Below, one piece after another: positions 1 to 63,870 of a stretch of 63,870 nt of DNA (within the stretch, counting starts at the first letter, position 1; each line of letters starts with the position of its first letter). A model generated the notes under the pieces. That model ran no database searches. It worked only from the letters and a program-made list of their open reading frames with translations, and was not told where the DNA came from. Origin of the DNA: Oculatellaceae cyanobacterium bins.114. Lineage in GTDB: Bacteria; Cyanobacteriota; Cyanobacteriia; Elainellales; Elainellaceae. The DNA is taken from positions 1-63,870 of the forward strand of contig JANRJA010000067.1 of the NCBI GenBank assembly GCA_033764315.1. Reading direction: 5' to 3'. The translations under genes were made by a program, and so were the position numbers.

Positions 1-77
1 CGCTTCACACTCTCTGGCGTTGCTGCCCAGTCCTCTGGGCTGATGTCTGCAATCGTAAGGGGCTGTTTCTCTGCCAT
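1..77 (-). CDS. IS66-family transposase, N-terminal fragment (partial)
   Basis: Own translation from ATG 77: MAEKQPLTIADISPEDWAATPESVK..., matching the DW-x-x-TP-x-SV start of cyanobacterial IS66 transposases; open to the window edge. Confidence 0.55.
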   Translation of the reverse strand, partial: MAEKQPLTIADISPEDWAATPESVK

Positions 78-141
78 CCTGTTAGCCTAGCAGCACTTCC
101 CATTTTCCTCAATTCCTTGCTTCAACCCCCTGAACGATTAC
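1..141 (-). mobile_element. IS66-family insertion sequence, left end (element continues off the window)
   Basis: Minus strand starts GTAATCGTTCAGGGGG at 141 (GTAA-type terminus typical of IS66), followed by an ORF start resembling cyanobacterial IS66 transposases. Confidence 0.6.
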
Positions 142-601
142 CATAAGCAACCTTATGGGTCTTGAGAGTACGGTCTAATTGGCTCTAAAACCAACGGTTA
201 TCTTCTCACTCATACCCCCAGACGAGGGTTAGCAGACTAAAAATATTATTAGATAGATTTTTGAAGCCTAATATCTCCCAGCACCGATTAGGATGGATTT
301 TGTCGTGCTAATTTGAAATTGGGATATTAGATTGACAGAATTGTCTGAATTCTAATTCTGGTTCAGCAAATCAAATAAATTGTTCAGCATCTCTACTGGT
401 TTTTAAGACCAACGTAAGCAAAGAACAGTGACGCGATTTGGATGATTAGGCATCATAACCATGAGTTTTCCATTCACCCGCTCATACTGGGTGTCGTTAC
501 CATCGTCATTGTTGAGATGTTCCTCAAGCGTTATGGTTTGACAGGTACAGGTTGGCGATGTGATTGCTGGCAAAATATCCTGTGGCTTCTACTCCACTTG
601 C

Positions 602-1762
602 TCAAACTTCCGCCTTCAAACAATTTTCACCTTTTAGCCGTTGATTTTGTCGCCACAACGCCGATACCAGAACCAACGTCAGCACCACAATCAACATCCC
701 AAAAACGATCAGGGCATTTAGAGTGCCGATGCGATCGCTTAGAAATCCAATCACGATGCTAGGAATGCCAAACCCCAGGTAAGCACAGAGGAAGTAACCC
801 GAAACGGCGCGTGCGCGTTGGTTGCCTGCCAACTCAGAGACTTTTGCCAGTCCGCCCAAATAAGTGAACCCATAACAGGCTGATCCGGCGATCGCGGCCC
901 CCAATAACACCAACGGCAGAACACCGAGTGCTGCACCCAAAACCAATAAGCCATACCCCAACGGCAACAACCCAAAGCCCACGAGCAGCGATCGCGGCGG
1001 AGTCAGTTGTCGGGCGATAGGTTGTACCAAGGCTCCAGTGCCATTCACCAAAAACAAAGCTAACCCAGTCCAGACGGTGAGTTGATGGTGCGCCAGTTGA
1101 GCAGGAATCACAGTGATCACCATCCCCGTCACAGCCCATGCCAGGGCGATCGCCAATCCAGGAATGACAGACCCCTTGGGGAAATAGGGCGATCGCACTA
1201 AACGTCCACCTATCGCAGGTTTAGGTGGTAGTTGGGTCATCCACACCAGACATGCCAGCGTTAATCCCAATACGATCCAATAACTCAACGGCACCAACGT
1301 CTGATGATGTAACAGCACCGCACTGGTAAACAATGCCCCACCTCCAAATCCCAGGGAGGTCATAACAGTGACAGCCACAGCAGCGCGATCGCTGGCCCCG
1401 TCCAACAGTTCTGCTAGATAGGCAGTGCCTGTACCCACACTCAGCCCGACCCCAATGCCCTGACAGAGACGAGCAACCAGCAACACCGACATTGTTGGAT
1501 GGACAATCACTAACGTGGTTGCCAGAGCAGCAAAGACTAACCCGATCAAAAGAACTGGTTTGCGTCCTATGCGATCAGAGATACCGCCTAACAGCAACAA
1601 CACAGGCAGCAAACCAGCCACATAGGCCGCAAACACGACAGCAGTTAACCCGTTGCCAAACCCAGCCACCTCAGCATAGGTGCGATAGAGCGGCACCTCT
1701 AGATTGACAGCGGCGGTCACTAATAACAGGGAAATTGAAACGGCGATCGCTTGCCAGGACAT
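602..1762 (-). CDS. MFS transporter
   Basis: About 12 hydrophobic segments; MFS motif A GGISDRIGRKPVL; likely start MSWQ at 1762 (ORF track extends to 1840). Confidence 0.9.
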   Translation of the reverse strand: MSWQAIAVSISLLLVTAAVNLEVPLYRTYAEVAGFGNGLTAVVFAAYVAGLLPVLLLLGGISDRIGRKPVLLIGLVFAALATTLVIVHPTMSVLLVARLCQGIGVGLSVGTGTAYLAELLDGASDRAAVAVTVMTSLGFGGGALFTSAVLLHHQTLVPLSYWIVLGLTLACLVWMTQLPPKPAIGGRLVRSPYFPKGSVIPGLAIALAWAVTGMVITVIPAQLAHHQLTVWTGLALFLVNGTGALVQPIARQLTPPRSLLVGFGLLPLGYGLLVLGAALGVLPLVLLGAAIAGSACYGFTYLGGLAKVSELAGNQRARAVSGYFLCAYLGFGIPSIVIGFLSDRIGTLNALIVFGMLIVVLTLVLVSALWRQNQRLKGENCLKAEV

Positions 1763-1869
1763 AAATTTCAAGAATGAAGACTGAAGGACAAAGAAGCAAT
1801 GGACACACAGGCAGAGCGTAGAAGGGGCATACCCATTCAACAGGTAACGGTTCCACAGCAGGATTCACA

Positions 1870-2544
1870 TTACCGTTGATAGTGAGTCACGTAATCGGGT
1901 GGGTTGATATCAGAAGCAAGGCGCGTATCGTCTATCGGAACATCGGCTACAACCCGCAATGGAATGACCCCCGCCCACGTGGGTAAGGCGTAATCTTCCT
2001 CATCATCCGAAGGATCGCCTGTGCGCATTTTGGCAGACGCCTCATTGATGGGCAGAGATAGCACTACCGTTCCTGCTAGTTCTTGACGGGTGGGCGATCG
2101 CACATCTTGCCAACGTCCGGGCACAACATGCTCTGTAAACGCTTTGAGTGCCTCTAACTTTTCCGCTAGATCGGTCACTAGAGTAGCCGTCCCAAACATG
2201 ACCACCGAGCGATAGTTCATCGAGTGGTGGAAGGCAGACCGAGCCAGCACCAATCCATCCAACAGCGTCACCGTGACACAAACCTCAATTCCTTGTTGCA
2301 GCGATCGCAGCATGCGACTGGCAGGGGAACCGTGGATGTAAAGTTGGTCGCCAATGCGCCCATAGGCAGTAGGAATAACAAACGGCTGTCCCTCGACCAC
2401 AAACCCCACCTGACAAATCAACCCTTCATCCAGGATTTCTTCAACTTGGGTGCGATCGTAATTACCCCGATTGGGCAATCGTTTCACAGTGGTGCGGGCG
2501 GTAGGAGTCAACACTTGGGAATTTAAAGATTCTGAAGAAGTCAT
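1870..2544 (-). CDS. Pyridoxamine 5'-phosphate oxidase-like / NimA-type flavin-nucleotide-binding protein
   Basis: RTTVKRLPNRG, LYIHGSPASRM, ARSAFHHSMNYRSVV motifs; likely start MTSSES at 2544. Confidence 0.9.
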   Translation of the reverse strand: MTSSESLNSQVLTPTARTTVKRLPNRGNYDRTQVEEILDEGLICQVGFVVEGQPFVIPTAYGRIGDQLYIHGSPASRMLRSLQQGIEVCVTVTLLDGLVLARSAFHHSMNYRSVVMFGTATLVTDLAEKLEALKAFTEHVVPGRWQDVRSPTRQELAGTVVLSLPINEASAKMRTGDPSDDEEDYALPTWAGVIPLRVVADVPIDDTRLASDINPPDYVTHYQR

Positions 2545-2595
2545 GATGGGTCGTTTCAGCAACTTTTCAAACCACACTGCCAGCGTAATGACAGG

Positions 2596-2644
2596 AAGTG
2601 GTATTGTACAAGTGCCACTTTTGCTTTTGAGTACCAGTCCACTT
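2596..2644. promoter_or_regulatory. Putative MocR-family operator (inverted plus direct hexamer repeats)
   Basis: AAGTGG 2596-2601 / CCACTT 2615-2620 inverted pair, plus a second CCACTT 2639-2644, in the divergent intergenic region. Confidence 0.55.
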
Positions 2645-2799
2645 GACCAAACGAGACGTGCGGCTCGACTCTGCTCACCAACGGGGAGCAAGCCGTAGAC
2701 AGTGGCAGACACCACCATGAACGGTTCCTCAAAAACGTCTTACCCCATGCCACGCCCCTAACCCCCAATTCCTTTTCTATCTTCTGTCTCTTGCCTTCT

Positions 2800-4284
2800 A
2801 TGGACTTAGCGATCGCCCTTGATCCCCAGTCGGTTATTCCGCTTTATCGCCAACTGTATGAGGAGTTAAGACGGGCAATTCTCACAGGGCGTTTACCCCC
2901 CAAACATCAAATTCCCTCAACGCGGGCATTGTCACACTCTTTAGGAATCTCTCGGTCAACAGTGACCTTGAGCTATGACCAGTTGCTTAGCGAGGGCTAT
3001 CTAGAAACAGTTGTCGGGTCGGGCACTTTTGTCTGTGCTGAGTTACCCGATGACCTCCTGCACCCTCATCCGGTTGAGCCAACCAGCGATAAACCCTCTC
3101 CGGCGATCGCCCTTTCTGCCTATGGCAAAAACCTTGCGGCTCCAGCCCTCAACCGCCCAGTAAATTCCACTACTGAGATCACCTTTGGTTATGGCTGTCC
3201 TGCTCTAGACCACTTTCCAATGGAGGTGTGGCGCAAGTTAATGGCACGCCACTGTCGGTATCAATTAGAGTTGTTGAACTATGCCCCTGACTCCGGTGGT
3301 TATCTACCATTGCGACAGGCGATCGCCCATTATTTGGCTCGCATTCGGGCAGTGCAGTGTGATCCTCAACAAGTGGTGATCGTCAACGGGTCACAACAAG
3401 CACTCGATCTAGTGACTCGTCTTTTAGTGGATCGGGGCGATCGCGTTGTCCTGGAAAACCCTGGTTATTTGGGAGCACGACGAGTCTTTTTGGCATACGG
3501 CGCAACCCTACATCCGGTTCCCGTCGATCAACGGGGTCTGATCGTTAAATCGCTGGAAACGGTGACAGATGCCAAACTGATCTACGTCACTCCATCCCAT
3601 CAATTTCCAACAGGGGCCGTGTTGTCGCTGCCCAGACGCCTGGAACTCTTGACCTGGGCACATAAGACAGGTGCTCTCATTCTAGAAGACGATTACGACA
3701 GCGAATATCGCTATGGCGGGCGTTTGCAAAACTCTCAAGACAATCATCCCCTCCCCGCCTTGCAGGGGCTTGATCAGAGTCATTCCGTCGTTTACATCGG
3801 TACGTTTTCAAAAGTTTTATTTCCTGCCTTACGAATTGGTTATCTGGTGGTGCCCCCAACTCTCGTCAAGTTAGTGATTCAAGCTAAATGGTTAAGTGAT
3901 CGCCAATCTCCACTGTTAGAACAAGCCGTTCTCACCGATTTCATCAATGAGGGTTATCTAGAGAGACATATTCGCCGCATGCGAACCCTCTATGACCAGC
4001 GACGACAGGTTCTCGTACACGCTCTCACCTCTCACTTTGGGGATCAGCTGACCATCCTGGGTGAAAGGGCAGGAATTCACCTCATGGCACGGTTGCACAC
4101 CTCCCTCAGCGACACCGAAATTCTCCAACGGGCAGCCCAAGTCGGAGTTGGGATCACGTCAGCTTATCCTTGCTATTTGACCGATAACCACGAAGCAGAG
4201 TTGATCTTTGGCTACGCCGAACTGACAGAAGCTCAGATTAACGAAGGAGTACAACGCCTCGCCCAAGTTTTACTCACGCCATGA
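2800..4284 (+). CDS. MocR/PdxR-like GntR-family regulator with PLP-dependent aminotransferase domain
   Basis: N-terminal wHTH (PLYRQLYEELRRAILTG..PSTRALS..GISRSTV); YVTPSHQFPTG, ILEDDYDSEY, YIGTFSKVLFPALRIGY. Confidence 0.95.
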   Translation: MDLAIALDPQSVIPLYRQLYEELRRAILTGRLPPKHQIPSTRALSHSLGISRSTVTLSYDQLLSEGYLETVVGSGTFVCAELPDDLLHPHPVEPTSDKPSPAIALSAYGKNLAAPALNRPVNSTTEITFGYGCPALDHFPMEVWRKLMARHCRYQLELLNYAPDSGGYLPLRQAIAHYLARIRAVQCDPQQVVIVNGSQQALDLVTRLLVDRGDRVVLENPGYLGARRVFLAYGATLHPVPVDQRGLIVKSLETVTDAKLIYVTPSHQFPTGAVLSLPRRLELLTWAHKTGALILEDDYDSEYRYGGRLQNSQDNHPLPALQGLDQSHSVVYIGTFSKVLFPALRIGYLVVPPTLVKLVIQAKWLSDRQSPLLEQAVLTDFINEGYLERHIRRMRTLYDQRRQVLVHALTSHFGDQLTILGERAGIHLMARLHTSLSDTEILQRAAQVGVGITSAYPCYLTDNHEAELIFGYAELTEAQINEGVQRLAQVLLTP

Positions 4285-4851
4285 AGTCATGAAGTCATGA
4301 AATTATAGATTAACGGCAACTGAGGGCTGCATTTCAGAGAGAACATCACCCATTCAAGGCGATCGCCCCACTGAGAAAACGGCTTTGCACCGTCCACCCA
4401 TCGTTCATAAATGGCTACCTTCAAATACGTCTCTAGAGGTAGAAGAATTTGGCACAGAAGGGATTGATTCAGCGTCAAAACCCATGAGGATTCATAGATC
4501 CTTCCACACTAACCCCTAAAATCAGGGCACCTAGCTTGTTTAGGGAAATGGCCTCACATCAGTCTGCTTCTCTCGTACTAGCTTCCACAAAATCCCATTC
4601 AAACCCTTTTTCACAACCAACTTTACTAAACCAGCATGAATTATAAAAATATGTCCAATTCACCCCAAAATATTCCCCTCGCTATAGATGTATGGCAAGT
4701 GATTCAGGCTAGTCTGCTGAATAGTAATCTGATCGAAAGCGGTTAGCGTGTGTCCCATACTCGTTCGTGGATCACTCGTTCGTGGATCAACAGGATCCAA
4801 TCCTCAAAAAACAAATCATTAGATAAAGCAGATGCATCGGGGAGTAGGTCT

Positions 4852-6708
4852 GTGAACTTCTTAAGTTTATTTCGATCAGCTACCCCCAAAACTCTTTTGG
4901 GAGGACGCTACAAAATTGTTGGAGAGCTTGGAGCTGGTGGCTTTGGGCAAACGTTTTTGGCGGAAGATTTACATCTGCCAGGACATCCTCGCTGTGTCAT
5001 CAAACGGCTTCAACCTCAATCTACCGATGCACATAATTTACAGATCGCTCGTCGCCTCTTTGAGAGCGAAGCCAACGTACTTTATCAACTGGGAAATCAC
5101 GATCAAATTCCACGGTTGCTGGCGCACTTTGAAGAAGATGACGAATTTTATCTAGCTCAAGAACTGATCGTTGGGCAACCCCTAAACCATGAGCTAATAA
5201 CCGGAAAACCCTGGACAGAAGCACAGGTCATCGCTTTGTTGCAAGACATTTTAGGGGTTTTAGTCTTTGTCCATCAAAAAGGGGTGATTCACCGAGATAT
5301 TAAACCCGCTAATCTAATTCGGCGACATCACGATCACAAAGTTGTCTTGATTGACTTTGGAGCCGTCAAGCTCGCCAGTACAAACCTGATCGATCCCCAT
5401 TCAAAACCCACTCAGACAATCTCCATTGGCACTCATGGTTACATGCCCAACGAGCAGATTGCTGGCAATCCTCGCTTTAGCAGTGATATTTATGCCGTTG
5501 GCATGATTGGGATTCAAGCCCTCGTTGGCACAAACCCTAAATTGCTGTCAGAAGATCCTAAGACTGGAGAAATTCAATGGCGACATCTACTCCCTAGTCT
5601 CACCTCAGACCTGGTAGATGTCATTGAGAAAATGGTGCGCTATGACTTCCGCACACGATACTCTTCTGCCACAGAAGCCTTAGAGTCAATACAAAGCATT
5701 CCTGTTCCTGAAATAGAGGTCGATTCAGTCCCTGTTACTCCTGTTCAGGTAAGTTTCGTCCGGCCCCTCAATGACACGGCTCCGATCGCCTCGACCTTAC
5801 CTCAAGCCAGCACTGTCTCTTGGGCACCCATCCTCTCAACCTCTGCTCTGCCCCCGGCCTTCAGTCGCATGTTGACGATTCCATTGCGGCAAACTCGCAG
5901 TCAAAAAGCGGCTCCTCCTCCGACCTTACCCGGTTTGAGCCAACCCCGTCGCTCCTCTTCTAAAGGGTTAAGCCAGATCAGGTTTCCTATCTTAAAACCC
6001 CTCTCTCTCTCATTTATCGGTGTGGCAGTGCTAAGTACAGCGATGTTTCTCACTAAATCAGATGGATTGCTTCAAGGCACTCCAACGACGCTAAGTATGC
6101 CACTCGTCAGTTCTGGCATTTCATCTCTTGTGAAGTCAACAACCCAAGCTACACCTCTGATTGCCAAGGCGAATCAACTGCGTGAAGAGAAGGATTTTCA
6201 AGGGGCGATCGCTCTCTATGATCAAGCCATTGCGCTCAATGAAAACGATGCACCCGCTTATTGGGGCAAGTGTTATAGCCTCAATGCTTTGACAAAATTC
6301 GCAGAAGCGATCGCCGCTTGTGATACGGCCCTTAAGCTTCAACCCGATTACCCAGAAGCGTTTTGGAGTAAGGGTTATGCCCTGGAACAACAACACCAAT
6401 ACGACAATGCTTTGGTTTTGTATAACAAGGCAACCGATTTGCGCCCTGACTTTGCCGAAGCCTGGAGTAATAAAGGAACTGTTTTATTGCAACTGAAACG
6501 ATTGCCAGAGGCGGCCACAGCATTTGACCAGGCAACCCAGCTCAATCCTAATTTGGCAGAAGCCTGGAACAACCGGGGAGTCGTATTGTGGAATTTACAG
6601 CGGTTTGACGAAGCGATCGCCTCCGTCGAACGTGCTATTCAAATTCAGCCTAACTATCAAGATGCTCTCAAACTACGGCAACAGATGCGTCAGCTACGGG
6701 AGCAGTAA
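4852..6708 (+). CDS. Ser/Thr protein kinase with transmembrane segment and C-terminal TPR repeats
   Basis: LGAGGFGQTFLA, VIK, HRDIKPAN, DFG; hydrophobic segment LSLSFIGVAVLSTAMFL; TPRs (AWSNKG, AWNNRG); GTG 4852 has GGAG upstream (ORF track starts 4750). Confidence 0.93.
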   Translation: MNFLSLFRSATPKTLLGGRYKIVGELGAGGFGQTFLAEDLHLPGHPRCVIKRLQPQSTDAHNLQIARRLFESEANVLYQLGNHDQIPRLLAHFEEDDEFYLAQELIVGQPLNHELITGKPWTEAQVIALLQDILGVLVFVHQKGVIHRDIKPANLIRRHHDHKVVLIDFGAVKLASTNLIDPHSKPTQTISIGTHGYMPNEQIAGNPRFSSDIYAVGMIGIQALVGTNPKLLSEDPKTGEIQWRHLLPSLTSDLVDVIEKMVRYDFRTRYSSATEALESIQSIPVPEIEVDSVPVTPVQVSFVRPLNDTAPIASTLPQASTVSWAPILSTSALPPAFSRMLTIPLRQTRSQKAAPPPTLPGLSQPRRSSSKGLSQIRFPILKPLSLSFIGVAVLSTAMFLTKSDGLLQGTPTTLSMPLVSSGISSLVKSTTQATPLIAKANQLREEKDFQGAIALYDQAIALNENDAPAYWGKCYSLNALTKFAEAIAACDTALKLQPDYPEAFWSKGYALEQQHQYDNALVLYNKATDLRPDFAEAWSNKGTVLLQLKRLPEAATAFDQATQLNPNLAEAWNNRGVVLWNLQRFDEAIASVERAIQIQPNYQDALKLRQQMRQLREQ

Positions 6709-7186
6709 CCTGATACTGATAAAACTTCGTATCTACTTCAACCAACGGAAAATGAGCCGGTAGTTGACATGGCTCAATCTCAACAAATCCATTTTTTTCA
6801 TAGAAACGATGAGCCGCCTTAAAGAATTCCGTCGTTCCTAGATAAATAGTGGTGATCTTTTGTAATGACGCTTCCTGCAACAGTTGGTTGAGCAGCCGTT
6901 GACCACATCCAATCTGTTTACCACGATAGTGTTGGTGCACAAACATTTTCCGTAAAGCCGCCTGATGACCACCAATATCTAGTAAGGCGATCGTTCCCAC
7001 AACCTGATCGCCATCCAATGCCACCCAAAAATTGCCCTTGCCGTGTTGGTAAAACTGGGAAATGTTGAGCAAATCAGGTTGGTCTTCCAGCGTGATAGGA
7101 ATCGCAAATTCCTGTTGTTGAATGTGCAAAATGAGTGCGACCAGTTGATCCTGAAATTTATACGAGTAGGGCTGTATAACCACCAT
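6668..7186 (-). CDS. GNAT-family N-acetyltransferase
   Basis: LRKMFVHQHYRGKQIGCGQRLL acetyl-CoA motif; AHRFYEKNGF. Confidence 0.92.
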   Translation of the reverse strand: MVVIQPYSYKFQDQLVALILHIQQQEFAIPITLEDQPDLLNISQFYQHGKGNFWVALDGDQVVGTIALLDIGGHQAALRKMFVHQHYRGKQIGCGQRLLNQLLQEASLQKITTIYLGTTEFFKAAHRFYEKNGFVEIEPCQLPAHFPLVEVDTKFYQYQVTAPVADASVAVV

Positions 7187-7354
7187 GACTGTTTCTGTCT
7201 CAATAGTTTGATTTTTTTGATGCCAAAAAGTTAAAGAGCAATTTCATATCCCCTCACTCTGGCTTTGCTCACTCCACTACAACCTTTGAGCAAACATCAG
7301 AGTTGGGTTGACTGACAAAAGTTCTAAACCCCTTAATATTGCCTGCTGTGGCTG

Positions 7355-7460
7355 GCGAATTAAATTCGCGTCTACCCGATCAAAGTCCGCTGCGCGGACT
7401 AGATGCACTGAGGCTTGCTGAAACCCGCATCGGACGTTCGGCGATTTCAATCGCCAAGCA
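7355..7460. repeat. REP/MITE-like multi-hairpin element (family B)
   Basis: GCGAATTAAATTCGC, AGTCCGCTGCGCGGACT and GGCGATTTCAATCGCC hairpins; related to copies at 44250-44484 and 47595-47760. Confidence 0.65.
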
Positions 7461-7785
7461 TCAAAGATTTGTCAGGCCGTCAGCAGGAGAGTTTAAAGTT
7501 CTTTAAAGATAGAACCCAACACTCTCATTCTTTGAAGTTCTTACCCATGATCTGGGCATCTTATAAATAAGCATCTCAATCGCCTCTACCAACCTTAATA
7601 TCGGCAAAAACTAGACTCATTTATTTAGTAACAAATTCTATAAATCCTCGTTCTTTTGAAATATCAGATATTACTGATCTTTAATTCACAGAACCACTCA
7701 ACTTCCTGTTTTCCTGCCACCTTCACATTGTCCTTAGATTTGTTCTTTAGAATTCAAAAACTAGTTACTTCAGGAGAGCCTTAAA

Positions 7786-8067
7786 ATGTCTTCAGACCCA
7801 ACCCTCATCAAACTGCGTTTTCCTCTACGTCACTACATCCATCAACTCTTTTTCTTCCCCTTAGAATTAGTGTTGTGGAATCCTAAACATTTCATGGCTT
7901 TTCACGCTGTTCAGATTCTAGAAGAATCCCTAAAACTGGACTATATTGAGCACACAAAATATCGGGAGTTCCTAGAACACTGTCTAAAGATAAGTGCTGC
8001 CTATAGACAAGACAGCCCCAAGAATTTTGGAGATAACCACGATCACAATCAAATCAATAATCAGTAA
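7786..8067 (+). CDS. Hypothetical protein (93 aa)
   Basis: AGGAGAG ribosome-binding site upstream of ATG; no overlapping gene. Confidence 0.55.
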   Translation: MSSDPTLIKLRFPLRHYIHQLFFFPLELVLWNPKHFMAFHAVQILEESLKLDYIEHTKYREFLEHCLKISAAYRQDSPKNFGDNHDHNQINNQ

Positions 8068-8516
8068 TTTTTGGATTGTTATCCATGCATAATGACCTGA
8101 TCCCAACGTTTTGATTTAAGACATTTGATTTAAGGCATAGTACCTAAACATACCTAATCATGCAAAAATCACTTTTGGTGTTATCCAAATTTTAAGATCT
8201 GCTTAAGATCAGTGAGCGCATCGAGTGATTTAGGAAAGCAAATTTAAATAGTTCTCGTTTCTTTAGGAGTGGGGATCACAGTAGAGATTTCAAGCGTGAG
8301 TGCTGAAACAGTTCACAGTGAAATCACAGCATTCGCATCTTTCTAGTAGATATCTTTCTAGCAGATGATGCAGATTGAACCGTAACACAGTTCGGCATTC
8401 TGCTCAAAATTCATTTGGCAGACTCAGCCCTCACATAGCAACAAATCGCCCGTCGCAATGCCGATTCGTTGAGGGTCTAATCCATTGATTTTTGAGCTGT
8501 AACGGAGCAGCCAACC

Positions 8517-8765
8517 CTAGTTTGGTGCTCCACAAGGCATTGGTTCTGGAGAGGCTAATGCCAAAATGTGATAGCAGGAAGCCGTCTCTTCACCTAGTAC
8601 ATCGTTAATTCGATCTCTAATGGAGACATGCAAATCTTGAATAGAGTCATTCAAATCATGCTGAACGTAGAGTAAGCCCGTTTGGCACTGATAATTCTTC
8701 CCAAAGTACGCCACAAAGTAGGTGTAGCGATCGCTGTTGGGTGCATCTAGAACAAAATCTCTCAT
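8517..8765 (-). CDS. Hypothetical protein (82 aa)
   Basis: AGGAAAG upstream of ATG on the minus strand; plausible composition; no overlapping gene. Confidence 0.6.
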   Translation of the reverse strand: MRDFVLDAPNSDRYTYFVAYFGKNYQCQTGLLYVQHDLNDSIQDLHVSIRDRINDVLGEETASCYHILALASPEPMPCGAPN

Positions 8766-9429
8766 TGGTCTTTCCTAAGTGAAAGGTGTTGATGACTGTA
8801 GCGCAGGTAAACTGAATCAATCTGTAGTGCTCTTTAATTTCTAGGATTCCCCATTTCAGAGGTAAAAACCTCCTACATTTGGATCACCTTTTGAGGTGAC
8901 TGTAGAGCGTTTTCGAGGAAAATCCTGATGAGTCACTGTATACAACCCATCCACTATACTCCTACACGTTACCCAGTGACTATTCCTCATCCAAAAAGCT
9001 GCATAATATCTTCACTTCTCTCAGAACATCTTTAAAGCTTTGGTATTTAAAGCTTTGACCTCAAAGAGCAGGCACCTGAATCAGAGCCGAGTAGCTGCAA
9101 AAAGTAACCCAATGAAGCAAATCTGCACCTGATTTGAGGAGATTACGATGCTCAAAGTAACGTCACACACGAGTCAGCGATCGCAAAAAATGAGTTGCTT
9201 TAAAGTTCTGCATGACTTCAAGGGAGTGAACGAAAAGTAATGATTTTGAAATTCAAACTTTAATTCTTAGGGTGTTGATCTGCTACAGCCATCCTGAGCT
9301 AAGACGGGGATCGCTTGTGCTACCTGACTTGTCGTCCCCTTCAACCTGGCATTGCAGTTACCGACAAGCAATTATGCATGTTTCATGTTGTTCTTTTACG
9401 ACCGTTCTCTAATCATCGTTTAGTATGAG

Positions 9430-9915
9430 CTATGACAGCTCAATCAACATTTCTGAAATGCTAAAACGAAACCCACAAGACTGAAATAGCCGTTTAGCCC
9501 CTTCGTTGGCAACTGCAACATCTAAACGGATTTGTTGAACACCCATTTGATTGAACTGTGCGATCGCTCGTTTTACCAGCAAACGCCCAATTCCCGTATG
9601 GCGGTAGTCCGGTTCAACCCACAGGTCATGAATAAAGCCATACTCCTGAATCTGATAGATCGGAATTTCTGCTTCTGTGGTTGCAATTAAAAAAGCGACC
9701 AATTGGGGAGGGTGCCGTGGTGTATCATCTTCAGCCACCATAAACACACTTTTTGGCTCTTTGGTTTGAGCAATCAGCCAGGGTTGATATCGTTGTTCGG
9801 GATCAGGCAAAAAGCCATATTTGGCATTATCCCACTCCTGATGAAGGGCACAAATTTTAGTGACCATTGGTAAAACCGCAGGGATATCATCAACCGTTGC
9901 GGGACGAATCAGCAT
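9430..9915 (-). CDS. GNAT-family N-acetyltransferase
   Basis: MLIRPAT start; IHDLWVEPDYRHTGIGRLL; RLFQSCGF. Confidence 0.92.
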   Translation of the reverse strand: MLIRPATVDDIPAVLPMVTKICALHQEWDNAKYGFLPDPEQRYQPWLIAQTKEPKSVFMVAEDDTPRHPPQLVAFLIATTEAEIPIYQIQEYGFIHDLWVEPDYRHTGIGRLLVKRAIAQFNQMGVQQIRLDVAVANEGAKRLFQSCGFRFSISEMLIELS

Positions 9916-10158
9916 AAAGCAGTGAGTAAAGTTATCGCAAATCTACCGCATTCCACCCGCTTGAGGGACAAGATACGTTAAGAATCGCAACAAAAAATCG
10001 ATTTCACATTCTGTCCCATTTCTATGTTCATTCTATGTTCATGAAGTGGAATTTTAGAGAACGGTGCCTTTAACAACATTTTCAGTTTCGAGATGACCCA
10101 TTAAGCTATCAAGACATGGATAATAGGGGGGGTCACAGTCAAGGGATGTAAACTTACT

Positions 10159-11295
10159 ATGAACGCTCTGAGGTCTGGGTCGTCACAACCGCTGCGCCTT
10201 AGTTCAAAAACCAGACGGCGCTTTTTACAGGTTTCAGGGGCAGCCCTAGCTGGTATCGCCCTCTCTAGTTGTCGGCGTGGCATTACCGATGTCCAAGCTG
10301 GCGGCAATGGAGGAAGTCCCCCTTCAAGTACACTCTATGTTTATTCTTGGGCAGGGTATTCAGATGACGAGTTGTTAAGCAACTTTGCTGAAGCAACAGG
10401 GATCAATGTCATCGTTGACATTTTTGATTCCAACGAAACCATGTTGGCAAAACTGCAAGCAGGGGGCGGCAACAATTACAGCATTATCTACCCGTCAGAC
10501 TATATGGTGCAGCAGATGGTGGAATTGGACATGCTGGTTGAGCTAGACCCATCTCGCCTACAAGGGCTAGACGCACTGCTTGATAAATTTCAAAATCCGG
10601 TTTATGACCCAAACAATGCCCACAGCATTCCTGCAAGCTGGGGCACCACTGGCTTAGTCTATAACTCTGAGCAACTGAACCCGCCTCCTACCGATTGGAA
10701 TTATCTTTGGGATAACAAAGACAAGCTGTCTCGTCGAATGACGCTGTTTAATGATGTGCGCGAAGTGATGGGAGCAACGTTGCGATCGCTCGGCTACTCC
10801 TATAACTCCACTGATCCCAAAGAGATCGAGGCCGCCTACAACAAACTTCTAGAGTTAAAGCCAGCCATTACTAACTTCACAACCGATGGGTGGCGAGATC
10901 AGTTGTTGACTGGCGACTTAATCGTCGCGATGGGATATTCCGTTGATGCAATTACCACGATTGAAGAAGATCCCAAGCTGAAATATGTGATTCCTGCCAG
11001 TGGTTCTTCTATCTGGACAGATACAATGGCAATTCCTAAAACAGCACCAAACCCAGATGCAGCTTATAGCTGGATCAACTTTATGTTGGAGCCAAGCAAC
11101 GCCGCTCGGACGGTAGAACGCCTAAAATTTGCAACCGCCAGCAAAGCCGCAATCGACCTGCTGCCCGCAGCCCTCAAATCTGATAAAAACTTGTTCCCCG
11201 ATGAAGCAATTTTGAACAAGTGCGAAGGGATTGCCCCAATTGGCAACACAACTGATTTGTACGATCGCTATTGGACTCAACTCACCAGCATTTAA
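10159..11295 (+). CDS. potD: Spermidine/putrescine ABC transporter substrate-binding lipoprotein (PotD/PotF family), Tat signal
   Basis: TRRRFLQ Tat motif, LSSC lipobox; LYVYSWAGY, FDSNETMLAKL, PSDYMV, WGTTGLVYN, IWTDTMAIP. Confidence 0.9.
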   Translation: MNALRSGSSQPLRLSSKTRRRFLQVSGAALAGIALSSCRRGITDVQAGGNGGSPPSSTLYVYSWAGYSDDELLSNFAEATGINVIVDIFDSNETMLAKLQAGGGNNYSIIYPSDYMVQQMVELDMLVELDPSRLQGLDALLDKFQNPVYDPNNAHSIPASWGTTGLVYNSEQLNPPPTDWNYLWDNKDKLSRRMTLFNDVREVMGATLRSLGYSYNSTDPKEIEAAYNKLLELKPAITNFTTDGWRDQLLTGDLIVAMGYSVDAITTIEEDPKLKYVIPASGSSIWTDTMAIPKTAPNPDAAYSWINFMLEPSNAARTVERLKFATASKAAIDLLPAALKSDKNLFPDEAILNKCEGIAPIGNTTDLYDRYWTQLTSI

Positions 11296-11320
11296 GGCTC
11301 TGTTGAGACCGTGTGAGCAG

Positions 11321-11354
11321 GGCGATTCAAAGTTTGTGCTTGTGAGTCGCCTTT
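11321..11354 (+). terminator. Putative intrinsic terminator after potD
   Basis: GGCGATTCA...TGAGTCGCC stem followed by TTT, 25 nt after the stop. Confidence 0.5.
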
Positions 11355-11777
11355 GTTAAACTTGCTATTTTATAGCCGTTTGCCTTTGCTTGAGCCACAT
11401 CCAACCCCGACTCATTCACCTGTCTACGTCTGACTGGGGTTGATCCATTTGAAAGTCGCTGTCAGTAGTTGGTCAGTGCCCTGATTTTGCACTGACTTGA
11501 ATTTAAGATGGACAAGGTCTGTTGCTCTGGGCCATGCTGCACCCAATTTGTTCAAGAGGTGTTACTGAATACAGGTTTGTTTTAGGGTCGTTGATCACAA
11601 CCGCAGGGGCATTTCGCGAAAACCCTAACAAAATTGAGACATTCGATCAGCAACGCCTTCAAGAACCATAAATCTTCAGTCGAGTAATTTCCGAATTTGA
11701 GGGTTTGGGCTTGAAGTATTCACAAGCTGGAGTTCGTTGAGCCATCTACCGCTCTGTTTTGTCATCTACCTGATTTT

Positions 11778-11866
11778 CTATAGTCCCTAGAAAGTTGGTT
11801 AAGACGGGGTTCAGGGGCTTTGCCCTCACACTCTCTTGTATCAACTGTCAAGGCAGTTGCTATATC
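11778..11866. repeat. MITE-like repeat with CTATAG-type ends
   Basis: Reverse complement aligns by eye with 63610-63745 (TATAGCAA..AGTTGA.ACAA.. and CCCCGTCT.AAC.AAC.TT.TAG..C.ATAG). Confidence 0.5.
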
Positions 11867-12154
11867 TTTTGAGCCTGCATAAAACGGTCATCCGATCAGG
11901 AAGAGGGTATCAAAACCTCACTTGAATTTGTCCTTTTAAGCCCTTATGTAAAGTGAGTCTTTAAGGTTATCCAAAGACTGGATTAAGTTTTTGACTTGGA
12001 GTTCCTCTCAGTAGGGCAGATCGGTTTTAGTGGCTTAAGGCAATTGCTTGCACTCGTGTCCCGGCTTCGGGCTTTTGCTTGACTGCAACAAACAGATTTG
12101 GTTGTATTGCTACCTCAACACCAACTCGTACCCCCCTGCTTAGGAGTTAGTGTG

Positions 12155-14125
12155 ATGCCTCTACCCCCTTCTTCTCACGCGGCACATTGCATCAATCCCC
12201 ATTGCCCTCGTCCTTATCCTCAGTTATGGAGCGATTTGCAATGCCCTCACTGTGACACTCCTCTAAGACTGCACAATCGTTATATTCCAATACAATGGTT
12301 GAAACAGGGGCATAGCATTCATCTCTATCTGGTTTATGACCCAGAGACTAATACCGAGAAGATAATGCGATTGCTGGTGGCGATCGCCCCTAAAGCAAAA
12401 GAAATTTTTGAGCGGGAGGTCGCTGCCCTTAGTAACCTGCATCACCGAGGATTACCCAAGATTGAGGCTTCTGCCTATTTTCACATTACTATTCGTCATC
12501 CCTCTGCGATGTCCCTTCCTGGCGTGGTGATGGAAAAGGTAGAGGGATCGAGTTTACAAGATGTCATCACCCAATATCCACAAGGCTGCTCTGAAGCCTG
12601 GGTGATAAATTGGTTTCGGCAAACAGTGCTGATTTTACAAAAACTCCATAGCCGCCGCTTGCTGCATCGGGATTTGAAACCGTCAAGCTTGATATTGAGG
12701 CAGGGTAGCCCACAAATCGCGATCGCCGATTTTGGCTTTCCTAAATCCATGCTCTCTGATGAATCCACCCAACCTCTTTCGGGGGGCTATATTCCTCCAG
12801 AGCAAGTGCGAGGAGAATCGATTGGCCCCAGTGCCGACTTCTATGCGTTGGGTCGCATTTGCATTCACCTTTTAACAGGGCGGCATCCCTTGACTCTAGA
12901 AGATGAAACTGGAGCCTTGCAATGGAGACAACGAATCAGAGTACAACCAACCTTTGCCAATTTGCTCGATCGCTTAGTGCAAAAAGAAATGCGGTTACGC
13001 CTGCACACCGCAACGGACATTTTAGATGAGTTAAATCGTACTCCTACCAAGGCACCCTCTGCCCCTTTGCCGCTGCCGTCGCCTGTCAGTCCTCCCCCGT
13101 CAAAATCTCCTGGCATGCCTATCAGTTCACGCTCTAGTGGTCATCCTTCAGGAGGTGCTAGCAAAGGGTCTACAACCAGTGGAAGTGGCAAACTGGTTGC
13201 AATGGCTCGCACCGCGACTCGATCTAAACCGAAGTCTTACCATTCCAACTCGAGTGGTGGGGCATACATTCGAGGTGGCAACTCATCGAGTGGATCACGC
13301 ACCAAACCCCGATCAACTCCCAGCTCAAGCGGGCGTTATCGAGACGATCCACATCCCCAAAATTTGATGAGTGGTCGCCCAGAGCCAAAAACGTTTAGAA
13401 CCCGGATGACAAGCGCGATCGCCGTAGTTGAGCACGCCCAAGACTGGCTGGTGCAGGTGAGTGTTGTGCTGTTCCGAGCTATAGTGTATGCCTGCATTAG
13501 TGCCATGTTGGCTGCGGGAGTAGGGTTTTGGGTCGTGTATTGGTCGCCCCTATCTCCTTATTTCACCGCTTTTTTTGCCCACCAATTGGCATCTCCTGAC
13601 GTGCCACTCGTCGTTAGGCCCGCCATGATTGTGTTTGCCTTTGCAGGCGTAGGCACCACTTGGGGACTGACTCAAACTCAAAATCTAGAAACCCAGCGAC
13701 TGCTTTGGCGACGACGGGCTTTAGGTGGGCTGGTGTATGCGATCGCCTGGTTAGCGTGGCAGTGGGGAACGGTTGGCAGTGCGGGAGTGAGCGGCGTTAT
13801 GCGGTGTATAGTGGCGATCGCGTTGGGTATGGTGTTTGTTTTAGGATCACGGGGCAACGTGTTAATTCAAGCCCTTGTTGCCACCGTAGGAACATCCTTA
13901 ACGTTCACCAGTTTGATGCAGTCAACTGTTTGGCAACCGGGTGACTTGTTATATCTGTTTCAAACCGCCAGAAATTTCATTCCAACTGAGGCGATTTGTG
14001 TGTCAGCGATCGCCTTCTTTGGGTTATTAGGAGTAGTGTTCAGTTTTTGGCTAGGTTTTAGCTACTACGTCGGCACACCGTGCTTAGAACAACTTGGCCG
14101 ATTTGCCAGACGTCTTTTTGGGTGA
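12155..14125 (+). CDS. Ser/Thr kinase-like membrane protein with N-terminal 4-Cys domain (probable pseudokinase)
   Basis: CINPHC..CPHC zinc-ribbon prefix; HRDLKPSS, DFG, GYIPPEQ, ADFYALG; Ser/Gly/Pro linker; several C-terminal TM helices; AGGAG before ATG 12155. Confidence 0.88.
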   Translation: MPLPPSSHAAHCINPHCPRPYPQLWSDLQCPHCDTPLRLHNRYIPIQWLKQGHSIHLYLVYDPETNTEKIMRLLVAIAPKAKEIFEREVAALSNLHHRGLPKIEASAYFHITIRHPSAMSLPGVVMEKVEGSSLQDVITQYPQGCSEAWVINWFRQTVLILQKLHSRRLLHRDLKPSSLILRQGSPQIAIADFGFPKSMLSDESTQPLSGGYIPPEQVRGESIGPSADFYALGRICIHLLTGRHPLTLEDETGALQWRQRIRVQPTFANLLDRLVQKEMRLRLHTATDILDELNRTPTKAPSAPLPLPSPVSPPPSKSPGMPISSRSSGHPSGGASKGSTTSGSGKLVAMARTATRSKPKSYHSNSSGGAYIRGGNSSSGSRTKPRSTPSSSGRYRDDPHPQNLMSGRPEPKTFRTRMTSAIAVVEHAQDWLVQVSVVLFRAIVYACISAMLAAGVGFWVVYWSPLSPYFTAFFAHQLASPDVPLVVRPAMIVFAFAGVGTTWGLTQTQNLETQRLLWRRRALGGLVYAIAWLAWQWGTVGSAGVSGVMRCIVAIALGMVFVLGSRGNVLIQALVATVGTSLTFTSLMQSTVWQPGDLLYLFQTARNFIPTEAICVSAIAFFGLLGVVFSFWLGFSYYVGTPCLEQLGRFARRLFG

Positions 14126-14134
14126 TGCACACAG

Positions 14135-14299
14135 GACTCAGTAACTATGACTCAGTACTGCTTTTCACAGATAGGGTTCGGAAATAAAACCAAGGGGGTG
14201 TGGGGGCTGCGCCCCCAGCCAGGGGTTTCACCCCTGCACCCCAAATTCCCACCCCTATTTACGACGAGTTGGACTCAGTAACCATGACTCAGTAACCAT
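14135..14299. repeat. GC-rich hairpin MITE embedded in a 14-bp tandem repeat
   Basis: GACTCAGTAACYAT copies at 14135, 14149 (partial), 14272 and 14286 flank GGGGGCTGCGCCCCC and CAGGGGTTTCACCCCTG hairpins. Confidence 0.7.
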
Positions 14300-14320
14300 T
14301 GAGCATCACCCATGACTGCT

Positions 14321-14842
14321 CTAACGTCGCCCAAGCTGAGATTGATGTTGAGGGCAATAAGTGTTAACTGCGGCTACATTGACAGCCGCATCAAACGCAA
14401 TAGGCACTTCACCTTCAGATTGAACGGCTCTCAGCTCTTGCATGCTAGTGCCACTATTTAAGACAGGGCAGATGGTTGCGCCATAGGCCACAACCTCATC
14501 CCGTCCAACAGCTTCCGCATATCTTACAGCTTCAGGGCTGGCTGCCACTAGAAAGGCTTGCCAAAATTCATCCCCTTCAGGACTCACAGCCGTAATTGAT
14601 GTTCCCACTGTGGTGCAGTAATCGACCAAACGCACAAACTCACCGTTGGGTAAAATGACCGATCGCCCTGACAATCCATAAATCTGTCCACAAATGCCAG
14701 GAGTGACGACTGTGGGATCAACCACAACAGGGATCGATTGGGGCGGCTGTTGAGCCTGTTGAGCCTGTGCAGCTTGGAAAAACCCTGCAGCTAAAAGCAG
14801 CATAGGACTCAAGATTGCAATTGAACGAACAGTTTTTAGCAT
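14321..14842 (-). CDS. Secreted protein with C-terminal DUF732-like domain
   Basis: Signal peptide ending AQA; YGATICPVLNSG..AAVNTYCPQH pattern typical of DUF732. Confidence 0.7.
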   Translation of the reverse strand: MLKTVRSIAILSPMLLLAAGFFQAAQAQQAQQPPQSIPVVVDPTVVTPGICGQIYGLSGRSVILPNGEFVRLVDYCTTVGTSITAVSPEGDEFWQAFLVAASPEAVRYAEAVGRDEVVAYGATICPVLNSGTSMQELRAVQSEGEVPIAFDAAVNVAAVNTYCPQHQSQLGRR

Positions 14843-14893
14843 GACGACACCAGAATCTCTCAGCACCAGGATAGCCGAAGAATTTTAGAAAAC

Positions 14894-15733
14894 CTACTCA
14901 TGAGTAGTGCCATCTGGCATGATGGCTCCAGTCAAATTGCTGTTGTATAAGTTGGCTTGGTTCAAATTGGCGTTAATGAGTACCGCTTCTGTCAGGTCAG
15001 CCTCACTCAAATTTGCCCAGCTCAATTTTGTGCGATAGAGATTGGCTTTACGCAGGTTGGCCCCTCGCAACGACGTCCAACTCAAGTTTGCACCTCTGAC
15101 ATTAGCTCGATTGAGATTGGCGTTAATTAAATTGCCACTGACAATTTTGGCTCGGCTCAAATCGGCATCCCGCAGATCGGCTTCCTCAAAACTGACACCA
15201 TGCATAATGGCATTCACGAGGGATGCCCCTTCTAGAATGGCCTCACTTAAGATGGCATTTGTCATATTGGAACCATCTAAAATTGCCCGAGTTAAATCGG
15301 CTGCAATCAATTTTGCTCGGTTAAGACTGGCTTCATTAAAGTTTGCTTCTACCAAACGCGCCCGATTAAGACTGGCCTCTGCCAGGTTTGCCTCAATCAA
15401 AGTAGCCCCTCTCAAATCAGCCGCAATGAGCTTTGTGCCTCGCAAACCAGCTTCAGTTAAGTCAGCTTCACATAACAGAGCTTGACTCAGGTCCGCTCCA
15501 ATGAAGTTGGTTTCAATCAGCGTTGCTTGATTTAAATCCGTCCCAATCAGCCTTGCCTCTCGAAAATTAGCTGCTGTTAAATCTACTCCAGCTAGATTCG
15601 CTTTGCTTAGATTTGCACCCCTCAAATTGACTTCACGCAGAATCTTGCCACTCAGATCGATGCCGACCAAGTTGGCTTCTCGGAAGTCTCTCACCCCCGC
15701 TGCATATTGTCTTAGCAGCTCGTCAGCATCCAT
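14894..15733 (-). CDS. Pentapeptide repeat protein
   Basis: MDADELLRQYAAGVRDF start and continuous A(D/N)Lxx repeats, ends IMPDGT. Confidence 0.95.
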   Translation of the reverse strand: MDADELLRQYAAGVRDFREANLVGIDLSGKILREVNLRGANLSKANLAGVDLTAANFREARLIGTDLNQATLIETNFIGADLSQALLCEADLTEAGLRGTKLIAADLRGATLIEANLAEASLNRARLVEANFNEASLNRAKLIAADLTRAILDGSNMTNAILSEAILEGASLVNAIMHGVSFEEADLRDADLSRAKIVSGNLINANLNRANVRGANLSWTSLRGANLRKANLYRTKLSWANLSEADLTEAVLINANLNQANLYNSNLTGAIMPDGTTHE

Positions 15734-16188
15734 GATTGATGTTCTCTCAGTTAAATTTAATAATCCGTTCTGCACTTAAAGTTCCCCAGGTATATATATG
15801 AGCAAATCAGCTTCTAATCTGGGATTTACAAGAGTAGATTGTATAGGTCAGGAGATTTTGCTGGGTAATATTACAACTCCTATCAGGGATGCTTGAGGAA
15901 CAGTGAAATGGTCATGGATTCTGAGAGAATCATGATCAACAGTGAAGTTATTTATTGTAGAGGTAGTTGAACTCGTTAAGAGTGGAGAATCAGATCCAGT
16001 CATTAAAATTAGCTCTGGCGATCGCCCCAACTATCTCGACACAGGAAGGATATATTGGCGATTTTGGGTAAACCCAAGACTATACATTGAATTTTGGATT
16101 CAAGTTGTGAGGGGTCATACCCAGCAAATGATACCTAATACCTGATGGCTAACAACTGTAACAGATTAGAACACACAAGGAAGAGAGG

Positions 16189-17874
16189 ATGCCTGAGAAT
16201 CTTAGAAGCCAAGCCGTAACCCAGGGTGTACAACGAACTCCCAATCGGGCAATGTTACGGGCAGTTGGGTTTAAAGACGAAGACTTTACAAAGCCCATTG
16301 TTGGCATTGCCAGCGGTTATAGCACGATTACTCCCTGCAATATGGGGATCAATCACTTGGCAGCGGCGGCTGAGGCTGGAGTACGGGCAGCGGGTGGCAT
16401 GCCCCAACTTTTTGGCACCATTACTGTCAGTGATGGCATTTCAATGGGCACCGAAGGCATGAAGTATTCGCTGGTATCGCGTGAGGTGATTGCCGACTCG
16501 ATTGAAACAGCTTGCACGGCCCAAAGTATGGATGGTGTGCTGGCGATCGGGGGGTGCGATAAGAATATGCCTGGAGCCATGATTGCGATCGCCCGGATGA
16601 ACATTCCTGCCATTTTTGTTTATGGTGGAACGATCAAACCGGGGCACTATAACGGTCGCGATCTAACGGTTGTCAGTGCCTTTGAAGCCGTGGGTCAATA
16701 TAGTGCGGGCAAAATCGACGATGCCGAGTTAGCCGAAGTTGAGCGACGCTCTTGCCCAGGGGCAGGGTCTTGTGGCGGAATGTACACAGCCAACACCATG
16801 TCTTCAGCCTTTGAAGCGATGGGCATGAGCCTGATTTATTCCTCAACTATGGCAGCGGAGGATGCTGAAAAAGCCGAAAGCACCGAGGAATCAGCCTCTG
16901 TGCTGCTCGAAGCGATTCACAAGCAGCTTTTGCCCCGGCAGATTATCACCCGCAAATCCATTGAAAACGCGATCGCTGTGATTATGGCAGTGGGCGGTTC
17001 AACGAATGCCGTGTTGCACTTTTTGGCGATCGCCCACTCAGTTGGGGTTGATCTCACCCTAGATGACTTTGAAACCATTCGCGCTCGTGTGCCGGTGCTA
17101 TGCGATCTCAAGCCCTCTGGACGCTATGTTGCGACTGACTTACATCAAGCGGGTGGCATTCCTCAAGTGATGAAGATGTTACTGGTCAACGGCTTGTTGC
17201 ATGGAGATTGCATCACGATTACTGGGCAAACCATCACCGAAGTGTTAGCAGACATTCCCGCAGAGCCTCGTGCCGATCAAGACGTGATTCGTCCGTTTAA
17301 CAAACCTATCTATCCCCAGGGACATTTAGGAATTTTGCGAGGCAACCTGGCTACCGAGGGATCAGTCGCTAAACTGACCGGGATCAAAAACCGCAGCATT
17401 ACTGGCCCTGCCCGAGTATTTGAGTCTGAAGAAGACTGTTTAAGCGCAATTTTGGCAAAGAAAATTAATCCAGGGGATGTCCTCGTCATTCGTTATGAAG
17501 GCCCCAAAGGCGGCCCCGGAATGCGAGAGATGTTAGCCCCAACCTCTGCCATTATCGGTGCAGGGCTAGGAGACTCAGTCGGGTTGATCACCGATGGGCG
17601 GTTTTCGGGCGGCACCTATGGCATGGTCGTCGGTCATGTTGCCCCAGAGGCATTTGTGGGTGGGGCGATCGCTCTAGTCCAGGAAGGCGACAGCATTACC
17701 ATCGATGCCGATGCTCGGCTGCTCCAGGTCAATATTTCCGATCAAGAGTTGGCACAACGTCGCGCCCAATGGCAACCTCCCCAACCCCGCTACACCAAAG
17801 GCATCTTAGCCAAATATGCCAAGCTGGTGTCTTCTAGCAGTGTAGGAGCCGTGACAGACTTAAATCTGTTCTAA
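16189..17874 (+). CDS. ilvD: Dihydroxy-acid dehydratase
   Basis: [43 protein letters not shown]. Confidence 0.98.
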
Positions 17875-17915
17875 TTCCTCCCTCAACACTCACCCCTTCT
17901 TCGCTCCCTCTCCCA

Positions 17916-18446
17916 CTACCATCTGCGATAGCCATCTGGAAAGATCGTCGTATCATCCCAGGTGGCATCTTCCAAATTTGCAGATTGAGACCGAAACAAG
18001 TTGCATTGGCTGAGATTAGCCCCTAAAAATGTCGCCTTCTCTAGATTGGCCCCTATCAGGTTGGCCCCTACCAGGTTTGCAGCATTGAGGTTAGAGTACC
18101 GTAAATCAGCCCCTTGCAAATCAGCCCCTGACAGATCAGCTCCTTGCAAGTTGCACCCACACAGGTCAGCTCGTGATAAATTAGCGTTTGCCAGATCCGC
18201 TTCTACCAAATTGGCTGATATTAATCGAATATTCCCTAACTGCGCTCCTTGCAGTTTTACCTGTTGTAGATTTGCTCGGCTGAAATTAGCGTATGGCAAG
18301 TAAGCTTGTCGTAAGTCACTACCTTGCAAATTAATATCTTGTAGGTTGCATTCAAATAAATTGGCTTCACTTAAATTAACCTCACAAAAGTCACGTTGAC
18401 CTCTGGCATACTCAGCCAGTAATTCCTGAACGCTAATCCTATGCAT
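17916..18446 (-). CDS. Pentapeptide repeat protein
   Basis: ELLAEYARGQRDF start, ANL/ADL repeats, ends TIFPDG. Confidence 0.95.
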   Translation of the reverse strand: MHRISVQELLAEYARGQRDFCEVNLSEANLFECNLQDINLQGSDLRQAYLPYANFSRANLQQVKLQGAQLGNIRLISANLVEADLANANLSRADLCGCNLQGADLSGADLQGADLRYSNLNAANLVGANLIGANLEKATFLGANLSQCNLFRSQSANLEDATWDDTTIFPDGYRRW

Positions 18447-18806
18447 ATCAAAGAGTATTCAAACAAAACTTATTAGCCACGCGGTAAAAGACAAGAATTC
18501 AATGTTAAGTATTTATACTTATCTATTTACAGGAGTTTACAAAAGGCTCATCCCAAAACACCGAATCCTTTATGTTCTTTTTAGGTTCCCGCTCCAAGTT
18601 AGCGAGGGGTAGCGCGATCGCCCTAGAGGATTAACCAGTCGTTTTAGCAGTCCCCCTCTACCACAAATACTGCCCCTACAAATACTGTCCCTACAATCGG
18701 ACTACTGACGTAACTCATCTCACTTCAAACGTTTAAAACCCTGTTGATTCTGGTCAAGTTTGCAAGACGTCTAGTGTGATCAAGCAATGGAGGAGTCAAT
18801 CTTGCC

Positions 18807-19121
18807 ATGACAACCACTAAAGTAGACTATTCCCAAGACAAGTCTCACGATAAGGTCCGTGTCCACGCATTCATTTCCGGCAAAGTACAAGGAGTTGGCT
18901 ACCGAGCGTCAACCTGGGATACTGCAACCCTACTCAAGTTAAATGGCTGGGTGCGCAACTTAAGAGATGGGCGCGTAGAAGCGGTTTTTGAGGGATCTGC
19001 CGATGTTGTTGAAGAGATGATTCGGTGGTGTCATCAAGGCCCCCCTACCGCAACGGTTGCAGATGTCTCTGTTGAGTTCGAGCCACCAGAGGGCCTACGA
19101 GGATTTCAAGTAACGCGCTAG
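18807..19121 (+). CDS. acyP: Acylphosphatase
   Basis: [10 protein letters not shown] and [17 protein letters not shown] signatures. Confidence 0.95.
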
Positions 19122-19466
19122 ATCCAAGCTCCCAAATTTGATAGAGAGTTTAGGGAATCTTTAGAGAGCACCCCACGTCTATAAAGTTTGGTCAAAATCT
19201 CTTTAAGATCCGGTTGAGGTGGGTTAGGTTCCGTTATCTTTACCAGCAAGATTCCAGCTTTCTCATAGGCTCTCGTCCTATAGCAAGCCCAGATTCTCCT
19301 GCTATGCTAAATGGAACTTAGGCGAAACTTACCTCCGATCGTTTTCGTCCGAAAGCCGAGTATGTTTTTGCGCTGTATCCCAGCACAAGGGTTTGAGTGG
19401 GTTAAGTGGGTATTTCCTTAGTGAGTAGATCCCCTCTTTTTAAATTAGGTTGATCCCTGTCAATAT

Positions 19467-20753
19467 ATGCGTATTCTGATTTATTCCTACAACTATCACC
19501 CAGAACCGATTGGCATTGCTCCTCTCATGACCGAGTTAGCAGAGGGATTGGCCGCACGAGGTCATGAAGTTCGCGTTATCACGGGGATGCCAAATTATCC
19601 TCAGCGACAAATTTATGAAGAATATCGTGGCAAATGGTATGTCACTGAAGAACGCAACGGTGTGATTGTTCAACGCAGCTATGTCTGGATTCGCCCCAAA
19701 CCCGGATTGATCGCCCGCATGTTGTTAGACTCTAGCTTTGTCGTTAGCAGTTTGGTGCAAGCTCTGCGGGGGTGGCGACCTGATGTCATTCTTCTCACCA
19801 TTCCTCCCTTACCAGTGTGTGTTCCTGCGGCGTTGCTGGGATGGTTTTACTCCTGCCCCATCGTTCTCAATCTACAAGACATCATTCCTGAAGCGGCGGT
19901 TCACGTTGGTTTAATCACCAACAAAAAAGCGATCAAAGTGTTTGAGGCACTCGAAAAATTTGCCTATCGCACCGCTCACAAAATTAGCGTTATCGCGGAT
20001 GGATTTACCGAAAACTTAGTGGGTAAAGGCATTGCAGCCGACAAAATAACCTGCATTCCCAACTGGGTAGATGTCAACTTTATTCGTCCTTTGTCTAAGA
20101 CGGACAATGATTTTAGAAGGGCTAACCAGCTCGAAGGTAAGTTTATTGCGCTTTATTCTGGCAACATTGCGTTAACTCAAGGGTTAGAAACTGTCATTGA
20201 GGCAGCCACCCATCTCCGTCACATTCCTGAGATTGTCTTTGTCATCGTTGGTGAAGAAAAAGCCATCCAACAGTTAAAGGATTATTGCCAGACCTGTAAT
20301 GCCCAGAATGTCGTGTTATTGCCGTTTCAACCCCGCGAAAAGTTGCCTGAGATGTTAGCGGCGGCGGATGTAGGGTTGATTGTCCAGAAGAAAAATGTGA
20401 TCGGGTTTAATATGCCCTCAAAAACTCAGGTCATTTTGGCGAGTGGACGGGCGATCGTGGCATCGGTGCCCCTGAGTGGAACGGCAGCAAGAGCAGTGAC
20501 CCAGAGCGGTGGGGGTGTCGTGGTGTCGCCTGAAGAGCCCAAATTATTGGCTGAGGCAGTGCTCGATCTCTATCAAAACCCTGAGAAGGCAGACATGTTG
20601 GGGCAGCAGGGTAGACAGTATGCGATGGAGTACTATGCTTTTGAACAGGCGTTGAATCGGTATGAGGCGTTGTTCTCTTCGATTACAGGCAAGCCCAAAG
20701 GGAATGTTGCGCCTAAATCGCTTGATTCTGAGCCATCAATGGTGGATGTTTAA
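19467..20753 (+). CDS. Glycosyltransferase family 4 (WcaI-like)
   Basis: YSYNYHPEPIGIA, MPNYPQ, IPNWVD, YSGNIALTQGLE, MPSK. Confidence 0.92.
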   Translation: MRILIYSYNYHPEPIGIAPLMTELAEGLAARGHEVRVITGMPNYPQRQIYEEYRGKWYVTEERNGVIVQRSYVWIRPKPGLIARMLLDSSFVVSSLVQALRGWRPDVILLTIPPLPVCVPAALLGWFYSCPIVLNLQDIIPEAAVHVGLITNKKAIKVFEALEKFAYRTAHKISVIADGFTENLVGKGIAADKITCIPNWVDVNFIRPLSKTDNDFRRANQLEGKFIALYSGNIALTQGLETVIEAATHLRHIPEIVFVIVGEEKAIQQLKDYCQTCNAQNVVLLPFQPREKLPEMLAAADVGLIVQKKNVIGFNMPSKTQVILASGRAIVASVPLSGTAARAVTQSGGGVVVSPEEPKLLAEAVLDLYQNPEKADMLGQQGRQYAMEYYAFEQALNRYEALFSSITGKPKGNVAPKSLDSEPSMVDV

Positions 20754-20786
20754 GAGGTTTTCTCTACCCCATGTGCGACTTTTCCG

Positions 20787-20852
20787 AGATCCCCGGTTTC
20801 TGATAATGAGAATTAGACCCGTTCAAGGATGCTGATGAGAAACCGGGGATCT
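20787..20852. repeat. MITE-like element, family A (15-bp terminal inverted repeats)
   Basis: AGATCCCCGGTTTCT ... AGAAACCGGGGATCT; homologous copies at 32308-32372 and 47783-47849. Confidence 0.8.
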
Positions 20853-20922
20853 AGACCTCTAAATTGCCCATCGCGTTTTCTCTGTTAGACGGATATATAG
20901 CAGTCCTAAATCATGTGTGAGA

Positions 20923-21396
20923 TTAGGACGCGATCGCCATCTCTGCCCCATCAAACTGTTGAGCAATAATGTCGCTGTAGCTGTTTGCGATCGCCGCAAC
21001 CGACAAAATACACGTCTGGAGTTCGAGCAAGTCCAGATTGTCGCCCCCTAAAATGCTATCGGCAAAGACAACCTGACCCGATTCATCCAGTTGAAAAGCC
21101 CCAAAGCGCATCTTGCGGTTTTCAGCTAATAAGAAGTGAGTCACCGCTGCCATGCTGGTATTGCCCACCGTAATCTGACTAGCCGCTCTAACCGTTGCCA
21201 GTTCTGAGTCATTCCACGGGTGCACCTCCCAGGGCAACACATCCACTTCAATCAAGGTAGACCCGTTGTAGAGCAGGTCAAACCGGGGCATATCAGTGCG
21301 AACTCGCATGGAGTGTTTAAACAGACTGGAGGCGAGATAATCTGCAACCTTTTGGTAAGCCAATTCTTGTGCCTGGTTTGTGAAGGAGATAGCCAT
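20923..21396 (-). CDS. YbjN / T3SS-chaperone-like domain protein
   Basis: GSTLIEVDVLPW..FLLAENRKMRFGAFQLD..ILGGDNLDLLEL pattern of cyanobacterial YbjN-like proteins. Confidence 0.7.
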   Translation of the reverse strand: MAISFTNQAQELAYQKVADYLASSLFKHSMRVRTDMPRFDLLYNGSTLIEVDVLPWEVHPWNDSELATVRAASQITVGNTSMAAVTHFLLAENRKMRFGAFQLDESGQVVFADSILGGDNLDLLELQTCILSVAAIANSYSDIIAQQFDGAEMAIAS

Positions 21397-21515
21397 AGGA
21401 ACACTCGTAAATATTAAGGTTTGCGAAGACTAGACCGACTAGTATGATTATCTTTGACAGAAGAGCTATGCGGAATCCTACGATTGGGTTAATCCATCGG
21501 TTGAAATGGCGATCG

Positions 21516-22295
21516 CTACATCATAAACATGCGAGGATCTAGCGATTTTGGATCGTGTGCCGTGACAAATTCACTGGCATGAGTATCTGACTCAATGGAG
21601 CCATCCACCAGGTTGAGAATCCGATCGGCAACATCTAAGATGCGGTTGTCGTGCGTCACCATGAGAATCGTGCACCCCTGTTCTTTAGCCAGCGTTTGCA
21701 TCAGCGTCACGACATCTCGCCCAGATTGCTTATCGAGAGCAGCGGTTGGCTCATCGGCCAACACCAGTTTGGGCTGATTGACGAGGGCACGGGCGATCGC
21801 CACCCGCTGTTTTTGCCCGCCCGACAACGAGTTAGGTTTGTAATCCACTCGATGCCCCAATCCCAGTTGATCTAAGATGGCGATCGCCTGTTCTCGCTTG
21901 CTTCCAAAGTCTCCCAACAATTCCACTGCCATTTCAACATTTTGAGCAGCGGTCAAAGATTCAAACAAGTTGTGCGCTTGAAAAATAAAGCCGATGTTGC
22001 GTCGCACTTGAACCAGTTCAGCATTGCCCATGCCCACCAACTCATTCCCCATCACTTTAAGGCTCCCCTCATGCAGGGTGCGGAGTGCCCCGATGAGGCT
22101 TAGAAAGGTCGTTTTACCAGAACCTGAAGGACCTGTGACGATACAAATTTGTCCTTCAGGGAAATCAACGGTCAGGTCAAAGAGGGCCTGTTTTCGCAAG
22201 TCACCCTGACCATAGTAGTAATTGAGATGCTGCACCTGAACAGCTAACTCTGTCTCTGATGGGGCGATCGCTGTCCCAGTTTTTGGTTCCATCAT
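21516..22295 (-). CDS. devA: DevA-family ABC exporter ATP-binding subunit
   Basis: GPSGSGKT, LSGGQKQRVAIARAL, LADEPT; ATGA overlap with the upstream devC stop. Confidence 0.92.
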   Translation of the reverse strand: MMEPKTGTAIAPSETELAVQVQHLNYYYGQGDLRKQALFDLTVDFPEGQICIVTGPSGSGKTTFLSLIGALRTLHEGSLKVMGNELVGMGNAELVQVRRNIGFIFQAHNLFESLTAAQNVEMAVELLGDFGSKREQAIAILDQLGLGHRVDYKPNSLSGGQKQRVAIARALVNQPKLVLADEPTAALDKQSGRDVVTLMQTLAKEQGCTILMVTHDNRILDVADRILNLVDGSIESDTHASEFVTAHDPKSLDPRMFMM

Positions 22296-23464
22296 CCAAA
22301 CACCTCCGCTGGATCTGCCGCCTGCACCTTCCGCACCGCAATCACACCCGAAATTAAGCACATGCTAAACGTCAAGATAAACATCGTCAGTACTCGATCA
22401 ACGGTCATTTGCATCAACAGACCCGTGACATTGGTTGCACCACTATAGAGCAACGAGCTAATGCAAAACCCTGGAATAAAACCTAGTACCGAAAGAATAA
22501 TGGCTTCTTGTAATACCACCCCCAAGAGAAAAATATTCTTGTAACCCATTGCTTTGAGGGTGGCATATTCTGCCCAGTGGTCGGCTACGTCGGTGTAGAG
22601 GATTTGGTAGACGAGAATAATGCCCACCATAAAACTGGTGGTCGTGAGCAAGGTAAAGACAAAGCCAATTTGGGTATTTTCTCGCCAGTAAGTGAGTTCT
22701 TGTGTGACAAATGCGGGCTTGGTTAACACCACAACGTCTTGCGGCAGACGCTGTCGCATTGCCTCGGTGATGGCCTCTACATCAGCATCCAGGGCAACTT
22801 TAATCAACCCAATATCTACCGTTCCCAAACTGCGGGGGTCTTCCTCAGGGCCGCGATCGGCAAAGTATCGCAAGAAATTTTGGTCACTCATGATCACATT
22901 GCCATTTTGAGAGGCAAAGTCGGTGCCCAGGGTATAGTTGCCCACCACAGTGACCCGTCGCTCCGCCAGTTCTGTCTCTACACCAGGAGTGATGGATCCC
23001 AGTTCTGCACGGGCTTTGAGGTCAATCAGTACTGTATCAGGCAGGCGCAACTTATCGACCTGAGCTTGCACCTCTGGCAAGAGAAATACAGGGTCAGTCG
23101 GATTAAATGCCAATACCCGCACTTCACGAGTTTTGCGAGTGTCAGCATTCTTCCAATTAGCATCTGCCGTATACAGCGGGTATGCATCTACCACACCCTC
23201 AAACGCTTGTGCCTGATAGAGTCGTCGGCGGGCAAACGACTCTGGAATAAACATGGTGTACTTTAACTTGCTGGTCAAGATAATATCAGCGTTGAGCTTG
23301 TTTAATAGCTGCACTTGACTGTCATACAACGCATTTTGAAAGCCACTAAACAAAAACATTAATAGCACCGCAAATGCCACACCCCCCAGAGAAGTCAACA
23401 GCTTGCGGCGATTGTGGGTGAGGTTTAACCAGGCTAACGGCGTGCGACGACGAAATAAAATCAT
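22292..23464 (-). CDS. devC: DevC-family ABC exporter permease (second copy)
   Basis: RRTPLAWLNL, YQILYTDV..EYATLKAMGY, ADPAEVF. Confidence 0.92.
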   Translation of the reverse strand: MILFRRRTPLAWLNLTHNRRKLLTSLGGVAFAVLLMFLFSGFQNALYDSQVQLLNKLNADIILTSKLKYTMFIPESFARRRLYQAQAFEGVVDAYPLYTADANWKNADTRKTREVRVLAFNPTDPVFLLPEVQAQVDKLRLPDTVLIDLKARAELGSITPGVETELAERRVTVVGNYTLGTDFASQNGNVIMSDQNFLRYFADRGPEEDPRSLGTVDIGLIKVALDADVEAITEAMRQRLPQDVVVLTKPAFVTQELTYWRENTQIGFVFTLLTTTSFMVGIILVYQILYTDVADHWAEYATLKAMGYKNIFLLGVVLQEAIILSVLGFIPGFCISSLLYSGATNVTGLLMQMTVDRVLTMFILTFSMCLISGVIAVRKVQAADPAEVFG

Positions 23465-24642
23465 GAGAACACCTCCGCCGGATCTGCTGTAACCACTTTA
23501 CGGACTGAAATCAACCCCGACACGGTACACATGGCAACCGTGAGCAACAACACAAACACCGTTCGGCCAAAATTCATGGTCATCGGCAAACTGCCACTCG
23601 TGGCTCGTGTTGTTAGGGTATATAACCCTGACGAAAAGAGAAACCCAGGAATATAACCCATCACCGCTAATAACACGGCTTCTTGAATGACGACCCCAAA
23701 GAGATATCGACTGCGATAGCCCATCGCTTTGAGCGTGGCATATTCAGGCAGGTGATCGGCAATGTCAGTGTAGAGAATCTGGTAAACAATCACCGTACCC
23801 ACGATAAAAGACACAATCACCCCTAGCCCAAAAATAAACCCAATCGAGGTGGTGGTCACCCAATAGGTCTGTTCTCGCAGAATGATCTGTTCTTTGGTCA
23901 ACACCAATACGTCATTAGGACGTTGATTGCGGAGGGAGTCATCCTCTGGATTTCCCAATCGCGCTTGAATCGTTTGCACCATTTGGCCGAGGTCAGTACC
24001 CGGTTTAAGCCGGATTAGACCCAAGTCAATGCGATCGAGTTGACGTCGCTTAAAAAAGCGCAAAAGGTTCTGGTCGCTCATGATCAGCGTGCCATCGGCG
24101 GCAAACCCACCTCCTAGCGTGTAGTTACCCACAATCTTGACCCGTCTGCGCTCGACCTCAGTGGTGGTGCCTATCGTTTGCGGCCCAAACTCAGGACGCG
24201 ATCGCCGATCAAACAACACCGCATCCCGCTGTTCTAGAGCCTGCAAAGTCGCTGGATCCTTGAATTCAGGCATGTCAAACACTGGATCACGGGGGTTGAT
24301 CGCAAACGAAAATAAGGCACGACTGAGACGAGTTTCAGGGTTACGCCATTGCATATAACCCACATAAACGGGCATGACCCGCTCGACCCCGTCTATGCCA
24401 GCGACTTGATAGAGGCGATCGCGAGGAAACGTTTTGCTCCCACTAATCTCTAAGGTCTGAGGCGAAATCAGAAACACATCGGCATTGAGCTTGCTATAGA
24501 TTTCACTCGTGGTCTGGGTCAACGCCCCCAAAAAACCCAAATTCATAAAAATCAGCAGCACCGCAAACGACACTCCGGCGATCGCCACGAGCAACCGAGT
24601 TTTTTCGTGCATCAGATTTAACCAAGCAAGCGGGGTTCGCAT
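23461..24642 (-). CDS. devC: DevC-family ABC exporter permease (first copy)
   Basis: MRTPLAWLNL, YQILYTDIADHLPEYATLKAMGY, ADPAEVF. Confidence 0.92.
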   Translation of the reverse strand: MRTPLAWLNLMHEKTRLLVAIAGVSFAVLLIFMNLGFLGALTQTTSEIYSKLNADVFLISPQTLEISGSKTFPRDRLYQVAGIDGVERVMPVYVGYMQWRNPETRLSRALFSFAINPRDPVFDMPEFKDPATLQALEQRDAVLFDRRSRPEFGPQTIGTTTEVERRRVKIVGNYTLGGGFAADGTLIMSDQNLLRFFKRRQLDRIDLGLIRLKPGTDLGQMVQTIQARLGNPEDDSLRNQRPNDVLVLTKEQIILREQTYWVTTTSIGFIFGLGVIVSFIVGTVIVYQILYTDIADHLPEYATLKAMGYRSRYLFGVVIQEAVLLAVMGYIPGFLFSSGLYTLTTRATSGSLPMTMNFGRTVFVLLLTVAMCTVSGLISVRKVVTADPAEVFS

Positions 24643-24647
24643 ACCGT

Positions 24648-25814
24648 CTACTCCACATCAATGCGAACATCAACTTGCAAGTTAGTCAGTTGAGCGACTG
24701 TTTCGCTGTTATCCAGACGAATCTTGACCTCCACAATTCGAGCATCGGCATTAGCGGCGGGGTCATCATCTAACACATTGTTTTTAAAGATCTGGCTACC
24801 AATCCGCTCTACCCGTCCGGTCAGCGTTTGGTCAAAAGCACCATTGCGACTAGTAATCGTTGCCTGTTGTCCGACTCGCACCCGCTGCACATCGGTTTCA
24901 TAGACCTCTGCCACAACAAACATTTGGCGAGTGTTACCCAACTCTAAAATGCCACTTTCGCTGATTGCCTCTCCATCGCGAGACAAAATTCGCAAGACCT
25001 CCCCATCTTGAGGAGCACGAATGATGGTGCGATCGAGTTTTGCCTCCGCCAATTGCAGATTGCGGGCAGCAGATTCTACTTCGATTTGGGCCTGCGATCG
25101 CTGTAAACTGGCCTGCTGAGATTGCACCTGAGCACGAGCATTGCTCATATTCATGTTGCGACTGGTCTCTAGACGCACCAAATTTGCTTTAGCACTGTTT
25201 AATTGCTCTTCAACTCGGCGACTTTCAGTGACTTGCTCATCTAACTCTTGCCGCGAAATCGCTCCCTCTTGATACAGGGATTGCGATCGCCCCAAATCAG
25301 TTTGAGCCAGCGATAACTCAGCTTCTAACTGGCGCACTGTGGCCTGCTGAGACTGAATCTCAAGTAACTCTGGGCGATCGACCTGTTGCACACGAGTCTG
25401 AGCCTCTTGAATCTGGGCTTGACCAAACTGGGTCTCGGCTTGTAATCGATTTTGAGCTTCGGTCAATTGACTCGCTGCATAGTCTCGCTCAGCTTTACGC
25501 TCTTCATAACTTTCTAAGTAAGCGAGGATCGTGCCCTGCTCAACAAAATCGCCCTCAGCGACCTCTAGTCGATCAATGCGATCGCCCGTGGGGCCCCCAA
25601 CCGTAATCACTTCACCCTCAGGCTCTAATCGCCCCAAGGCAGCAACCGTAACTTGCTGGGGCAGTTGCACAGTCTCTGTTTCTGCTTTTTGAGGAGCCGA
25701 CAAGATCGACCGAAACGCAATAAATCCGGCACCCAATAACAGTAGGGGAATCAACCAAACCCAGACTCCTGGCATTTTCCAGGGGTGCAACGTTTTACCC
25801 GTACTCATAAACAT
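24648..25814 (-). CDS. devB: DevB-family membrane fusion protein
   Basis: N-terminal TM, VAALGRLEPEGEVI, long coiled coil, VAEVYETD, DARIVEVKIRLD, TNLQVDV. Confidence 0.92.
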   Translation of the reverse strand: MFMSTGKTLHPWKMPGVWVWLIPLLLLGAGFIAFRSILSAPQKAETETVQLPQQVTVAALGRLEPEGEVITVGGPTGDRIDRLEVAEGDFVEQGTILAYLESYEERKAERDYAASQLTEAQNRLQAETQFGQAQIQEAQTRVQQVDRPELLEIQSQQATVRQLEAELSLAQTDLGRSQSLYQEGAISRQELDEQVTESRRVEEQLNSAKANLVRLETSRNMNMSNARAQVQSQQASLQRSQAQIEVESAARNLQLAEAKLDRTIIRAPQDGEVLRILSRDGEAISESGILELGNTRQMFVVAEVYETDVQRVRVGQQATITSRNGAFDQTLTGRVERIGSQIFKNNVLDDDPAANADARIVEVKIRLDNSETVAQLTNLQVDVRIDVE

Positions 25815-25865
25815 TGCCCTCCCAGGGCATTAGTAGCGTTGTATTGTAATACTGTGCAATTACAC

Positions 25866-25919
25866 TAGACCGTGCAGTCTAATTTTCTTCATAGAATCTA
25901 AACTACACCGTACAGTGCA
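25866..25919. promoter_or_regulatory. Putative TetR operators upstream of devB
   Basis: TAGACCGTGCAGTCTA (25866-25881, TAGAC-N6-GTCTA) and related TACACCGTACAGTGCA (25904-25919). Confidence 0.55.
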
Positions 25920-26190
25920 ATGTGTCTACAAAAATTTATAGTCGAGATTGTAGGATGTCTGCTACAACGCCTCCCTCCTACAACAGGATGAGGACGATAT
26001 CCTGCTGATGCACCAATCTATCGGGCAACCGTTTAACTCTGACGATAAAGTCGCTGTATAGCCTCTGTGCATCCTCTGTAGTTTGTATAATGCATCACAA
26101 CCCACTCAACAACAGAATCAAATAGTTGGGTTGCATGACGATTTGACGACATAATTCTTTAGTCTGCTATTTCAGTTAGCGATCGCCATC

Positions 26191-26916
26191 ATGTTGAGTA
26201 ACCCATCTGAAAAAATAGTGCCTGAAAAAGCAGTGCCTGAAATCATCTCTGAAAAAGCAGTGCCTGAAAAAGGAGTCTCCGAAAAAACGCTGACCGACAA
26301 AGATAAGCCAGAGCAAATCTTAAAAGGAGCAATGCAGGTTTTTTTGCAGCATGGCTATGCCGACACCAGCATGGATCGGATTGCGCTCGAAGCAGGCGTT
26401 TCCAAACACACCATCTATAGCCACTTTCAAAACAAAGAAGGCTTATTTATTGCTCTGTTTGAGCGGCTAGTGTTGCGCCATTTTCAAATAGGGTTTGAAG
26501 ACTCTACATCGCAGTCAATCCACGAGGAGGGTTCCTGTGAGTGTGAGTTACCTCTAACAGAATCACCTGAAACCGTGTTGCGACGCATTGCCGAGATTTT
26601 TTTAGCGCGCATGGATGACCCGGAATACATCGCCTTCATCCGGTTGTTGTTTGCTGAGTCTGGGCGTTTTCCTGAGTTGGCTCAACTCTATATGCGTGAG
26701 GTTGCCTATAAAGGCGATCAGGTGTTGAGTCGTTACTTTAAATCTCACCCCGATATTCACCTGCCTGACCCCGAAATCGCGGCTCACATCTTTTCGGGAA
26801 GTTTAGTTGCCTTCATCTTGAGTCAAGAAGTGTTACACGCTAAACAATTCTTTCCAGTCTTGCGAGAGCGGATGGTGAATGGGCTGATCGTCACAATGCT
26901 GGGCGATCGCACCTAA
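26191..26916 (+). CDS. TetR/AcrR-family transcriptional regulator
   Basis: ILKGAMQVFLQHGYADTSMDRIALEAGVSKHTIYSHFQNKEGLF HTH; ESGRFPELA; divergent from devB. Confidence 0.95.
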   Translation: MLSNPSEKIVPEKAVPEIISEKAVPEKGVSEKTLTDKDKPEQILKGAMQVFLQHGYADTSMDRIALEAGVSKHTIYSHFQNKEGLFIALFERLVLRHFQIGFEDSTSQSIHEEGSCECELPLTESPETVLRRIAEIFLARMDDPEYIAFIRLLFAESGRFPELAQLYMREVAYKGDQVLSRYFKSHPDIHLPDPEIAAHIFSGSLVAFILSQEVLHAKQFFPVLRERMVNGLIVTMLGDRT

Positions 26917-27091
26917 CATCACCTCAAGAACTTTACAAAACAAATTCTTAGTGTGGTTTCACCCACTTGTGCAAATCAATCCCTACGTTAAAATGAGAAA
27001 ACCTAGAGCAACCCCGATTGCTCACCAATGAGTCATTTTGCCATCGTGGACTTCCCACTGATTATCATGATGAGTTTTAGCCTCTAACTGC

Positions 27092-27751
27092 ATGGGACAA
27101 TCATCTGGATTGCTGCGTCAGCGCGTGTTGGACTGGTTAGCTGACAACGTTCCCGAATCCCGCATCAACCACATTTTAGGCGTGGAAAAGATGGCGATCG
27201 ACCTCGCCCAAATCCACGACCAATCTGTTGAGAAAGCTGCTCAAGCGGGCTTAATGCACGATCTTGCGAAGTACTTTAAACCTCGACGATTGCTAGAGAT
27301 GGCAAAGGCAGAGGGTTTACCCCTTGACCCAGTGGATGAGATTAACCCTCATTTGCTGCATGCCGACATTAGCGCGATCGTGGCACGCCAAGAGTTTGGG
27401 ATTGCTGATCCAGAGATTTTAGAGGCGATCGCCCATCACACATTGGGTAAACCAGGCATGAGTGCCCTCAGTTGTATTGTGTTTTTGGCAGACACACTGG
27501 AACCTGGGAGAGGCAACACACCAGAACTAGAACAGTTGCGTCAGGTCAGTCGCGACAATTTAGACCAGGCAACCTGGATGGTGTGTGATTACTCGTTCCG
27601 CTATCTAATCAATACCCATCGTCTGATCCATCCGCGCACCGTCTTAACTCGCAATTGGTTTTTGCATCAAACTACCCGTTCAGCCACATCTAACCATTCA
27701 GCCACATCCAACACGGATACAGCACCATTTCCACCTTACATTTCTGTTTAA
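27092..27751 (+). CDS. yqeK: HD-domain bis(5'-nucleosyl)-tetraphosphatase YqeK
   Basis: RINHILGV, GLMHDLAK, LLHA, AIAHHTLG, FLADTLEPGR; adjacent to rsfS. Confidence 0.9.
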   Translation: MGQSSGLLRQRVLDWLADNVPESRINHILGVEKMAIDLAQIHDQSVEKAAQAGLMHDLAKYFKPRRLLEMAKAEGLPLDPVDEINPHLLHADISAIVARQEFGIADPEILEAIAHHTLGKPGMSALSCIVFLADTLEPGRGNTPELEQLRQVSRDNLDQATWMVCDYSFRYLINTHRLIHPRTVLTRNWFLHQTTRSATSNHSATSNTDTAPFPPYISV

Positions 27752-27945
27752 TTCTGTTTTATCTCCTGGTGATTAAGCTCTTGTTGATTCAACCGTTGTC
27801 CTCTGCTTCATTGCCTGTTTCACCGTCAAGTCAGACTTTCCCTGGTTTGTCCATTGTTCTCAGTGGATGATTTTGAGGAGTCAACGGCTTGATCAATTTG
27901 TTTTTGCTTTGTTTTTGTTTCACTCTCTAAGGAAAACTTGCTTTA

Positions 27946-28410
27946 ATGACCCATTTCTCCAATACCGAGACTGCATCTTCAACTATTTTGACGGCTAAAC
28001 ACGATCCATTGACTTCAAAGCAAACCTCTCCAGACAGCAGCTATGAACTGGCACTGGCGATCGCCCAGGCTATGGATGATCGAAAAGGGGCAGACATTGT
28101 CTTGTTAGATGTCTCAGAGGTGTCTTATCTGGCAGACTATTTTGTCATTGCAACCGGGTTCTCAAGTGTGCAAGTGCGGGCGATCGCTCGTACGGTTGAA
28201 GACACCATCGAAGAAGAGTTGCATCGCTTACCCGTCCATGTAGAAGGACAGACTCAAGGGAACTGGGTTTTGCTGGACTATGGCGATGTGATTGCCCATA
28301 TCTTTTTGCCTGACGAGCGAGAATTTTACAACTTAGAAGCCTTTTGGGGTCATGCTAAAAGCACCCCTTTTGTAGCGGCACCTGTGGCGGCGAACTCAAC
28401 TAATGGATGA
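27946..28410 (+). CDS. rsfS: Ribosome silencing factor (Iojap)
   Basis: DDRKGADIVLLDV..ADYFVIATG..WVLLDYGDVIAHIF..REFYNLEAFWG. Confidence 0.96.
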   Translation: MTHFSNTETASSTILTAKHDPLTSKQTSPDSSYELALAIAQAMDDRKGADIVLLDVSEVSYLADYFVIATGFSSVQVRAIARTVEDTIEEELHRLPVHVEGQTQGNWVLLDYGDVIAHIFLPDEREFYNLEAFWGHAKSTPFVAAPVAANSTNG

Positions 28411-28858
28411 TTGAAAAGGAATGAGGGAATGAGGCGATCGCGGGAGTTCTTAGGAAATTTCCGCCAAAGAAAATACCTGAATCGCCGCGTTTCGACTTCG
28501 CTCAACGCTCTAATACCATCTCTAAAAATTTGGGTTACACATCAATCTTCCCGTAAGGGCGTTTTGCGAAATCCCCCTACCGCCGATCTGTAACCGTTAT
28601 TTGTTGAATTGGTAGGAATTTGTGGGCTGAGCCAAGTCGAAGCCCAATCCTTAGGTAGATTCATGCCTGAAAATCTCAGCCCTCAACACTGAATTCTCAC
28701 TCGCCACCTCTTTCCTCTTGCCTCGTTTTTCTTCTCTTTTTAGCCTTCCGCCTTTATCCTTTCATCCCGCTCCCTATTCCCCAGGAGTGGCGTGTTAGTT
28801 TAGGATATTGTCGCGCTACCATTGGTCGAGCAGCATTTTTTGCCTATTAGTCGTCGCC

Positions 28859-29356
28859 ATGAAATCTTCTGCCCCTGTTTGTCCGGTTCCGACTGAACAG
28901 CAACCTCTGAATGAATATCAGAGCCTCCGAGAGTCGTGGTTTTATGTCTGGGCGACTTGGAACTGGGGAAATTATCTTAAACCTATTATTATTCTCTGGT
29001 TGGTGAGTTGGCTACTTACAGCACCCGTGGCATTCCTTAGCTTTCCGTGGAGCAAATATCCCTTGCAATTTGCCTTAAGTGGGGCAGGTGGAGCCTGTGT
29101 ATTACCCACGTTGGCCCTGCTGCAACTGTATTTGGGGTGGGTTTATGTGCGAAACCGCCTGTTTGAAGAGACTATTTTTTATGAAGAGTCAGGGTGGTAT
29201 GACGGGCAAACCTGGACGAAGCCAGACGAAGTGATTCAACGCGATCGCCTGATTGTTACTTATGAGATTCGTCCCATTCTCAAACGGTTGCAACAGACTT
29301 TTATCACGATTTTGGGATTGGTTGGGGTAGGGGCGATCGTTTGGAATTTTCTTTAG
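28859..29356 (+). CDS. ycf36: CGLD27 / Ycf36 (DUF1230) family membrane protein
   Basis: CPVPTEQQPLNEY, LYLGWVYV, YEESGWYDGQTWTKP; start MKSS at 28859. Confidence 0.88.
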   Translation: MKSSAPVCPVPTEQQPLNEYQSLRESWFYVWATWNWGNYLKPIIILWLVSWLLTAPVAFLSFPWSKYPLQFALSGAGGACVLPTLALLQLYLGWVYVRNRLFEETIFYEESGWYDGQTWTKPDEVIQRDRLIVTYEIRPILKRLQQTFITILGLVGVGAIVWNFL

Positions 29357-29465
29357 GAAACTGGACAAAGTGGGATAGAGTAAGGTTTTACCACCACCTT
29401 GTTCTCACTCCTATCTCCACTCTGAGATATTGCCTGAAAACACGGACCATATCATAGTCTTAAAC

Positions 29466-30419
29466 ATGACACGGGGAAAACGTACTCAAGCCGCAGAACT
29501 GGAAGTCCGGTTGTTACGAGAAGGCATTATTGAATCTAAGCATTACGTTCAGGCGACGGTTGCCGATAACCGAGGACGAGTTTTATCAGTCGCTGGAAAT
29601 GCCGAAACTGCAACCTTTGTCCGATCGGCTCTGAAGCCTTTTCAAGCTTTGGCTGTCACCACAACAGGCACCCTGGAACGCTTTGGGTTGAGCGATCGCG
29701 ACTTAGCGATTATTTGCAGTTCTCATCATGGCTCTATTGAGCAGGTGCGTCAGGTCTTTAACATTCTCTGGCGTTGTGATGTCGATCCGTCTGCGCTTCA
29801 ATGCCCCATCCCTGAAGGCAAAAGTAGCCCGTTGCAATATAACTGCTCTGGAAAGCACGCCGGAATGCTAGCCGTCTGTCAACAGCGCAATTTTCCACTG
29901 AACAGCTACCTGCAACGCAATCACCCTGTGCAAAAGCTAATTCTTAGCAAAGTGGCTGAGCAGCTTAAAATGCCAGCGGAAGAATTTATCTGCGCTCACG
30001 ATGACTGTGGCGCACCCACTTATTTTCTGCAGTTGGGGCAAATGGCAACGCTGTATGCTCAACTGGCATCGGGCGACAATCTCGACATGGAGCGGATTGT
30101 GCGGGCGATGACCCATCACCCCTCAATGGTGGCGGGCAATGGCGAATTTGACACTGAGTTGATGCGGCTGACGGAGGGTGAGTTAGTCAGCAAATCTGGA
30201 GCCGAAGGGGTGCAATGTCTGGCGCGTGTGGGGGAAGGCTTGGGGTTGGCGATCAAAGTCACCGATGGAGCAAAACGAGCCAAGCATGCCGTTGCCATTC
30301 ACCTGTTGAAGCAAATGGGCTGGATTAGCCCTGCGATCGCCGAAACGTTGGCAGAGACCTATATGACGCTGGGCAAATTTAAACGCCTGGATGTCGTGGG
30401 TGAACTCTCCCTGCTGTAA
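29466..30419 (+). CDS. Asparaginase II-family (Rhizobium AnsA-type) protein
   Basis: RSALKPFQA, CSSH, NCSGKHAGML, DDCGAP, SKSGAEGV; start MTRGKR. Confidence 0.92.
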   Translation: MTRGKRTQAAELEVRLLREGIIESKHYVQATVADNRGRVLSVAGNAETATFVRSALKPFQALAVTTTGTLERFGLSDRDLAIICSSHHGSIEQVRQVFNILWRCDVDPSALQCPIPEGKSSPLQYNCSGKHAGMLAVCQQRNFPLNSYLQRNHPVQKLILSKVAEQLKMPAEEFICAHDDCGAPTYFLQLGQMATLYAQLASGDNLDMERIVRAMTHHPSMVAGNGEFDTELMRLTEGELVSKSGAEGVQCLARVGEGLGLAIKVTDGAKRAKHAVAIHLLKQMGWISPAIAETLAETYMTLGKFKRLDVVGELSLL

Positions 30420-30511
30420 CTCTCACTGCTGTAAGCTTTTTGACCCAATCTTGTGAGATTTCAAAAATAGTTGTCCGTTATGCGAATATCTCGCTATACT
30501 AGATGAGGCGA

Positions 30512-30588
<77 letters not shown>

Positions 30589-30599
30589 AATAAATCTCA

Positions 30600-30637
30600 A
30601 GCCTCAGGTTCTTTATGAATCTGGGGCTTTTGTTTTG
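30600..30637 (+). terminator. Intrinsic terminator after tRNA-fMet
   Basis: AGCCTCAGGTTC-ttat-GAATCTGGGGCT stem followed by TTTTGTTTTT. Confidence 0.7.
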
Positions 30638-30812
30638 GCATGAGTTTTGGGATGAATTTTGTTTTGGGAATAGTCGTCATGACCCTGTAGCGATCGCCCA
30701 AAACGGGGAATCTGAAATAGTCATCGTAAATTTCTCAAAAATTGACATCTTACCGGGTCAGTTTGCCACTTTACCGTTGAGAATTAAAGTATCCTCATTC
30801 ATTTCTGGATTC

Positions 30813-32300
30813 ATGGCGTTCGCAACACGGCAACCAATCCTCTTTGGTGGTTTAGGGTTAACCTTCAGTTTGTGGCTTCTTGAGAGCTTGCACCCCAGCA
30901 CAGTCTATTTGGGGGGCAGTCTCGTGTGGGCAGCGATCGCCCTGGGTTCTGGCTTTTGGTGGTTTAAGCAGCAGCTTTTGCCGTCTAAACCGGATTTAGC
31001 TCCATTGCCCGTCGATCGCTCCGCTGTTGAAAAAGAGTTAGCCAGTGTTGAGCAACGCATTCAATTTCTGGCAACGGAACTGCCTGACTCCAAAATCGAT
31101 AGCACTGCCTTAATTGCAGGATTGCGTCAACAACTTGCCTGCCTCACCACCGACCTCGATCGCAAACAAGCTCGACTGGCCATTATGGGGGGCAAAGGGG
31201 TTGGCAAAACCACCCTGACTCAACGGCTAGCCTCTCGCTTAGCTCCAGATAAGGTGGCATCAGCTACGGATAAGCCAGCAGCAACCACAGCAACGAATGA
31301 GTCGAGTGTCGGATTAGGCGCAACCGATATTGCGGAAGTCTCTAAAAAGGATCTGGTGGTGTTTGTCGCCGCTGGCGATTTGACGGATTCAGAGTTTCAA
31401 GCGGTAAATCAGTTACTCGATCGCCAACAGCGAGTGTTGATGGTGTTGAACAAACAAGATCAATACCTGCCCGATGAGCGGATGCAAGTCTTGCAACACC
31501 TGCGCGATCGCTTTCAAAACCGCATTGCCGCCGAGGATGTCGTGGCGATCGCCGCTCAACCTGCCCCTATTAAAGTGCGCCGTCATGCCGCCGATGGCAC
31601 CCTCCAAGAATTTGTGGAGCAAGCTGCCCCTAACCTCACCACTTTGACAGAGCGAGTTGGCAGCATTTTGCAACAAGAGGGACAACGCCTGGTCTTAGCC
31701 ACCGTGATGCGGCAAGCCAGAGCCTTAAAAGCAACGATTCAAACTGAACTGAACCAGATTAGACGCGATCGCGCCCTACCGTTGATTGAGCAGTCTCAAT
31801 GGATCGCCGCTGCAACTGCGTTTGCTAACCCTGTTCCCAGTCTGGATTTGTTAGCAACGGCAGCGATTAATACCCAACTGGTGATGGATTTAGGCGCAAT
31901 CTATCAACAATCCTTTTCGTTACAACAAGCCAAGACCGTTGCTGGAAATTTGGCAGAGGTGATGGTCAAGTTAGGGTTAGTGGAATTGTCGAGTCAGGCG
32001 ATCGCCCCTCTGCTGAAGAGTCACGTTCTCACCTATGTGGCGGGCGGGTTGTTGCAGGGCGTCAGTGCCGCCTATCTAACGCGCATTGCTGGACTCAGCC
32101 TTATTACCTATTTTGAGGAGCAGAGCTTGTTACTAGAGGCAGGGTCAGAACCCGCCTTCCAACTCGATCGCCTGACCCAAAAGCTCAAAGCGGTTTTCCA
32201 GGACAATCAGCGCACTGCCTTTTTGCAAACGCTAGTGCAGCAGGGAATTAGTCGGTTGATGCCAGAAGCCCCGGCTCAAGCCTCGTTGCCTTCCGCTTAA
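30813..32300 (+). CDS. YcjF/DUF697-family membrane protein with degenerate GTPase domain
   Basis: Two N-terminal TMs, GGKGVGKTT, GDLTDSE, NKQD, AFANPVPSLDLLATAAIN, LQGVSAAYLTRIAG; start MAFATR at 30813. Confidence 0.85.
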   Translation: MAFATRQPILFGGLGLTFSLWLLESLHPSTVYLGGSLVWAAIALGSGFWWFKQQLLPSKPDLAPLPVDRSAVEKELASVEQRIQFLATELPDSKIDSTALIAGLRQQLACLTTDLDRKQARLAIMGGKGVGKTTLTQRLASRLAPDKVASATDKPAATTATNESSVGLGATDIAEVSKKDLVVFVAAGDLTDSEFQAVNQLLDRQQRVLMVLNKQDQYLPDERMQVLQHLRDRFQNRIAAEDVVAIAAQPAPIKVRRHAADGTLQEFVEQAAPNLTTLTERVGSILQQEGQRLVLATVMRQARALKATIQTELNQIRRDRALPLIEQSQWIAAATAFANPVPSLDLLATAAINTQLVMDLGAIYQQSFSLQQAKTVAGNLAEVMVKLGLVELSSQAIAPLLKSHVLTYVAGGLLQGVSAAYLTRIAGLSLITYFEEQSLLLEAGSEPAFQLDRLTQKLKAVFQDNQRTAFLQTLVQQGISRLMPEAPAQASLPSA

Positions 32301-32307
32301 GAGGGCT

Positions 32308-32372
32308 AGGTTCCCGGTTTCTCGTTGAGCATCCTCAACGTGTCTAATTCGCCTCACAGAAACCGGGGATCT
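32308..32372. repeat. MITE-like element, family A
   Basis: AGGTTCCCGGTTTCT ... AGAAACCGGGGATCT; interior similar to the other two copies. Confidence 0.8.
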
Positions 32373-32568
32373 GGAAAAAGGCGTAGCGATTGGTGTGATT
32401 TCCCGGTTCCTAGCCTCTGATGTGGCATGACAAGACGGAACCCTCTAACGAGAGGGAAATCCAAAATCTCAAATCCAAAATCTCAAATCTAAAATTGCGA
32501 CAGGTCTTTCTCGTGTGGGAGAAATCTGCGGTAATCTTATGGCAATCCCAGTGAGTTGTTTGCCCCCA

Positions 32569-34155
32569 ATGGCTATGCCTGTCAGCAACGCCCCTGATCA
32601 TCGGTTGCACATTTTTATTAGCTACAAACGGAGTGTATCTCCCGATGAAGCGGTCGCGCTGGAGGTGTTTAAGGCACTCAGCGAAGACTACGAGGTGTTT
32701 ATTGACCAGACAATGGTGGTAGGCACCCTGTGGGCAGAGCGAATTGAGGCAGAACTGAGGCGATCGCACTTTCTCATCTCTTTCCTCACCCATTACTCCG
32801 TCACCAGCGAGATGGTCAAAGGCGAAATTGAAACCGCCCATCATTTGAGCAAGCAACACGGGAAACCTATTATTCTCCCGGTGCGGTTAGCCTATCGAGA
32901 ACCCTTTACCTATCCCCTCAGTGCCTACCTGAACGGCATCAACTGGGCATTTTGGGAGAGTCCGACCGATACCCCCCGGTTGATTCAGGAATTGCGGCAA
33001 GCGATCGCCGGAGGCAGCCTTTCCATCAGCAGCGATCGCGCCAAATCTGGTACAGACGCGATTAATCGCGTCTCTGCGTTATCTTCTAATGCAGATTCGA
33101 CGAATCGTGTCTCTCTTCCACCGCCTTTACCATCTGCCCAACCGCTCTCTCTGGAAATGCCAGAGGGCACAATGGATGCAGAGTCGCAGTTCTATGTCGC
33201 CAGAAGCAGTGATGCGATCGCCCTGAATGCCATCCAAAAACAAGGCGTCACGATCACTATCAAAGGCCCACGCCAAATGGGCAAAAGTTCGCTGTTGATT
33301 CAGGTGGTGGATGCGGCGATGAACGCTGATAAACGGGTCGCTTTTCTCGACTTTCAACTGCTAGACACCACCACGCTGAGCCATGCCGATGCCTTCTTTC
33401 GGCAGTTTTGTAGCTGGATCACCGAGCAAATGGAACTGCCCGATCGCGTGGAGGAGTATTGGCGGGATGGTTCAGGCAATAGCCTGCGCTGTACGAATTA
33501 CATCAAGTCCTATGTGCTCAAGGAATTGGGTGCGCCCCTGTTGCTGGCGATGGATGAAGTCGATCGGATGTTTGAAACCGATTTTCAATCCGATTTTTTT
33601 AGCATGTTGCGGAGTTGGCATAATGGTCGTGCTCTGCCCACAACCCGTATTTGGCGCAAGCTCGATCTGGCACTCGTCACCGCCACCGAACCCTATCACC
33701 TGATTGAGAACATGAACCAATCCCCGTTTAACGTGGGTGAGGTGATTACCCTGACGGATTTCACCACCGAGCAGGTGACGGCACTCAATCAAAAGCATGG
33801 GTCGCCGTTTAACCCCACTCTGGAGCAGCAGTTCATGGACTGGGTGAATGGGCATCCCTATCTGGTGCGACGGGCACTCTATCTGGTCGCCAGCGGGCAA
33901 TGCACCGTAGAAAACCTGTTTGCTCAGGCAACCGCTGACCGGGGTCCCTTTGGCGATCATCTGCGCTATCACCTGTTTCGCATTAGCGATCGCCCCGATT
34001 TGCTTCAGGGGTTGCAGCAGGTGATTCAACATCAAACCTGTGGCGACTCACGGGTATTGCGTCTGTTGCGGGCGGCGGGTCTGGTCGATAGCCAGACCAT
34101 CACACCTCGCTGTCGGCTCTATGCGGAGTTCTTTGGGGAGCGGTTGCATGGCTGA
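32569..34155 (+). CDS. TIR domain + AAA_35 (STAND-like P-loop NTPase) protein
   Basis: TIR: IFISYKR..VFID..SEMVKGEI..IILPVRL; NTPase: FYVAR, Walker A GPRQMGKSS, Walker B LLAMDEVD, SPFNVG, GHPYLVR; start uncertain (32539/32569/32575). Confidence 0.9.
   Translation: MAMPVSNAPDHRLHIFISYKRSVSPDEAVALEVFKALSEDYEVFIDQTMVVGTLWAERIEAELRRSHFLISFLTHYSVTSEMVKGEIETAHHLSKQHGKPIILPVRLAYREPFTYPLSAYLNGINWAFWESPTDTPRLIQELRQAIAGGSLSISSDRAKSGTDAINRVSALSSNADSTNRVSLPPPLPSAQPLSLEMPEGTMDAESQFYVARSSDAIALNAIQKQGVTITIKGPRQMGKSSLLIQVVDAAMNADKRVAFLDFQLLDTTTLSHADAFFRQFCSWITEQMELPDRVEEYWRDGSGNSLRCTNYIKSYVLKELGAPLLLAMDEVDRMFETDFQSDFFSMLRSWHNGRALPTTRIWRKLDLALVTATEPYHLIENMNQSPFNVGEVITLTDFTTEQVTALNQKHGSPFNPTLEQQFMDWVNGHPYLVRRALYLVASGQCTVENLFAQATADRGPFGDHLRYHLFRISDRPDLLQGLQQVIQHQTCGDSRVLRLLRAAGLVDSQTITPRCRLYAEFFGERLHG
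33050..33114. repeat. Palindromic REP-like element in-frame in the TIR-AAA linker
   Basis: GTAC-AGACGCGATTAATCGCGTCT-CTGC plus a degenerate second copy GCAGATTCGACGAATCGTGTCTCT. Confidence 0.8.
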
Positions 34156-37100
34156 GCCAACACAGCCTGGAGCTGACCCGCATGGATATAGTGATCCGAA
34201 CGTCTACACCGTCGGTGGCACGGTGCAAACCAACGAGCAGGGACTCTACCTGGCTCGTCCTGCCGATGCGGAATTGCTGCATCTGTGTCGGCAGTCCGAC
34301 TTTGCCTATGTGCTCACCCCCCGACAGATGGGCAAGTCGAGCCTGATGATTCGTACCGCAGAGGAGTTGCTGGAGGAGGGCAGGCAGGCGGTGATCATTG
34401 ACCTGACTCAGATCGGCACCCAGGTCAGCATAGACGAGTGGTATCGGGGATTGCTCACCGTCATTGCCGACCAATTGGAACTGAGCGTTCCCATTAGCGA
34501 TTGGTGGCAGAGTCACCGCGATCTGGGGGTGACTCAACGGTTGACCCAATTTTTTCAGGATGTGGTGATGACCGAGGTAGAAGCTCCTCTGGTGATCTTC
34601 GTGGATGAGATCGACACCACCCTCAGCCTCGACTTTACCGACGACTTTTTTGCAGCGATTCGCTTTCTCTATGTGGCACGGGCGACCCAGCCCGACTTAC
34701 GGCGACTCTCCTTTGTGTTGATTGGGGTGGCAACTCCCGGCGATCTGATCCGTGACCCCAAACGCACCCCCTTTAACATTGGGCAGCGGGTGGACTTGAC
34801 CGACTTTACCGCCGATGAAGCATTGCCACTGATGGCGGGTCTGGGATTAGCTGCCATCCAAAACCAGGAGGTGTTGGGGTGGGTGTTGAAGTGGACAGGG
34901 GGACACCCTTACTTAACGCAGCGGTTGTGTCAGGCGATCGCGCAGGTAGGTGGGGAGAATTGGAGCGAAGCAGAGGTCGATCGCCTTGTCACCCGCACGT
35001 TTTTGGGGGCGATGAGCGAGCAAGACAACAACCTGCAATTTGTCCGCGATATGTTGACCAAACGGGCACCGGAAGAGGTGGGAGCCGTTGCCATTCTCAA
35101 GACCTATCGCCAGATTCGGCAGGGCAAACGCCCAGTGCTGGATGAAGAACAATCTCTGGTGAAATCGCACCTGAAACTTGCTGGCATTGTGCGCCGTCAG
35201 GGACGCAGCTTGCAGATCCGCAATTTGATCTATCGCCAGGTATTTGACTGGGACTGGATCAAGACTCACCTGCCCGAAACCCTATGGCAACGGCTAAAGC
35301 CTGCGATGCCGTTTATTGTGGCGGCTCTGTTGATTGCGGCGATGATGACCGGGTTGTTCTTAGAAGCCCAAACGCAACGAGCCAGGGCAGAAGGGGCACT
35401 CCAAACCGCGAAAGAGCAGACTGAGTTAGCCCAAATGAATGAAAAAACTGCCGCAAGCAATGCACTGAAAGCAGCAAGGAATGCACGGGAAGCCGAGCGG
35501 CAACGCGATCGGGCTGAACAAGCCCTCGATGATGTTAAAGAGCAGGCTAGAATCGCTCAACAGGCACTCAACGACGCAAAAGAGCAAGCCGAAAACGCCC
35601 GACGGAATGCAGCGGAGGCACGACGACAAAGGGATGAAGCCACTCGTCAGCGAGTGGTGGCAGAACAGCAAACGGAGATCGCCCGACGACAAACCGAAGT
35701 CGCCACCCTGCGGGAAAAAGCCGCTGTCGTGTTGAACTGGTTGCCGACTGCCAGGGTGGTGGATGGTATGGTCATGGCGATTCAAGCAATGGGTGAGGTG
35801 ATTGCACAGAGACCAGAGGTGGCAAAACAGGTGTTGACCCCGGTGCAGTCGAGTTTGTTGGCAGCCGTTCAAAGCGTCAAAGAGAAAAATCTGCTGCTGG
35901 GACACACCGCTGCGATCTTGTCCGTCGCCTTTAGCCCGGATGGACAGACGATCGCCTCTGGCAGTAGTGACAACACGGTGCGGCTGTGGAACTTACAAGG
36001 GCAGCCTATCGGTCAGCCCCTTCATGGACACACCGATACTGTCAATTCCGTCGCCTTTAGCCCGGATGGTAAGACGGTCGCCTCTGGCAGTAGTGACAAC
36101 ACGGTGCGGCTGTGGAACTTACAAGGGCAGCCTATCGGTCAGCCCCTTCATGGACACACCGATACTGTCAATTCCGTCGCCTTTAGCCCGGATGGACAGA
36201 CGATCGCCTCTGGCAGTAGTGATAACACGGTGCGGCTGTGGAACGTGCAGGGGCAACCCATCGCTCAGCCCTTCCAAGACCACGCATCTGGGGTCTTGTC
36301 CATCGCCTTTAGCCCGGATGGGCAGACGATCGCCTCTGGCAGTAGTGACAACACGGTGCGGTTGTGGGATTTGCAGGGGCAGCCCATCAGTCAACCTTTC
36401 CAGGGCCACACAGCTTCTGTCTCTTCGGTCGCCTTTAGCCCGGATGGGCAGACGATCGCCTCTGGCAGTTGGGACAACACGGTGCGACTATGGAACTTAC
36501 AAGGACAGCCTACCAGTCAGCCCCTCCAGAGACATACTGGTCTTGTCTGGTCTGTCGCCTTTAGCCCGGATGGGCAGACGATCGCCTCTGGCAGTTATGA
36601 CAACACGGTGCGACTATGGAATTTACAAGGGCAGCCCATCAGTCAACCTTTCCACGGACACACCGCTCAGGTCTTGTCCGTTGCCTTTAGCCCGGATGGC
36701 AAGACGATCGCCTCTGGTAGTAGAGACAACACGGTGCGGCTGTGGGACTTACAAGGGCAGCCCATCAGTCAGCCTTTCCACGGACACACCAATGCTGTCT
36801 TTTCCGTCGCCTTCAGCCCGGATAGACAGACGATCGCCAGTGGCAGTTGGGACAACACGGTGCGGCTGTGGAACGTGCAGGGGCAGCCCATCGGTCAGCC
36901 CTTCTACGAACCCGCTGCTGTCTTGTCCGTTGCTTTTAGCCCGGATGGGAAGACGATCGCCTCTGGCAGTGCTGATAAAACGGTGCGGCTGTGGAACTTA
37001 CAAGGGCAGCCCATCGGTCAGCCCTTCGAAGGACATACCGATACAGTCTGGTCGGTCGCCTTTAGCCCGGATGGGAAGACGATCGCCAGTGGCAGTAGGG

Positions 37101-37774
37101 ACAACACGGTGCGGCTGTGGAACTTACAGGGGCAGCCGCTCGGTCAGCCCTTCCTGGGACATACCGCTTATGTCAATTCCGTCGCCTTTAGCCCGGATGG
37201 ACAAACGATCGCTTCTAGCAGTGCTGACACGACGGTGCGACTGTGGAATGTACAGGGACAGCCCATCGGTCAGCCCCTCCGACATGCGTCTGTTATCTTT
37301 TCCGTCGTCTTTAGCCGGGATGGACAGATGATCGCCTCGGGCAGTGGGGACAACACGGTACGGTTATGGGATTTGCAGGGGCAGCCTATCGGTCAGCCCT
37401 TCCAGGGACATACCGCTTCTGTTGTGTCCGTCGCCTTTAGCCCGGATGGGCAGACGATCGCCTCTGGCAGTTGGGACAACACGGTGCGGCTGTGGACTCT
37501 CGATGGCACCCCCATCGGGCAACCGTTTCAAGGGCATACAGCTGAGGTCTTGTCGGTGGCGTTTAGCCCGGATGGGCAGCGGATTGTCAGTGGTAGTTTT
37601 GACCAGACGGTGCGGCTATGGCACGGTTCCTGGCAGGGGTGGCTCCAAGTGGGCTGCAATCGGCTGCGGCAACATCCGATCTTCCGCCATCCCGATGAGA
37701 GTTTTGACCCGGTGGTGGTGCGGGGGGCGATTGAGGCGTGTGAGCGGTATGTGTGGCAACGGATGGGCAACTGA
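34148..37774 (+). CDS. AAA_35 NTPase - transmembrane helix - coiled coil - 14x WD40 repeat protein
   Basis: YTVGGTV, Walker A TPRQMGKSS, Walker B VIFVDEID, TPFNIG, WTGGHPYLTQ; TM MPFIVAALLIAAMMTGLFL; Ala/Glu/Gln/Arg coiled coil; 14 GH..WD repeats; ATG overlaps the upstream stop by 8 nt. Confidence 0.93.
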   Translation: MAEPTQPGADPHGYSDPNVYTVGGTVQTNEQGLYLARPADAELLHLCRQSDFAYVLTPRQMGKSSLMIRTAEELLEEGRQAVIIDLTQIGTQVSIDEWYRGLLTVIADQLELSVPISDWWQSHRDLGVTQRLTQFFQDVVMTEVEAPLVIFVDEIDTTLSLDFTDDFFAAIRFLYVARATQPDLRRLSFVLIGVATPGDLIRDPKRTPFNIGQRVDLTDFTADEALPLMAGLGLAAIQNQEVLGWVLKWTGGHPYLTQRLCQAIAQVGGENWSEAEVDRLVTRTFLGAMSEQDNNLQFVRDMLTKRAPEEVGAVAILKTYRQIRQGKRPVLDEEQSLVKSHLKLAGIVRRQGRSLQIRNLIYRQVFDWDWIKTHLPETLWQRLKPAMPFIVAALLIAAMMTGLFLEAQTQRARAEGALQTAKEQTELAQMNEKTAASNALKAARNAREAERQRDRAEQALDDVKEQARIAQQALNDAKEQAENARRNAAEARRQRDEATRQRVVAEQQTEIARRQTEVATLREKAAVVLNWLPTARVVDGMVMAIQAMGEVIAQRPEVAKQVLTPVQSSLLAAVQSVKEKNLLLGHTAAILSVAFSPDGQTIASGSSDNTVRLWNLQGQPIGQPLHGHTDTVNSVAFSPDGKTVASGSSDNTVRLWNLQGQPIGQPLHGHTDTVNSVAFSPDGQTIASGSSDNTVRLWNVQGQPIAQPFQDHASGVLSIAFSPDGQTIASGSSDNTVRLWDLQGQPISQPFQGHTASVSSVAFSPDGQTIASGSWDNTVRLWNLQGQPTSQPLQRHTGLVWSVAFSPDGQTIASGSYDNTVRLWNLQGQPISQPFHGHTAQVLSVAFSPDGKTIASGSRDNTVRLWDLQGQPISQPFHGHTNAVFSVAFSPDRQTIASGSWDNTVRLWNVQGQPIGQPFYEPAAVLSVAFSPDGKTIASGSADKTVRLWNLQGQPIGQPFEGHTDTVWSVAFSPDGKTIASGSRDNTVRLWNLQGQPLGQPFLGHTAYVNSVAFSPDGQTIASSSADTTVRLWNVQGQPIGQPLRHASVIFSVVFSRDGQMIASGSGDNTVRLWDLQGQPIGQPFQGHTASVVSVAFSPDGQTIASGSWDNTVRLWTLDGTPIGQPFQGHTAEVLSVAFSPDGQRIVSGSFDQTVRLWHGSWQGWLQVGCNRLRQHPIFRHPDESFDPVVVRGAIEACERYVWQRMGN
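35900..37621 (+). repeat. Intragenic tandem array of about 126-bp WD40 units (14 copies)
   Basis: Near-identical units, e.g. GTCGCCTTTAGCCCGGATGG and GACAACACGGTGCGGCTGTGG recurring every 123-126 bp. Confidence 0.95.
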
Positions 37775-37855
37775 TATGCGATCGATCGGGTCTATTTGGC
37801 AAACGGATGGGCGGTGGATAAGGGGTGATGGGGCGATGGGGTGATGCAAAGATTA

Positions 37856-37886
37856 GGCAGAGACGCGATTAATCGCGTCTGTACGG
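37856..37886. repeat. Palindromic REP-like element (left border of TA array)
   Basis: GGCAG-AGACGCGATTAATCGCGTCT-GTACGG. Confidence 0.8.
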
Positions 37887-37943
37887 GAAAGAAGAGAAAG
37901 GCGATGCAACGCAGTTCTCCTCTTGGGGGTAATCATTCTGTGA

Positions 37944-38273
37944 TCAGGACAATGGTTCTAGACGTTCAATCAGTTGTGGAATCGATCGAGTCGCAGCATT
38001 CCAAACTTCACTTAGATCCACCGCATCATACGCATGAATCAAAATATCTCGCATCCCTGCCATTTTTTGCCGGGGAACGTCAGGATGATTTTCCCGAAAG
38101 GTTGCTGAAAGTCGTTTAGTTGCTTCTCCAATGATCTCTAACTGCCGCACAACCGCTGATTGACACATTAAGTCAGCTTCAAAAGCATCCCAATCTCGAC
38201 CTGCCAAAAATGTTTCAATCAAATGGGCGGCTGCCAAAATATCAGTCACATAATCCAGATCACGAGGCGACAT
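37944..38273 (-). CDS. hepT: HepT/DUF86 HEPN ribonuclease toxin
   Basis: QSAVVRQLEIIGEATKRLS and RX4HXY motif MRDILIHAY; overlaps the upstream MNT gene. Confidence 0.9.
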   Translation of the reverse strand: MSPRDLDYVTDILAAAHLIETFLAGRDWDAFEADLMCQSAVVRQLEIIGEATKRLSATFRENHPDVPRQKMAGMRDILIHAYDAVDLSEVWNAATRSIPQLIERLEPLS

Positions 38274-38571
38274 AAATAGGTTTGGCAGACTCCAAAATGG
38301 CTTGACGACGGCGAACGTTTCGGCTTCGCTCAATGCCTCGACGGCTCACTAAATCGACCTTCCGTCCAAATAAATGCCTCAGCTCATCTTGCATATCCAC
38401 GTGATCAAACAACGTCCAGGTTGAATCAGGAGCAAATGTAACTAGCACATCTACATCGCTATCTGGACGAAAATCTGCTCGAAGAACTGACCCAAACAGC
38501 GCAAACTCCACAATCTCCCAACGCTGGCAAAACTCAGCAATCTTTTTTTGAGGAATGTCAATGTTTGGCAT
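38260..38571 (-). CDS. mntA: Minimal nucleotidyltransferase (MNT) antitoxin
   Basis: LFGSVLRADFRPDSDVDVLV = GSX10DXD; LFGRKVDLV. Confidence 0.92.
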   Translation of the reverse strand: MPNIDIPQKKIAEFCQRWEIVEFALFGSVLRADFRPDSDVDVLVTFAPDSTWTLFDHVDMQDELRHLFGRKVDLVSRRGIERSRNVRRRQAILESAKPIYVAS

Positions 38572-38673
38572 AGTAGACAAGACGCTAATATTACCGATCT
38601 AACTGTAACCGAGAATGATAGAGAGAGGGCGGTGAAAGGATGAAGGATGAAGGATAAAAAAGAAAGAAGAAGG

Positions 38674-38733
38674 GCGATGCGGAGCAATTCTCCCGAAGGG
38701 AGATGGGGAGCAGTTCTCCCGAAGGGAGATCGC
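38674..38733. repeat. Two tandem 26-nt hairpin units inside a split HIP1 site
   Basis: GCGAT-[GCGGAGCAATTCTCCCGAAGGGAGAT][GGGGAGCAGTTCTCCCGAAGGGAGAT]-CGC. Confidence 0.85.
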
Positions 38734-38755
38734 CAAACTATAGTAGATACATCAG

Positions 38756-39055
38756 ATGGGAAAAGTCAGGCTTAAGAATACCGAACTTGTCACGCTCCAA
38801 TTGCCCATTGAGTTGTATCAAAAGCTGCGATCGCTAGCCGTAGAGGGACAAACAGACCCAGTTGAGGTCATTGCCCGTTTGGTTACAGATGCTCAACGGC
38901 GAAGAGCCTGGTTACAAGATTTGGCTGCGCTGCGCCAGCAGATTCAAGCCGATGGTGGGCTGCAACTGGGCGATCGAGAAGAACGAGTTGAACAATTACG
39001 GCAGACTCGGCAAGAAATTTTTGAAGCAGAATATGCACATTTGTATCGACAGTAG
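38756..39055 (+). CDS. Putative antitoxin (RHH-like N-terminus) partner of PIN protein
   Basis: VTLQLPIELYQKLRSLA..DPVEVIARLV strand-helix-helix pattern; overlaps the downstream PIN gene by 23 nt. Confidence 0.7.
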   Translation: MGKVRLKNTELVTLQLPIELYQKLRSLAVEGQTDPVEVIARLVTDAQRRRAWLQDLAALRQQIQADGGLQLGDREERVEQLRQTRQEIFEAEYAHLYRQ

Positions 39056-39458
39056 TGCTTTTATCGTTGGATTAGAGGGCAGTGACCCAGATGCGATGCA
39101 AATCCTGGAATGGGTAGGCAGTGATCTCAATCTAATGATTCCTCGCCTGGTTGCTCAAGAAGTCACTCGGAATCTAAGACAATCAGAACAAGTACGGCAG
39201 TTTTATAAGCTGTTTCAGAATTATCCATTTGCTCAAATCATTGATGAACCTGTCCCAACCCATTTGGTTAAGCAGTATGTCAGTTTAGGTCTACCTGCTA
39301 AGGCAGATGCTTTTATTGGTGCTTTTGCAGAGTGGACTAATGCCCGTTACCTGATTTCTGAAAATCGCCACTTCCTTCGCGATCTCACAACAAAAGCTTT
39401 TCAAGTGGTCGATCCTACTGAATTTGTGAGGCTATGGAATTCGCAAGATGAGGGGTAA
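39033..39458 (+). CDS. PIN-domain (VapC-like) ribonuclease
   Basis: MHICIDSSAFI, VAQEVTRNL, ADAFIGAFA, YLISENRHFL acidic PIN pattern; start MHICID at 39033. Confidence 0.8.
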   Translation: MHICIDSSAFIVGLEGSDPDAMQILEWVGSDLNLMIPRLVAQEVTRNLRQSEQVRQFYKLFQNYPFAQIIDEPVPTHLVKQYVSLGLPAKADAFIGAFAEWTNARYLISENRHFLRDLTTKAFQVVDPTEFVRLWNSQDEG

Positions 39459-39461
39459 GGA

Positions 39462-39547
39462 GCGATGCAAAGCAGTTCTCCCAAAGGGCGATGCAAAGCA
39501 ATTCTCCCAAAGGGCGATGCGGAGCAATTCTCCCGAAGGGAGATCGT
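39462..39547. repeat. Three tandem 26-nt units inside a split HIP1-like site
   Basis: GCGAT-[GCAAAGCAGTTCTCCCAAAGGGCGAT][GCAAAGCAATTCTCCCAAAGGGCGAT][GCGGAGCAATTCTCCCGAAGGGAGAT]-CGT. Confidence 0.85.
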
Positions 39548-39582
39548 GTTTATAGTACAGAAGTAGTTTTGTGCTTTGACCG

Positions 39583-39909
39583 ATGGAGGGAAAACGTTGG
39601 ACGATTCGCGATCGGTATGGTTATGAAATTTACCTGACCGAGGAACGCTGGGAGCATATCATTGATCCAGAGAATCATCCGGAAATGGAAGCCTATGAAG
39701 ATGAATTGATTGATGCTGTGCGATCGGGTACTCGGATTCAGGAACCATTGAACCCGCAGAAATACCGCTATAGCAAAGCATTTGCTAATTTAATAGCAGG
39801 CAACACTAGCATTGTGGCGATCGTCCTTTGCCGCTTTAAAGAGGGAGCGGATGGTCAACCTGTACCCAACAACTACATCGTGACTGCATATCAAAAAGGG
39901 GGGAGATAG
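39583..39909 (+). CDS. Putative BECR/RelE-like fold ribonuclease toxin
   Basis: IYLTEERWEHII..HPEM at the N-terminus and IVTAY at the C-terminus; immediately upstream of a DUF2283-like gene. Confidence 0.65.
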   Translation: MEGKRWTIRDRYGYEIYLTEERWEHIIDPENHPEMEAYEDELIDAVRSGTRIQEPLNPQKYRYSKAFANLIAGNTSIVAIVLCRFKEGADGQPVPNNYIVTAYQKGGR

Positions 39910-39913
39910 AGAT

Positions 39914-40303
39914 ATGGAGACGACAACCATTCAGTACGACGAGATTAGCGATACTCTGACTGTGGTGTTTGAATCAGGCACACCATCCCTTGGAGTTGAA
40001 CTCACCAATAACATCTTGTTACGCATCAATCCCCAGACCAGGCAAGCGGTGAGTCTTAATTTCTTTGACTATTCAATTTTGTCTCAAATCACCAATATTG
40101 GATCGCGTAGTTTTCCTTTAACAGAATTAAGAACCCTATCTAACGATCTGCAAGAGACTACCATACAGATTTTACGCAGCAAACCTGTCTGTGATTTTTT
40201 ACAAGTTTCTGCTTATAGCCCTTCAATCACTGAAACAATTCCAATTATTTTGCTACAACCTGTAGTCACCTCGTTTGGTGGGTCGGTTGCTACAGCAGCC
40301 TAA
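39914..40303 (+). CDS. DUF2283-like putative antitoxin
   Basis: IQYDEISDTLTVVF..VELTNNILLRINPQTRQAVSLNFFDYS. Confidence 0.7.
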   Translation: METTTIQYDEISDTLTVVFESGTPSLGVELTNNILLRINPQTRQAVSLNFFDYSILSQITNIGSRSFPLTELRTLSNDLQETTIQILRSKPVCDFLQVSAYSPSITETIPIILLQPVVTSFGGSVATAA

Positions 40304-40371
40304 GAAAAGGATAAAGGATAAAAAGGAAGAAAGAAAAAAGAAGAGGGAAAAAAGAGGGAGAGGGAAAGGGG

Positions 40372-40402
40372 GGCAGAGATGCGATTAATCGCGTCTATAC
40401 GG
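40372..40402. repeat. Palindromic REP-like element (right border of TA array)
   Basis: GGCAGAGATGCGATTAATCGCGTCTATACGG, 29/31 identical to 37856-37886, same orientation. Confidence 0.8.
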
Positions 40403-40523
40403 AATCAGGGATCTTTCTATAATTCCAACATATCTATACATAGAGGATATACAGAGGGCTGGAATGGGAATGGTATGCTTGACGCAAGAGAACGCCGATT
40501 GAGCCAGTTGTCCAGCGAACCCT

Positions 40524-42443
40524 ATGGATGCATCCCTTGAGATAACGCTGCAAATGGTGATCACCGTGATCGCGGGCATCAGTGCTCAAGTAGTGGCAGA
40601 TTATCTCAAAGTTCCAAGTATTGTCTTTTTGCTGCTGTTTGGCATTTTGCTAGGGTCAGATGGCTTGGGGGTGTTGCATCCGCAGCTGTTGGGCACTGGG
40701 CTAGAAGTCATGGTGGCACTGTCAGTTGCGCTCATTCTGTTTGAGGGGGGGCTAAACCTGCAATTGCGCGATCTGAGCCGGGTGTCGGGCAGTTTGCGAA
40801 ATTTAGTGACGGTAGGGACGCTCATCACTCTGGTGGGGGGTGGCATGGCAGCGCACTGGTTAGGTGAGTTTCCTTGGGCGATCGCCTTTCTCTATGCTTC
40901 GCTGGTGGTGGTGACAGGGCCAACGGTGATCAGTCCGTTGTTAAAGCAGGTCAAAGTAGAGCGATCGGTGGCGACGCTGTTGGAAGGCGAAGGGGTGTTA
41001 ATTGACCCCGTGGGAGCCATCCTGGCGGTGGTAGTGCTAGATATTATTCTCAATGGTGGGGCTGATCCGGCATTGGTTGTCACAGGTCTAACGCTGCGCT
41101 TGGGCATTGGTGCAGGTATTGGTGCCTTGGGCGGATGGCTGCTAGGTCTGTTTCTCAAACACGCTAAGTTTCTCTCAGAAGATTTAAAAAACCTGGTGGT
41201 GTTAGCAGGCATTTGGGGCTTGTTTGGGGTCGCACAAACCATTCGCAGTGAAGCTGGATTGATGACCACAGTTGTAGCGGGAATTGTCTTACGCACGGCA
41301 TCTCTGCCCGAAGAAAGGTTGCTGCGACGGTTTAAAAGTCAGTTGACGATTCTAGCGGTGTCGGTGCTGTTCATTCTCTTGGCGGCGGATCTGTCGATCG
41401 CCAGCGTATTTGCTCTGGGGCAAGGAGCCGTCTTGACCGTCGCTGTCTTGATGTTTGTCGTGCGTCCCATCAATATTGGACTGTGCACACTCAACAGCGG
41501 CATGACCTGGCAGCAAAAACTGTTTGTTGCCTGGGTCGCCCCCAAAGGCATTGTCTCTGCCTCCGTTGCCTCGCTCTTTGCCATCTTGTTAACGCAACGG
41601 GGCATTAACGGGGGTGACTCGATCAAAGCTCTGGTATTTCTGACTATTCTCTCGACGGTTTTTTTGCAAGGACTCACCGCTCGTTGGGTCGCTCAATTGC
41701 TCGGTGTGACCTCTACTCAAGCCACTGGAGTGGTGATTGTCGGCTGCAATCCTTTGAGTCTGCTGATTGCTCGTTTGTTTCGCGATCGCAACGAGGCAGT
41801 TGTCCTAATTGACACCGATCAAGATGCCTGTCGCATGGCACGGGAAACGCTGGGCGATGTGCAGGTTGTTGCCAGCAGTGCCTTGGACATGGAGGTCTTA
41901 GAGGGAGCAGGGCTTGCTAGCGCAGGTACCTTTTTAGCAATCACCAGCAATGGCGAAGTAAATCGAGTCCTGGCTCAACGCGCCTCAGAAGAGTTTCAAC
42001 CCCCACGAGTCGTGGCGTTGTTTCCCAGTGACGGGCAGCCAACCACGCCGCAAAACAGCAAAGTGCAACCCGCTTTTATTCCACAGATGCAGCTCAAGAC
42101 ATGGAATCGCTATCTCACCGACAATGCCGTCAAGTTAGGCGAAACTTTGCTTCGAGAAGAAGAACTGGAGTCACAACAAGCCCACTTGAAGTCGCTGATT
42201 GAAGCAGGAGATCTGTTGCCCTTGTTGTTGGAACGAGGCAACCAGTGTCAGGTGATGTCGGCATTGGAAACCTGGGAAGTGGGCGATCGCATTATCTATC
42301 TATTACACGATCCTAAACCTCAACTCTTAAAGCGATTGGGCGGCAGCAATGCTCCCGTTCGGCTCTCGCCCGAAAAACTTGCAGAAGTAGAAGAGATTCC
42401 CATTCCAATCGTTGAGCCACCGTTGCAAGAAGTGCAGCCGTAA
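40524..42443 (+). CDS. Cation:proton antiporter (CPA1/NhaP-type) with TrkA-N/RCK domain
   Basis: ILFEGGL, VVTGPTVI, EGEGVLIDP, APKGIVSAS; about 12 TMs; VVIVGCNPL..VVLIDTD. Confidence 0.93.
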   Translation: MDASLEITLQMVITVIAGISAQVVADYLKVPSIVFLLLFGILLGSDGLGVLHPQLLGTGLEVMVALSVALILFEGGLNLQLRDLSRVSGSLRNLVTVGTLITLVGGGMAAHWLGEFPWAIAFLYASLVVVTGPTVISPLLKQVKVERSVATLLEGEGVLIDPVGAILAVVVLDIILNGGADPALVVTGLTLRLGIGAGIGALGGWLLGLFLKHAKFLSEDLKNLVVLAGIWGLFGVAQTIRSEAGLMTTVVAGIVLRTASLPEERLLRRFKSQLTILAVSVLFILLAADLSIASVFALGQGAVLTVAVLMFVVRPINIGLCTLNSGMTWQQKLFVAWVAPKGIVSASVASLFAILLTQRGINGGDSIKALVFLTILSTVFLQGLTARWVAQLLGVTSTQATGVVIVGCNPLSLLIARLFRDRNEAVVLIDTDQDACRMARETLGDVQVVASSALDMEVLEGAGLASAGTFLAITSNGEVNRVLAQRASEEFQPPRVVALFPSDGQPTTPQNSKVQPAFIPQMQLKTWNRYLTDNAVKLGETLLREEELESQQAHLKSLIEAGDLLPLLLERGNQCQVMSALETWEVGDRIIYLLHDPKPQLLKRLGGSNAPVRLSPEKLAEVEEIPIPIVEPPLQEVQP

Positions 42444-42454
42444 GGGGTTGATGA

Positions 42455-42538
42455 AGTTTTGAGTTTTGAGTTTTGAGTTTTGAGTTTTAAGTTGAATCTT
42501 CTAATTCAAAACTCAAAATTGAGAATTGAGAACTCTTG
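42455..42538. repeat. Heptamer STRR (TGAGTTT)n with inverted partner
   Basis: About 5 copies of GAGTTTT followed by AAAACTCAAAA. Confidence 0.85.
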
Positions 42539-42729
42539 CCATTATTCTCACTCCCCATTTCCTATTTATCTCAAGGTAGATTTTGTGTAATTTGTCTATT
42601 TTGATTCTTGTTTTTTTAAGTGACAGGAGTACAATTCTTTATTCAATAGGAAAACACACTTTGGCGATCGCTTAATCCCCTAAATTGCATCATTCACTAC
42701 ACAAATTTAAGTAATTTTAGGAGTCAGCC

Positions 42730-43077
42730 ATGAAATACACGTTTGATCTGGTAGGCGTTTCACCCGTCTTATCTTTTTTTAACTATGAACAAGATCAACA
42801 ACAACAACGACTGAACTCAGGTGCTCAATACTTAGGAGCTTATCAGTGCACCTTGGACGCATTCATTCAATCAGTAGAGACCGTTCCCGTTCGTCGAGGT
42901 TGGCAATTAGACGAAGTGGTCGATAGCGTCATTAACTTTTGGCTCAACAACGCCGATCAGGTATGCCATTGGAGAAGACGACTTGAAGATGCGGGCTCAG
43001 AAAATTTATTAGTCGCAAGACTCGCCGATCTCAACGCTCTAAAGACTGAATTTGAATCCTTGTTTAGCGATTTGTAA
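42730..43077 (+). CDS. Conserved cyanobacterial hypothetical protein (115 aa)
   Basis: AGGAG RBS; clean ORF upstream of the prk-like gene. Confidence 0.75.
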   Translation: MKYTFDLVGVSPVLSFFNYEQDQQQQRLNSGAQYLGAYQCTLDAFIQSVETVPVRRGWQLDEVVDSVINFWLNNADQVCHWRRRLEDAGSENLLVARLADLNALKTEFESLFSDL

Positions 43078-43275
43078 GGTAAAACATTACTAAATCTATC
43101 GAAGTATTACTAAAAATTGCAGAACCCTTGTCTGATCAGGTAAAGCCCTTGCAATGCGTCCCATTGCCTCTAATAATTGGGGCTATTCACTCTTGTTGAA
43201 TCTTCTAATTCAAAACTCAAAATTGAGAATTGAGAACTCTTGTTTGCTGATGTCCTGTTTCATTGAGGTGGTTTC

Positions 43276-44214
43276 ATGGTTCATCGCCCAATTATCCTGG
43301 GTATTGTTGGTGACAGTGCTGCTGGAAAAACAACACTCACTAAGGGAATTGCTCAAGTATTGGGCGAGGAGAATGTGACCGTTATCTGCACAGATGACTA
43401 TCACCGCTATGATCGCCAACAGCGGGCTGAGCTAGGCATTTCTGCGTTACACCCTGACTGCAATTATCTCGACATTATTCAGCAACACCTGGGGTTACTG
43501 CGAACGGGGCAACCTATTCTAAAGCCCATTTATAACCACAACACAGGCATGTTTGATCCGCCAGAATACATCAAACCCAGCCAATATGTGATTGTGGAAG
43601 GGTTGTTAGGCTATTCCACAAGAGGCATGCGAGATAGCTATGATGTCAAGGTTTATCTGGCACCTCCTGAAGAGTTGCGAACGGGTTGGAAAATCAAGCG
43701 TGACACCAGCAAACGGGGTTACACCCGTGAACAGGTACTTGACCAGCTTCGCAAGCGAGAGGCCGACTCAGAAGCGTTTATCAATCCGCAGCGTCAGTGG
43801 GCAGACGTGATTGTCAGCTTTTATCCCTCTGAAAATGAGGGACAAAATGATCTGTTGTTGAATGTACGCTTGGTGTTGCGTCCGACAATTCCGCACCCTG
43901 ACCTCAGCACGATTCTGAGTGCTAACGGCAACCATTTAGGATCCGCCATTCGACTAGAACTCGATCGCGATATGGGCAAACCCGTTGATGTTTTAGAAAT
44001 CGATGGTCACGCCACTGCCGATCAGGTGATTGAGTTAGAGCGGATGTTGTGTAACGAAGTACCGTATTTGGGCAAGTTTTGCAGTCTTCAGGGCAATCCC
44101 AGCATTGGTAAGGTGGTTGGCACGACAGGAGAAATTTTGCAAAGCTATCCTCTGGCGTTAACTCAACTGCTGATCACCTATCACATGCTCAAAGCAGCTA
44201 ATGTTCATCTTTAG
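43276..44214 (+). CDS. prk: Phosphoribulokinase-family protein (non-canonical paralog)
   Basis: GIVGDSAAGKTT, ICTDDYHRYDR, ALHPDCN, KPIYNHNTG, IVEGL, WKIKRDTSKRGY, FINPQRQWAD. Confidence 0.85.
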   Translation: MVHRPIILGIVGDSAAGKTTLTKGIAQVLGEENVTVICTDDYHRYDRQQRAELGISALHPDCNYLDIIQQHLGLLRTGQPILKPIYNHNTGMFDPPEYIKPSQYVIVEGLLGYSTRGMRDSYDVKVYLAPPEELRTGWKIKRDTSKRGYTREQVLDQLRKREADSEAFINPQRQWADVIVSFYPSENEGQNDLLLNVRLVLRPTIPHPDLSTILSANGNHLGSAIRLELDRDMGKPVDVLEIDGHATADQVIELERMLCNEVPYLGKFCSLQGNPSIGKVVGTTGEILQSYPLALTQLLITYHMLKAANVHL

Positions 44215-44249
44215 GAGCAGGGGTTAAATAGCAATTTTTGCAAGCAACC

Positions 44250-44484
44250 CAGCGAATCAATTCGCGGCTACCAGAGCGAAGTCCGCTGTCGCGGCCTACC
44301 AAAATCAAAGGTTTACTGAACCGACTCCTATAAAATCCGGCTAGTTGCTTACTCATTACGTCCCTACAGGCAAAGGTTTTAGCCTAGCCTTACAACAGGT
44401 CAGCAGCCAGATTTCATATCAGGTCGGTTTTGCTCCTGTAGTTGCGGTTTCAACCGCCAAAATCCTGATCCCGAACTCAGGTTA
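44250..44484. repeat. Family B MITE with a nested ~95-bp insertion
   Basis: Aligns with the reverse complement of 47595-47740 except for extra 44326-44420. Confidence 0.75.
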
Positions 44485-44538
44485 AAAGTAGGGCAACAGA
44501 TCCGTTGGGTGCACTTTGCGATCGCCCCTAACAAGACT

Positions 44539-45225
44539 CTAAAATTCAATTCCGGCTTGGGCTTTAACGCCCTGCTCTCGAAAGGGATGCTTCACTAAAG
44601 ACATTTCAGTCACCAGATCGGCCTGTTCAATCAACTCACTGGGGGCACCTCTGCCTGTGAGAATGACGTGAGAGTCAGCGGGTTTGTAGGCTAAACTCGA
44701 CACAATTTGGTCAACGGGCAAATAACCCAACTTGAGAGCCACGTTGATTTCATCTAATAACACCACCTTAAAGGCAGCATCACTGATGAAGGCTTGGGCT
44801 TTTTGCCAACCGGCTTGAGCCACAGCAATGTCGCGATCGCGATCTTGGGTTTCCCAGGTAAAGCCCTCCCCCATCGCATGAAACTCTAACTGCGGGGGTG
44901 CCCCATCTCGGCTCACTGTCCAGTGGCTCAACGCTGCTTTTTCAGCAGGCTCCCAGGCTCCTTTGATAAACTGCACGATCGCCACTCGATAGCCATGACC
45001 GAGCGATCGCAACACCATCCCCAGAGCAGCCGTAGTTTTACCTTTGCCGTTTCCGGTGTGAACGATCACCAGTCCCTTTTCCAGGCTGCGTTCTGCCAGA
45101 CGTTTTTCTTGCACCTCTTTGCGCCGCTGCATCTTCAAGCGATGTTGTTCAGCGGTGAGGGATGCGGTGCCTTCAGCCACATCTGGGGTTTCATCAGGAG
45201 TATCCGTTAAACGAGTGCGATTCAT
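44539..45225 (-). CDS. cobO: Cob(I)yrinic acid a,c-diamide adenosyltransferase
   Basis: VHTGNGKGKTTAALG, VQFIKG, GEGFTW, LLDEIN, VILTGR, ADLVTEM..KHPF..GIEF. Confidence 0.96.
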   Translation of the reverse strand: MNRTRLTDTPDETPDVAEGTASLTAEQHRLKMQRRKEVQEKRLAERSLEKGLVIVHTGNGKGKTTAALGMVLRSLGHGYRVAIVQFIKGAWEPAEKAALSHWTVSRDGAPPQLEFHAMGEGFTWETQDRDRDIAVAQAGWQKAQAFISDAAFKVVLLDEINVALKLGYLPVDQIVSSLAYKPADSHVILTGRGAPSELIEQADLVTEMSLVKHPFREQGVKAQAGIEF

Positions 45226-45378
45226 GCCAATTTTACAAATAGGAGCCTTTACTAGAATCACGCAAAATCAGAGAAATTGGCGGTTGATGACCTTAAAGAA
45301 TCTAGAAAATTGGCAAGTTGTTAGAGCATAAAGCAAGAAAATGATGAATGATGAGTTTTGAATGTGAATTACTTCACC

Positions 45379-45500
<122 letters not shown>

Positions 45501-45522
45501 TTCATCCACCCATCACCATCCA

Positions 45523-46662
45523 TTACCGCTGCGCTCCACGCGGATCAAGCGCATCACGCAAACCATCGCCTAACAGGTTAAATGCCAAAACCGTCACCAC
45601 AATCAGCAAAGCGGGCGACCAGATCAGCCAGGGTTGCAACACCAAAAACGAGGCATTGGTGGCAAGAGACAGCATATTACCCCAGGAAGGGTCGGGCTGT
45701 TGAATGCCTAACCCAATGAGGCTGAGCACCGCTTCTGCCACGATAAAACTGGGAATCGAAAGTGTCGCTGAGATGATGATGTAGGTCGCTGTTTGTGGCA
45801 AAACGTGGCGTGTGATGATGTAGAGCGATCGCCCCCCCATTGCCCGTGCCGCTTGCACAAACTCTCGTTCTTTGATCGACAGCACCTGCCCCCGAATCAC
45901 CCGTGCCAAACCGGCCCAACTGACGAAGGAAGTGATCAGTACAATTAGCAAAAACCGTTGCGAACTGCTCAACCCGGCTGGCAACACTGCCGCCAGTGCA
46001 ACCAATAGATAAATACTGGGAATCGTCATCAACACTTCGACAATTCGCATGAGCGACGCATCCACAATACCGCCAAAGTAGCCAGAGATACCGCCCACCA
46101 ACATCCCTAGCGGGAAGGAAATAATAATCCCCACCAGACCAATGCTGAGGCTAACTCGCCCGCCATACACCAAGCGACTGAACTGATCGCGTGCCTGCTC
46201 ATCGGTGCCCAAAATGTTGAGTGCGCCATCTCCCACCGCTCCAAACAAATGGATGTTGCCAGGGATGCCAGAAAAGAGGGTAATTTCCTCAAATTGCGGT
46301 TCACTCAGAGACAGGGGAGTTGGCAGAGGCAGTTTCACTTGCAGAAAGTTGTACTCTGAGCCTTTGACAAACAAGCGAATCGGGGAGGGTTTGTTGAAAT
46401 CAACCGACACCAGGCGATCGCCCGTTTCTAAGTCCACCGGCCCCTGTGTCGTGGGATAGACATGAGGGCCGATAAATTGCCCCGTCTCTTGATTGCGCCA
46501 ATACACTTGGGTTGGCGGCAGTAGTGACCCATCCGTTTGTGAGGCATAGGGGTCATAGGGAGACACAAACTCAGCTGCAATCACCATTAAATAGAAAATT
46601 AACAGGACAATGGCACCGAGTTGAGCCAAAGAATTTTTTTTGAACTTCTGCCACCAGGTCAT
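45523..46662 (-). CDS. Peptide/nickel ABC transporter permease (DppC/OppC-like)
   Basis: LGTDEQARDQFSRLVYGGRVSL, EFVQAARAMG, SLIGLGIQQPDPSWG, FNLLGDGLRDALDP. Confidence 0.93.
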   Translation of the reverse strand: MTWWQKFKKNSLAQLGAIVLLIFYLMVIAAEFVSPYDPYASQTDGSLLPPTQVYWRNQETGQFIGPHVYPTTQGPVDLETGDRLVSVDFNKPSPIRLFVKGSEYNFLQVKLPLPTPLSLSEPQFEEITLFSGIPGNIHLFGAVGDGALNILGTDEQARDQFSRLVYGGRVSLSIGLVGIIISFPLGMLVGGISGYFGGIVDASLMRIVEVLMTIPSIYLLVALAAVLPAGLSSSQRFLLIVLITSFVSWAGLARVIRGQVLSIKEREFVQAARAMGGRSLYIITRHVLPQTATYIIISATLSIPSFIVAEAVLSLIGLGIQQPDPSWGNMLSLATNASFLVLQPWLIWSPALLIVVTVLAFNLLGDGLRDALDPRGAQR

Positions 46663-46705
46663 AGCGATTTGGGGTTTTAGATTTTGGATTGGGGATTTTG
46701 ATAGT

Positions 46706-47056
46706 TTACAACCCTTGCTCTTTTCTGTGGCTCAAGAGCCAGTTGGCGATCGTGGCTCGTCGGGTCAAGCGGGGTACCAATTCACCCACTTTATAACCCT
46801 CAAACCCCAATTCTTCCTTGAGCAATTGTTTATTTTCTTTGGGAATGGAGCGTGTCAACTTCACTGTTGCCGGACGACTGGCAATAAAGTCGGGTGGTTC
46901 AGGATACTCTTCTCGCCACTCCGCCGCCACCTGACTGGAATCCCATCGGTCTGCCACCTCATCATAGCGATAGCCCAATCGCTCCCAAACGAGTTGGTTT
47001 ACGGCAGCATCAGCGATCGCATCTTTGAGAATGGCCCAGATGGTTTCATCCTTCAT
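46706..47056 (-). CDS. DUF1823-family protein
   Basis: VNQLVWERLGYRY..YPEPPDFIASRPATVKLTRSIPKENKQLLKEELGFEGY..TRRATIANWLL. Confidence 0.85.
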   Translation of the reverse strand: MKDETIWAILKDAIADAAVNQLVWERLGYRYDEVADRWDSSQVAAEWREEYPEPPDFIASRPATVKLTRSIPKENKQLLKEELGFEGYKVGELVPRLTRRATIANWLLSHRKEQGL

Positions 47057-47585
47057 GTTTCCCTTCCCCCTCTTTCTGAAGCCGATTGTACCCCCCCAGG
47101 CACAACAACCACACCACCACCGCTAACCAATGCAGCAAAACAGGCAACCAGAGCGAACCCGTTTGCAGATAGGCGATTGCACAAATCACCCCCAACAAAG
47201 CTGCCAACACAAGAAAACCAGGGGTCATAAACGTGGGACGACCCGCTGGATAAAAGCTCAGCGCATTTAAGGGGTGATAGAGAATAAACAGAATCAGGCT
47301 GAGACTAAACCACACCCCGATCGTCGTGAGGGAAGCCGATTCACTGGGGTGTGGCAACAGCAATGCGCGAAAAAACAACTCTTCGGTCATGCCAGGAGTA
47401 ACAAGCGCGATCGCCCCCACACTGAGCACAATTTTGGGCGATCGAATCACCTCCACCTTGAGAAACCCAACCGTCCGTCCCAGCGGAATCAAGAGCAACA
47501 CCAACAGCAAGCAGATTCCCCCAACCGTGAACCACTCCTGTCCACTGGGAAGCGTTGTAATTGCCAGCCAAATGCGATCGAACAT
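47046..47585 (-). CDS. CPBP (Abi/CAAX) family intramembrane protease
   Basis: EELFFR, FILYH, LLHW motifs within a hydrophobic protein. Confidence 0.88.
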   Translation of the reverse strand: MFDRIWLAITTLPSGQEWFTVGGICLLLVLLLIPLGRTVGFLKVEVIRSPKIVLSVGAIALVTPGMTEELFFRALLLPHPSESASLTTIGVWFSLSLILFILYHPLNALSFYPAGRPTFMTPGFLVLAALLGVICAIAYLQTGSLWLPVLLHWLAVVVWLLCLGGYNRLQKEGEGKHEG

Positions 47586-47594
47586 AAGTTAGGT

Positions 47595-47760
47595 TACGTG
47601 AATTCGGGATAAGGATTTTGGCGGTTAAAACCGCAGCTATCCGAACAAAACCAACCTCGTCGGTTCATCAAACCCTTCATCTTCCGTAGTCCGCGTCGGC
47701 GGACTTGGCTCTAATAGCCGCGAATTAATTCGCTAGGCTCTTAAACCGAACATAAGTTAG
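47595..47760. repeat. Family B MITE (multi-hairpin)
   Basis: GCGGTTAAAACCGC, AGTCCGCGTCGGCGGACT and GCGAATTAATTCGC hairpins; flanked by a 16-bp direct repeat. Confidence 0.75.
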
Positions 47761-47782
47761 GTGAGGGTATCCATCCAGGTTA

Positions 47783-47849
47783 AGATCCCCGGTTGTTCGT
47801 TGAGCGTCCTTAAAAAGGTTTGATTCACCTCATCAGCAACCGGGGATCT
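47783..47849. repeat. MITE-like element, family A
   Basis: AGATCCCCGGTTG ... CAACCGGGGATCT. Confidence 0.8.
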
Positions 47850-47858
47850 GAGCTTCAA

Positions 47859-49457
47859 TTAACCAGTAGCAACGGCTCCATTGCGGCGGCGATCGCCCGC
47901 TCCTGAGATGCAGCCTGTGCTGTCTTCAAACACCGTATGCACCCCTCCAAAAAACATATTCTGCTGTTGCCACAACACTAACTCGTCATCAAATGGAAAC
48001 TGGGTGCGATCGATCTGCAATGCATCAAACCCAGGTTCTACACTAAACACGCCCTCTTCCCAATGCACACGGGGGCTATTCACCGCCGTCTCAACTGACA
48101 TATCAAAGTCGATGATGTTTGAGATCACCTGCAAAATAGCAGTGCGAATCCGGTTAGAGCCACCCGACCCCAACACAATTTCGGGTTTATTGTGGCGCAA
48201 CACCATCGTCGGCGACATCATCGACGAGATCCGGACATTCTCTTGCCAGGTATGAAACCCATTGGGGTGCAAATCTGCTTCGCCTAACATGTTGTTTACC
48301 ATCACACCCGTACCCGGAATCACGTAAGCCGACCCCTCCCCGTTAGAAGTCGTCGCGCTGGCGGCGTTGCCTTCACCGTCAATCACACTCACATGGGTGG
48401 TGCTGCCCCACTTGTTGGTTGCAGTTGGACTGTTCACATTAGCCGCCATGCCTGGAGTTTGCAGCAGTTGTTGGGCATAGCGGGTCAAATGTTGAACCGC
48501 CAAAAATTGTTCTGCGACTGCTGGGTCATACAGTCGGCTGTCATAGCCATCCTTGCGAGCCGCATTGGTGAGTTGCATGACGCGCGCCAACAGGGTAAGG
48601 TACTCGGTTGACCCAAATACCATCTGTGTCAAATCGACCTCTGACAAGAGTTTGAGTGCAAAGGCAATCAACGCTCCGCCCGAACTGGGGGGTGGGTTTG
48701 TCACTAACAGATTGCCCCGATAGTGCATCATCAGGGGCTCTCGCTCAATCACCTGATAGTGTTTGAGGTCATCTAATGTCAAATATCCACCGCGATCGCG
48801 ACAGTCTTGCACCAGTTGTTGAGCGATCTCACCCTCATAAAAGGCCCTAGCTCCCGCTTTTGCCAGATAGGCCAGAGTGTTGCCTAAATCAGGCATAAAC
48901 TGAACATCGCCTGGTTGCAATAGCGTTCCAGTGGGCGCACAAACCTGACGAGTTTCAGGATTGGCTAACCAGATGGGCGACAAAATCTGGAAGCAATAGG
49001 CTGGAAAAACCCCAATCTCAACTCCCGTTTTGGCACAGTGAATCGCAGGCTCTGCGACCACGGAGAAGGGTAATCGACCCAGTTTTTGATGTACATGAAA
49101 CAAGCCCCCCAGATTGCCAGGAACAGCCATTGAGCCCAAGCCAATGTGAAACTCTTGCGTCACTGTACCAAAATTGACATCTACCGGATAAAAATCAACG
49201 GTTTGGGCATCTCGCTTAGCTCTGGGAGTTTGCGTAAAAAAATCGAATAGAATGTTGCGGTTGTCTTGGGTATGCGCCAACAAAAACCCTCCCCCAGCGA
49301 TCGAGGTGAGCGTTGGCTCTGCTACACAGGAGGTCAAAACAGCCGCAACGATCGCATCAAACGCATTACCCCCTGATTGCAAGATCTCTCTGCCTGCTTC
49401 AGCCACTTTGGGATGTCCGGCGGCGATCGCACCGCCTCTGGTTGAGGTTATACCCAT
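47859..49457 (-). CDS. ggt: Gamma-glutamyltransferase
   Basis: GGNAFDAIVAA, GGGFLL, NPPPSSGG, catalytic Thr in GSTTHVSVID, SSMMSPT, GSGGSNRI, GAGDRRR. Confidence 0.93.
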   Translation of the reverse strand: MGITSTRGGAIAAGHPKVAEAGREILQSGGNAFDAIVAAVLTSCVAEPTLTSIAGGGFLLAHTQDNRNILFDFFTQTPRAKRDAQTVDFYPVDVNFGTVTQEFHIGLGSMAVPGNLGGLFHVHQKLGRLPFSVVAEPAIHCAKTGVEIGVFPAYCFQILSPIWLANPETRQVCAPTGTLLQPGDVQFMPDLGNTLAYLAKAGARAFYEGEIAQQLVQDCRDRGGYLTLDDLKHYQVIEREPLMMHYRGNLLVTNPPPSSGGALIAFALKLLSEVDLTQMVFGSTEYLTLLARVMQLTNAARKDGYDSRLYDPAVAEQFLAVQHLTRYAQQLLQTPGMAANVNSPTATNKWGSTTHVSVIDGEGNAASATTSNGEGSAYVIPGTGVMVNNMLGEADLHPNGFHTWQENVRISSMMSPTMVLRHNKPEIVLGSGGSNRIRTAILQVISNIIDFDMSVETAVNSPRVHWEEGVFSVEPGFDALQIDRTQFPFDDELVLWQQQNMFFGGVHTVFEDSTGCISGAGDRRRNGAVATG

Positions 49458-49640
49458 TGCATTGACTCAAATTATTGTTCTACTTTACAAAAATTGATCC
49501 CCCTATTCCGGTTGCGCTAGGCCAAACCAACCGAATTTAAAGAGTTCTTGAACCATCGCACCATTCTTCCACAGGATCGCCACCAGAAAAGCTATAACTC
49601 ATGGAGATGCGCTATTGGTGTCGTTTTAGGATGAATCTCT

Positions 49641-50765
49641 ATGAGTATGAAAGCGATCGCAACACTGCTCACCGGAGCGTTATCACTAGGTGCAACCCAA
49701 ATCGTGACACTGGTTTGGCAACTAGAGGTAGACACACGCGGCACAGAGGGCACCATTGAGGCAGCCGAATTTGCCAAGCGCGATCGCCTGATCGTGACAG
49801 GCAGTGCCAACGGCAAAGTTAGTGTCTGGCAACAATCGGATCACCAACTCGTGTGGCAGAGCGACTATTGGGATGGCTCGACCGACGGCAAAACAGGCGA
49901 AGTCGAGGCAGTCACCTTCTCCCCCGATGGGGCATGGGTCGCCGCAGGTGGCAACTCAGACGGCATCAAAATCTATCGGGGCAGGGATGGTGACTTGGTC
50001 GCTGAGTTGGGGGGCGATGGAGCTGATGGCATCGCCTTCTCAGATGACGGACGATACTTTGCGGCTCCCGACAAACGCACCGTACACCTGTATGACCCCA
50101 GCAATTGGGAACGAAATGACGAGTTTCGGGTGCGCCATGACTGCGAGGTCAACTCGATTGACTTCAGCCATGACAATCAATACATGTTGACCGGGTCGTG
50201 CGATAGAACGGTGCGCATCACGCGCATAGAAGACGGGGAGTTGGTGCGACGCATCGAAGCGGCTGAGGAAGGCGGCTCAGTGAAATCTGTGCGGCTGTCT
50301 CCGGATGGTCAATGGATCGCCACGGGTAACGGACGTGAAGGAGTTGTCAAGATTTTCCGCTTTGAAGATGGCGAGTTAGTGGCTACGCTCAACCATCCAG
50401 GAACCAATGTTGAAGCCGTCGCCTTTTCACCCGATGGACGTTATCTCGCGACTGGGGGAGGCGATCGCGAAAATAATGACCCCAGTGAACACACGAGTTT
50501 TAGAATTTACCGAGTCGATGGCTTTGAACTGCAAGATCAAATCATTGCTCATGCAGAAGGAGTCGAATACCTCGATTTCTCGCCCGACAGTGCCTATCTG
50601 CTTTCGGCTGGAGAAGATGGCATTCTCAAACTCTGGCAACTCAACGAACAAACCACCAATGTGACCTTCTTAACAACCGTAATCGTCTCAGGAATTGGTG
50701 TTTTGGGCATCGCAGGGGCGATCGCTGTCTGGTTTAGAGACAAAAGGCTAAAGGCTAAAGGCTAA
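49641..50765 (+). CDS. WD40 beta-propeller protein with N-terminal signal-like segment and C-terminal membrane anchor
   Basis: About 7 divergent WD40 blades (FSPDG motifs); C-terminal TTVIVSGIGVLGIAGAIAVWF-RDKRLK. Confidence 0.85.
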   Translation: MSMKAIATLLTGALSLGATQIVTLVWQLEVDTRGTEGTIEAAEFAKRDRLIVTGSANGKVSVWQQSDHQLVWQSDYWDGSTDGKTGEVEAVTFSPDGAWVAAGGNSDGIKIYRGRDGDLVAELGGDGADGIAFSDDGRYFAAPDKRTVHLYDPSNWERNDEFRVRHDCEVNSIDFSHDNQYMLTGSCDRTVRITRIEDGELVRRIEAAEEGGSVKSVRLSPDGQWIATGNGREGVVKIFRFEDGELVATLNHPGTNVEAVAFSPDGRYLATGGGDRENNDPSEHTSFRIYRVDGFELQDQIIAHAEGVEYLDFSPDSAYLLSAGEDGILKLWQLNEQTTNVTFLTTVIVSGIGVLGIAGAIAVWFRDKRLKAKG

Positions 50766-50920
50766 AGGATGAAGGATAAAAGAAGAACGAAAAAAGAAAA
50801 AATGAAGTTACTTAGGAGAAAGAATAAAGGATAAAATCCCCTGAATCTGACTGCCTGACACATTTTTGATGCTTGGTGATTGAAACCGCAGACTTCAACC
50901 GCCACTCCCCTGACTCTCCC

Positions 50921-51805
50921 TCAATTTTCTCGGCGCAATAAGGGGTTCACAAACTCGTTCAGCCCTTCACCCAAAAGCGACAAGCCCACCACGAGTGAGG
51001 TGAGAGCTAAGCCTGGAAATAAAGCTGTCCACCAAATTCCAGTAGGCAAGGCATCCAACGCCTGTCGCAAATCTTGCCCCCACTCTGGCGTCTGATCGGG
51101 TAAACCCAGTCCCAAAAAGCCCAAACTGCCTAACGTTAGAGCGGCATCTGCCGCATTAAGCGTAAACAACACCGGGACACTCTGAATCACATTGAGAAAC
51201 AAATAGCGCGACAACACCACCCAGGTCGAAGCCCCCATTGCCTGAGCCGCTTCAATAAACAGCTCTGTCTTGACGCTAATCGTGTGATTTCGCACGACTC
51301 GATAATATTGAGGCACATAGGCAATGCTGAGGGCGATCGCCGCATTGATCACCCCTCGTCCCACGACAAAGGCCAGCGTCACCGACAACAGCAACCCCGG
51401 CAAGGTATAGACCGCATCCATTAAAAACACCAACAAGCGATCGAGTTTGCCGCCGAGATATCCACTCAACATCCCCAAAGGAACGCCCACCAGCACACTC
51501 AGCACCGTTGCCAAAATCACGACTTGCAAAGCGGCTTGAGTACCAAACAGTGTGCGTGAAAAAATGTCATATCCCTGACGACTGGTGCCAAACCAATGCT
51601 CCGCTGAGGGGGGTTGATGAATCGGGTTACTCAGCGACTCAATCGGGTCTTGAATCCATCCCCATGACTGCATCACTGGTGCAAAAATCGCCACCCCCAC
51701 AAATATCAACGTCATCAACAGCCCGATCAGCATCATCTGTCGAGAGAGGGTCGGACGCTCAAGCCGTTGAAACAATTTGGGCGATCGCACTTTAAGGTGG
51801 GTCAT
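50921..51805 (-). CDS. Peptide/nickel ABC transporter permease (DppC-like)
   Basis: HWFGTSRQGYDIFSR, LFIEAAQAMGAS, LGFLGLGLP..PEWG, LLGEGL. Confidence 0.92.
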   Translation of the reverse strand: MTHLKVRSPKLFQRLERPTLSRQMMLIGLLMTLIFVGVAIFAPVMQSWGWIQDPIESLSNPIHQPPSAEHWFGTSRQGYDIFSRTLFGTQAALQVVILATVLSVLVGVPLGMLSGYLGGKLDRLLVFLMDAVYTLPGLLLSVTLAFVVGRGVINAAIALSIAYVPQYYRVVRNHTISVKTELFIEAAQAMGASTWVVLSRYLFLNVIQSVPVLFTLNAADAALTLGSLGFLGLGLPDQTPEWGQDLRQALDALPTGIWWTALFPGLALTSLVVGLSLLGEGLNEFVNPLLRREN

Positions 51806-51847
51806 GAGTTAGCAGTTCAGACATAACAGGCAAATTCTACAGCGTTA

Positions 51848-51891
51848 GAAGGCAAGAAGAGACGCGATTAATCGCGTCTCTTCTTGCCTTC
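51848..51891. repeat. Perfect 44-bp palindrome centred on the REP core
   Basis: GAAGGCAAGAAGAGACGCGATT|AATCGCGTCTCTTCTTGCCTTC. Confidence 0.95.
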
Positions 51892-51937
51892 GTCCTTCTG
51901 TTAAGATCATCTTGACCTTTTACAAAAATACATCGAC

Positions 51938-52843
51938 GTGACGGTTAAGCCAGTTAAGCCAGAGTGGTTGCGGGTCAAAGCCCCTCAATGGGAGCGGGTT
52001 GGCAGTGTTAAAGAAATTTTGCGGGATTTGTCACTCAACACCGTGTGCGAAGAGGCATCCTGTCCCAATATTGGGGAGTGTTTCAGCCACGGTACTGCGA
52101 CATTTTTGATTATGGGGCCTGCCTGCACACGAGCGTGTCCCTATTGCGACATCGACTTTGAGAAGAAACCCCAGGCATTAGACCCCACCGAACCTGATCG
52201 CTTGGCAGAAGCCGTACGACGCATGAAGCTCAACCATGTGGTGATCACCTCAGTCAACCGAGATGATTTACCCGATGGGGGGGCCTCTCAGTTTGATCGC
52301 TGTATCCAGGAGATTCGCCGCATTTCGCCTGACACCACGATCGAAGTGTTGATTCCCGATTTGTGCGGCAACTGGGATGCGCTGGAACTCATTCTGCAAG
52401 CCAATCCAGAGGTGCTAAACCACAACACTGAGACAGTGCCACGACTTTATCGACGGGTGCGACCTCAAGGCGACTATGGGCGATCGCTCGAAGTTCTGCA
52501 AAAATCACGGCAACTGGCTCCCCACATCTACACCAAATCAGGCGTTATGGTGGGTCTGGGTGAAACAGATGAAGAAATTCGGCAAGTCATGCAGGATTTG
52601 CGATCGGTGGATTGCGACATTCTGACAATTGGGCAATATTTACAGCCCAGCCCCAAACATCTACCCGTGCAGCAATTCATCACACCCGAACAATTTGATA
52701 CCTGGCGACACTGGGGTGAAGAACTGGGATTTTTACAAATTGTTGCATCTCCGCTAACCCGTAGTTCTTATCATGCGGAACAGGTCAGGGAATTGATGAA
52801 AGAGTTTCCTAGAGAGCCAAAGTTGTCGCATGACACTCCCTAA
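51938..52843 (+). CDS. lipA: Lipoyl synthase
   Basis: [28 protein letters not shown] radical-SAM motif, RSSYHA. Confidence 0.97.
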
Positions 52844-52934
52844 ACATGAATTAACGCAAACTTTGACCACAAGCGTCCGCTCTCTTTGATTTAGTTGGGC
52901 ATAATTGAGGTTGCTACTGTCTAGTCATGAATCC

Positions 52935-53696
52935 ATGAGTTCTGAACCGTTTCTGACCATTAACGATCAACCGATCTCACTCCGCAAGGCATTCCAGTAT
53001 TTACAGGTCAACCGCAAACTGGATGGATTCATTGGTGAAATTGTTCGCCAGTTTGTCATCGAGCAAGAGTTGGAAGCCAACACAACCCTGCAAATTGGGC
53101 CTGGGGTGGTCGAACAAGCCGTGATTGACTTTCGCTTGCAGCAGCAGTTGACCGATCCCAAAAAGTTTCAAGAATGGCTGACTGCAAATGGGCTAAATTA
53201 CGAAACCTTTCACAATCAAATTGCCTATGGTTTCAAGATTCGCAAGCTCAAGGATGATGTCACGGCGGCTCGGCTACAAGAATATTTCATCGAACGCAAA
53301 GTATTTCTCGATCGCGTTGTGCTCTCTCGCATCATCGTGGCAGACCAGGAACTGGCAGATGAGCTAAAGAGTCAGCTGTTTGAAGGAGCCAAGTTTGAAC
53401 AACTCGCTCGCGAATATTCTTTGACCGACGACAAAATGATGAACGGCATGGTTGGGCCTGTTAGTCGAGGCACGATGCCTGATATTTTGCGCTCTGCCGT
53501 TGATTTAGCTAAGCCCGGAGATGTAGTCGGTCCACTTGGCATGGAAGGACGGTGGGGCTTGTTCCGTGTTGAAGAAGTTCTCTCAGCCACCTTAGACGAT
53601 GCTCAGGTCAAGCAGGGATTGCAAGATGAGTTGTTTGAGCAGTGGTTAGCCGAGCGCATTCAAAAGCTTCCCATTAAGCTACAGGTAGGAGAATGA
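52935..53696 (+). CDS. PpiC/parvulin-type peptidylprolyl isomerase associated with a type I secretion ABC transporter
   Basis: VVLSRIIV..ADELK..FEQLAREYS..GMVGPVSRG..VVGP; ATGA overlap with the downstream ABC gene. Confidence 0.88.
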   Translation: MSSEPFLTINDQPISLRKAFQYLQVNRKLDGFIGEIVRQFVIEQELEANTTLQIGPGVVEQAVIDFRLQQQLTDPKKFQEWLTANGLNYETFHNQIAYGFKIRKLKDDVTAARLQEYFIERKVFLDRVVLSRIIVADQELADELKSQLFEGAKFEQLAREYSLTDDKMMNGMVGPVSRGTMPDILRSAVDLAKPGDVVGPLGMEGRWGLFRVEEVLSATLDDAQVKQGLQDELFEQWLAERIQKLPIKLQVGE

Positions 53697-56218
53697 TTAC
53701 AAACGACCAACTTGCCAGCATTGCATGGGACAATCCACCGTTGTGTTGGCTAACCTCAGAGCAGCAGTTAAAAGTCAAAGAACAAGCTCAACTACGCCAT
53801 TGCACGTTGGGGGAAGTAATTTGGTCCAACGATGCTCCGGGGAGGGAGTTTCTGGTATTGGCTGGCAATGTGCGGTTGGTGCCTGATGAGGGCAAGCCTA
53901 CTTTGCTGAAACCGGGAGATTGGTTTGGCGATTTTCCAGCTTTGACTAACCAGTGGAAGGCACGAGCCGCCAGCAAAGAAGTGACCATTCTAGAATGGCC
54001 CTCCGACATTTGGAAGGCTTTGTCTACAGCTGAGATGCAGCAGTTTTGGATGGCTCAGCGATCGCGCTATCAGCCTCAATTTAGCGATGCTCCGCAACCG
54101 CTCAAGGGTTATCCCTATGTGGGGGCGATCAACACTGGAGCTGCTTGCTTAACCATGCTGTCGCAATATTTAGAGACGCCCAACCAACTCGATTGGGTGC
54201 AGCGGCAGTTGCAAGGACAGCGTCCTAAAGACCTGATCAGTGCGGCTGAGAAACTGGGCATCCAGTTGCGGCGTTTGTTAATTGGCGATTGGAGCGATCT
54301 GCGCTTGATCAAGTTTCCGGCACTGCTGCGGTGGCAAGATCAGCGATGGGTCGTGGCGTATGGGGTAAGGGGCGATCGCCTGATTATTGCCGATCCCTTA
54401 AATACCGAAAAAACAGCCCTCACCGTTCCACGAGCAGCCGTTGAAGAAGCGTGGGATGGGCAACTCTGGCAAGCAGAATTAACGCAAAAACAAGACCGCT
54501 TCAGCTTGATGTGGTTTTTGCCTGCCGTTTGGCGGTTTAAGGGGTTGTTGGGTGAAGTCCTGGTTGCCTCTTTTACGCTGCAACTGCTGGGTCTGACTAC
54601 TCCTATCATCACTCAGGTCATCATCGACAAGGTGATGGTGCAAGAGAGCCTGCCAACGTTGGATGTGATGGCGGTTGCACTCCTTCTTGTAGCGTGTTTT
54701 GAGGCGTTCTTGGGCATCTTGCGGATGTTCATCTTTACGCATACCACCAACCGCCTCGATATGGCGTTATCGGCGCAAGTATTCCGCCATCTATTACGGC
54801 TGCCACTGGCCTATTTCGAGGCACGACGGGTTGGGGATACGGTGGCACGAGTACAAGAGCTAGAGGAGATTCGGCAATTTCTCACCAGCACAGCACTGAC
54901 GGTGATTCTCGACAGTATTTTCTCTGTGGTTTATCTGGCGGTGATGTTCTATTACAACGTCACTTTGACCTGGGTTGCCTTGGCCGTGCTGCCGTTATTT
55001 GCTCTGCTGACGTTGCTGGCTACCCCAATTCTGCGCAACTGGCTCAACGAAACCTTTAACCGCAGTGCTGATAGCCAATCGTTTTTGGTGGAAACTGTCA
55101 CCGGAATTCACTCTGTGAAAGCACACGCTGCTGAAAAAGCATCGCGCGATCGCTGGGAAGGACTCTACGCCCGTTTCATTCGTACCGGGTTTAAAGCCAC
55201 TACCACTGCCAATATCAGCAATCACCTGGGCGATTTTCTCACCAGTTTTTCAGCGATGCTGATTCTCTGGTTTGGGGCACGTCTGGTCATTAAACAAGAT
55301 CTCACCATTGGTCAATTAGTCGCATTTCAAATGTTATCGGGTCGGGTGACAGGTCCTTTGCTGCGGTTGGTACAACTCTGGCAAAACTTGCAGGAAGTAT
55401 TGCTGGCAGTCGATCGCATTGGCGACATTCTCAACGTTGCTCCTGAAGCCGAACCCGGTACAGGCTTAGTGCTGCCGCCACTGCGTGGCAATGTTGTGTT
55501 TGATCAAGTCTTTTTCCGCTATCAAGCGAACCAGGAACCGATTTTGCGGGGGGTTTCCTTTACCGTCGAACCGGGCATGTTCGTCGGCATTGTGGGACGG
55601 AGTGGATCGGGCAAAAGTACCCTTTCAAAGCTGATCCAACGGCTCTATCTGTCAGAGGCAGGACGCATTCTAATCGATGGATTTGACATCAAGAGTGCCG
55701 ACCTGGCTTCCCTGCGCCCTCAGATTGCTGTGGTGTTGCAAGAGGATTTTTTGTTTAACGGCTCCATTTTAGAAAATATCACGCTGGGCAATCCAGATGT
55801 GACGGCTGAGCAGGTGGTGGAAGCCGCACGTTTGGCCGTGGCTCATGATTTTGTTTGCGATTTGCCCCACGGCTATGACACCAACGTTGGCGAACGAGGA
55901 ACGTCTCTGTCGGGTGGTCAACGACAGCGCATTACTCTAGCACGTATGTTTCTCTCAGAGGCCCCGATCATCATTTTGGATGAAGCAACCAGCCACTTGG
56001 ATGCGGAAACCGAACAGCAGGTACTCGAAAATCTGCAACGGATCTCTAAGGGGCGTACGGTGTTTTTGATTGCTCACCGATTTGCACCACTCAAGCGAGC
56101 AGACTTAATTTTGGCAATGGAAAAAGGAGTCATTGCAGAACGAGGCACCCACGATTCGCTGTTGATGCAGAAGGGGCTATATTGGTCGCTCTATCAGCGG
56201 CAACAGTTATCGATATAG
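53693..56218 (+). CDS. HlyB-family ABC transporter (cNMP-like + C39-like + ABC membrane + ATPase)
   Basis: GAACL C39-like segment, TQVIIDKV, RRVGD, GRSGSGKST, LSGGQRQR, ILDEATS, IAHR. Confidence 0.92.
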   Translation: MITNDQLASIAWDNPPLCWLTSEQQLKVKEQAQLRHCTLGEVIWSNDAPGREFLVLAGNVRLVPDEGKPTLLKPGDWFGDFPALTNQWKARAASKEVTILEWPSDIWKALSTAEMQQFWMAQRSRYQPQFSDAPQPLKGYPYVGAINTGAACLTMLSQYLETPNQLDWVQRQLQGQRPKDLISAAEKLGIQLRRLLIGDWSDLRLIKFPALLRWQDQRWVVAYGVRGDRLIIADPLNTEKTALTVPRAAVEEAWDGQLWQAELTQKQDRFSLMWFLPAVWRFKGLLGEVLVASFTLQLLGLTTPIITQVIIDKVMVQESLPTLDVMAVALLLVACFEAFLGILRMFIFTHTTNRLDMALSAQVFRHLLRLPLAYFEARRVGDTVARVQELEEIRQFLTSTALTVILDSIFSVVYLAVMFYYNVTLTWVALAVLPLFALLTLLATPILRNWLNETFNRSADSQSFLVETVTGIHSVKAHAAEKASRDRWEGLYARFIRTGFKATTTANISNHLGDFLTSFSAMLILWFGARLVIKQDLTIGQLVAFQMLSGRVTGPLLRLVQLWQNLQEVLLAVDRIGDILNVAPEAEPGTGLVLPPLRGNVVFDQVFFRYQANQEPILRGVSFTVEPGMFVGIVGRSGSGKSTLSKLIQRLYLSEAGRILIDGFDIKSADLASLRPQIAVVLQEDFLFNGSILENITLGNPDVTAEQVVEAARLAVAHDFVCDLPHGYDTNVGERGTSLSGGQRQRITLARMFLSEAPIIILDEATSHLDAETEQQVLENLQRISKGRTVFLIAHRFAPLKRADLILAMEKGVIAERGTHDSLLMQKGLYWSLYQRQQLSI

Positions 56219-56357
56219 AGCATTGGTGTAGTCAAACTAGATAGTTGCCACTCGGTTACTGAGGTAATTGCTCAACAAGGATTCTACCCTTTGACTTCGT
56301 TAGACATGCAAATAGGTACGGCTATAATAGACCGCATTTAATTATGGCTACCCCTTC

Positions 56358-56837
56358 ATGTCTATACCCACACATTCGATCGCCATCAATGCAGCTGAAG
56401 CCCCCGCACGCACCAAACCGTCCAACTATCCTGAGCCATTTGCGTCGCGTATGGCTGGCAGAGAAAAACGCCCTTTGGGTGACCTGTTTGGACTGACAAA
56501 CTTTGGGGTCAACCTGACACGATTAGCACCAAACGCGATTTCTGCCCTTCGTCATGCTCACTCTAAGCAAGACGAGTTTATCTATATTTTGCAAGGGCGA
56601 CCTACCCTATATACCGATGAGGGTGGCACTCAACTTTCACCTGGAATGTGCGCGGGCTTTAAGGCTGGAACCGGGAACGGACACCACTTGATCAACGAGA
56701 CTTCAGAGGAGGTCGTGTATCTAGAGATTGGCGATCGCACCCCAGGGGATGAAGGCACCTATCCGGATGACGATTTGCTAGCCCTGCTCGTAGACGGCAA
56801 GTGGCAGTTTATCCATAAAGACGGCACACCCTACTGA
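56358..56837 (+). CDS. Cupin-domain protein
   Basis: GLTNFGVNL..SALRHAHSKQDEFIYIL..GNGHHLIN..YLEIGDR..YPDDDL. Confidence 0.92.
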   Translation: MSIPTHSIAINAAEAPARTKPSNYPEPFASRMAGREKRPLGDLFGLTNFGVNLTRLAPNAISALRHAHSKQDEFIYILQGRPTLYTDEGGTQLSPGMCAGFKAGTGNGHHLINETSEEVVYLEIGDRTPGDEGTYPDDDLLALLVDGKWQFIHKDGTPY

Positions 56838-56881
56838 TATCTACTGGATAAGCATTTGAATTGAAACCGAGGCAAATTACC

Positions 56882-57271
56882 CTATTCCAATTCAGAGATT
56901 TGACGTGCCAAATCAAAATCTTGTTGGGTCAAGCCACCTGCATCGTGAGTGGTTAGGCTGACCGTCACTTGGTTGTAGACAATTGTTAGGTCAGGATGAT
57001 GAGCCGCTGCTTCAGCCGGGGCGACTAAGCGGTTGATAAAGGCGATCGCCTCCACAAAATTTGCAAATTGGTAGGTGCGATAGAGGCGTTGCCCATCGGT
57101 TTCCCACCCTGGCAACGCTTGCAGTTGTTGAGTTACCTCAGCATTGGTCAGCCGGATTAGGGCAGGGTTAGCGATCGCCCCAGTTCCACTTACCCCAGGT
57201 CCACTTGACAATATGAGAACTAAACTGGCGATCGCCGCTCCCATCCCAACACTCCATCGAATTTGCCGCAT
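56882..57271 (-). CDS. Pterin-4-alpha-carbinolamine dehydratase (PhhB-like) with N-terminal signal-like extension
   Basis: EAAAHHPDLTIVYNQVTVSLTTHDAGGLTQQDFDLA. Confidence 0.9.
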   Translation of the reverse strand: MRQIRWSVGMGAAIASLVLILSSGPGVSGTGAIANPALIRLTNAEVTQQLQALPGWETDGQRLYRTYQFANFVEAIAFINRLVAPAEAAAHHPDLTIVYNQVTVSLTTHDAGGLTQQDFDLARQISELE

Positions 57272-57403
57272 GTTGTTTGCTCCAAGTCTTGCAAATCAGC
57301 CTCAAGAGAGCTGTCTTTAGATAATACGGCTGAAACTTGGAGATAGATGCCAAACCCTCCTGAAATCTGCAACTTTTTGAAACAACCGCAGAACTGACGA
57401 AGA

Positions 57404-57913
57404 TTAAATCACTTTGTTGAGAAACGCAATTTGTTGATCAAAGTCGCATTGTTTCAAAGAGCTAATTAATTCACTCGCCTTAGCTGAGGGTGGGTTTTCG
57501 GCCACAATTGCGGGCAGTTGGTTTTGCATCGCCTCACCCAACCGATACCAAACCGTCAACCGAGAATTAATACTCATATCGTTGTACTTGTCTATCGGTG
57601 AAGTGGCTCCACCGGGTAGCAATTCCAGCATTGCTTTACTGGGGTGGGGGTCAAGGGCGGTTTCATCCGATCCGATTGCTTTTTCTGACAAAACATCTTC
57701 CAAAAATTGCAGGCGATTTTCTTGACGCATGTCGTTAATTTGCTTGATCAGGTGATCCACTTCAGATGATGCTGCCATTGCAGTTTTGTGGCTGGTCACA
57801 GAGGCTTTAACCTCACTGTACAAAGCCGCTAAAGCACCCAGTTGTTCATTAACATTCAGTTTTTTAAATGCTTGGACGCATTTGGTGATCGCATCGGTAT
57901 TTGTAGATGGCAT
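57404..57913 (-). CDS. Helical carotenoid protein (orange carotenoid protein N-terminal domain homolog)
   Basis: FKKLNVNEQLGAL..LIKQINDM..RLQFLEDV..YNDMSINSRLTVWYRLGEAM..DFDQQIAFL. Confidence 0.75.
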   Translation of the reverse strand: MPSTNTDAITKCVQAFKKLNVNEQLGALAALYSEVKASVTSHKTAMAASSEVDHLIKQINDMRQENRLQFLEDVLSEKAIGSDETALDPHPSKAMLELLPGGATSPIDKYNDMSINSRLTVWYRLGEAMQNQLPAIVAENPPSAKASELISSLKQCDFDQQIAFLNKVI

Positions 57914-58102
57914 AGATTGAGAACCTTAATAAACCTGCTGACAATCCTAGTTTTTGGCGATCGCAATATCTTCTATAGATAGACCTAGATCAGGTCTCAA
58001 GTGCAGCGGGCATAAATCATTCGATAGCCAGAGGAAGAATTAAGCCAAAGCAAAGAGGATTGGCTTAGCCATTTGATAAATCAGTAACTTAGGAGAACGA
58101 CC

Positions 58103-58381
58103 TTGATTCAGTCTTTACTATTAGCGGCACAGCAAACCGAAAATGCAACGTCATTGTTCAATTGGCAAGGAACGCCTTTTATCATTGGCTCCTGCTTGCT
58201 AGTTCTATTAATTGCCTCTCGCACGATTGCAGAGCCCCACGTCGGCCCCAAAGCTCCCCTTGGGCCATTTGCCCCATTGTTTAACAACATCAGCCTGGCT
58301 GGATTCATTGGAGCGATGAGCTTTGGTCATATTTTGGGAGTGTTAGCCACACTGGGTCTATCAGGATTAATTCAGAATTAA
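58103..58381 (+). CDS. psaK: Photosystem I reaction centre subunit PsaK
   Basis: Two TMs, HVGPKAPL loop, [22 protein letters not shown] before TTG. Confidence 0.88.
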
Positions 58382-58649
58382 TTCGATAGTGCTTCAAATT
58401 ATTTGCTCCTTTCTAGCCCTGCTTCAAGAGGAGAAAAATACCTCGCTCAAGCTTGATTGAGTGGTTGAGGGACTAAACCTGGCAAATGAGTTGACGGCTA
58501 TCGGAACGAAATCTGCGACTTGACAGAGCGATGGTTCGACTAAGTTTCACCAAACGTCTGAACTCACGCTGAAGCCTGGGATTTCAACCGCTATGCGCCT
58601 CCGACCGTCAGGTGCACCCCTCGCTAAAGCTTCCTTTTTGAACGGGGAT

Positions 58650-59468
58650 TTAGGAGGATTGGTGTAAAACCTGGCTTGCCGTTTCTGTTAAAGCTTGCAG
58701 ATGAGCCAGAGTAGGTGCATCAACAGAGCTTTGGTCTTGCAACCAGAGCAAGTATTCGATGTTGCCTGCTGGCCCCAACAACGGTGACCAGGTCAGCCCA
58801 CAATATTGCCAGCCCAGTTCTTGAGCGGCTTGCAGAACTTGAGCGATCGCCCCTGCTTGATCACGAGTGTCACGTACTACGCCTTTCTTGCCAACTTTTT
58901 CTCGTCCCACTTCAAATTGAGGTTTGACGAGTAGCACCCCTTCGTGGGGTGACACCAACAATTGCCGCAAGGCAGGCAAAACTTTGGTGAGGGAGATAAA
59001 CGACACATCAACAACCCCCAAATCGGGACGGGGTTGGTCAGCGGTATACAACTGATCGGGGGTCAAATGCCGAATATTGGTGCGCTCCCGCAAAACCACA
59101 CGCGGGTCTTGTCGCAGTTCCCAGGCGACTTGTCCGTAGCCCACGTCAATACCATAGACGCGATCGGCACCCGCTTGTAGCAGACAGTCAGTAAAGCCAC
59201 CTGTGGAAATGCCCCCATCCAAACAGACTCGTCCTGCAACGGCAATCTGGAATTCTGTCAGGGCTTTTGCCAACTTTTCACCCCCTCTAGAAACAAAGGG
59301 CGATCGCTCTTTGATATGAATCGCAGCGGTGGTCACAATCTCGGTGCCTGGTTTGTCAATCACCTGTTGGTTAACAAACACTTCCCCTGCTCGAATAAGG
59401 CTCTGCGCTTGTTGTCGAGAGGAGCAGAGATTGAGTTCAACCAGGAGGAGATCAAGACGTTGTTTCAA
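58650..59468 (-). CDS. tlyA: TlyA-family rRNA methyltransferase
   Basis: KQRLDLLL S4 domain, FVSRGGEKL, DGGISTGGFTDCLLQ, DVSFISL, LVKPQFE, GNIEYL. Confidence 0.95.
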   Translation of the reverse strand: MKQRLDLLLVELNLCSSRQQAQSLIRAGEVFVNQQVIDKPGTEIVTTAAIHIKERSPFVSRGGEKLAKALTEFQIAVAGRVCLDGGISTGGFTDCLLQAGADRVYGIDVGYGQVAWELRQDPRVVLRERTNIRHLTPDQLYTADQPRPDLGVVDVSFISLTKVLPALRQLLVSPHEGVLLVKPQFEVGREKVGKKGVVRDTRDQAGAIAQVLQAAQELGWQYCGLTWSPLLGPAGNIEYLLWLQDQSSVDAPTLAHLQALTETASQVLHQSS

Positions 59469-59479
59469 GGGTTCAAGCG

Positions 59480-60229
59480 TTAAATAGAATCGGGATCAAT
59501 TCCGGCGGCTCGCAATCGTTCTGCTAGAGCTTGGGCACGGCGACGTTCTTCGTCTAATGCGGCTTCTGCTTGTGTAGCCCGGTGTTGGGCTTGTTGAGCT
59601 TCTTGCTGGGCTTGTTGGGCTTCTTGCTGGGCTTGCTGGGCTTCTTGCTGGGCTTGTTGAGCTTGCTGAGCAATTTCGGTATAAGTTAAAAACTTTGCCC
59701 CATTTGCATGATAAAGCTGCAATTCCTCTTGAGATAGGTCAAACCGGATGTTGAGTCGCGGACTAATCCAGTCTTGCATGGGGTCAATGATATCAAGATA
59801 ACCTTCACGGCGTTGCCACCCTTCTAACTCAACTCTGTCGGGGTCATACACATAATATTCCTCAACCCCGTGGCGATCGTAGAACAATAGTTTCTTCTCC
59901 ATTTCTGTGCGGGTATTGCTCGGTGAGAGAATCTCAAACACAACCTGTGGTGGAATATTGGCTTCTTCCCATTGTTTATAAGAGCCTCTATCTCCCTTAG
60001 GTCTGCCGAATACCACCAGTGTGTCAGGAGCCGTGCAAATCTTGTTATTGCCTTCAATCGGATACCACAGCAAATCTCCTGCCACAAAAACGTTGGCATC
60101 TTTTGCAAACAACCAGTCCAGGTTCTGTTGAATGACCACAATCCAACGGAACTGTTTGGTGTTGTCTGCCATTGGTTTGCCATCACTGTCAGGGTAAATG
60201 ACTGGAGTGGAGGATTGTAGAGAAACCAT
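59480..60229 (-). CDS. Uma2-family endonuclease
   Basis: YPDSDGKPMADNTKQF, APD..VFGRPKG, PQVVFEILSPSN, GVEEYYVYDP; (QQAQQEA)n tail. Confidence 0.93.
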   Translation of the reverse strand: MVSLQSSTPVIYPDSDGKPMADNTKQFRWIVVIQQNLDWLFAKDANVFVAGDLLWYPIEGNNKICTAPDTLVVFGRPKGDRGSYKQWEEANIPPQVVFEILSPSNTRTEMEKKLLFYDRHGVEEYYVYDPDRVELEGWQRREGYLDIIDPMQDWISPRLNIRFDLSQEELQLYHANGAKFLTYTEIAQQAQQAQQEAQQAQQEAQQAQQEAQQAQHRATQAEAALDEERRRAQALAERLRAAGIDPDSI

Positions 60230-60263
60230 TGTTGAACATGAGATGGATGTCCTAAATTTAGCT

Positions 60264-60310
60264 TAACCTGAGTTTGAGATAAGCATTATGGTGGTTAAAA
60301 CCATAGCTAT
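60264..60310. repeat. Truncated family B MITE end
   Basis: TAACCTGAGTTTGAGATAAGCATTATGGTGGTTAAAACCATAGCTAT resembles 47595-47640. Confidence 0.55.
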
Positions 60311-60348
60311 CTATCATTCTGCGTCAGCGAGAATTCAGTAGAAATCAC

Positions 60349-61725
60349 CTAAAGCTTTGACATATGGCTGGGCAGTATCACCGTGAACGTGGTGCCTTGA
60401 TGAGGTTTGCTGTCAAGTGCGATCTGTCCCTGGTGGTTTTCGACAATGACTTTGGCGATCGCCAACCCCAAACCTGAGCCACCGGATGCGTTTTGCGAGG
60501 TGTGAGCACTGGTGTGGGTACGTGCCGGATCGACGCGATAAAAGCGATCGAATAGATAAGGAATGGCTTCTTCCGGAATGCCTATTCCCGTATCTTGGAC
60601 TCGAATTTGAAACTGAGCATGGTTTTGAGTTTTGAGCGGCTCCAAGACAATTTTTACCTGTCCCGCCGCAGGAGTGTATTGAATAGCGTTGCTTACCAGA
60701 TTAGTAAAGAGTCGCGTCAATTGGTCGCGATCGCCCTCAATCATGTAAGCATCAGTGCCCTCCTGGATGGTCAGCCCAAGTTCAATGGACTGATCAATGG
60801 CGATCGCCTGTTGTTCTTCAACGACCTCTTGCAGCAGTTGCTTGAGAGCCACAGCATTAGTTCGCAACGGGGTCATGCCACTGTCTTGGCGTGCTAAAAA
60901 TAGCAGATCATCCACTAGCCGACCCAATCGACGAGTCAACCGCTCCACCACCTTGAGTTGCGTTTGCTGAAATTGTGGGTCGGGGTCACACAGAGCAACT
61001 TGGACATTGGTTTGAATCACCGCAATGGGATTGCGCAACTCGTGAGATGCATCCGCCGTAAACTGCTTTAGCCGTTGATAAGAATCACGCACTGGGGCGA
61101 TCGCCAGTCCTGATAAGCCCCAGCCAATCGCGGCTACTGCTCCAATCGTTAATGCGGTTCCCAGGCTCAAATCGATAATCAACTGACGAATTGGCTTAGT
61201 CACCTCAAACCAGGGATGACTGGCTCGCAGATAACCCAACACCTGCCGCCCTAATTGCACCCGTTGAGTCACTTGACGCAAGATTAAGGCTGAAGAGTCA
61301 AAACTAAAAGCAGCATCGGTCAGCGATCGATTTTGCACATCCTGCGCTTGCTCTAAAAGGGTAATGTGTACTGTCTCACCATTACTGATATGTAGTGGCA
61401 GATTGAGGGGTTGAGAAAAGGTAGACCACAATAGCTCACCATTGGGGCTAAACCACTCCAGATCAATATGGTCATCTTCAACCGAGTCAACATTATTGCT
61501 AAAACTAGCTTCTAGATTGACACGAGGAGATATTCCTGATTCTACAGAAGATTCAATCACGAGCGATCGCTGTACTACTTCCACCACATGATTTAAGGTG
61601 TCGTCGATCCGCTCAATTAATGTGCTACGAACATAGAGATAAAAGCCACTGGCAAATAACAGCAATAACACGGCTGTGACAGTTGTATACCAGAGAGCTA
61701 ATCGCCGACGAGTCGCTTGAAACAT
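60349..61725 (-). CDS. Membrane sensor histidine kinase (possibly ManS/Hik27-like)
   Basis: Two TMs, FTADASHELRNP H-box, NLVSNAIQYT, DTGIGI, FDRFYR, GSGLGLAI. Confidence 0.93.
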   Translation of the reverse strand: MFQATRRRLALWYTTVTAVLLLLFASGFYLYVRSTLIERIDDTLNHVVEVVQRSLVIESSVESGISPRVNLEASFSNNVDSVEDDHIDLEWFSPNGELLWSTFSQPLNLPLHISNGETVHITLLEQAQDVQNRSLTDAAFSFDSSALILRQVTQRVQLGRQVLGYLRASHPWFEVTKPIRQLIIDLSLGTALTIGAVAAIGWGLSGLAIAPVRDSYQRLKQFTADASHELRNPIAVIQTNVQVALCDPDPQFQQTQLKVVERLTRRLGRLVDDLLFLARQDSGMTPLRTNAVALKQLLQEVVEEQQAIAIDQSIELGLTIQEGTDAYMIEGDRDQLTRLFTNLVSNAIQYTPAAGQVKIVLEPLKTQNHAQFQIRVQDTGIGIPEEAIPYLFDRFYRVDPARTHTSAHTSQNASGGSGLGLAIAKVIVENHQGQIALDSKPHQGTTFTVILPSHMSKL

Positions 61726-61833
61726 GGGGAAAAAGAAAAAAGAAAAAAAGAAGAAAGAAAATTTCGTAGGGTGCTGTTAGCGACAGCGTAACGCACCCTG
61801 AAAAATAAAGAAGAGAAAAAAGGATAAACGTGA

Positions 61834-62040
61834 TCACTCAACGTTTACATTAGAGATACCGACCAGCACAGCATCCTCTCCATCCATCTGATAAACGTGC
61901 TTCTCGATCACCGCTCGGTAATGGGGCAAAAGCTGAGGATTGAGCGTTTCAGCCAAAATGCCAATCAACAAGTGATGAACTTCTGTCCAAAGTTCGGGAT
62001 TTTCTAGATAGGGGTTCATTCCCAGAGAGAAAGAAGGCAT
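61834..62040 (-). pseudogene. Truncated DUF4058-family gene
   Basis: MPSFSLGMNPYLENPELWTEVH matches the DUF4058 N-terminus but stops after 68 aa, before a T-rich (minus-strand) tract. Confidence 0.65.
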
Positions 62041-62233
62041 CTCGTCACCTCGCACTGAGTTATCTCAATTTTAGGTGTAAGGAGCGATCGGACTTGGGTT
62101 CCACGCAAATCTAGAGCGTTTAGCCGCAAGATGGTTTTTAAAGCACCCACTTAATCCAGCACCGATGATGAAATGGTAGAGCAAATCCATAGCAAAAGTA
62201 TTGCGGAAAATACCTCTGCACTCTTCATTCTTG

Positions 62234-63532
62234 TTAACAGGAGATGGGAAGATGAACGTTCACAGTAGTACCTGAATCAGAGGATGTGATTTCCAGTTCT
62301 CCACCATGAGCTACAATAATTCGCTTTGAAATGGCTAACCCCAACCCCGTCCCAGATGGTTTTGTAGAGCAAAACGGCTTTGTGAGTTGAGGCAATAACT
62401 CCGGTGGAATTGGAGTGCCGCCATTATGGATACTAATACAAATCCAATTAGCTCTGACGCCATGTTTGATAGAACATTTGATCTTTTCTAAAGGAGCCGT
62501 TTTTTTGGAGGAGTGGCTATCTTGCATGGCTTCAAAAGCATTTCGGAACAAATTAAAAAGAACTTGTTTTAGCTTATCGCCATCGGCCATCACCTCAATA
62601 TCTGGGCACTCTTTCACATCATCGATGGGATATTTAACAGCTTCAGGAAGATCCTGAATTTGCATTAATACATCATCTAAGAATGCCTTGATGTTTAGTG
62701 TTGAAAGTTTCAATACCTGAGGCTTCGCATAGCACAAAATTTCTTGCAAGAGCCGATTGAGACGATGAGATTCACTTAAGGCAAGGGTTAAACGTTGCTT
62801 GTCAGCGTCAGAGGGCAACACCTTTTGAGCATATCTCAATCCCAATTCAATCGTTGTCAGCGGATTGCGCACTTCATGTACAATCATGGTTGTAAATTCG
62901 CCGATCGCAGCTAATCGTTCACGCTCAATCAGTTTTTCTTGAGACTGTTTTAGATCAATTGAACAAGCTGCAACGGCTTGAGATAGCCTTTCATTAAATT
63001 GCAGTTGCTCCTGATAGAGCTGGTAATTTTCAATGGTGATCGCAGCTCTTTCAGCAAATGATTCAACCATTTTAATTTCAGATTCCGCGATCGCACGAGG
63101 GGTTCTCAAAAAGGAACAAATTGTACCAATTACCGTTCGATCGGTTGTTCTTAAAGGAATGCCCAAATAGCCACGATATTCTTGGGACAACTGATTTCGT
63201 CGCACATCTTGATGGCTATCTTCAATAATGAGCGATCGCCCAGATTGCACCACCTCATTAACAAGTGTTCCATGAAGAGAGAATTCAGCGTTATCCCAGT
63301 CAATCTCAACACTGCTAGCAATCACCTGTCCTGTCTCTCCCTCATACACAGTGATAATGGTCCAATCTGACTGAATCAATTGACTGACACTTAACACAAG
63401 CTCAGTTAAATAGGCTCCTAAATTACCCGAACGATAGCTCAGGGTTGTTAAACGCTCTAACACGAGTTGGTTGTTTCCAAAGGGTAGTGGATCTGGGGAA
63501 AGTGGAGACAAATAAGACTGGCCAAACATCAT
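62234..63532 (-). CDS. GAF-domain sensor histidine kinase (cytoplasmic)
   Basis: GAF (YLGIPLRT..IGTICSF..FAERAA), MIVHEVRNPLTT, NLFRNAFEA, TKPSGTGLGLAI; start uncertain. Confidence 0.92.
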   Translation of the reverse strand: MMFGQSYLSPLSPDPLPFGNNQLVLERLTTLSYRSGNLGAYLTELVLSVSQLIQSDWTIITVYEGETGQVIASSVEIDWDNAEFSLHGTLVNEVVQSGRSLIIEDSHQDVRRNQLSQEYRGYLGIPLRTTDRTVIGTICSFLRTPRAIAESEIKMVESFAERAAITIENYQLYQEQLQFNERLSQAVAACSIDLKQSQEKLIERERLAAIGEFTTMIVHEVRNPLTTIELGLRYAQKVLPSDADKQRLTLALSESHRLNRLLQEILCYAKPQVLKLSTLNIKAFLDDVLMQIQDLPEAVKYPIDDVKECPDIEVMADGDKLKQVLFNLFRNAFEAMQDSHSSKKTAPLEKIKCSIKHGVRANWICISIHNGGTPIPPELLPQLTKPFCSTKPSGTGLGLAISKRIIVAHGGELEITSSDSGTTVNVHLPISC

Positions 63533-63609
63533 CAATGACCTCGATTTAAGCCCAATCAATTGCTTTGTTTTAATCAATTGCTTTGTTTGAAAGGTGCAGT
63601 TTTCATCGT

Positions 63610-63870
63610 TATAGCAAGCAACTATCGAGATAGTTGAGACAAAAGATGTGAAAGCTTTGCCTCAGACTGGCGTTCAAACGGAGTGCTCAAGCCACAGGAG
63701 ATAGCACCCCTATCCCCCGTCTAACTAACCTTTTAGTTGCCATAGCCGTCCTAAATTATTTGTGAGATTAGGAGGTTGTGAGAGTCGCCCCCCCGTGGGG
63801 GGCGACACACAAAACCCCATTGGGGTTGCGAAATATGTGTTCGGGTTTGTCAAAAAAAAAACCACAGTAA
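63610..63870. repeat. Cluster of MITE/REP-like elements
   Basis: 63610-63745 related to 11778-11866; 63743-63773 related to 20898-20928; GTCGCCCCCCCGTGGGGGGCGAC hairpin. Confidence 0.6.

Follow-up and report, generated by a model that had tools for sequence, protein, structure and literature searches.

A two-chain AAA+/TIR module, widespread in bacteria, with a predicted transmembrane WD40 sensor

Two overlapping genes on contig JANRJA010000067.1 (GenBank assembly GCA_033764315.1) of the Oculatellaceae cyanobacterium bins.114 raise the question of how a TIR protein inside the cell might be governed by a sensor lying on the other side of the membrane. The bacterial STAND/NLR-like and TIR systems known so far are single chains that detect invaders intracellularly. 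We analysed a window of 63,870 nucleotides, i.e. positions 1 to 63,870 of the contig, together with relatives of both genes, and we consider it on balance probable that the two proteins are subunits of one transmembrane signalling device, in which a membrane-bound sensor (B-type) and a soluble output protein (A-type) would co-assemble upon ligand binding and thereby elicit the TIR activity. This two-chain transmembrane AAA+/TIR signalling module is real, widespread and apparently uncharacterised.

The ORFs containing gene 1 (32515-34155) and gene 2 (34040-37774), both on the forward strand, are open throughout, and the two genes overlap as a previous sequence-only reading of this DNA had described (Table 1). 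The start of gene 1 is ambiguous, with in-frame GTG at 32515 and ATG at 32539, 32569 and 32575, and its N-terminus varies among relatives. Gene 1 encodes a protein of the soluble type, carrying neither a TM helix nor a sensor domain, and its AlphaFold2 model has a pLDDT of 91 and a pTM of 0.84. The gene 2 protein, for its part, has no effector domain; Pfam, a hydrophobicity scan and AlphaFold2 together delineate one helix, a stalk and 14 WD40 repeats behind its NTPase. In the model, residues 379-429 form one unbroken helix that projects out of the globular domain, the stalk helix running on from the TM segment, and the stalk gave weak matches to the coiled-coil models Borrelia_P83, JetC, DndD and PspA. 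Toxin-antitoxin genes are found next to the gene pair.

Table 1 Features of the gene pair; positions are those of the window, and the Pfam AAA_35 model (PF14516) has a gathering cut-off of 27 bits.
Feature	Position	Strand	Details
Gene 1, A-type subunit, TIR + AAA_35	32569..34155	(+)	528 aa counted from ATG 32569
TIR domain of gene 1	32611..32958	(+)	residues 15-130; Pfam TIR_2 (PF13676) 61.1 bits, cut-off 28
A-type AAA_35 NTPase + helical + winged-helix module	33157..34137	(+)	gene 1 residues 197-523; Pfam 356 bits
8-nt overlap ATGGCTGA	34148..34155	(+)	gene 2 ATG 34148 over gene 1 TGA 34153-34155; translational-coupling type junction
Gene 2, B-type subunit, AAA_35 - TM helix - helical stalk - 14 WD40 - C-terminal tail	34148..37774	(+)	1208 aa
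B-type AAA_35 NTPase module	34244..35245	(+)	gene 2 residues 33-366; Pfam 129.4 bits
Predicted single transmembrane helix AMPFIVAALLIAAMMTGLFL	35303..35362	(+)	gene 2 residues about 386-405; hydrophobic 19-mer, KD 1.81
Charged helical / coiled-coil stalk	35363..35737	(+)	gene 2 residues about 406-530, from sequence
14 WD40 repeats	35867..37624	(+)	gene 2 residues about 574-1159; Pfam 14 stretches, 592.5 bits

The pairing of the two genes was then surveyed in 80 loci retrieved using the B-type domain, which hold 85 B-type genes. An adjacent A/B pair was present in 70 of these loci, and upstream DNA is absent in 6 of the remaining 10; among the loci with at least 1 kb upstream, the proportion is 70/74. 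The loci belong to Cyanobacteria, Chloroflexota, Acidobacteriota and other phyla. The A-type gene lies directly upstream on the same strand for 67 of the 85 B-type genes, with a median of 27 nt between the A stop and the start of the B domain in these 67 cases, and is otherwise downstream (4), divergent (1) or convergent (1). With 70 of 80 independent loci showing it, the arrangement is far beyond chance. Of 57 close pairs, 32 have a possible B start that overlaps the A stop, by 8 nt in 15 cases and by 4 nt in 17, and plasmid pIAD-21 has annotated CDSs with the identical 8-nt overlap. Moreover, A and B domains are found in a single chain in 6 of 374 fetched proteins, in the orders B-TIR-A (P0090, P0098, P0263), A-B-B (P0264, P0272) and B-B-A (P0259). 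From the gene order, the start/stop overlaps and these rare fusions, we infer that A and B bind each other.

Among the relatives, the AAA_35 domains form two paralogous clades that are clearly set apart from each other, A with the outputs and B with the sensors. HMM scores of full-length domains range from 236 to 626 for their own type versus 91 to 172 for the other type, and the tree of AAA_35 domains shows an exact A/B split with a support of 1.0 and a branch of 1.8. The distances within A and within B are correlated (Mantel r 0.88, reached by 0/2000 permutations), a value confounded by shared descent. In a library of 1.84 billion proteins, the family counts 13,853 representative clusters when the threshold is E <= 1e-3 and 6,502 when it is E <= 1e-30, the profile also catching other AAA_35 subfamilies. 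The A/B pairing is old and conserved. That the two genes merely lie side by side and are functionally uncoupled, as the orphan B genes (loci L036 and L066) and the single genes of other AAA_35 subfamilies on cyanobacterial plasmids might suggest, is hardly credible: this reading is contradicted by the recurrence of the pair in several phyla, by the overlapping stop and start codons and the fusions, and by the complementary content of the two proteins, A alone bearing outputs and B alone bearing sensors.

We examined the two NTPases. The AAA_35 domains of gene 1 and gene 2 share 30% identity (E 4e-34), and both have the Walker A motif PRQMGKSS and a Walker B of the form hhhhDE, at G238-K239-S240 and D329-E330 in gene 1 and at G62-K63-S64 and D153-E154 in gene 2. 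Across the 82 A rows and 67 B rows of the alignments, the Walker A Lys and the Walker B Asp-Glu do not vary or hardly do, in agreement with the homologous, intact P-loop domains claimed previously. The relatives also share a GGHPYL motif in which the Pro is invariant; the helical domain of STAND proteins carries a GxP-type motif. The Foldseek matches of the gene 1 module include RPP1, 2qen, ORC/Cdc6, MalT, CED-4 and Avs3/4, RPP1 (TIR + NTPase) being the top structural match of gene 1, and those of the gene 2 module include 2qen, RuvB, ORC/Cdc6, Avs3 and CED-4. The label 'NLR' given to the pair by the sequence-only reading is loose: RPP1, MalT, CED-4 and Avs proteins are matched, but ORC/Cdc6, RuvB and archaeal Walker ATPases match equally to or above NB-ARC/NACHT proteins. 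The AAA_35 fold is ORC/Cdc6/STAND-like.

These features also bear on a guard or restraint logic, in which the membrane-bound B would hold the TIR-bearing A inactive within a hetero-complex at rest, and a ligand, envelope damage or the loss of B would free A to self-assemble and fire. The frequent possible 8- or 4-nt overlaps would suit a TIR that might be toxic and had to be restrained stoichiometrically, the A-then-B order and the A-B fusions are equally compatible with it, and the adjoining toxin-antitoxin genes would fit as well. Nevertheless, intact Walker A and B motifs in both NTPases suit active co-assembly better than passive sequestration, and for the 14 of 70 A-type partners whose output binds DNA, it is simpler to suppose that assembly activates. 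We regard restraint as unlikely.

The outputs and the sensors are exchanged on a constant NTPase pair, so the effector/sensor pairing with swapped effectors, which the earlier reading had put forward for survey, is indeed found. TIR_2 is present at 49 of 70 A-type N-termini, either alone or behind another domain, namely CHAT (12), Pkinase (9), trypsin (2), cyclase, ParA, EAD7 or bDLD1. In 14 of the 70 A-type partners, a wHTH (OmpR-type), BTAD or HTH domain replaces the TIR, and at least 26 changes of the N-terminal output are required on a tree of 62 tips. At the C-termini of the B-type proteins, WD40 arrays of at least 4 repeats occur in at least 32 of 85, the others including CHASE2, PD40, PEGA, CarboxypepD_reg, CARDB, M23, LRR, TPR and FGE-sulfatase domains. 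Since 14/70 A partners have DNA-binding outputs, the A/B module is best described as a general transmembrane signalling device, to which immunity is not intrinsic.

The TIR of gene 1 keeps the glutamate that had been pointed out in SEMVKGEI (residues 80-87), Glu86 being the candidate catalytic residue. It is conserved in 61 of the 62 TIR-bearing rows of the alignment of relatives and aligns with the E of the DEL/YEL/REL motifs of the solved TIR NADases Cat1, 7uxr and TcpB, and the best sequence matches of this domain are the NAD+-cleaving TIRs Cat1, AbTIR and SARM1. The TIRs of the A-type family have a Met at the position of the Trp that precedes the Glu in the WxxxE motif of TIRs, and this change might affect NAD+ cleavage. 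The TIR could, alternatively, be a homotypic adaptor or scaffold and not an NADase, in a non-immune transmembrane signalling system of the one-component or Ser/Thr-kinase receptor kind that would respond to the state of the envelope or to signals from kin or development. The Met in place of the Trp found in solved TIR NADases, the OmpR-type wHTH, BTAD, HTH, kinase and cyclase outputs of A, the CHASE2 domains among the B-type sensors, the lack of a defence-island context and the absence of a PADLOC match all speak for this adaptor role. It appears improbable to us, in view of the conserved Glu and the NAD+-cleaving best matches, of the apparent diversification of WD40 surface positions, and of the combination of TIR with CHAT, trypsin, EAD7 and bDLD1, domains assigned to conflict systems in passages of Kaur et al. 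(2020, 2021).

The position of the sensor relative to the membrane was examined across the family, TM helices being found by a Kyte-Doolittle scan rather than by a dedicated TM predictor. A helix follows the B-type NTPase in 64 of 75 B proteins; as a control, a comparable hydrophobic segment occurs anywhere in only 4 of 70 A proteins. Around the B helix, K+R residues average 3.94 on the N side versus 2.48 on the C side (n = 66, p 5.5e-9), with N > C in 45 proteins, C > N in 3 and a tie in 18. Behind the helix are mostly domains of the extracytoplasmic type, CHASE2, PEGA, CarboxypepD_reg, CARDB, PD40 and M23, and the B proteins that have no helix carry Pkinase, the T2SSE ATPase or CHAT. The positive-inside bias and the domains that follow the helix thus support a cytoplasmic NTPase with an outside sensor, as the sequence-only reading had supposed for the propellers. 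PknB-type kinases have a cytoplasmic N-terminal enzyme, one TM helix and an outside sensor. The gene 2 protein has the helix of ~20 residues of a single-pass N-in/C-out protein, and the positive-inside bias is family-wide; its own flanks are only weakly asymmetric (3 K/R before versus 2 R after, within 15 residues) and the hydrophobicity of its helix is at the low end of the family. In locus L034, a weak helix is followed by cytoplasmic-type GAF and SpoIIE domains. WD40 repeats follow B domains with no nearby helix in the second gene of L052 and in three genes of L075, so WD40 alone is not a marker of an outside location.

The helix could, instead, only tether B to the membrane from within or serve in oligomerisation, and the WD40 repeats, like those of Apaf-1-like proteins or the sensors of Avs proteins, would then remain in the cytoplasm and bind a ligand there. 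The gene 2 protein has no signal peptide, its only moderately hydrophobic helix lies 385 residues into the chain, and the helix-less WD40 forms of L052 and L075 would fit this arrangement. We judge it quite unlikely, as the helix is kept in B proteins whatever the phylum and with a positive-inside bias, the helix-less forms have kinase, ATPase or CHAT domains where the others have extracytoplasmic-type ones, and an inside enzyme with one TM helix and an outside sensor is a known layout, that of PknB-type kinases. The WD40 propellers of gene 2 probably face outward.

The 14 WD40 repeats presumably form two 7-bladed propellers. In the DNA, the array is a 126-bp tandem repeat of 13.7 copies (35900-37621), and the repeats have a mean identity of 74%, with the variability focused in columns 12, 16, 17, 19 and 35. 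The pN/pS ratio is 1.79 at these five variable columns versus 0.24 elsewhere; the surface positions of the repeats look diversified.

An immune role, which the sequence-only reading had proposed, found no echo in the genomic context. With PADLOC-DB 2.0, no system model matched either protein beyond noise (PDC-S01 over the P-loop with E 7e-4; HEAT-ARM_XIII through the WD40 repeats), and the NCBIfam Thoeris model ThcB4, whose cut-off is 220 bits, gave 21. No defence island is present in the window, which is ordinary chromosome and has only the toxin-antitoxin genes beside the pair. Among 128 flanking ORFs of 12 related loci, only L006 had a defence gene that was clear, encoding a type III methyltransferase. 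No description of the A/B AAA_35 pair was found in the literature searched. Taken as a whole, the pairing, the swapping, the helix, its topology and the TIR Glu that the earlier interpretation had relied on stood, while the immune role drew no direct support and the NLR label proved loose. A conflict or programmed-death role is nevertheless plausible for the TIR and CHAT forms. More specifically, and tentatively, the pair may be an outside-in innate-immune or programmed-death receptor in which the logic of Toll-like receptors is combined with that of paired NLRs. Its surface-diversified, periplasm-facing WD40 repeats would detect envelope non-self (phage parts, predators, foreign kin) and lead, through an AAA+ hetero-oligomer, to TIR NADase activity, and proteases, kinases and transcription factors would have been connected to the same chassis again and again.

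For the transmembrane device that we favour, we infer ligand-driven assembly, NADase activity, a ligand and a biological role along the following lines. The chassis would be a pair of anciently duplicated AAA_35 NTPases, i.e. AAA+ proteins of the ORC/Cdc6/STAND-like kind. The B subunit would be anchored in the cytoplasmic membrane, its NTPase lying inside the cell and its TM helix and long stalk holding the two propellers in the periplasm, where the variable residues of their top faces would bind a ligand. The soluble A subunit would carry the output, here a TIR with its catalytic Glu. An outside ligand would alter the nucleotide and oligomeric state of the B NTPase, which would then co-assemble with the paralogous A NTPase in the manner of paralogous ORC/Cdc6 subunits or STAND rings. 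The TIRs thus brought together would cleave NAD+, causing its depletion or yielding a signal nucleotide, with growth arrest, cell death or downstream signalling as the outcome. If confirmed, this would be a new route of bacterial transmembrane signalling, different from that of histidine kinases, Ser/Thr kinases or ECF systems, and prokaryotes would have a counterpart both of Toll-like receptors and of sensor/helper NLR pairs. The module's naturally swappable inputs and outputs would be useful for studies of AAA+ signal transmission and possibly for receptor engineering.

Among known systems, Avs1-4 and bNACHT proteins resemble the pair in having a P-loop NTPase with helical and winged-helix domains, together with an effector at the N-terminus and a sensor made of repeats at the C-terminus, and their effector types overlap with the A-type outputs (TIR, protease). 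They are, however, single-chain cytoplasmic proteins with NTPases of the NACHT or NB-ARC type, whereas here two paralogous chains have Pfam AAA_35 NTPases and the sensor chain has a TM helix that is predicted to place the sensor outside. The classical one-chain STAND layout (effector, NTPase, sensor) does not describe the locus, as the output is in gene 1 and the sensor in gene 2, a split found in 70 of the 80 loci. AfsR/SARP and MalT regulators are similar in that gene 1 relatives have Trans_reg_C and BTAD before the NTPase, the AfsR-like layout, and in that MalT is among the fold matches; these regulators are single chains with a cytoplasmic TPR or sensor, while here a membrane-anchored paralogue bears the sensor. 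Both AAA_35 modules have their best fold matches in ORC/Cdc6 and archaeal Walker-type ATPases (PF01637; 2qen, 2fna). Paralogous AAA+ subunits of ORC/Cdc6 hetero-assemble, e.g. in the Cdc6/Orc1 heterodimer 2qby, which is among the gene 2 fold matches; unlike them, the AAA_35 modules are fused to TIR or other outputs and to TM sensors and show no sign of DNA binding.

Diversified sensors are also known from the DGR-diversified STAND-CLec proteins of multicellular bacteria, predicted conflict systems that often have two target genes (Dore et al. 2024, PMC10907252). According to parts of that article, they have TIR or CHAT effectors and some of their sensors are predicted to be periplasmic; their FGE-sulfatase/CLec domains are also found on B-type AAA_35 proteins. 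Unlike the AAA_35 pair, they use NACHT or nSTAND1 and retroelement-driven variation, and in the available portion of PMC10907252 the pair is unmentioned, with 0 occurrences of AAA_35 or AAA-like.

Toll-like receptors share with the pair a repeat ectodomain outside, a single TM helix, a cytoplasmic TIR and an outside-in logic. In these receptors, the TIR is on the receptor chain, there is no NTPase and the repeats are LRR, whereas here the repeats are WD40 and the TIR is on a separate chain, linked through paired AAA+ modules. As the TIR and the TM sensor are thus on different chains, the pair is not a Toll-like receptor, and the parallel is a functional analogy. Plant paired and sensor-helper NLRs (RRS1/RPS4, the NRC network) likewise consist of two linked paralogous NTPase receptors that divide sensing and execution. 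In plants, such NLR pairs reside in the cytosol, their genes are often arranged head-to-head, and N-terminal signalling domains are usually present in both partners. By contrast, the A and B genes are co-directional and overlapping, and the sensor has no output and is membrane-anchored; we regard the likeness as an analogy rather than a family-level homology.

The open reading frames and Pfam domains of the pair (table) agree in every detail with the architecture described in the sequence-only reading, namely a TIR-AAA_35 gene followed, with an 8-nt overlap, by an AAA_35 gene carrying a hydrophobic stretch and WD40 repeats. The 8 bases common to the gene 2 ATG and the gene 1 TGA are ATGGCTGA. 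Gene 1 presents several in-frame start candidates (GTG at 32515, ATG at 32539, 32569 and 32575) and, in the alignment of relatives, its first dozen residues are not conserved; its true start is therefore uncertain. The AAA_35 modules of the two proteins share 30% identity (E 4e-34), and in gene 2 the NTPase is separated from the repeats by residues 386-405, which are hydrophobic, and by a charged helical region. The promoter and terminator scan remained at background, with 2 promoter-like sites vs 2.6 expected and 6 terminator-like sites vs 5.2 expected. The 270-bp spacer 5' of gene 1, which separates it from a gene encoding a P-loop/GTPase-like domain and DUF697, contains a 14-bp tandem repeat, AAATCCAAAATCTC (2.8 copies, 96% matches).

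Coordinates of the gene pair, its domains and neighbouring features in the window
Feature	Position	Strand	Remarks
Two Ser/Thr protein kinase genes and a separate 374-aa protein	4750-6708, 12098-14125, 49641-50765		Kinases: strong but generic PADLOC matches (PD-T4-6)
Gene upstream of gene 1	30615-32300	+	P-loop/GTPase-like domain, DUF697
14-bp tandem repeat	32457-32495		Within the spacer
Open reading frames of the pair	32515-34155 and 34040-37774	+	ORF scan
Gene 1	32569-34155	+	528 aa, start of the sequence-only reading
Gene 1 TIR_2	residues 15-130		Pfam, 61.1 bits
Gene 1 AAA_35	residues 197-523		Pfam, 356 bits
Gene 2	34148-37774	+	1208 aa, start of the sequence-only reading
Gene 2 AAA_35	residues 33-366		Pfam, 129.4 bits
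Gene 2 WD40			Pfam, 14 stretches
HepT/MNT and PIN genes	37944-38580 and 38862-39458	- and +	MNT matches PADLOC PDC-S09

The Walker A Lys is K in 81 of the 82 rows of the A-type (output-bearing) alignment, where the Walker B Asp-Glu is invariant, and both are invariant in the 67 rows of the B-type (sensor-bearing) alignment, so both NTPases look active. AlphaFold2 models of gene 1 (pLDDT 91.0, pTM 0.84) and of gene 2 residues 1-430 (pLDDT 92.0, pTM 0.83) were compared with the PDB by Foldseek. Gene 1 matched first the plant TIR-NLR RPP1 (E 1e-8), next the archaeal Walker ATPases 2qen (TM-score 0.65 on target) and 2fna, and also ORC/Cdc6, MalT, CED-4, NRC3, Sr35 and Avs3/Avs4, while the gene 2 module matched 2qen, RuvB, ORC/Cdc6 (including the Cdc6/Orc1 heterodimer 2qby) and 2fna, then Avs3 and CED-4. 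These matches point to AAA_35 as an AAA+ NTPase, helical and winged-helix module of the ORC/Cdc6-STAND assemblage. The label NLR, used for the pair at first, holds as an approximation only. By sequence alone, the PDB searches placed neither protein in a family: gene 1 matched RecA, at the level of the P-loop only, and the B-type profile matched LptB at E 0.3.

The TIR profile matches Cat1 (E 4.7e-11), AbTIR-like, TcpB, SARM1, TLR and plant TIRs. Glu86 of gene 1, kept in 61 of 62 TIR-bearing rows, stands in the profile alignment opposite the Glu of DEL, YEL and REL in Cat1, 7uxr and TcpB, a position which we take to be that of the catalytic residue of TIRs. The Trp preceding this Glu in these three proteins is replaced by Met in the TIR family of gene 1. 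A rival reading makes this TIR an adaptor and not an enzyme; in the main reading, the TIR of the window pair probably cleaves NAD+.

With a threshold of E <= 1e-3, 2713 relatives of gene 1 and 3943 of the gene 2 N-terminal module were obtained, in each case among 8000 scored. Members of the two sets came repeatedly from contigs of equal length, with 17 matches in length noted by eye. The locus set was derived by searching one genome per species with the B-type module alignment; of the 616 matched stretches, 551 were confirmed, and the best 80 of these were retained, which belong to Cyanobacteria, Chloroflexota, Acidobacteriota, Armatimonadota-like bacteria (Chthonomonadaceae), Verrucomicrobiota, Myxococcaceae and a few Proteobacteria. 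HMMs built from the fetched relatives separate the A and B types cleanly (236-626 for own-type and 91-172 for cross-type, full-length domains), and a domain tree with 62 A-type and 67 B-type tips presents one exact A/B split, with a support of 1.0 and a branch length of 1.8. An adjacent A/B pair is found in 70 of these best 80 loci. The pairing proposed in the sequence-only reading is old and conserved across multiple phyla, and this adjacency contradicts the alternative that gene 1 and gene 2 are uncoupled neighbours.

For 67 of the 85 B-type genes in the 80 loci the A-type gene lies directly upstream on the same strand, with a median of 27 nt from the A stop to the B domain start (within 60 nt in 45 of the 67); it is directly downstream in 4, divergent in 1 and convergent in 1. 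Of the B-type genes without an A neighbour, six are preceded by under 1 kb of DNA and six by at least 1 kb. Among the ten pairless loci, upstream DNA is short in L001, L037, L044, L059, L061 and L074 and present in L036, L040, L066 and L071, the neighbours of the B genes being unrelated in L036 and L066. Of 57 close co-directional pairs, window included, 15 have a possible B start that overlaps the A stop by 8 nt and 17 have one with a 4-nt overlap; these counts take the nearest possible B start and are thus biased toward small gaps. The A and B distance matrices of 49 loci are correlated (Mantel r 0.88, 0 of 2000 permutations as high), as expected from shared descent alone. The two modules are fused in a single chain in 6 of 374 fetched proteins, and B-B tandems, present in 64 of the 374, are common. 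Many relatives (e.g. P0124-P0129, P0243, P0252, P0256, P0258) have two or three full B-type modules in a row, some have one full B-type module and then four or five partial matches, and in loci L028 and L029 an A gene is followed by a B-B-TM protein. Local expansions are seen in L030 (3998-11698), with two pairs back to back on opposite strands, and in L075 (2-15018), with three B-type and two A-type genes in 15 kb.

The pair is also carried by plasmids. On pIAD-21 of an Abditibacteriota bacterium (L082, AP024153.1, 23792-28178) its CDSs overlap by 8 nt and lie between two xerC recombinase genes; on a Chlorohelix plasmid the order is B then A; and a Nostoc flagelliforme plasmid (L083, NZ_CP024791.1) holds a degraded pair with a CHASE2 fragment, broken by IS5 and with IS481 and IS630 transposases on its flanks. 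Among the 39 records from a plasmid tblastn search with the A-type module, 3 exceed 50% identity and are true A-type; the remaining 36, at 29.5-39.5% identity, represent different or degraded AAA_35 forms, one of them (record H4) a truncated A-type remnant next to a B-type gene. The family is a large one: at E <= 1e-3 the B-type profile retrieves 13,853 representative clusters, with 10,515 left at 1e-10 and 6,502 at 1e-30, numbers which at lower scores take in A-type and other AAA_35 subfamilies.

The exchange of effectors on a constant pair, put forward for survey in the sequence-only reading, was borne out, and sensors are exchanged as well. Pfam analysis of 70 A-type N-termini found TIR_2 in 49, alone or behind another domain: CHAT (12), a protein kinase (9), trypsin (2), a cyclase (L023), ParA (L010), EAD7 (L033; below cut-off in L011), bDLD1 (L048), BTAD (L064, and together with a kinase in L038) or a LuxR HTH (second pair of L075), with a second TIR in L055 and L080. 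Among the 21 without TIR, 14 carry DNA-binding domains (12 have Trans_reg_C, some of them together with BTAD, and 2 an XRE-type HTH), the remaining ones having only a kinase (2), only trypsin (1), only CHAT (1) or no family (3). At least 26 changes of N-terminal label, over 62 tips and 15 states, are needed on the A-type tree, where gene 1 is nested among CHAT-TIR forms. Its 120 closest relatives comprise 95 CHAT-TIR-A, 23 TIR-A and 2 B-TIR-A proteins, and the extra ~200 residues of the relatives sit N-terminal.

The B-type C-termini are equally varied. WD40 arrays of at least 4 repeats were detected by our own HMM in at least 32 of 85, and a Pfam scan of 30 others identified CHASE2 (L004, L006), PD40 (L028, L054), TPR (L017, L028, L039, L045), LRR (L035), PEGA or CarboxypepD_reg (L051, L068, L076, L078), CARDB (L038), peptidase M23 (L037), FGE-sulfatase (L077), Pkinase (L011), T2SSE ATPase (L030, minus strand), CHAT (L031), GAF with SpoIIE (L034) and DUF2610 (L016), with no family in 10 of the 30. 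The L004 protein (4999-8193) has the layout AAA_35, TM, CHASE2, TM helices and Ser/Thr kinase, which indicates that a sensor chain can carry its own cytoplasmic output too.

Candidate membrane helices were called by a Kyte-Doolittle scan (19-residue window, mean >=1.6). Of the 75 B proteins extending 60 residues or more beyond the domain, 64 have a hydrophobic segment that starts within 45 residues past the NTPase; in the control counts, 4 of 70 A-type proteins contain one at any position, and 13 of 85 B-type NTPase cores contain one internally. The 15 flanking residues contain on average 3.94 K+R on the NTPase side vs 2.48 on the far side, in the sense of the positive-inside rule (N side higher in 45 proteins, lower in 3, tied in 18; n=66 including the window; Wilcoxon p 5.5e-9), with net flank charges of +2.7 vs +0.7. 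The domains past the helix are mostly those usual in extracytoplasmic proteins, i.e. CHASE2, PEGA, CarboxypepD_reg, CARDB, PD40 and M23. In gene 2, residues 379-429 are modelled as a single unbroken helix projecting out of the globular NTPase.

The rival location, with the propellers elsewhere than outside, has counter-examples on its side, namely L034, with a weak helix before GAF and SpoIIE, and some WD40 arrays without a helix. The 11 of 75 B proteins without a nearby helix are the Pkinase, T2SSE, CHAT, DUF2610 (L016) and FGE-sulfatase (L077) forms, four WD40 proteins (the second gene of L052, three in L075), and L007 and the plus-strand protein of L030, whose helices lie further downstream. 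The gene 2 helix itself is moderately hydrophobic (KD 1.81) and its flanks differ only weakly in charge, with K372, R382 and K384 on the N-terminal side and two Arg on the C-terminal side. Overall, the family evidence favours an NTPase inside and propellers outside, in line with the membrane-spanning topology first proposed for gene 2.

The 14 WD40 repeats of gene 2 have a mean identity of 74% and vary chiefly in 5 of 43 columns, 2-5 residues past the GH dipeptide and at the residue before the conserved Asp, which presumably form the top, ligand-binding face of the propeller. In fungal NLR-like proteins the WD40 repeats are internally conserved and surface-diversified, and the gene 2 array is reminiscent of these. 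Over repeats 2-14 pN/pS is 1.79 at the 5 variable columns vs 0.24 elsewhere, the former inflated in pN since the columns were picked for amino-acid variability. The GC content is 0.566-0.580 over gene 2 (window 34001-38000) vs 0.42-0.53 in the rest of the window, a rise that could stem from the composition of the WD40 repeats or from a foreign origin.

The window otherwise has the gene content of ordinary cyanobacterial chromosome, including CGLD27, RsfS, asparaginase, phosphoribulokinase and a Na/H exchanger. PADLOC, proposed as a check in the sequence-only reading, and NCBIfam assigned gene 1 and gene 2 to no known system, and PADLOC on 46 window ORFs gave solely generic kinase and ABC matches plus the MNT. 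The latter belongs to a HepT-like RNase/MNT nucleotidyltransferase toxin-antitoxin pair with overlapping ORFs that lies, with a PIN-domain gene, directly downstream of gene 2. The 374-aa window protein matches the PADLOC model HEAT-ARM_XIII, as does the WD40 region of gene 2. Around 12 related loci, 128 flanking ORFs yielded one clear defence gene, a type III methyltransferase (L006), besides a TnpB/Cas12f-like gene (L002), a helicase (L017) and generic matches; these counts, made without background control, give no sign of a defence-island habit.

The pair is most economically read as a transmembrane signalling device of two subunits, in which the B chain would sense outside the membrane and the A chain would give the output inside, by its TIR for the window pair, the coupling being a nucleotide-dependent co-assembly of the two paralogous AAA+ modules. 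With the opposite sign of control, a rival to this coupling, B would restrain A. Kaur et al. (2020, 2021) describe TIR, CHAT, trypsin, EAD7 and bDLD1 as characteristic of the conflict systems predicted in multicellular bacteria. The chassis nevertheless serves signalling in general, as shown by the wHTH, kinase and cyclase outputs and the missing defence context.

We found no description of the A/B pair in the literature searched, subscription journals being outside its scope. AAA_35 or AAA-like has 0 occurrences in the texts of Kaur 2020, Kaur 2021, a 2026 STAND survey preprint and Dore 2024, whose supplements may list such architectures. The membrane-associated two-gene 'System 4' was ruled out, being composed, in the text of Kaur 2020, of EACC1 and caspase without AAA_35. 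The text of Dore 2024 (PMC10907252) describes STAND (NACHT/nSTAND1)-CLec sensors, often with two target genes and sometimes predicted to be periplasmic, so that a membrane-spanning STAND-type sensor has precedent there. The pair belongs with the STAND/AAA+ sensor-effector systems, from which it is set apart by its paralogous NTPase pair and its probable outside sensor.
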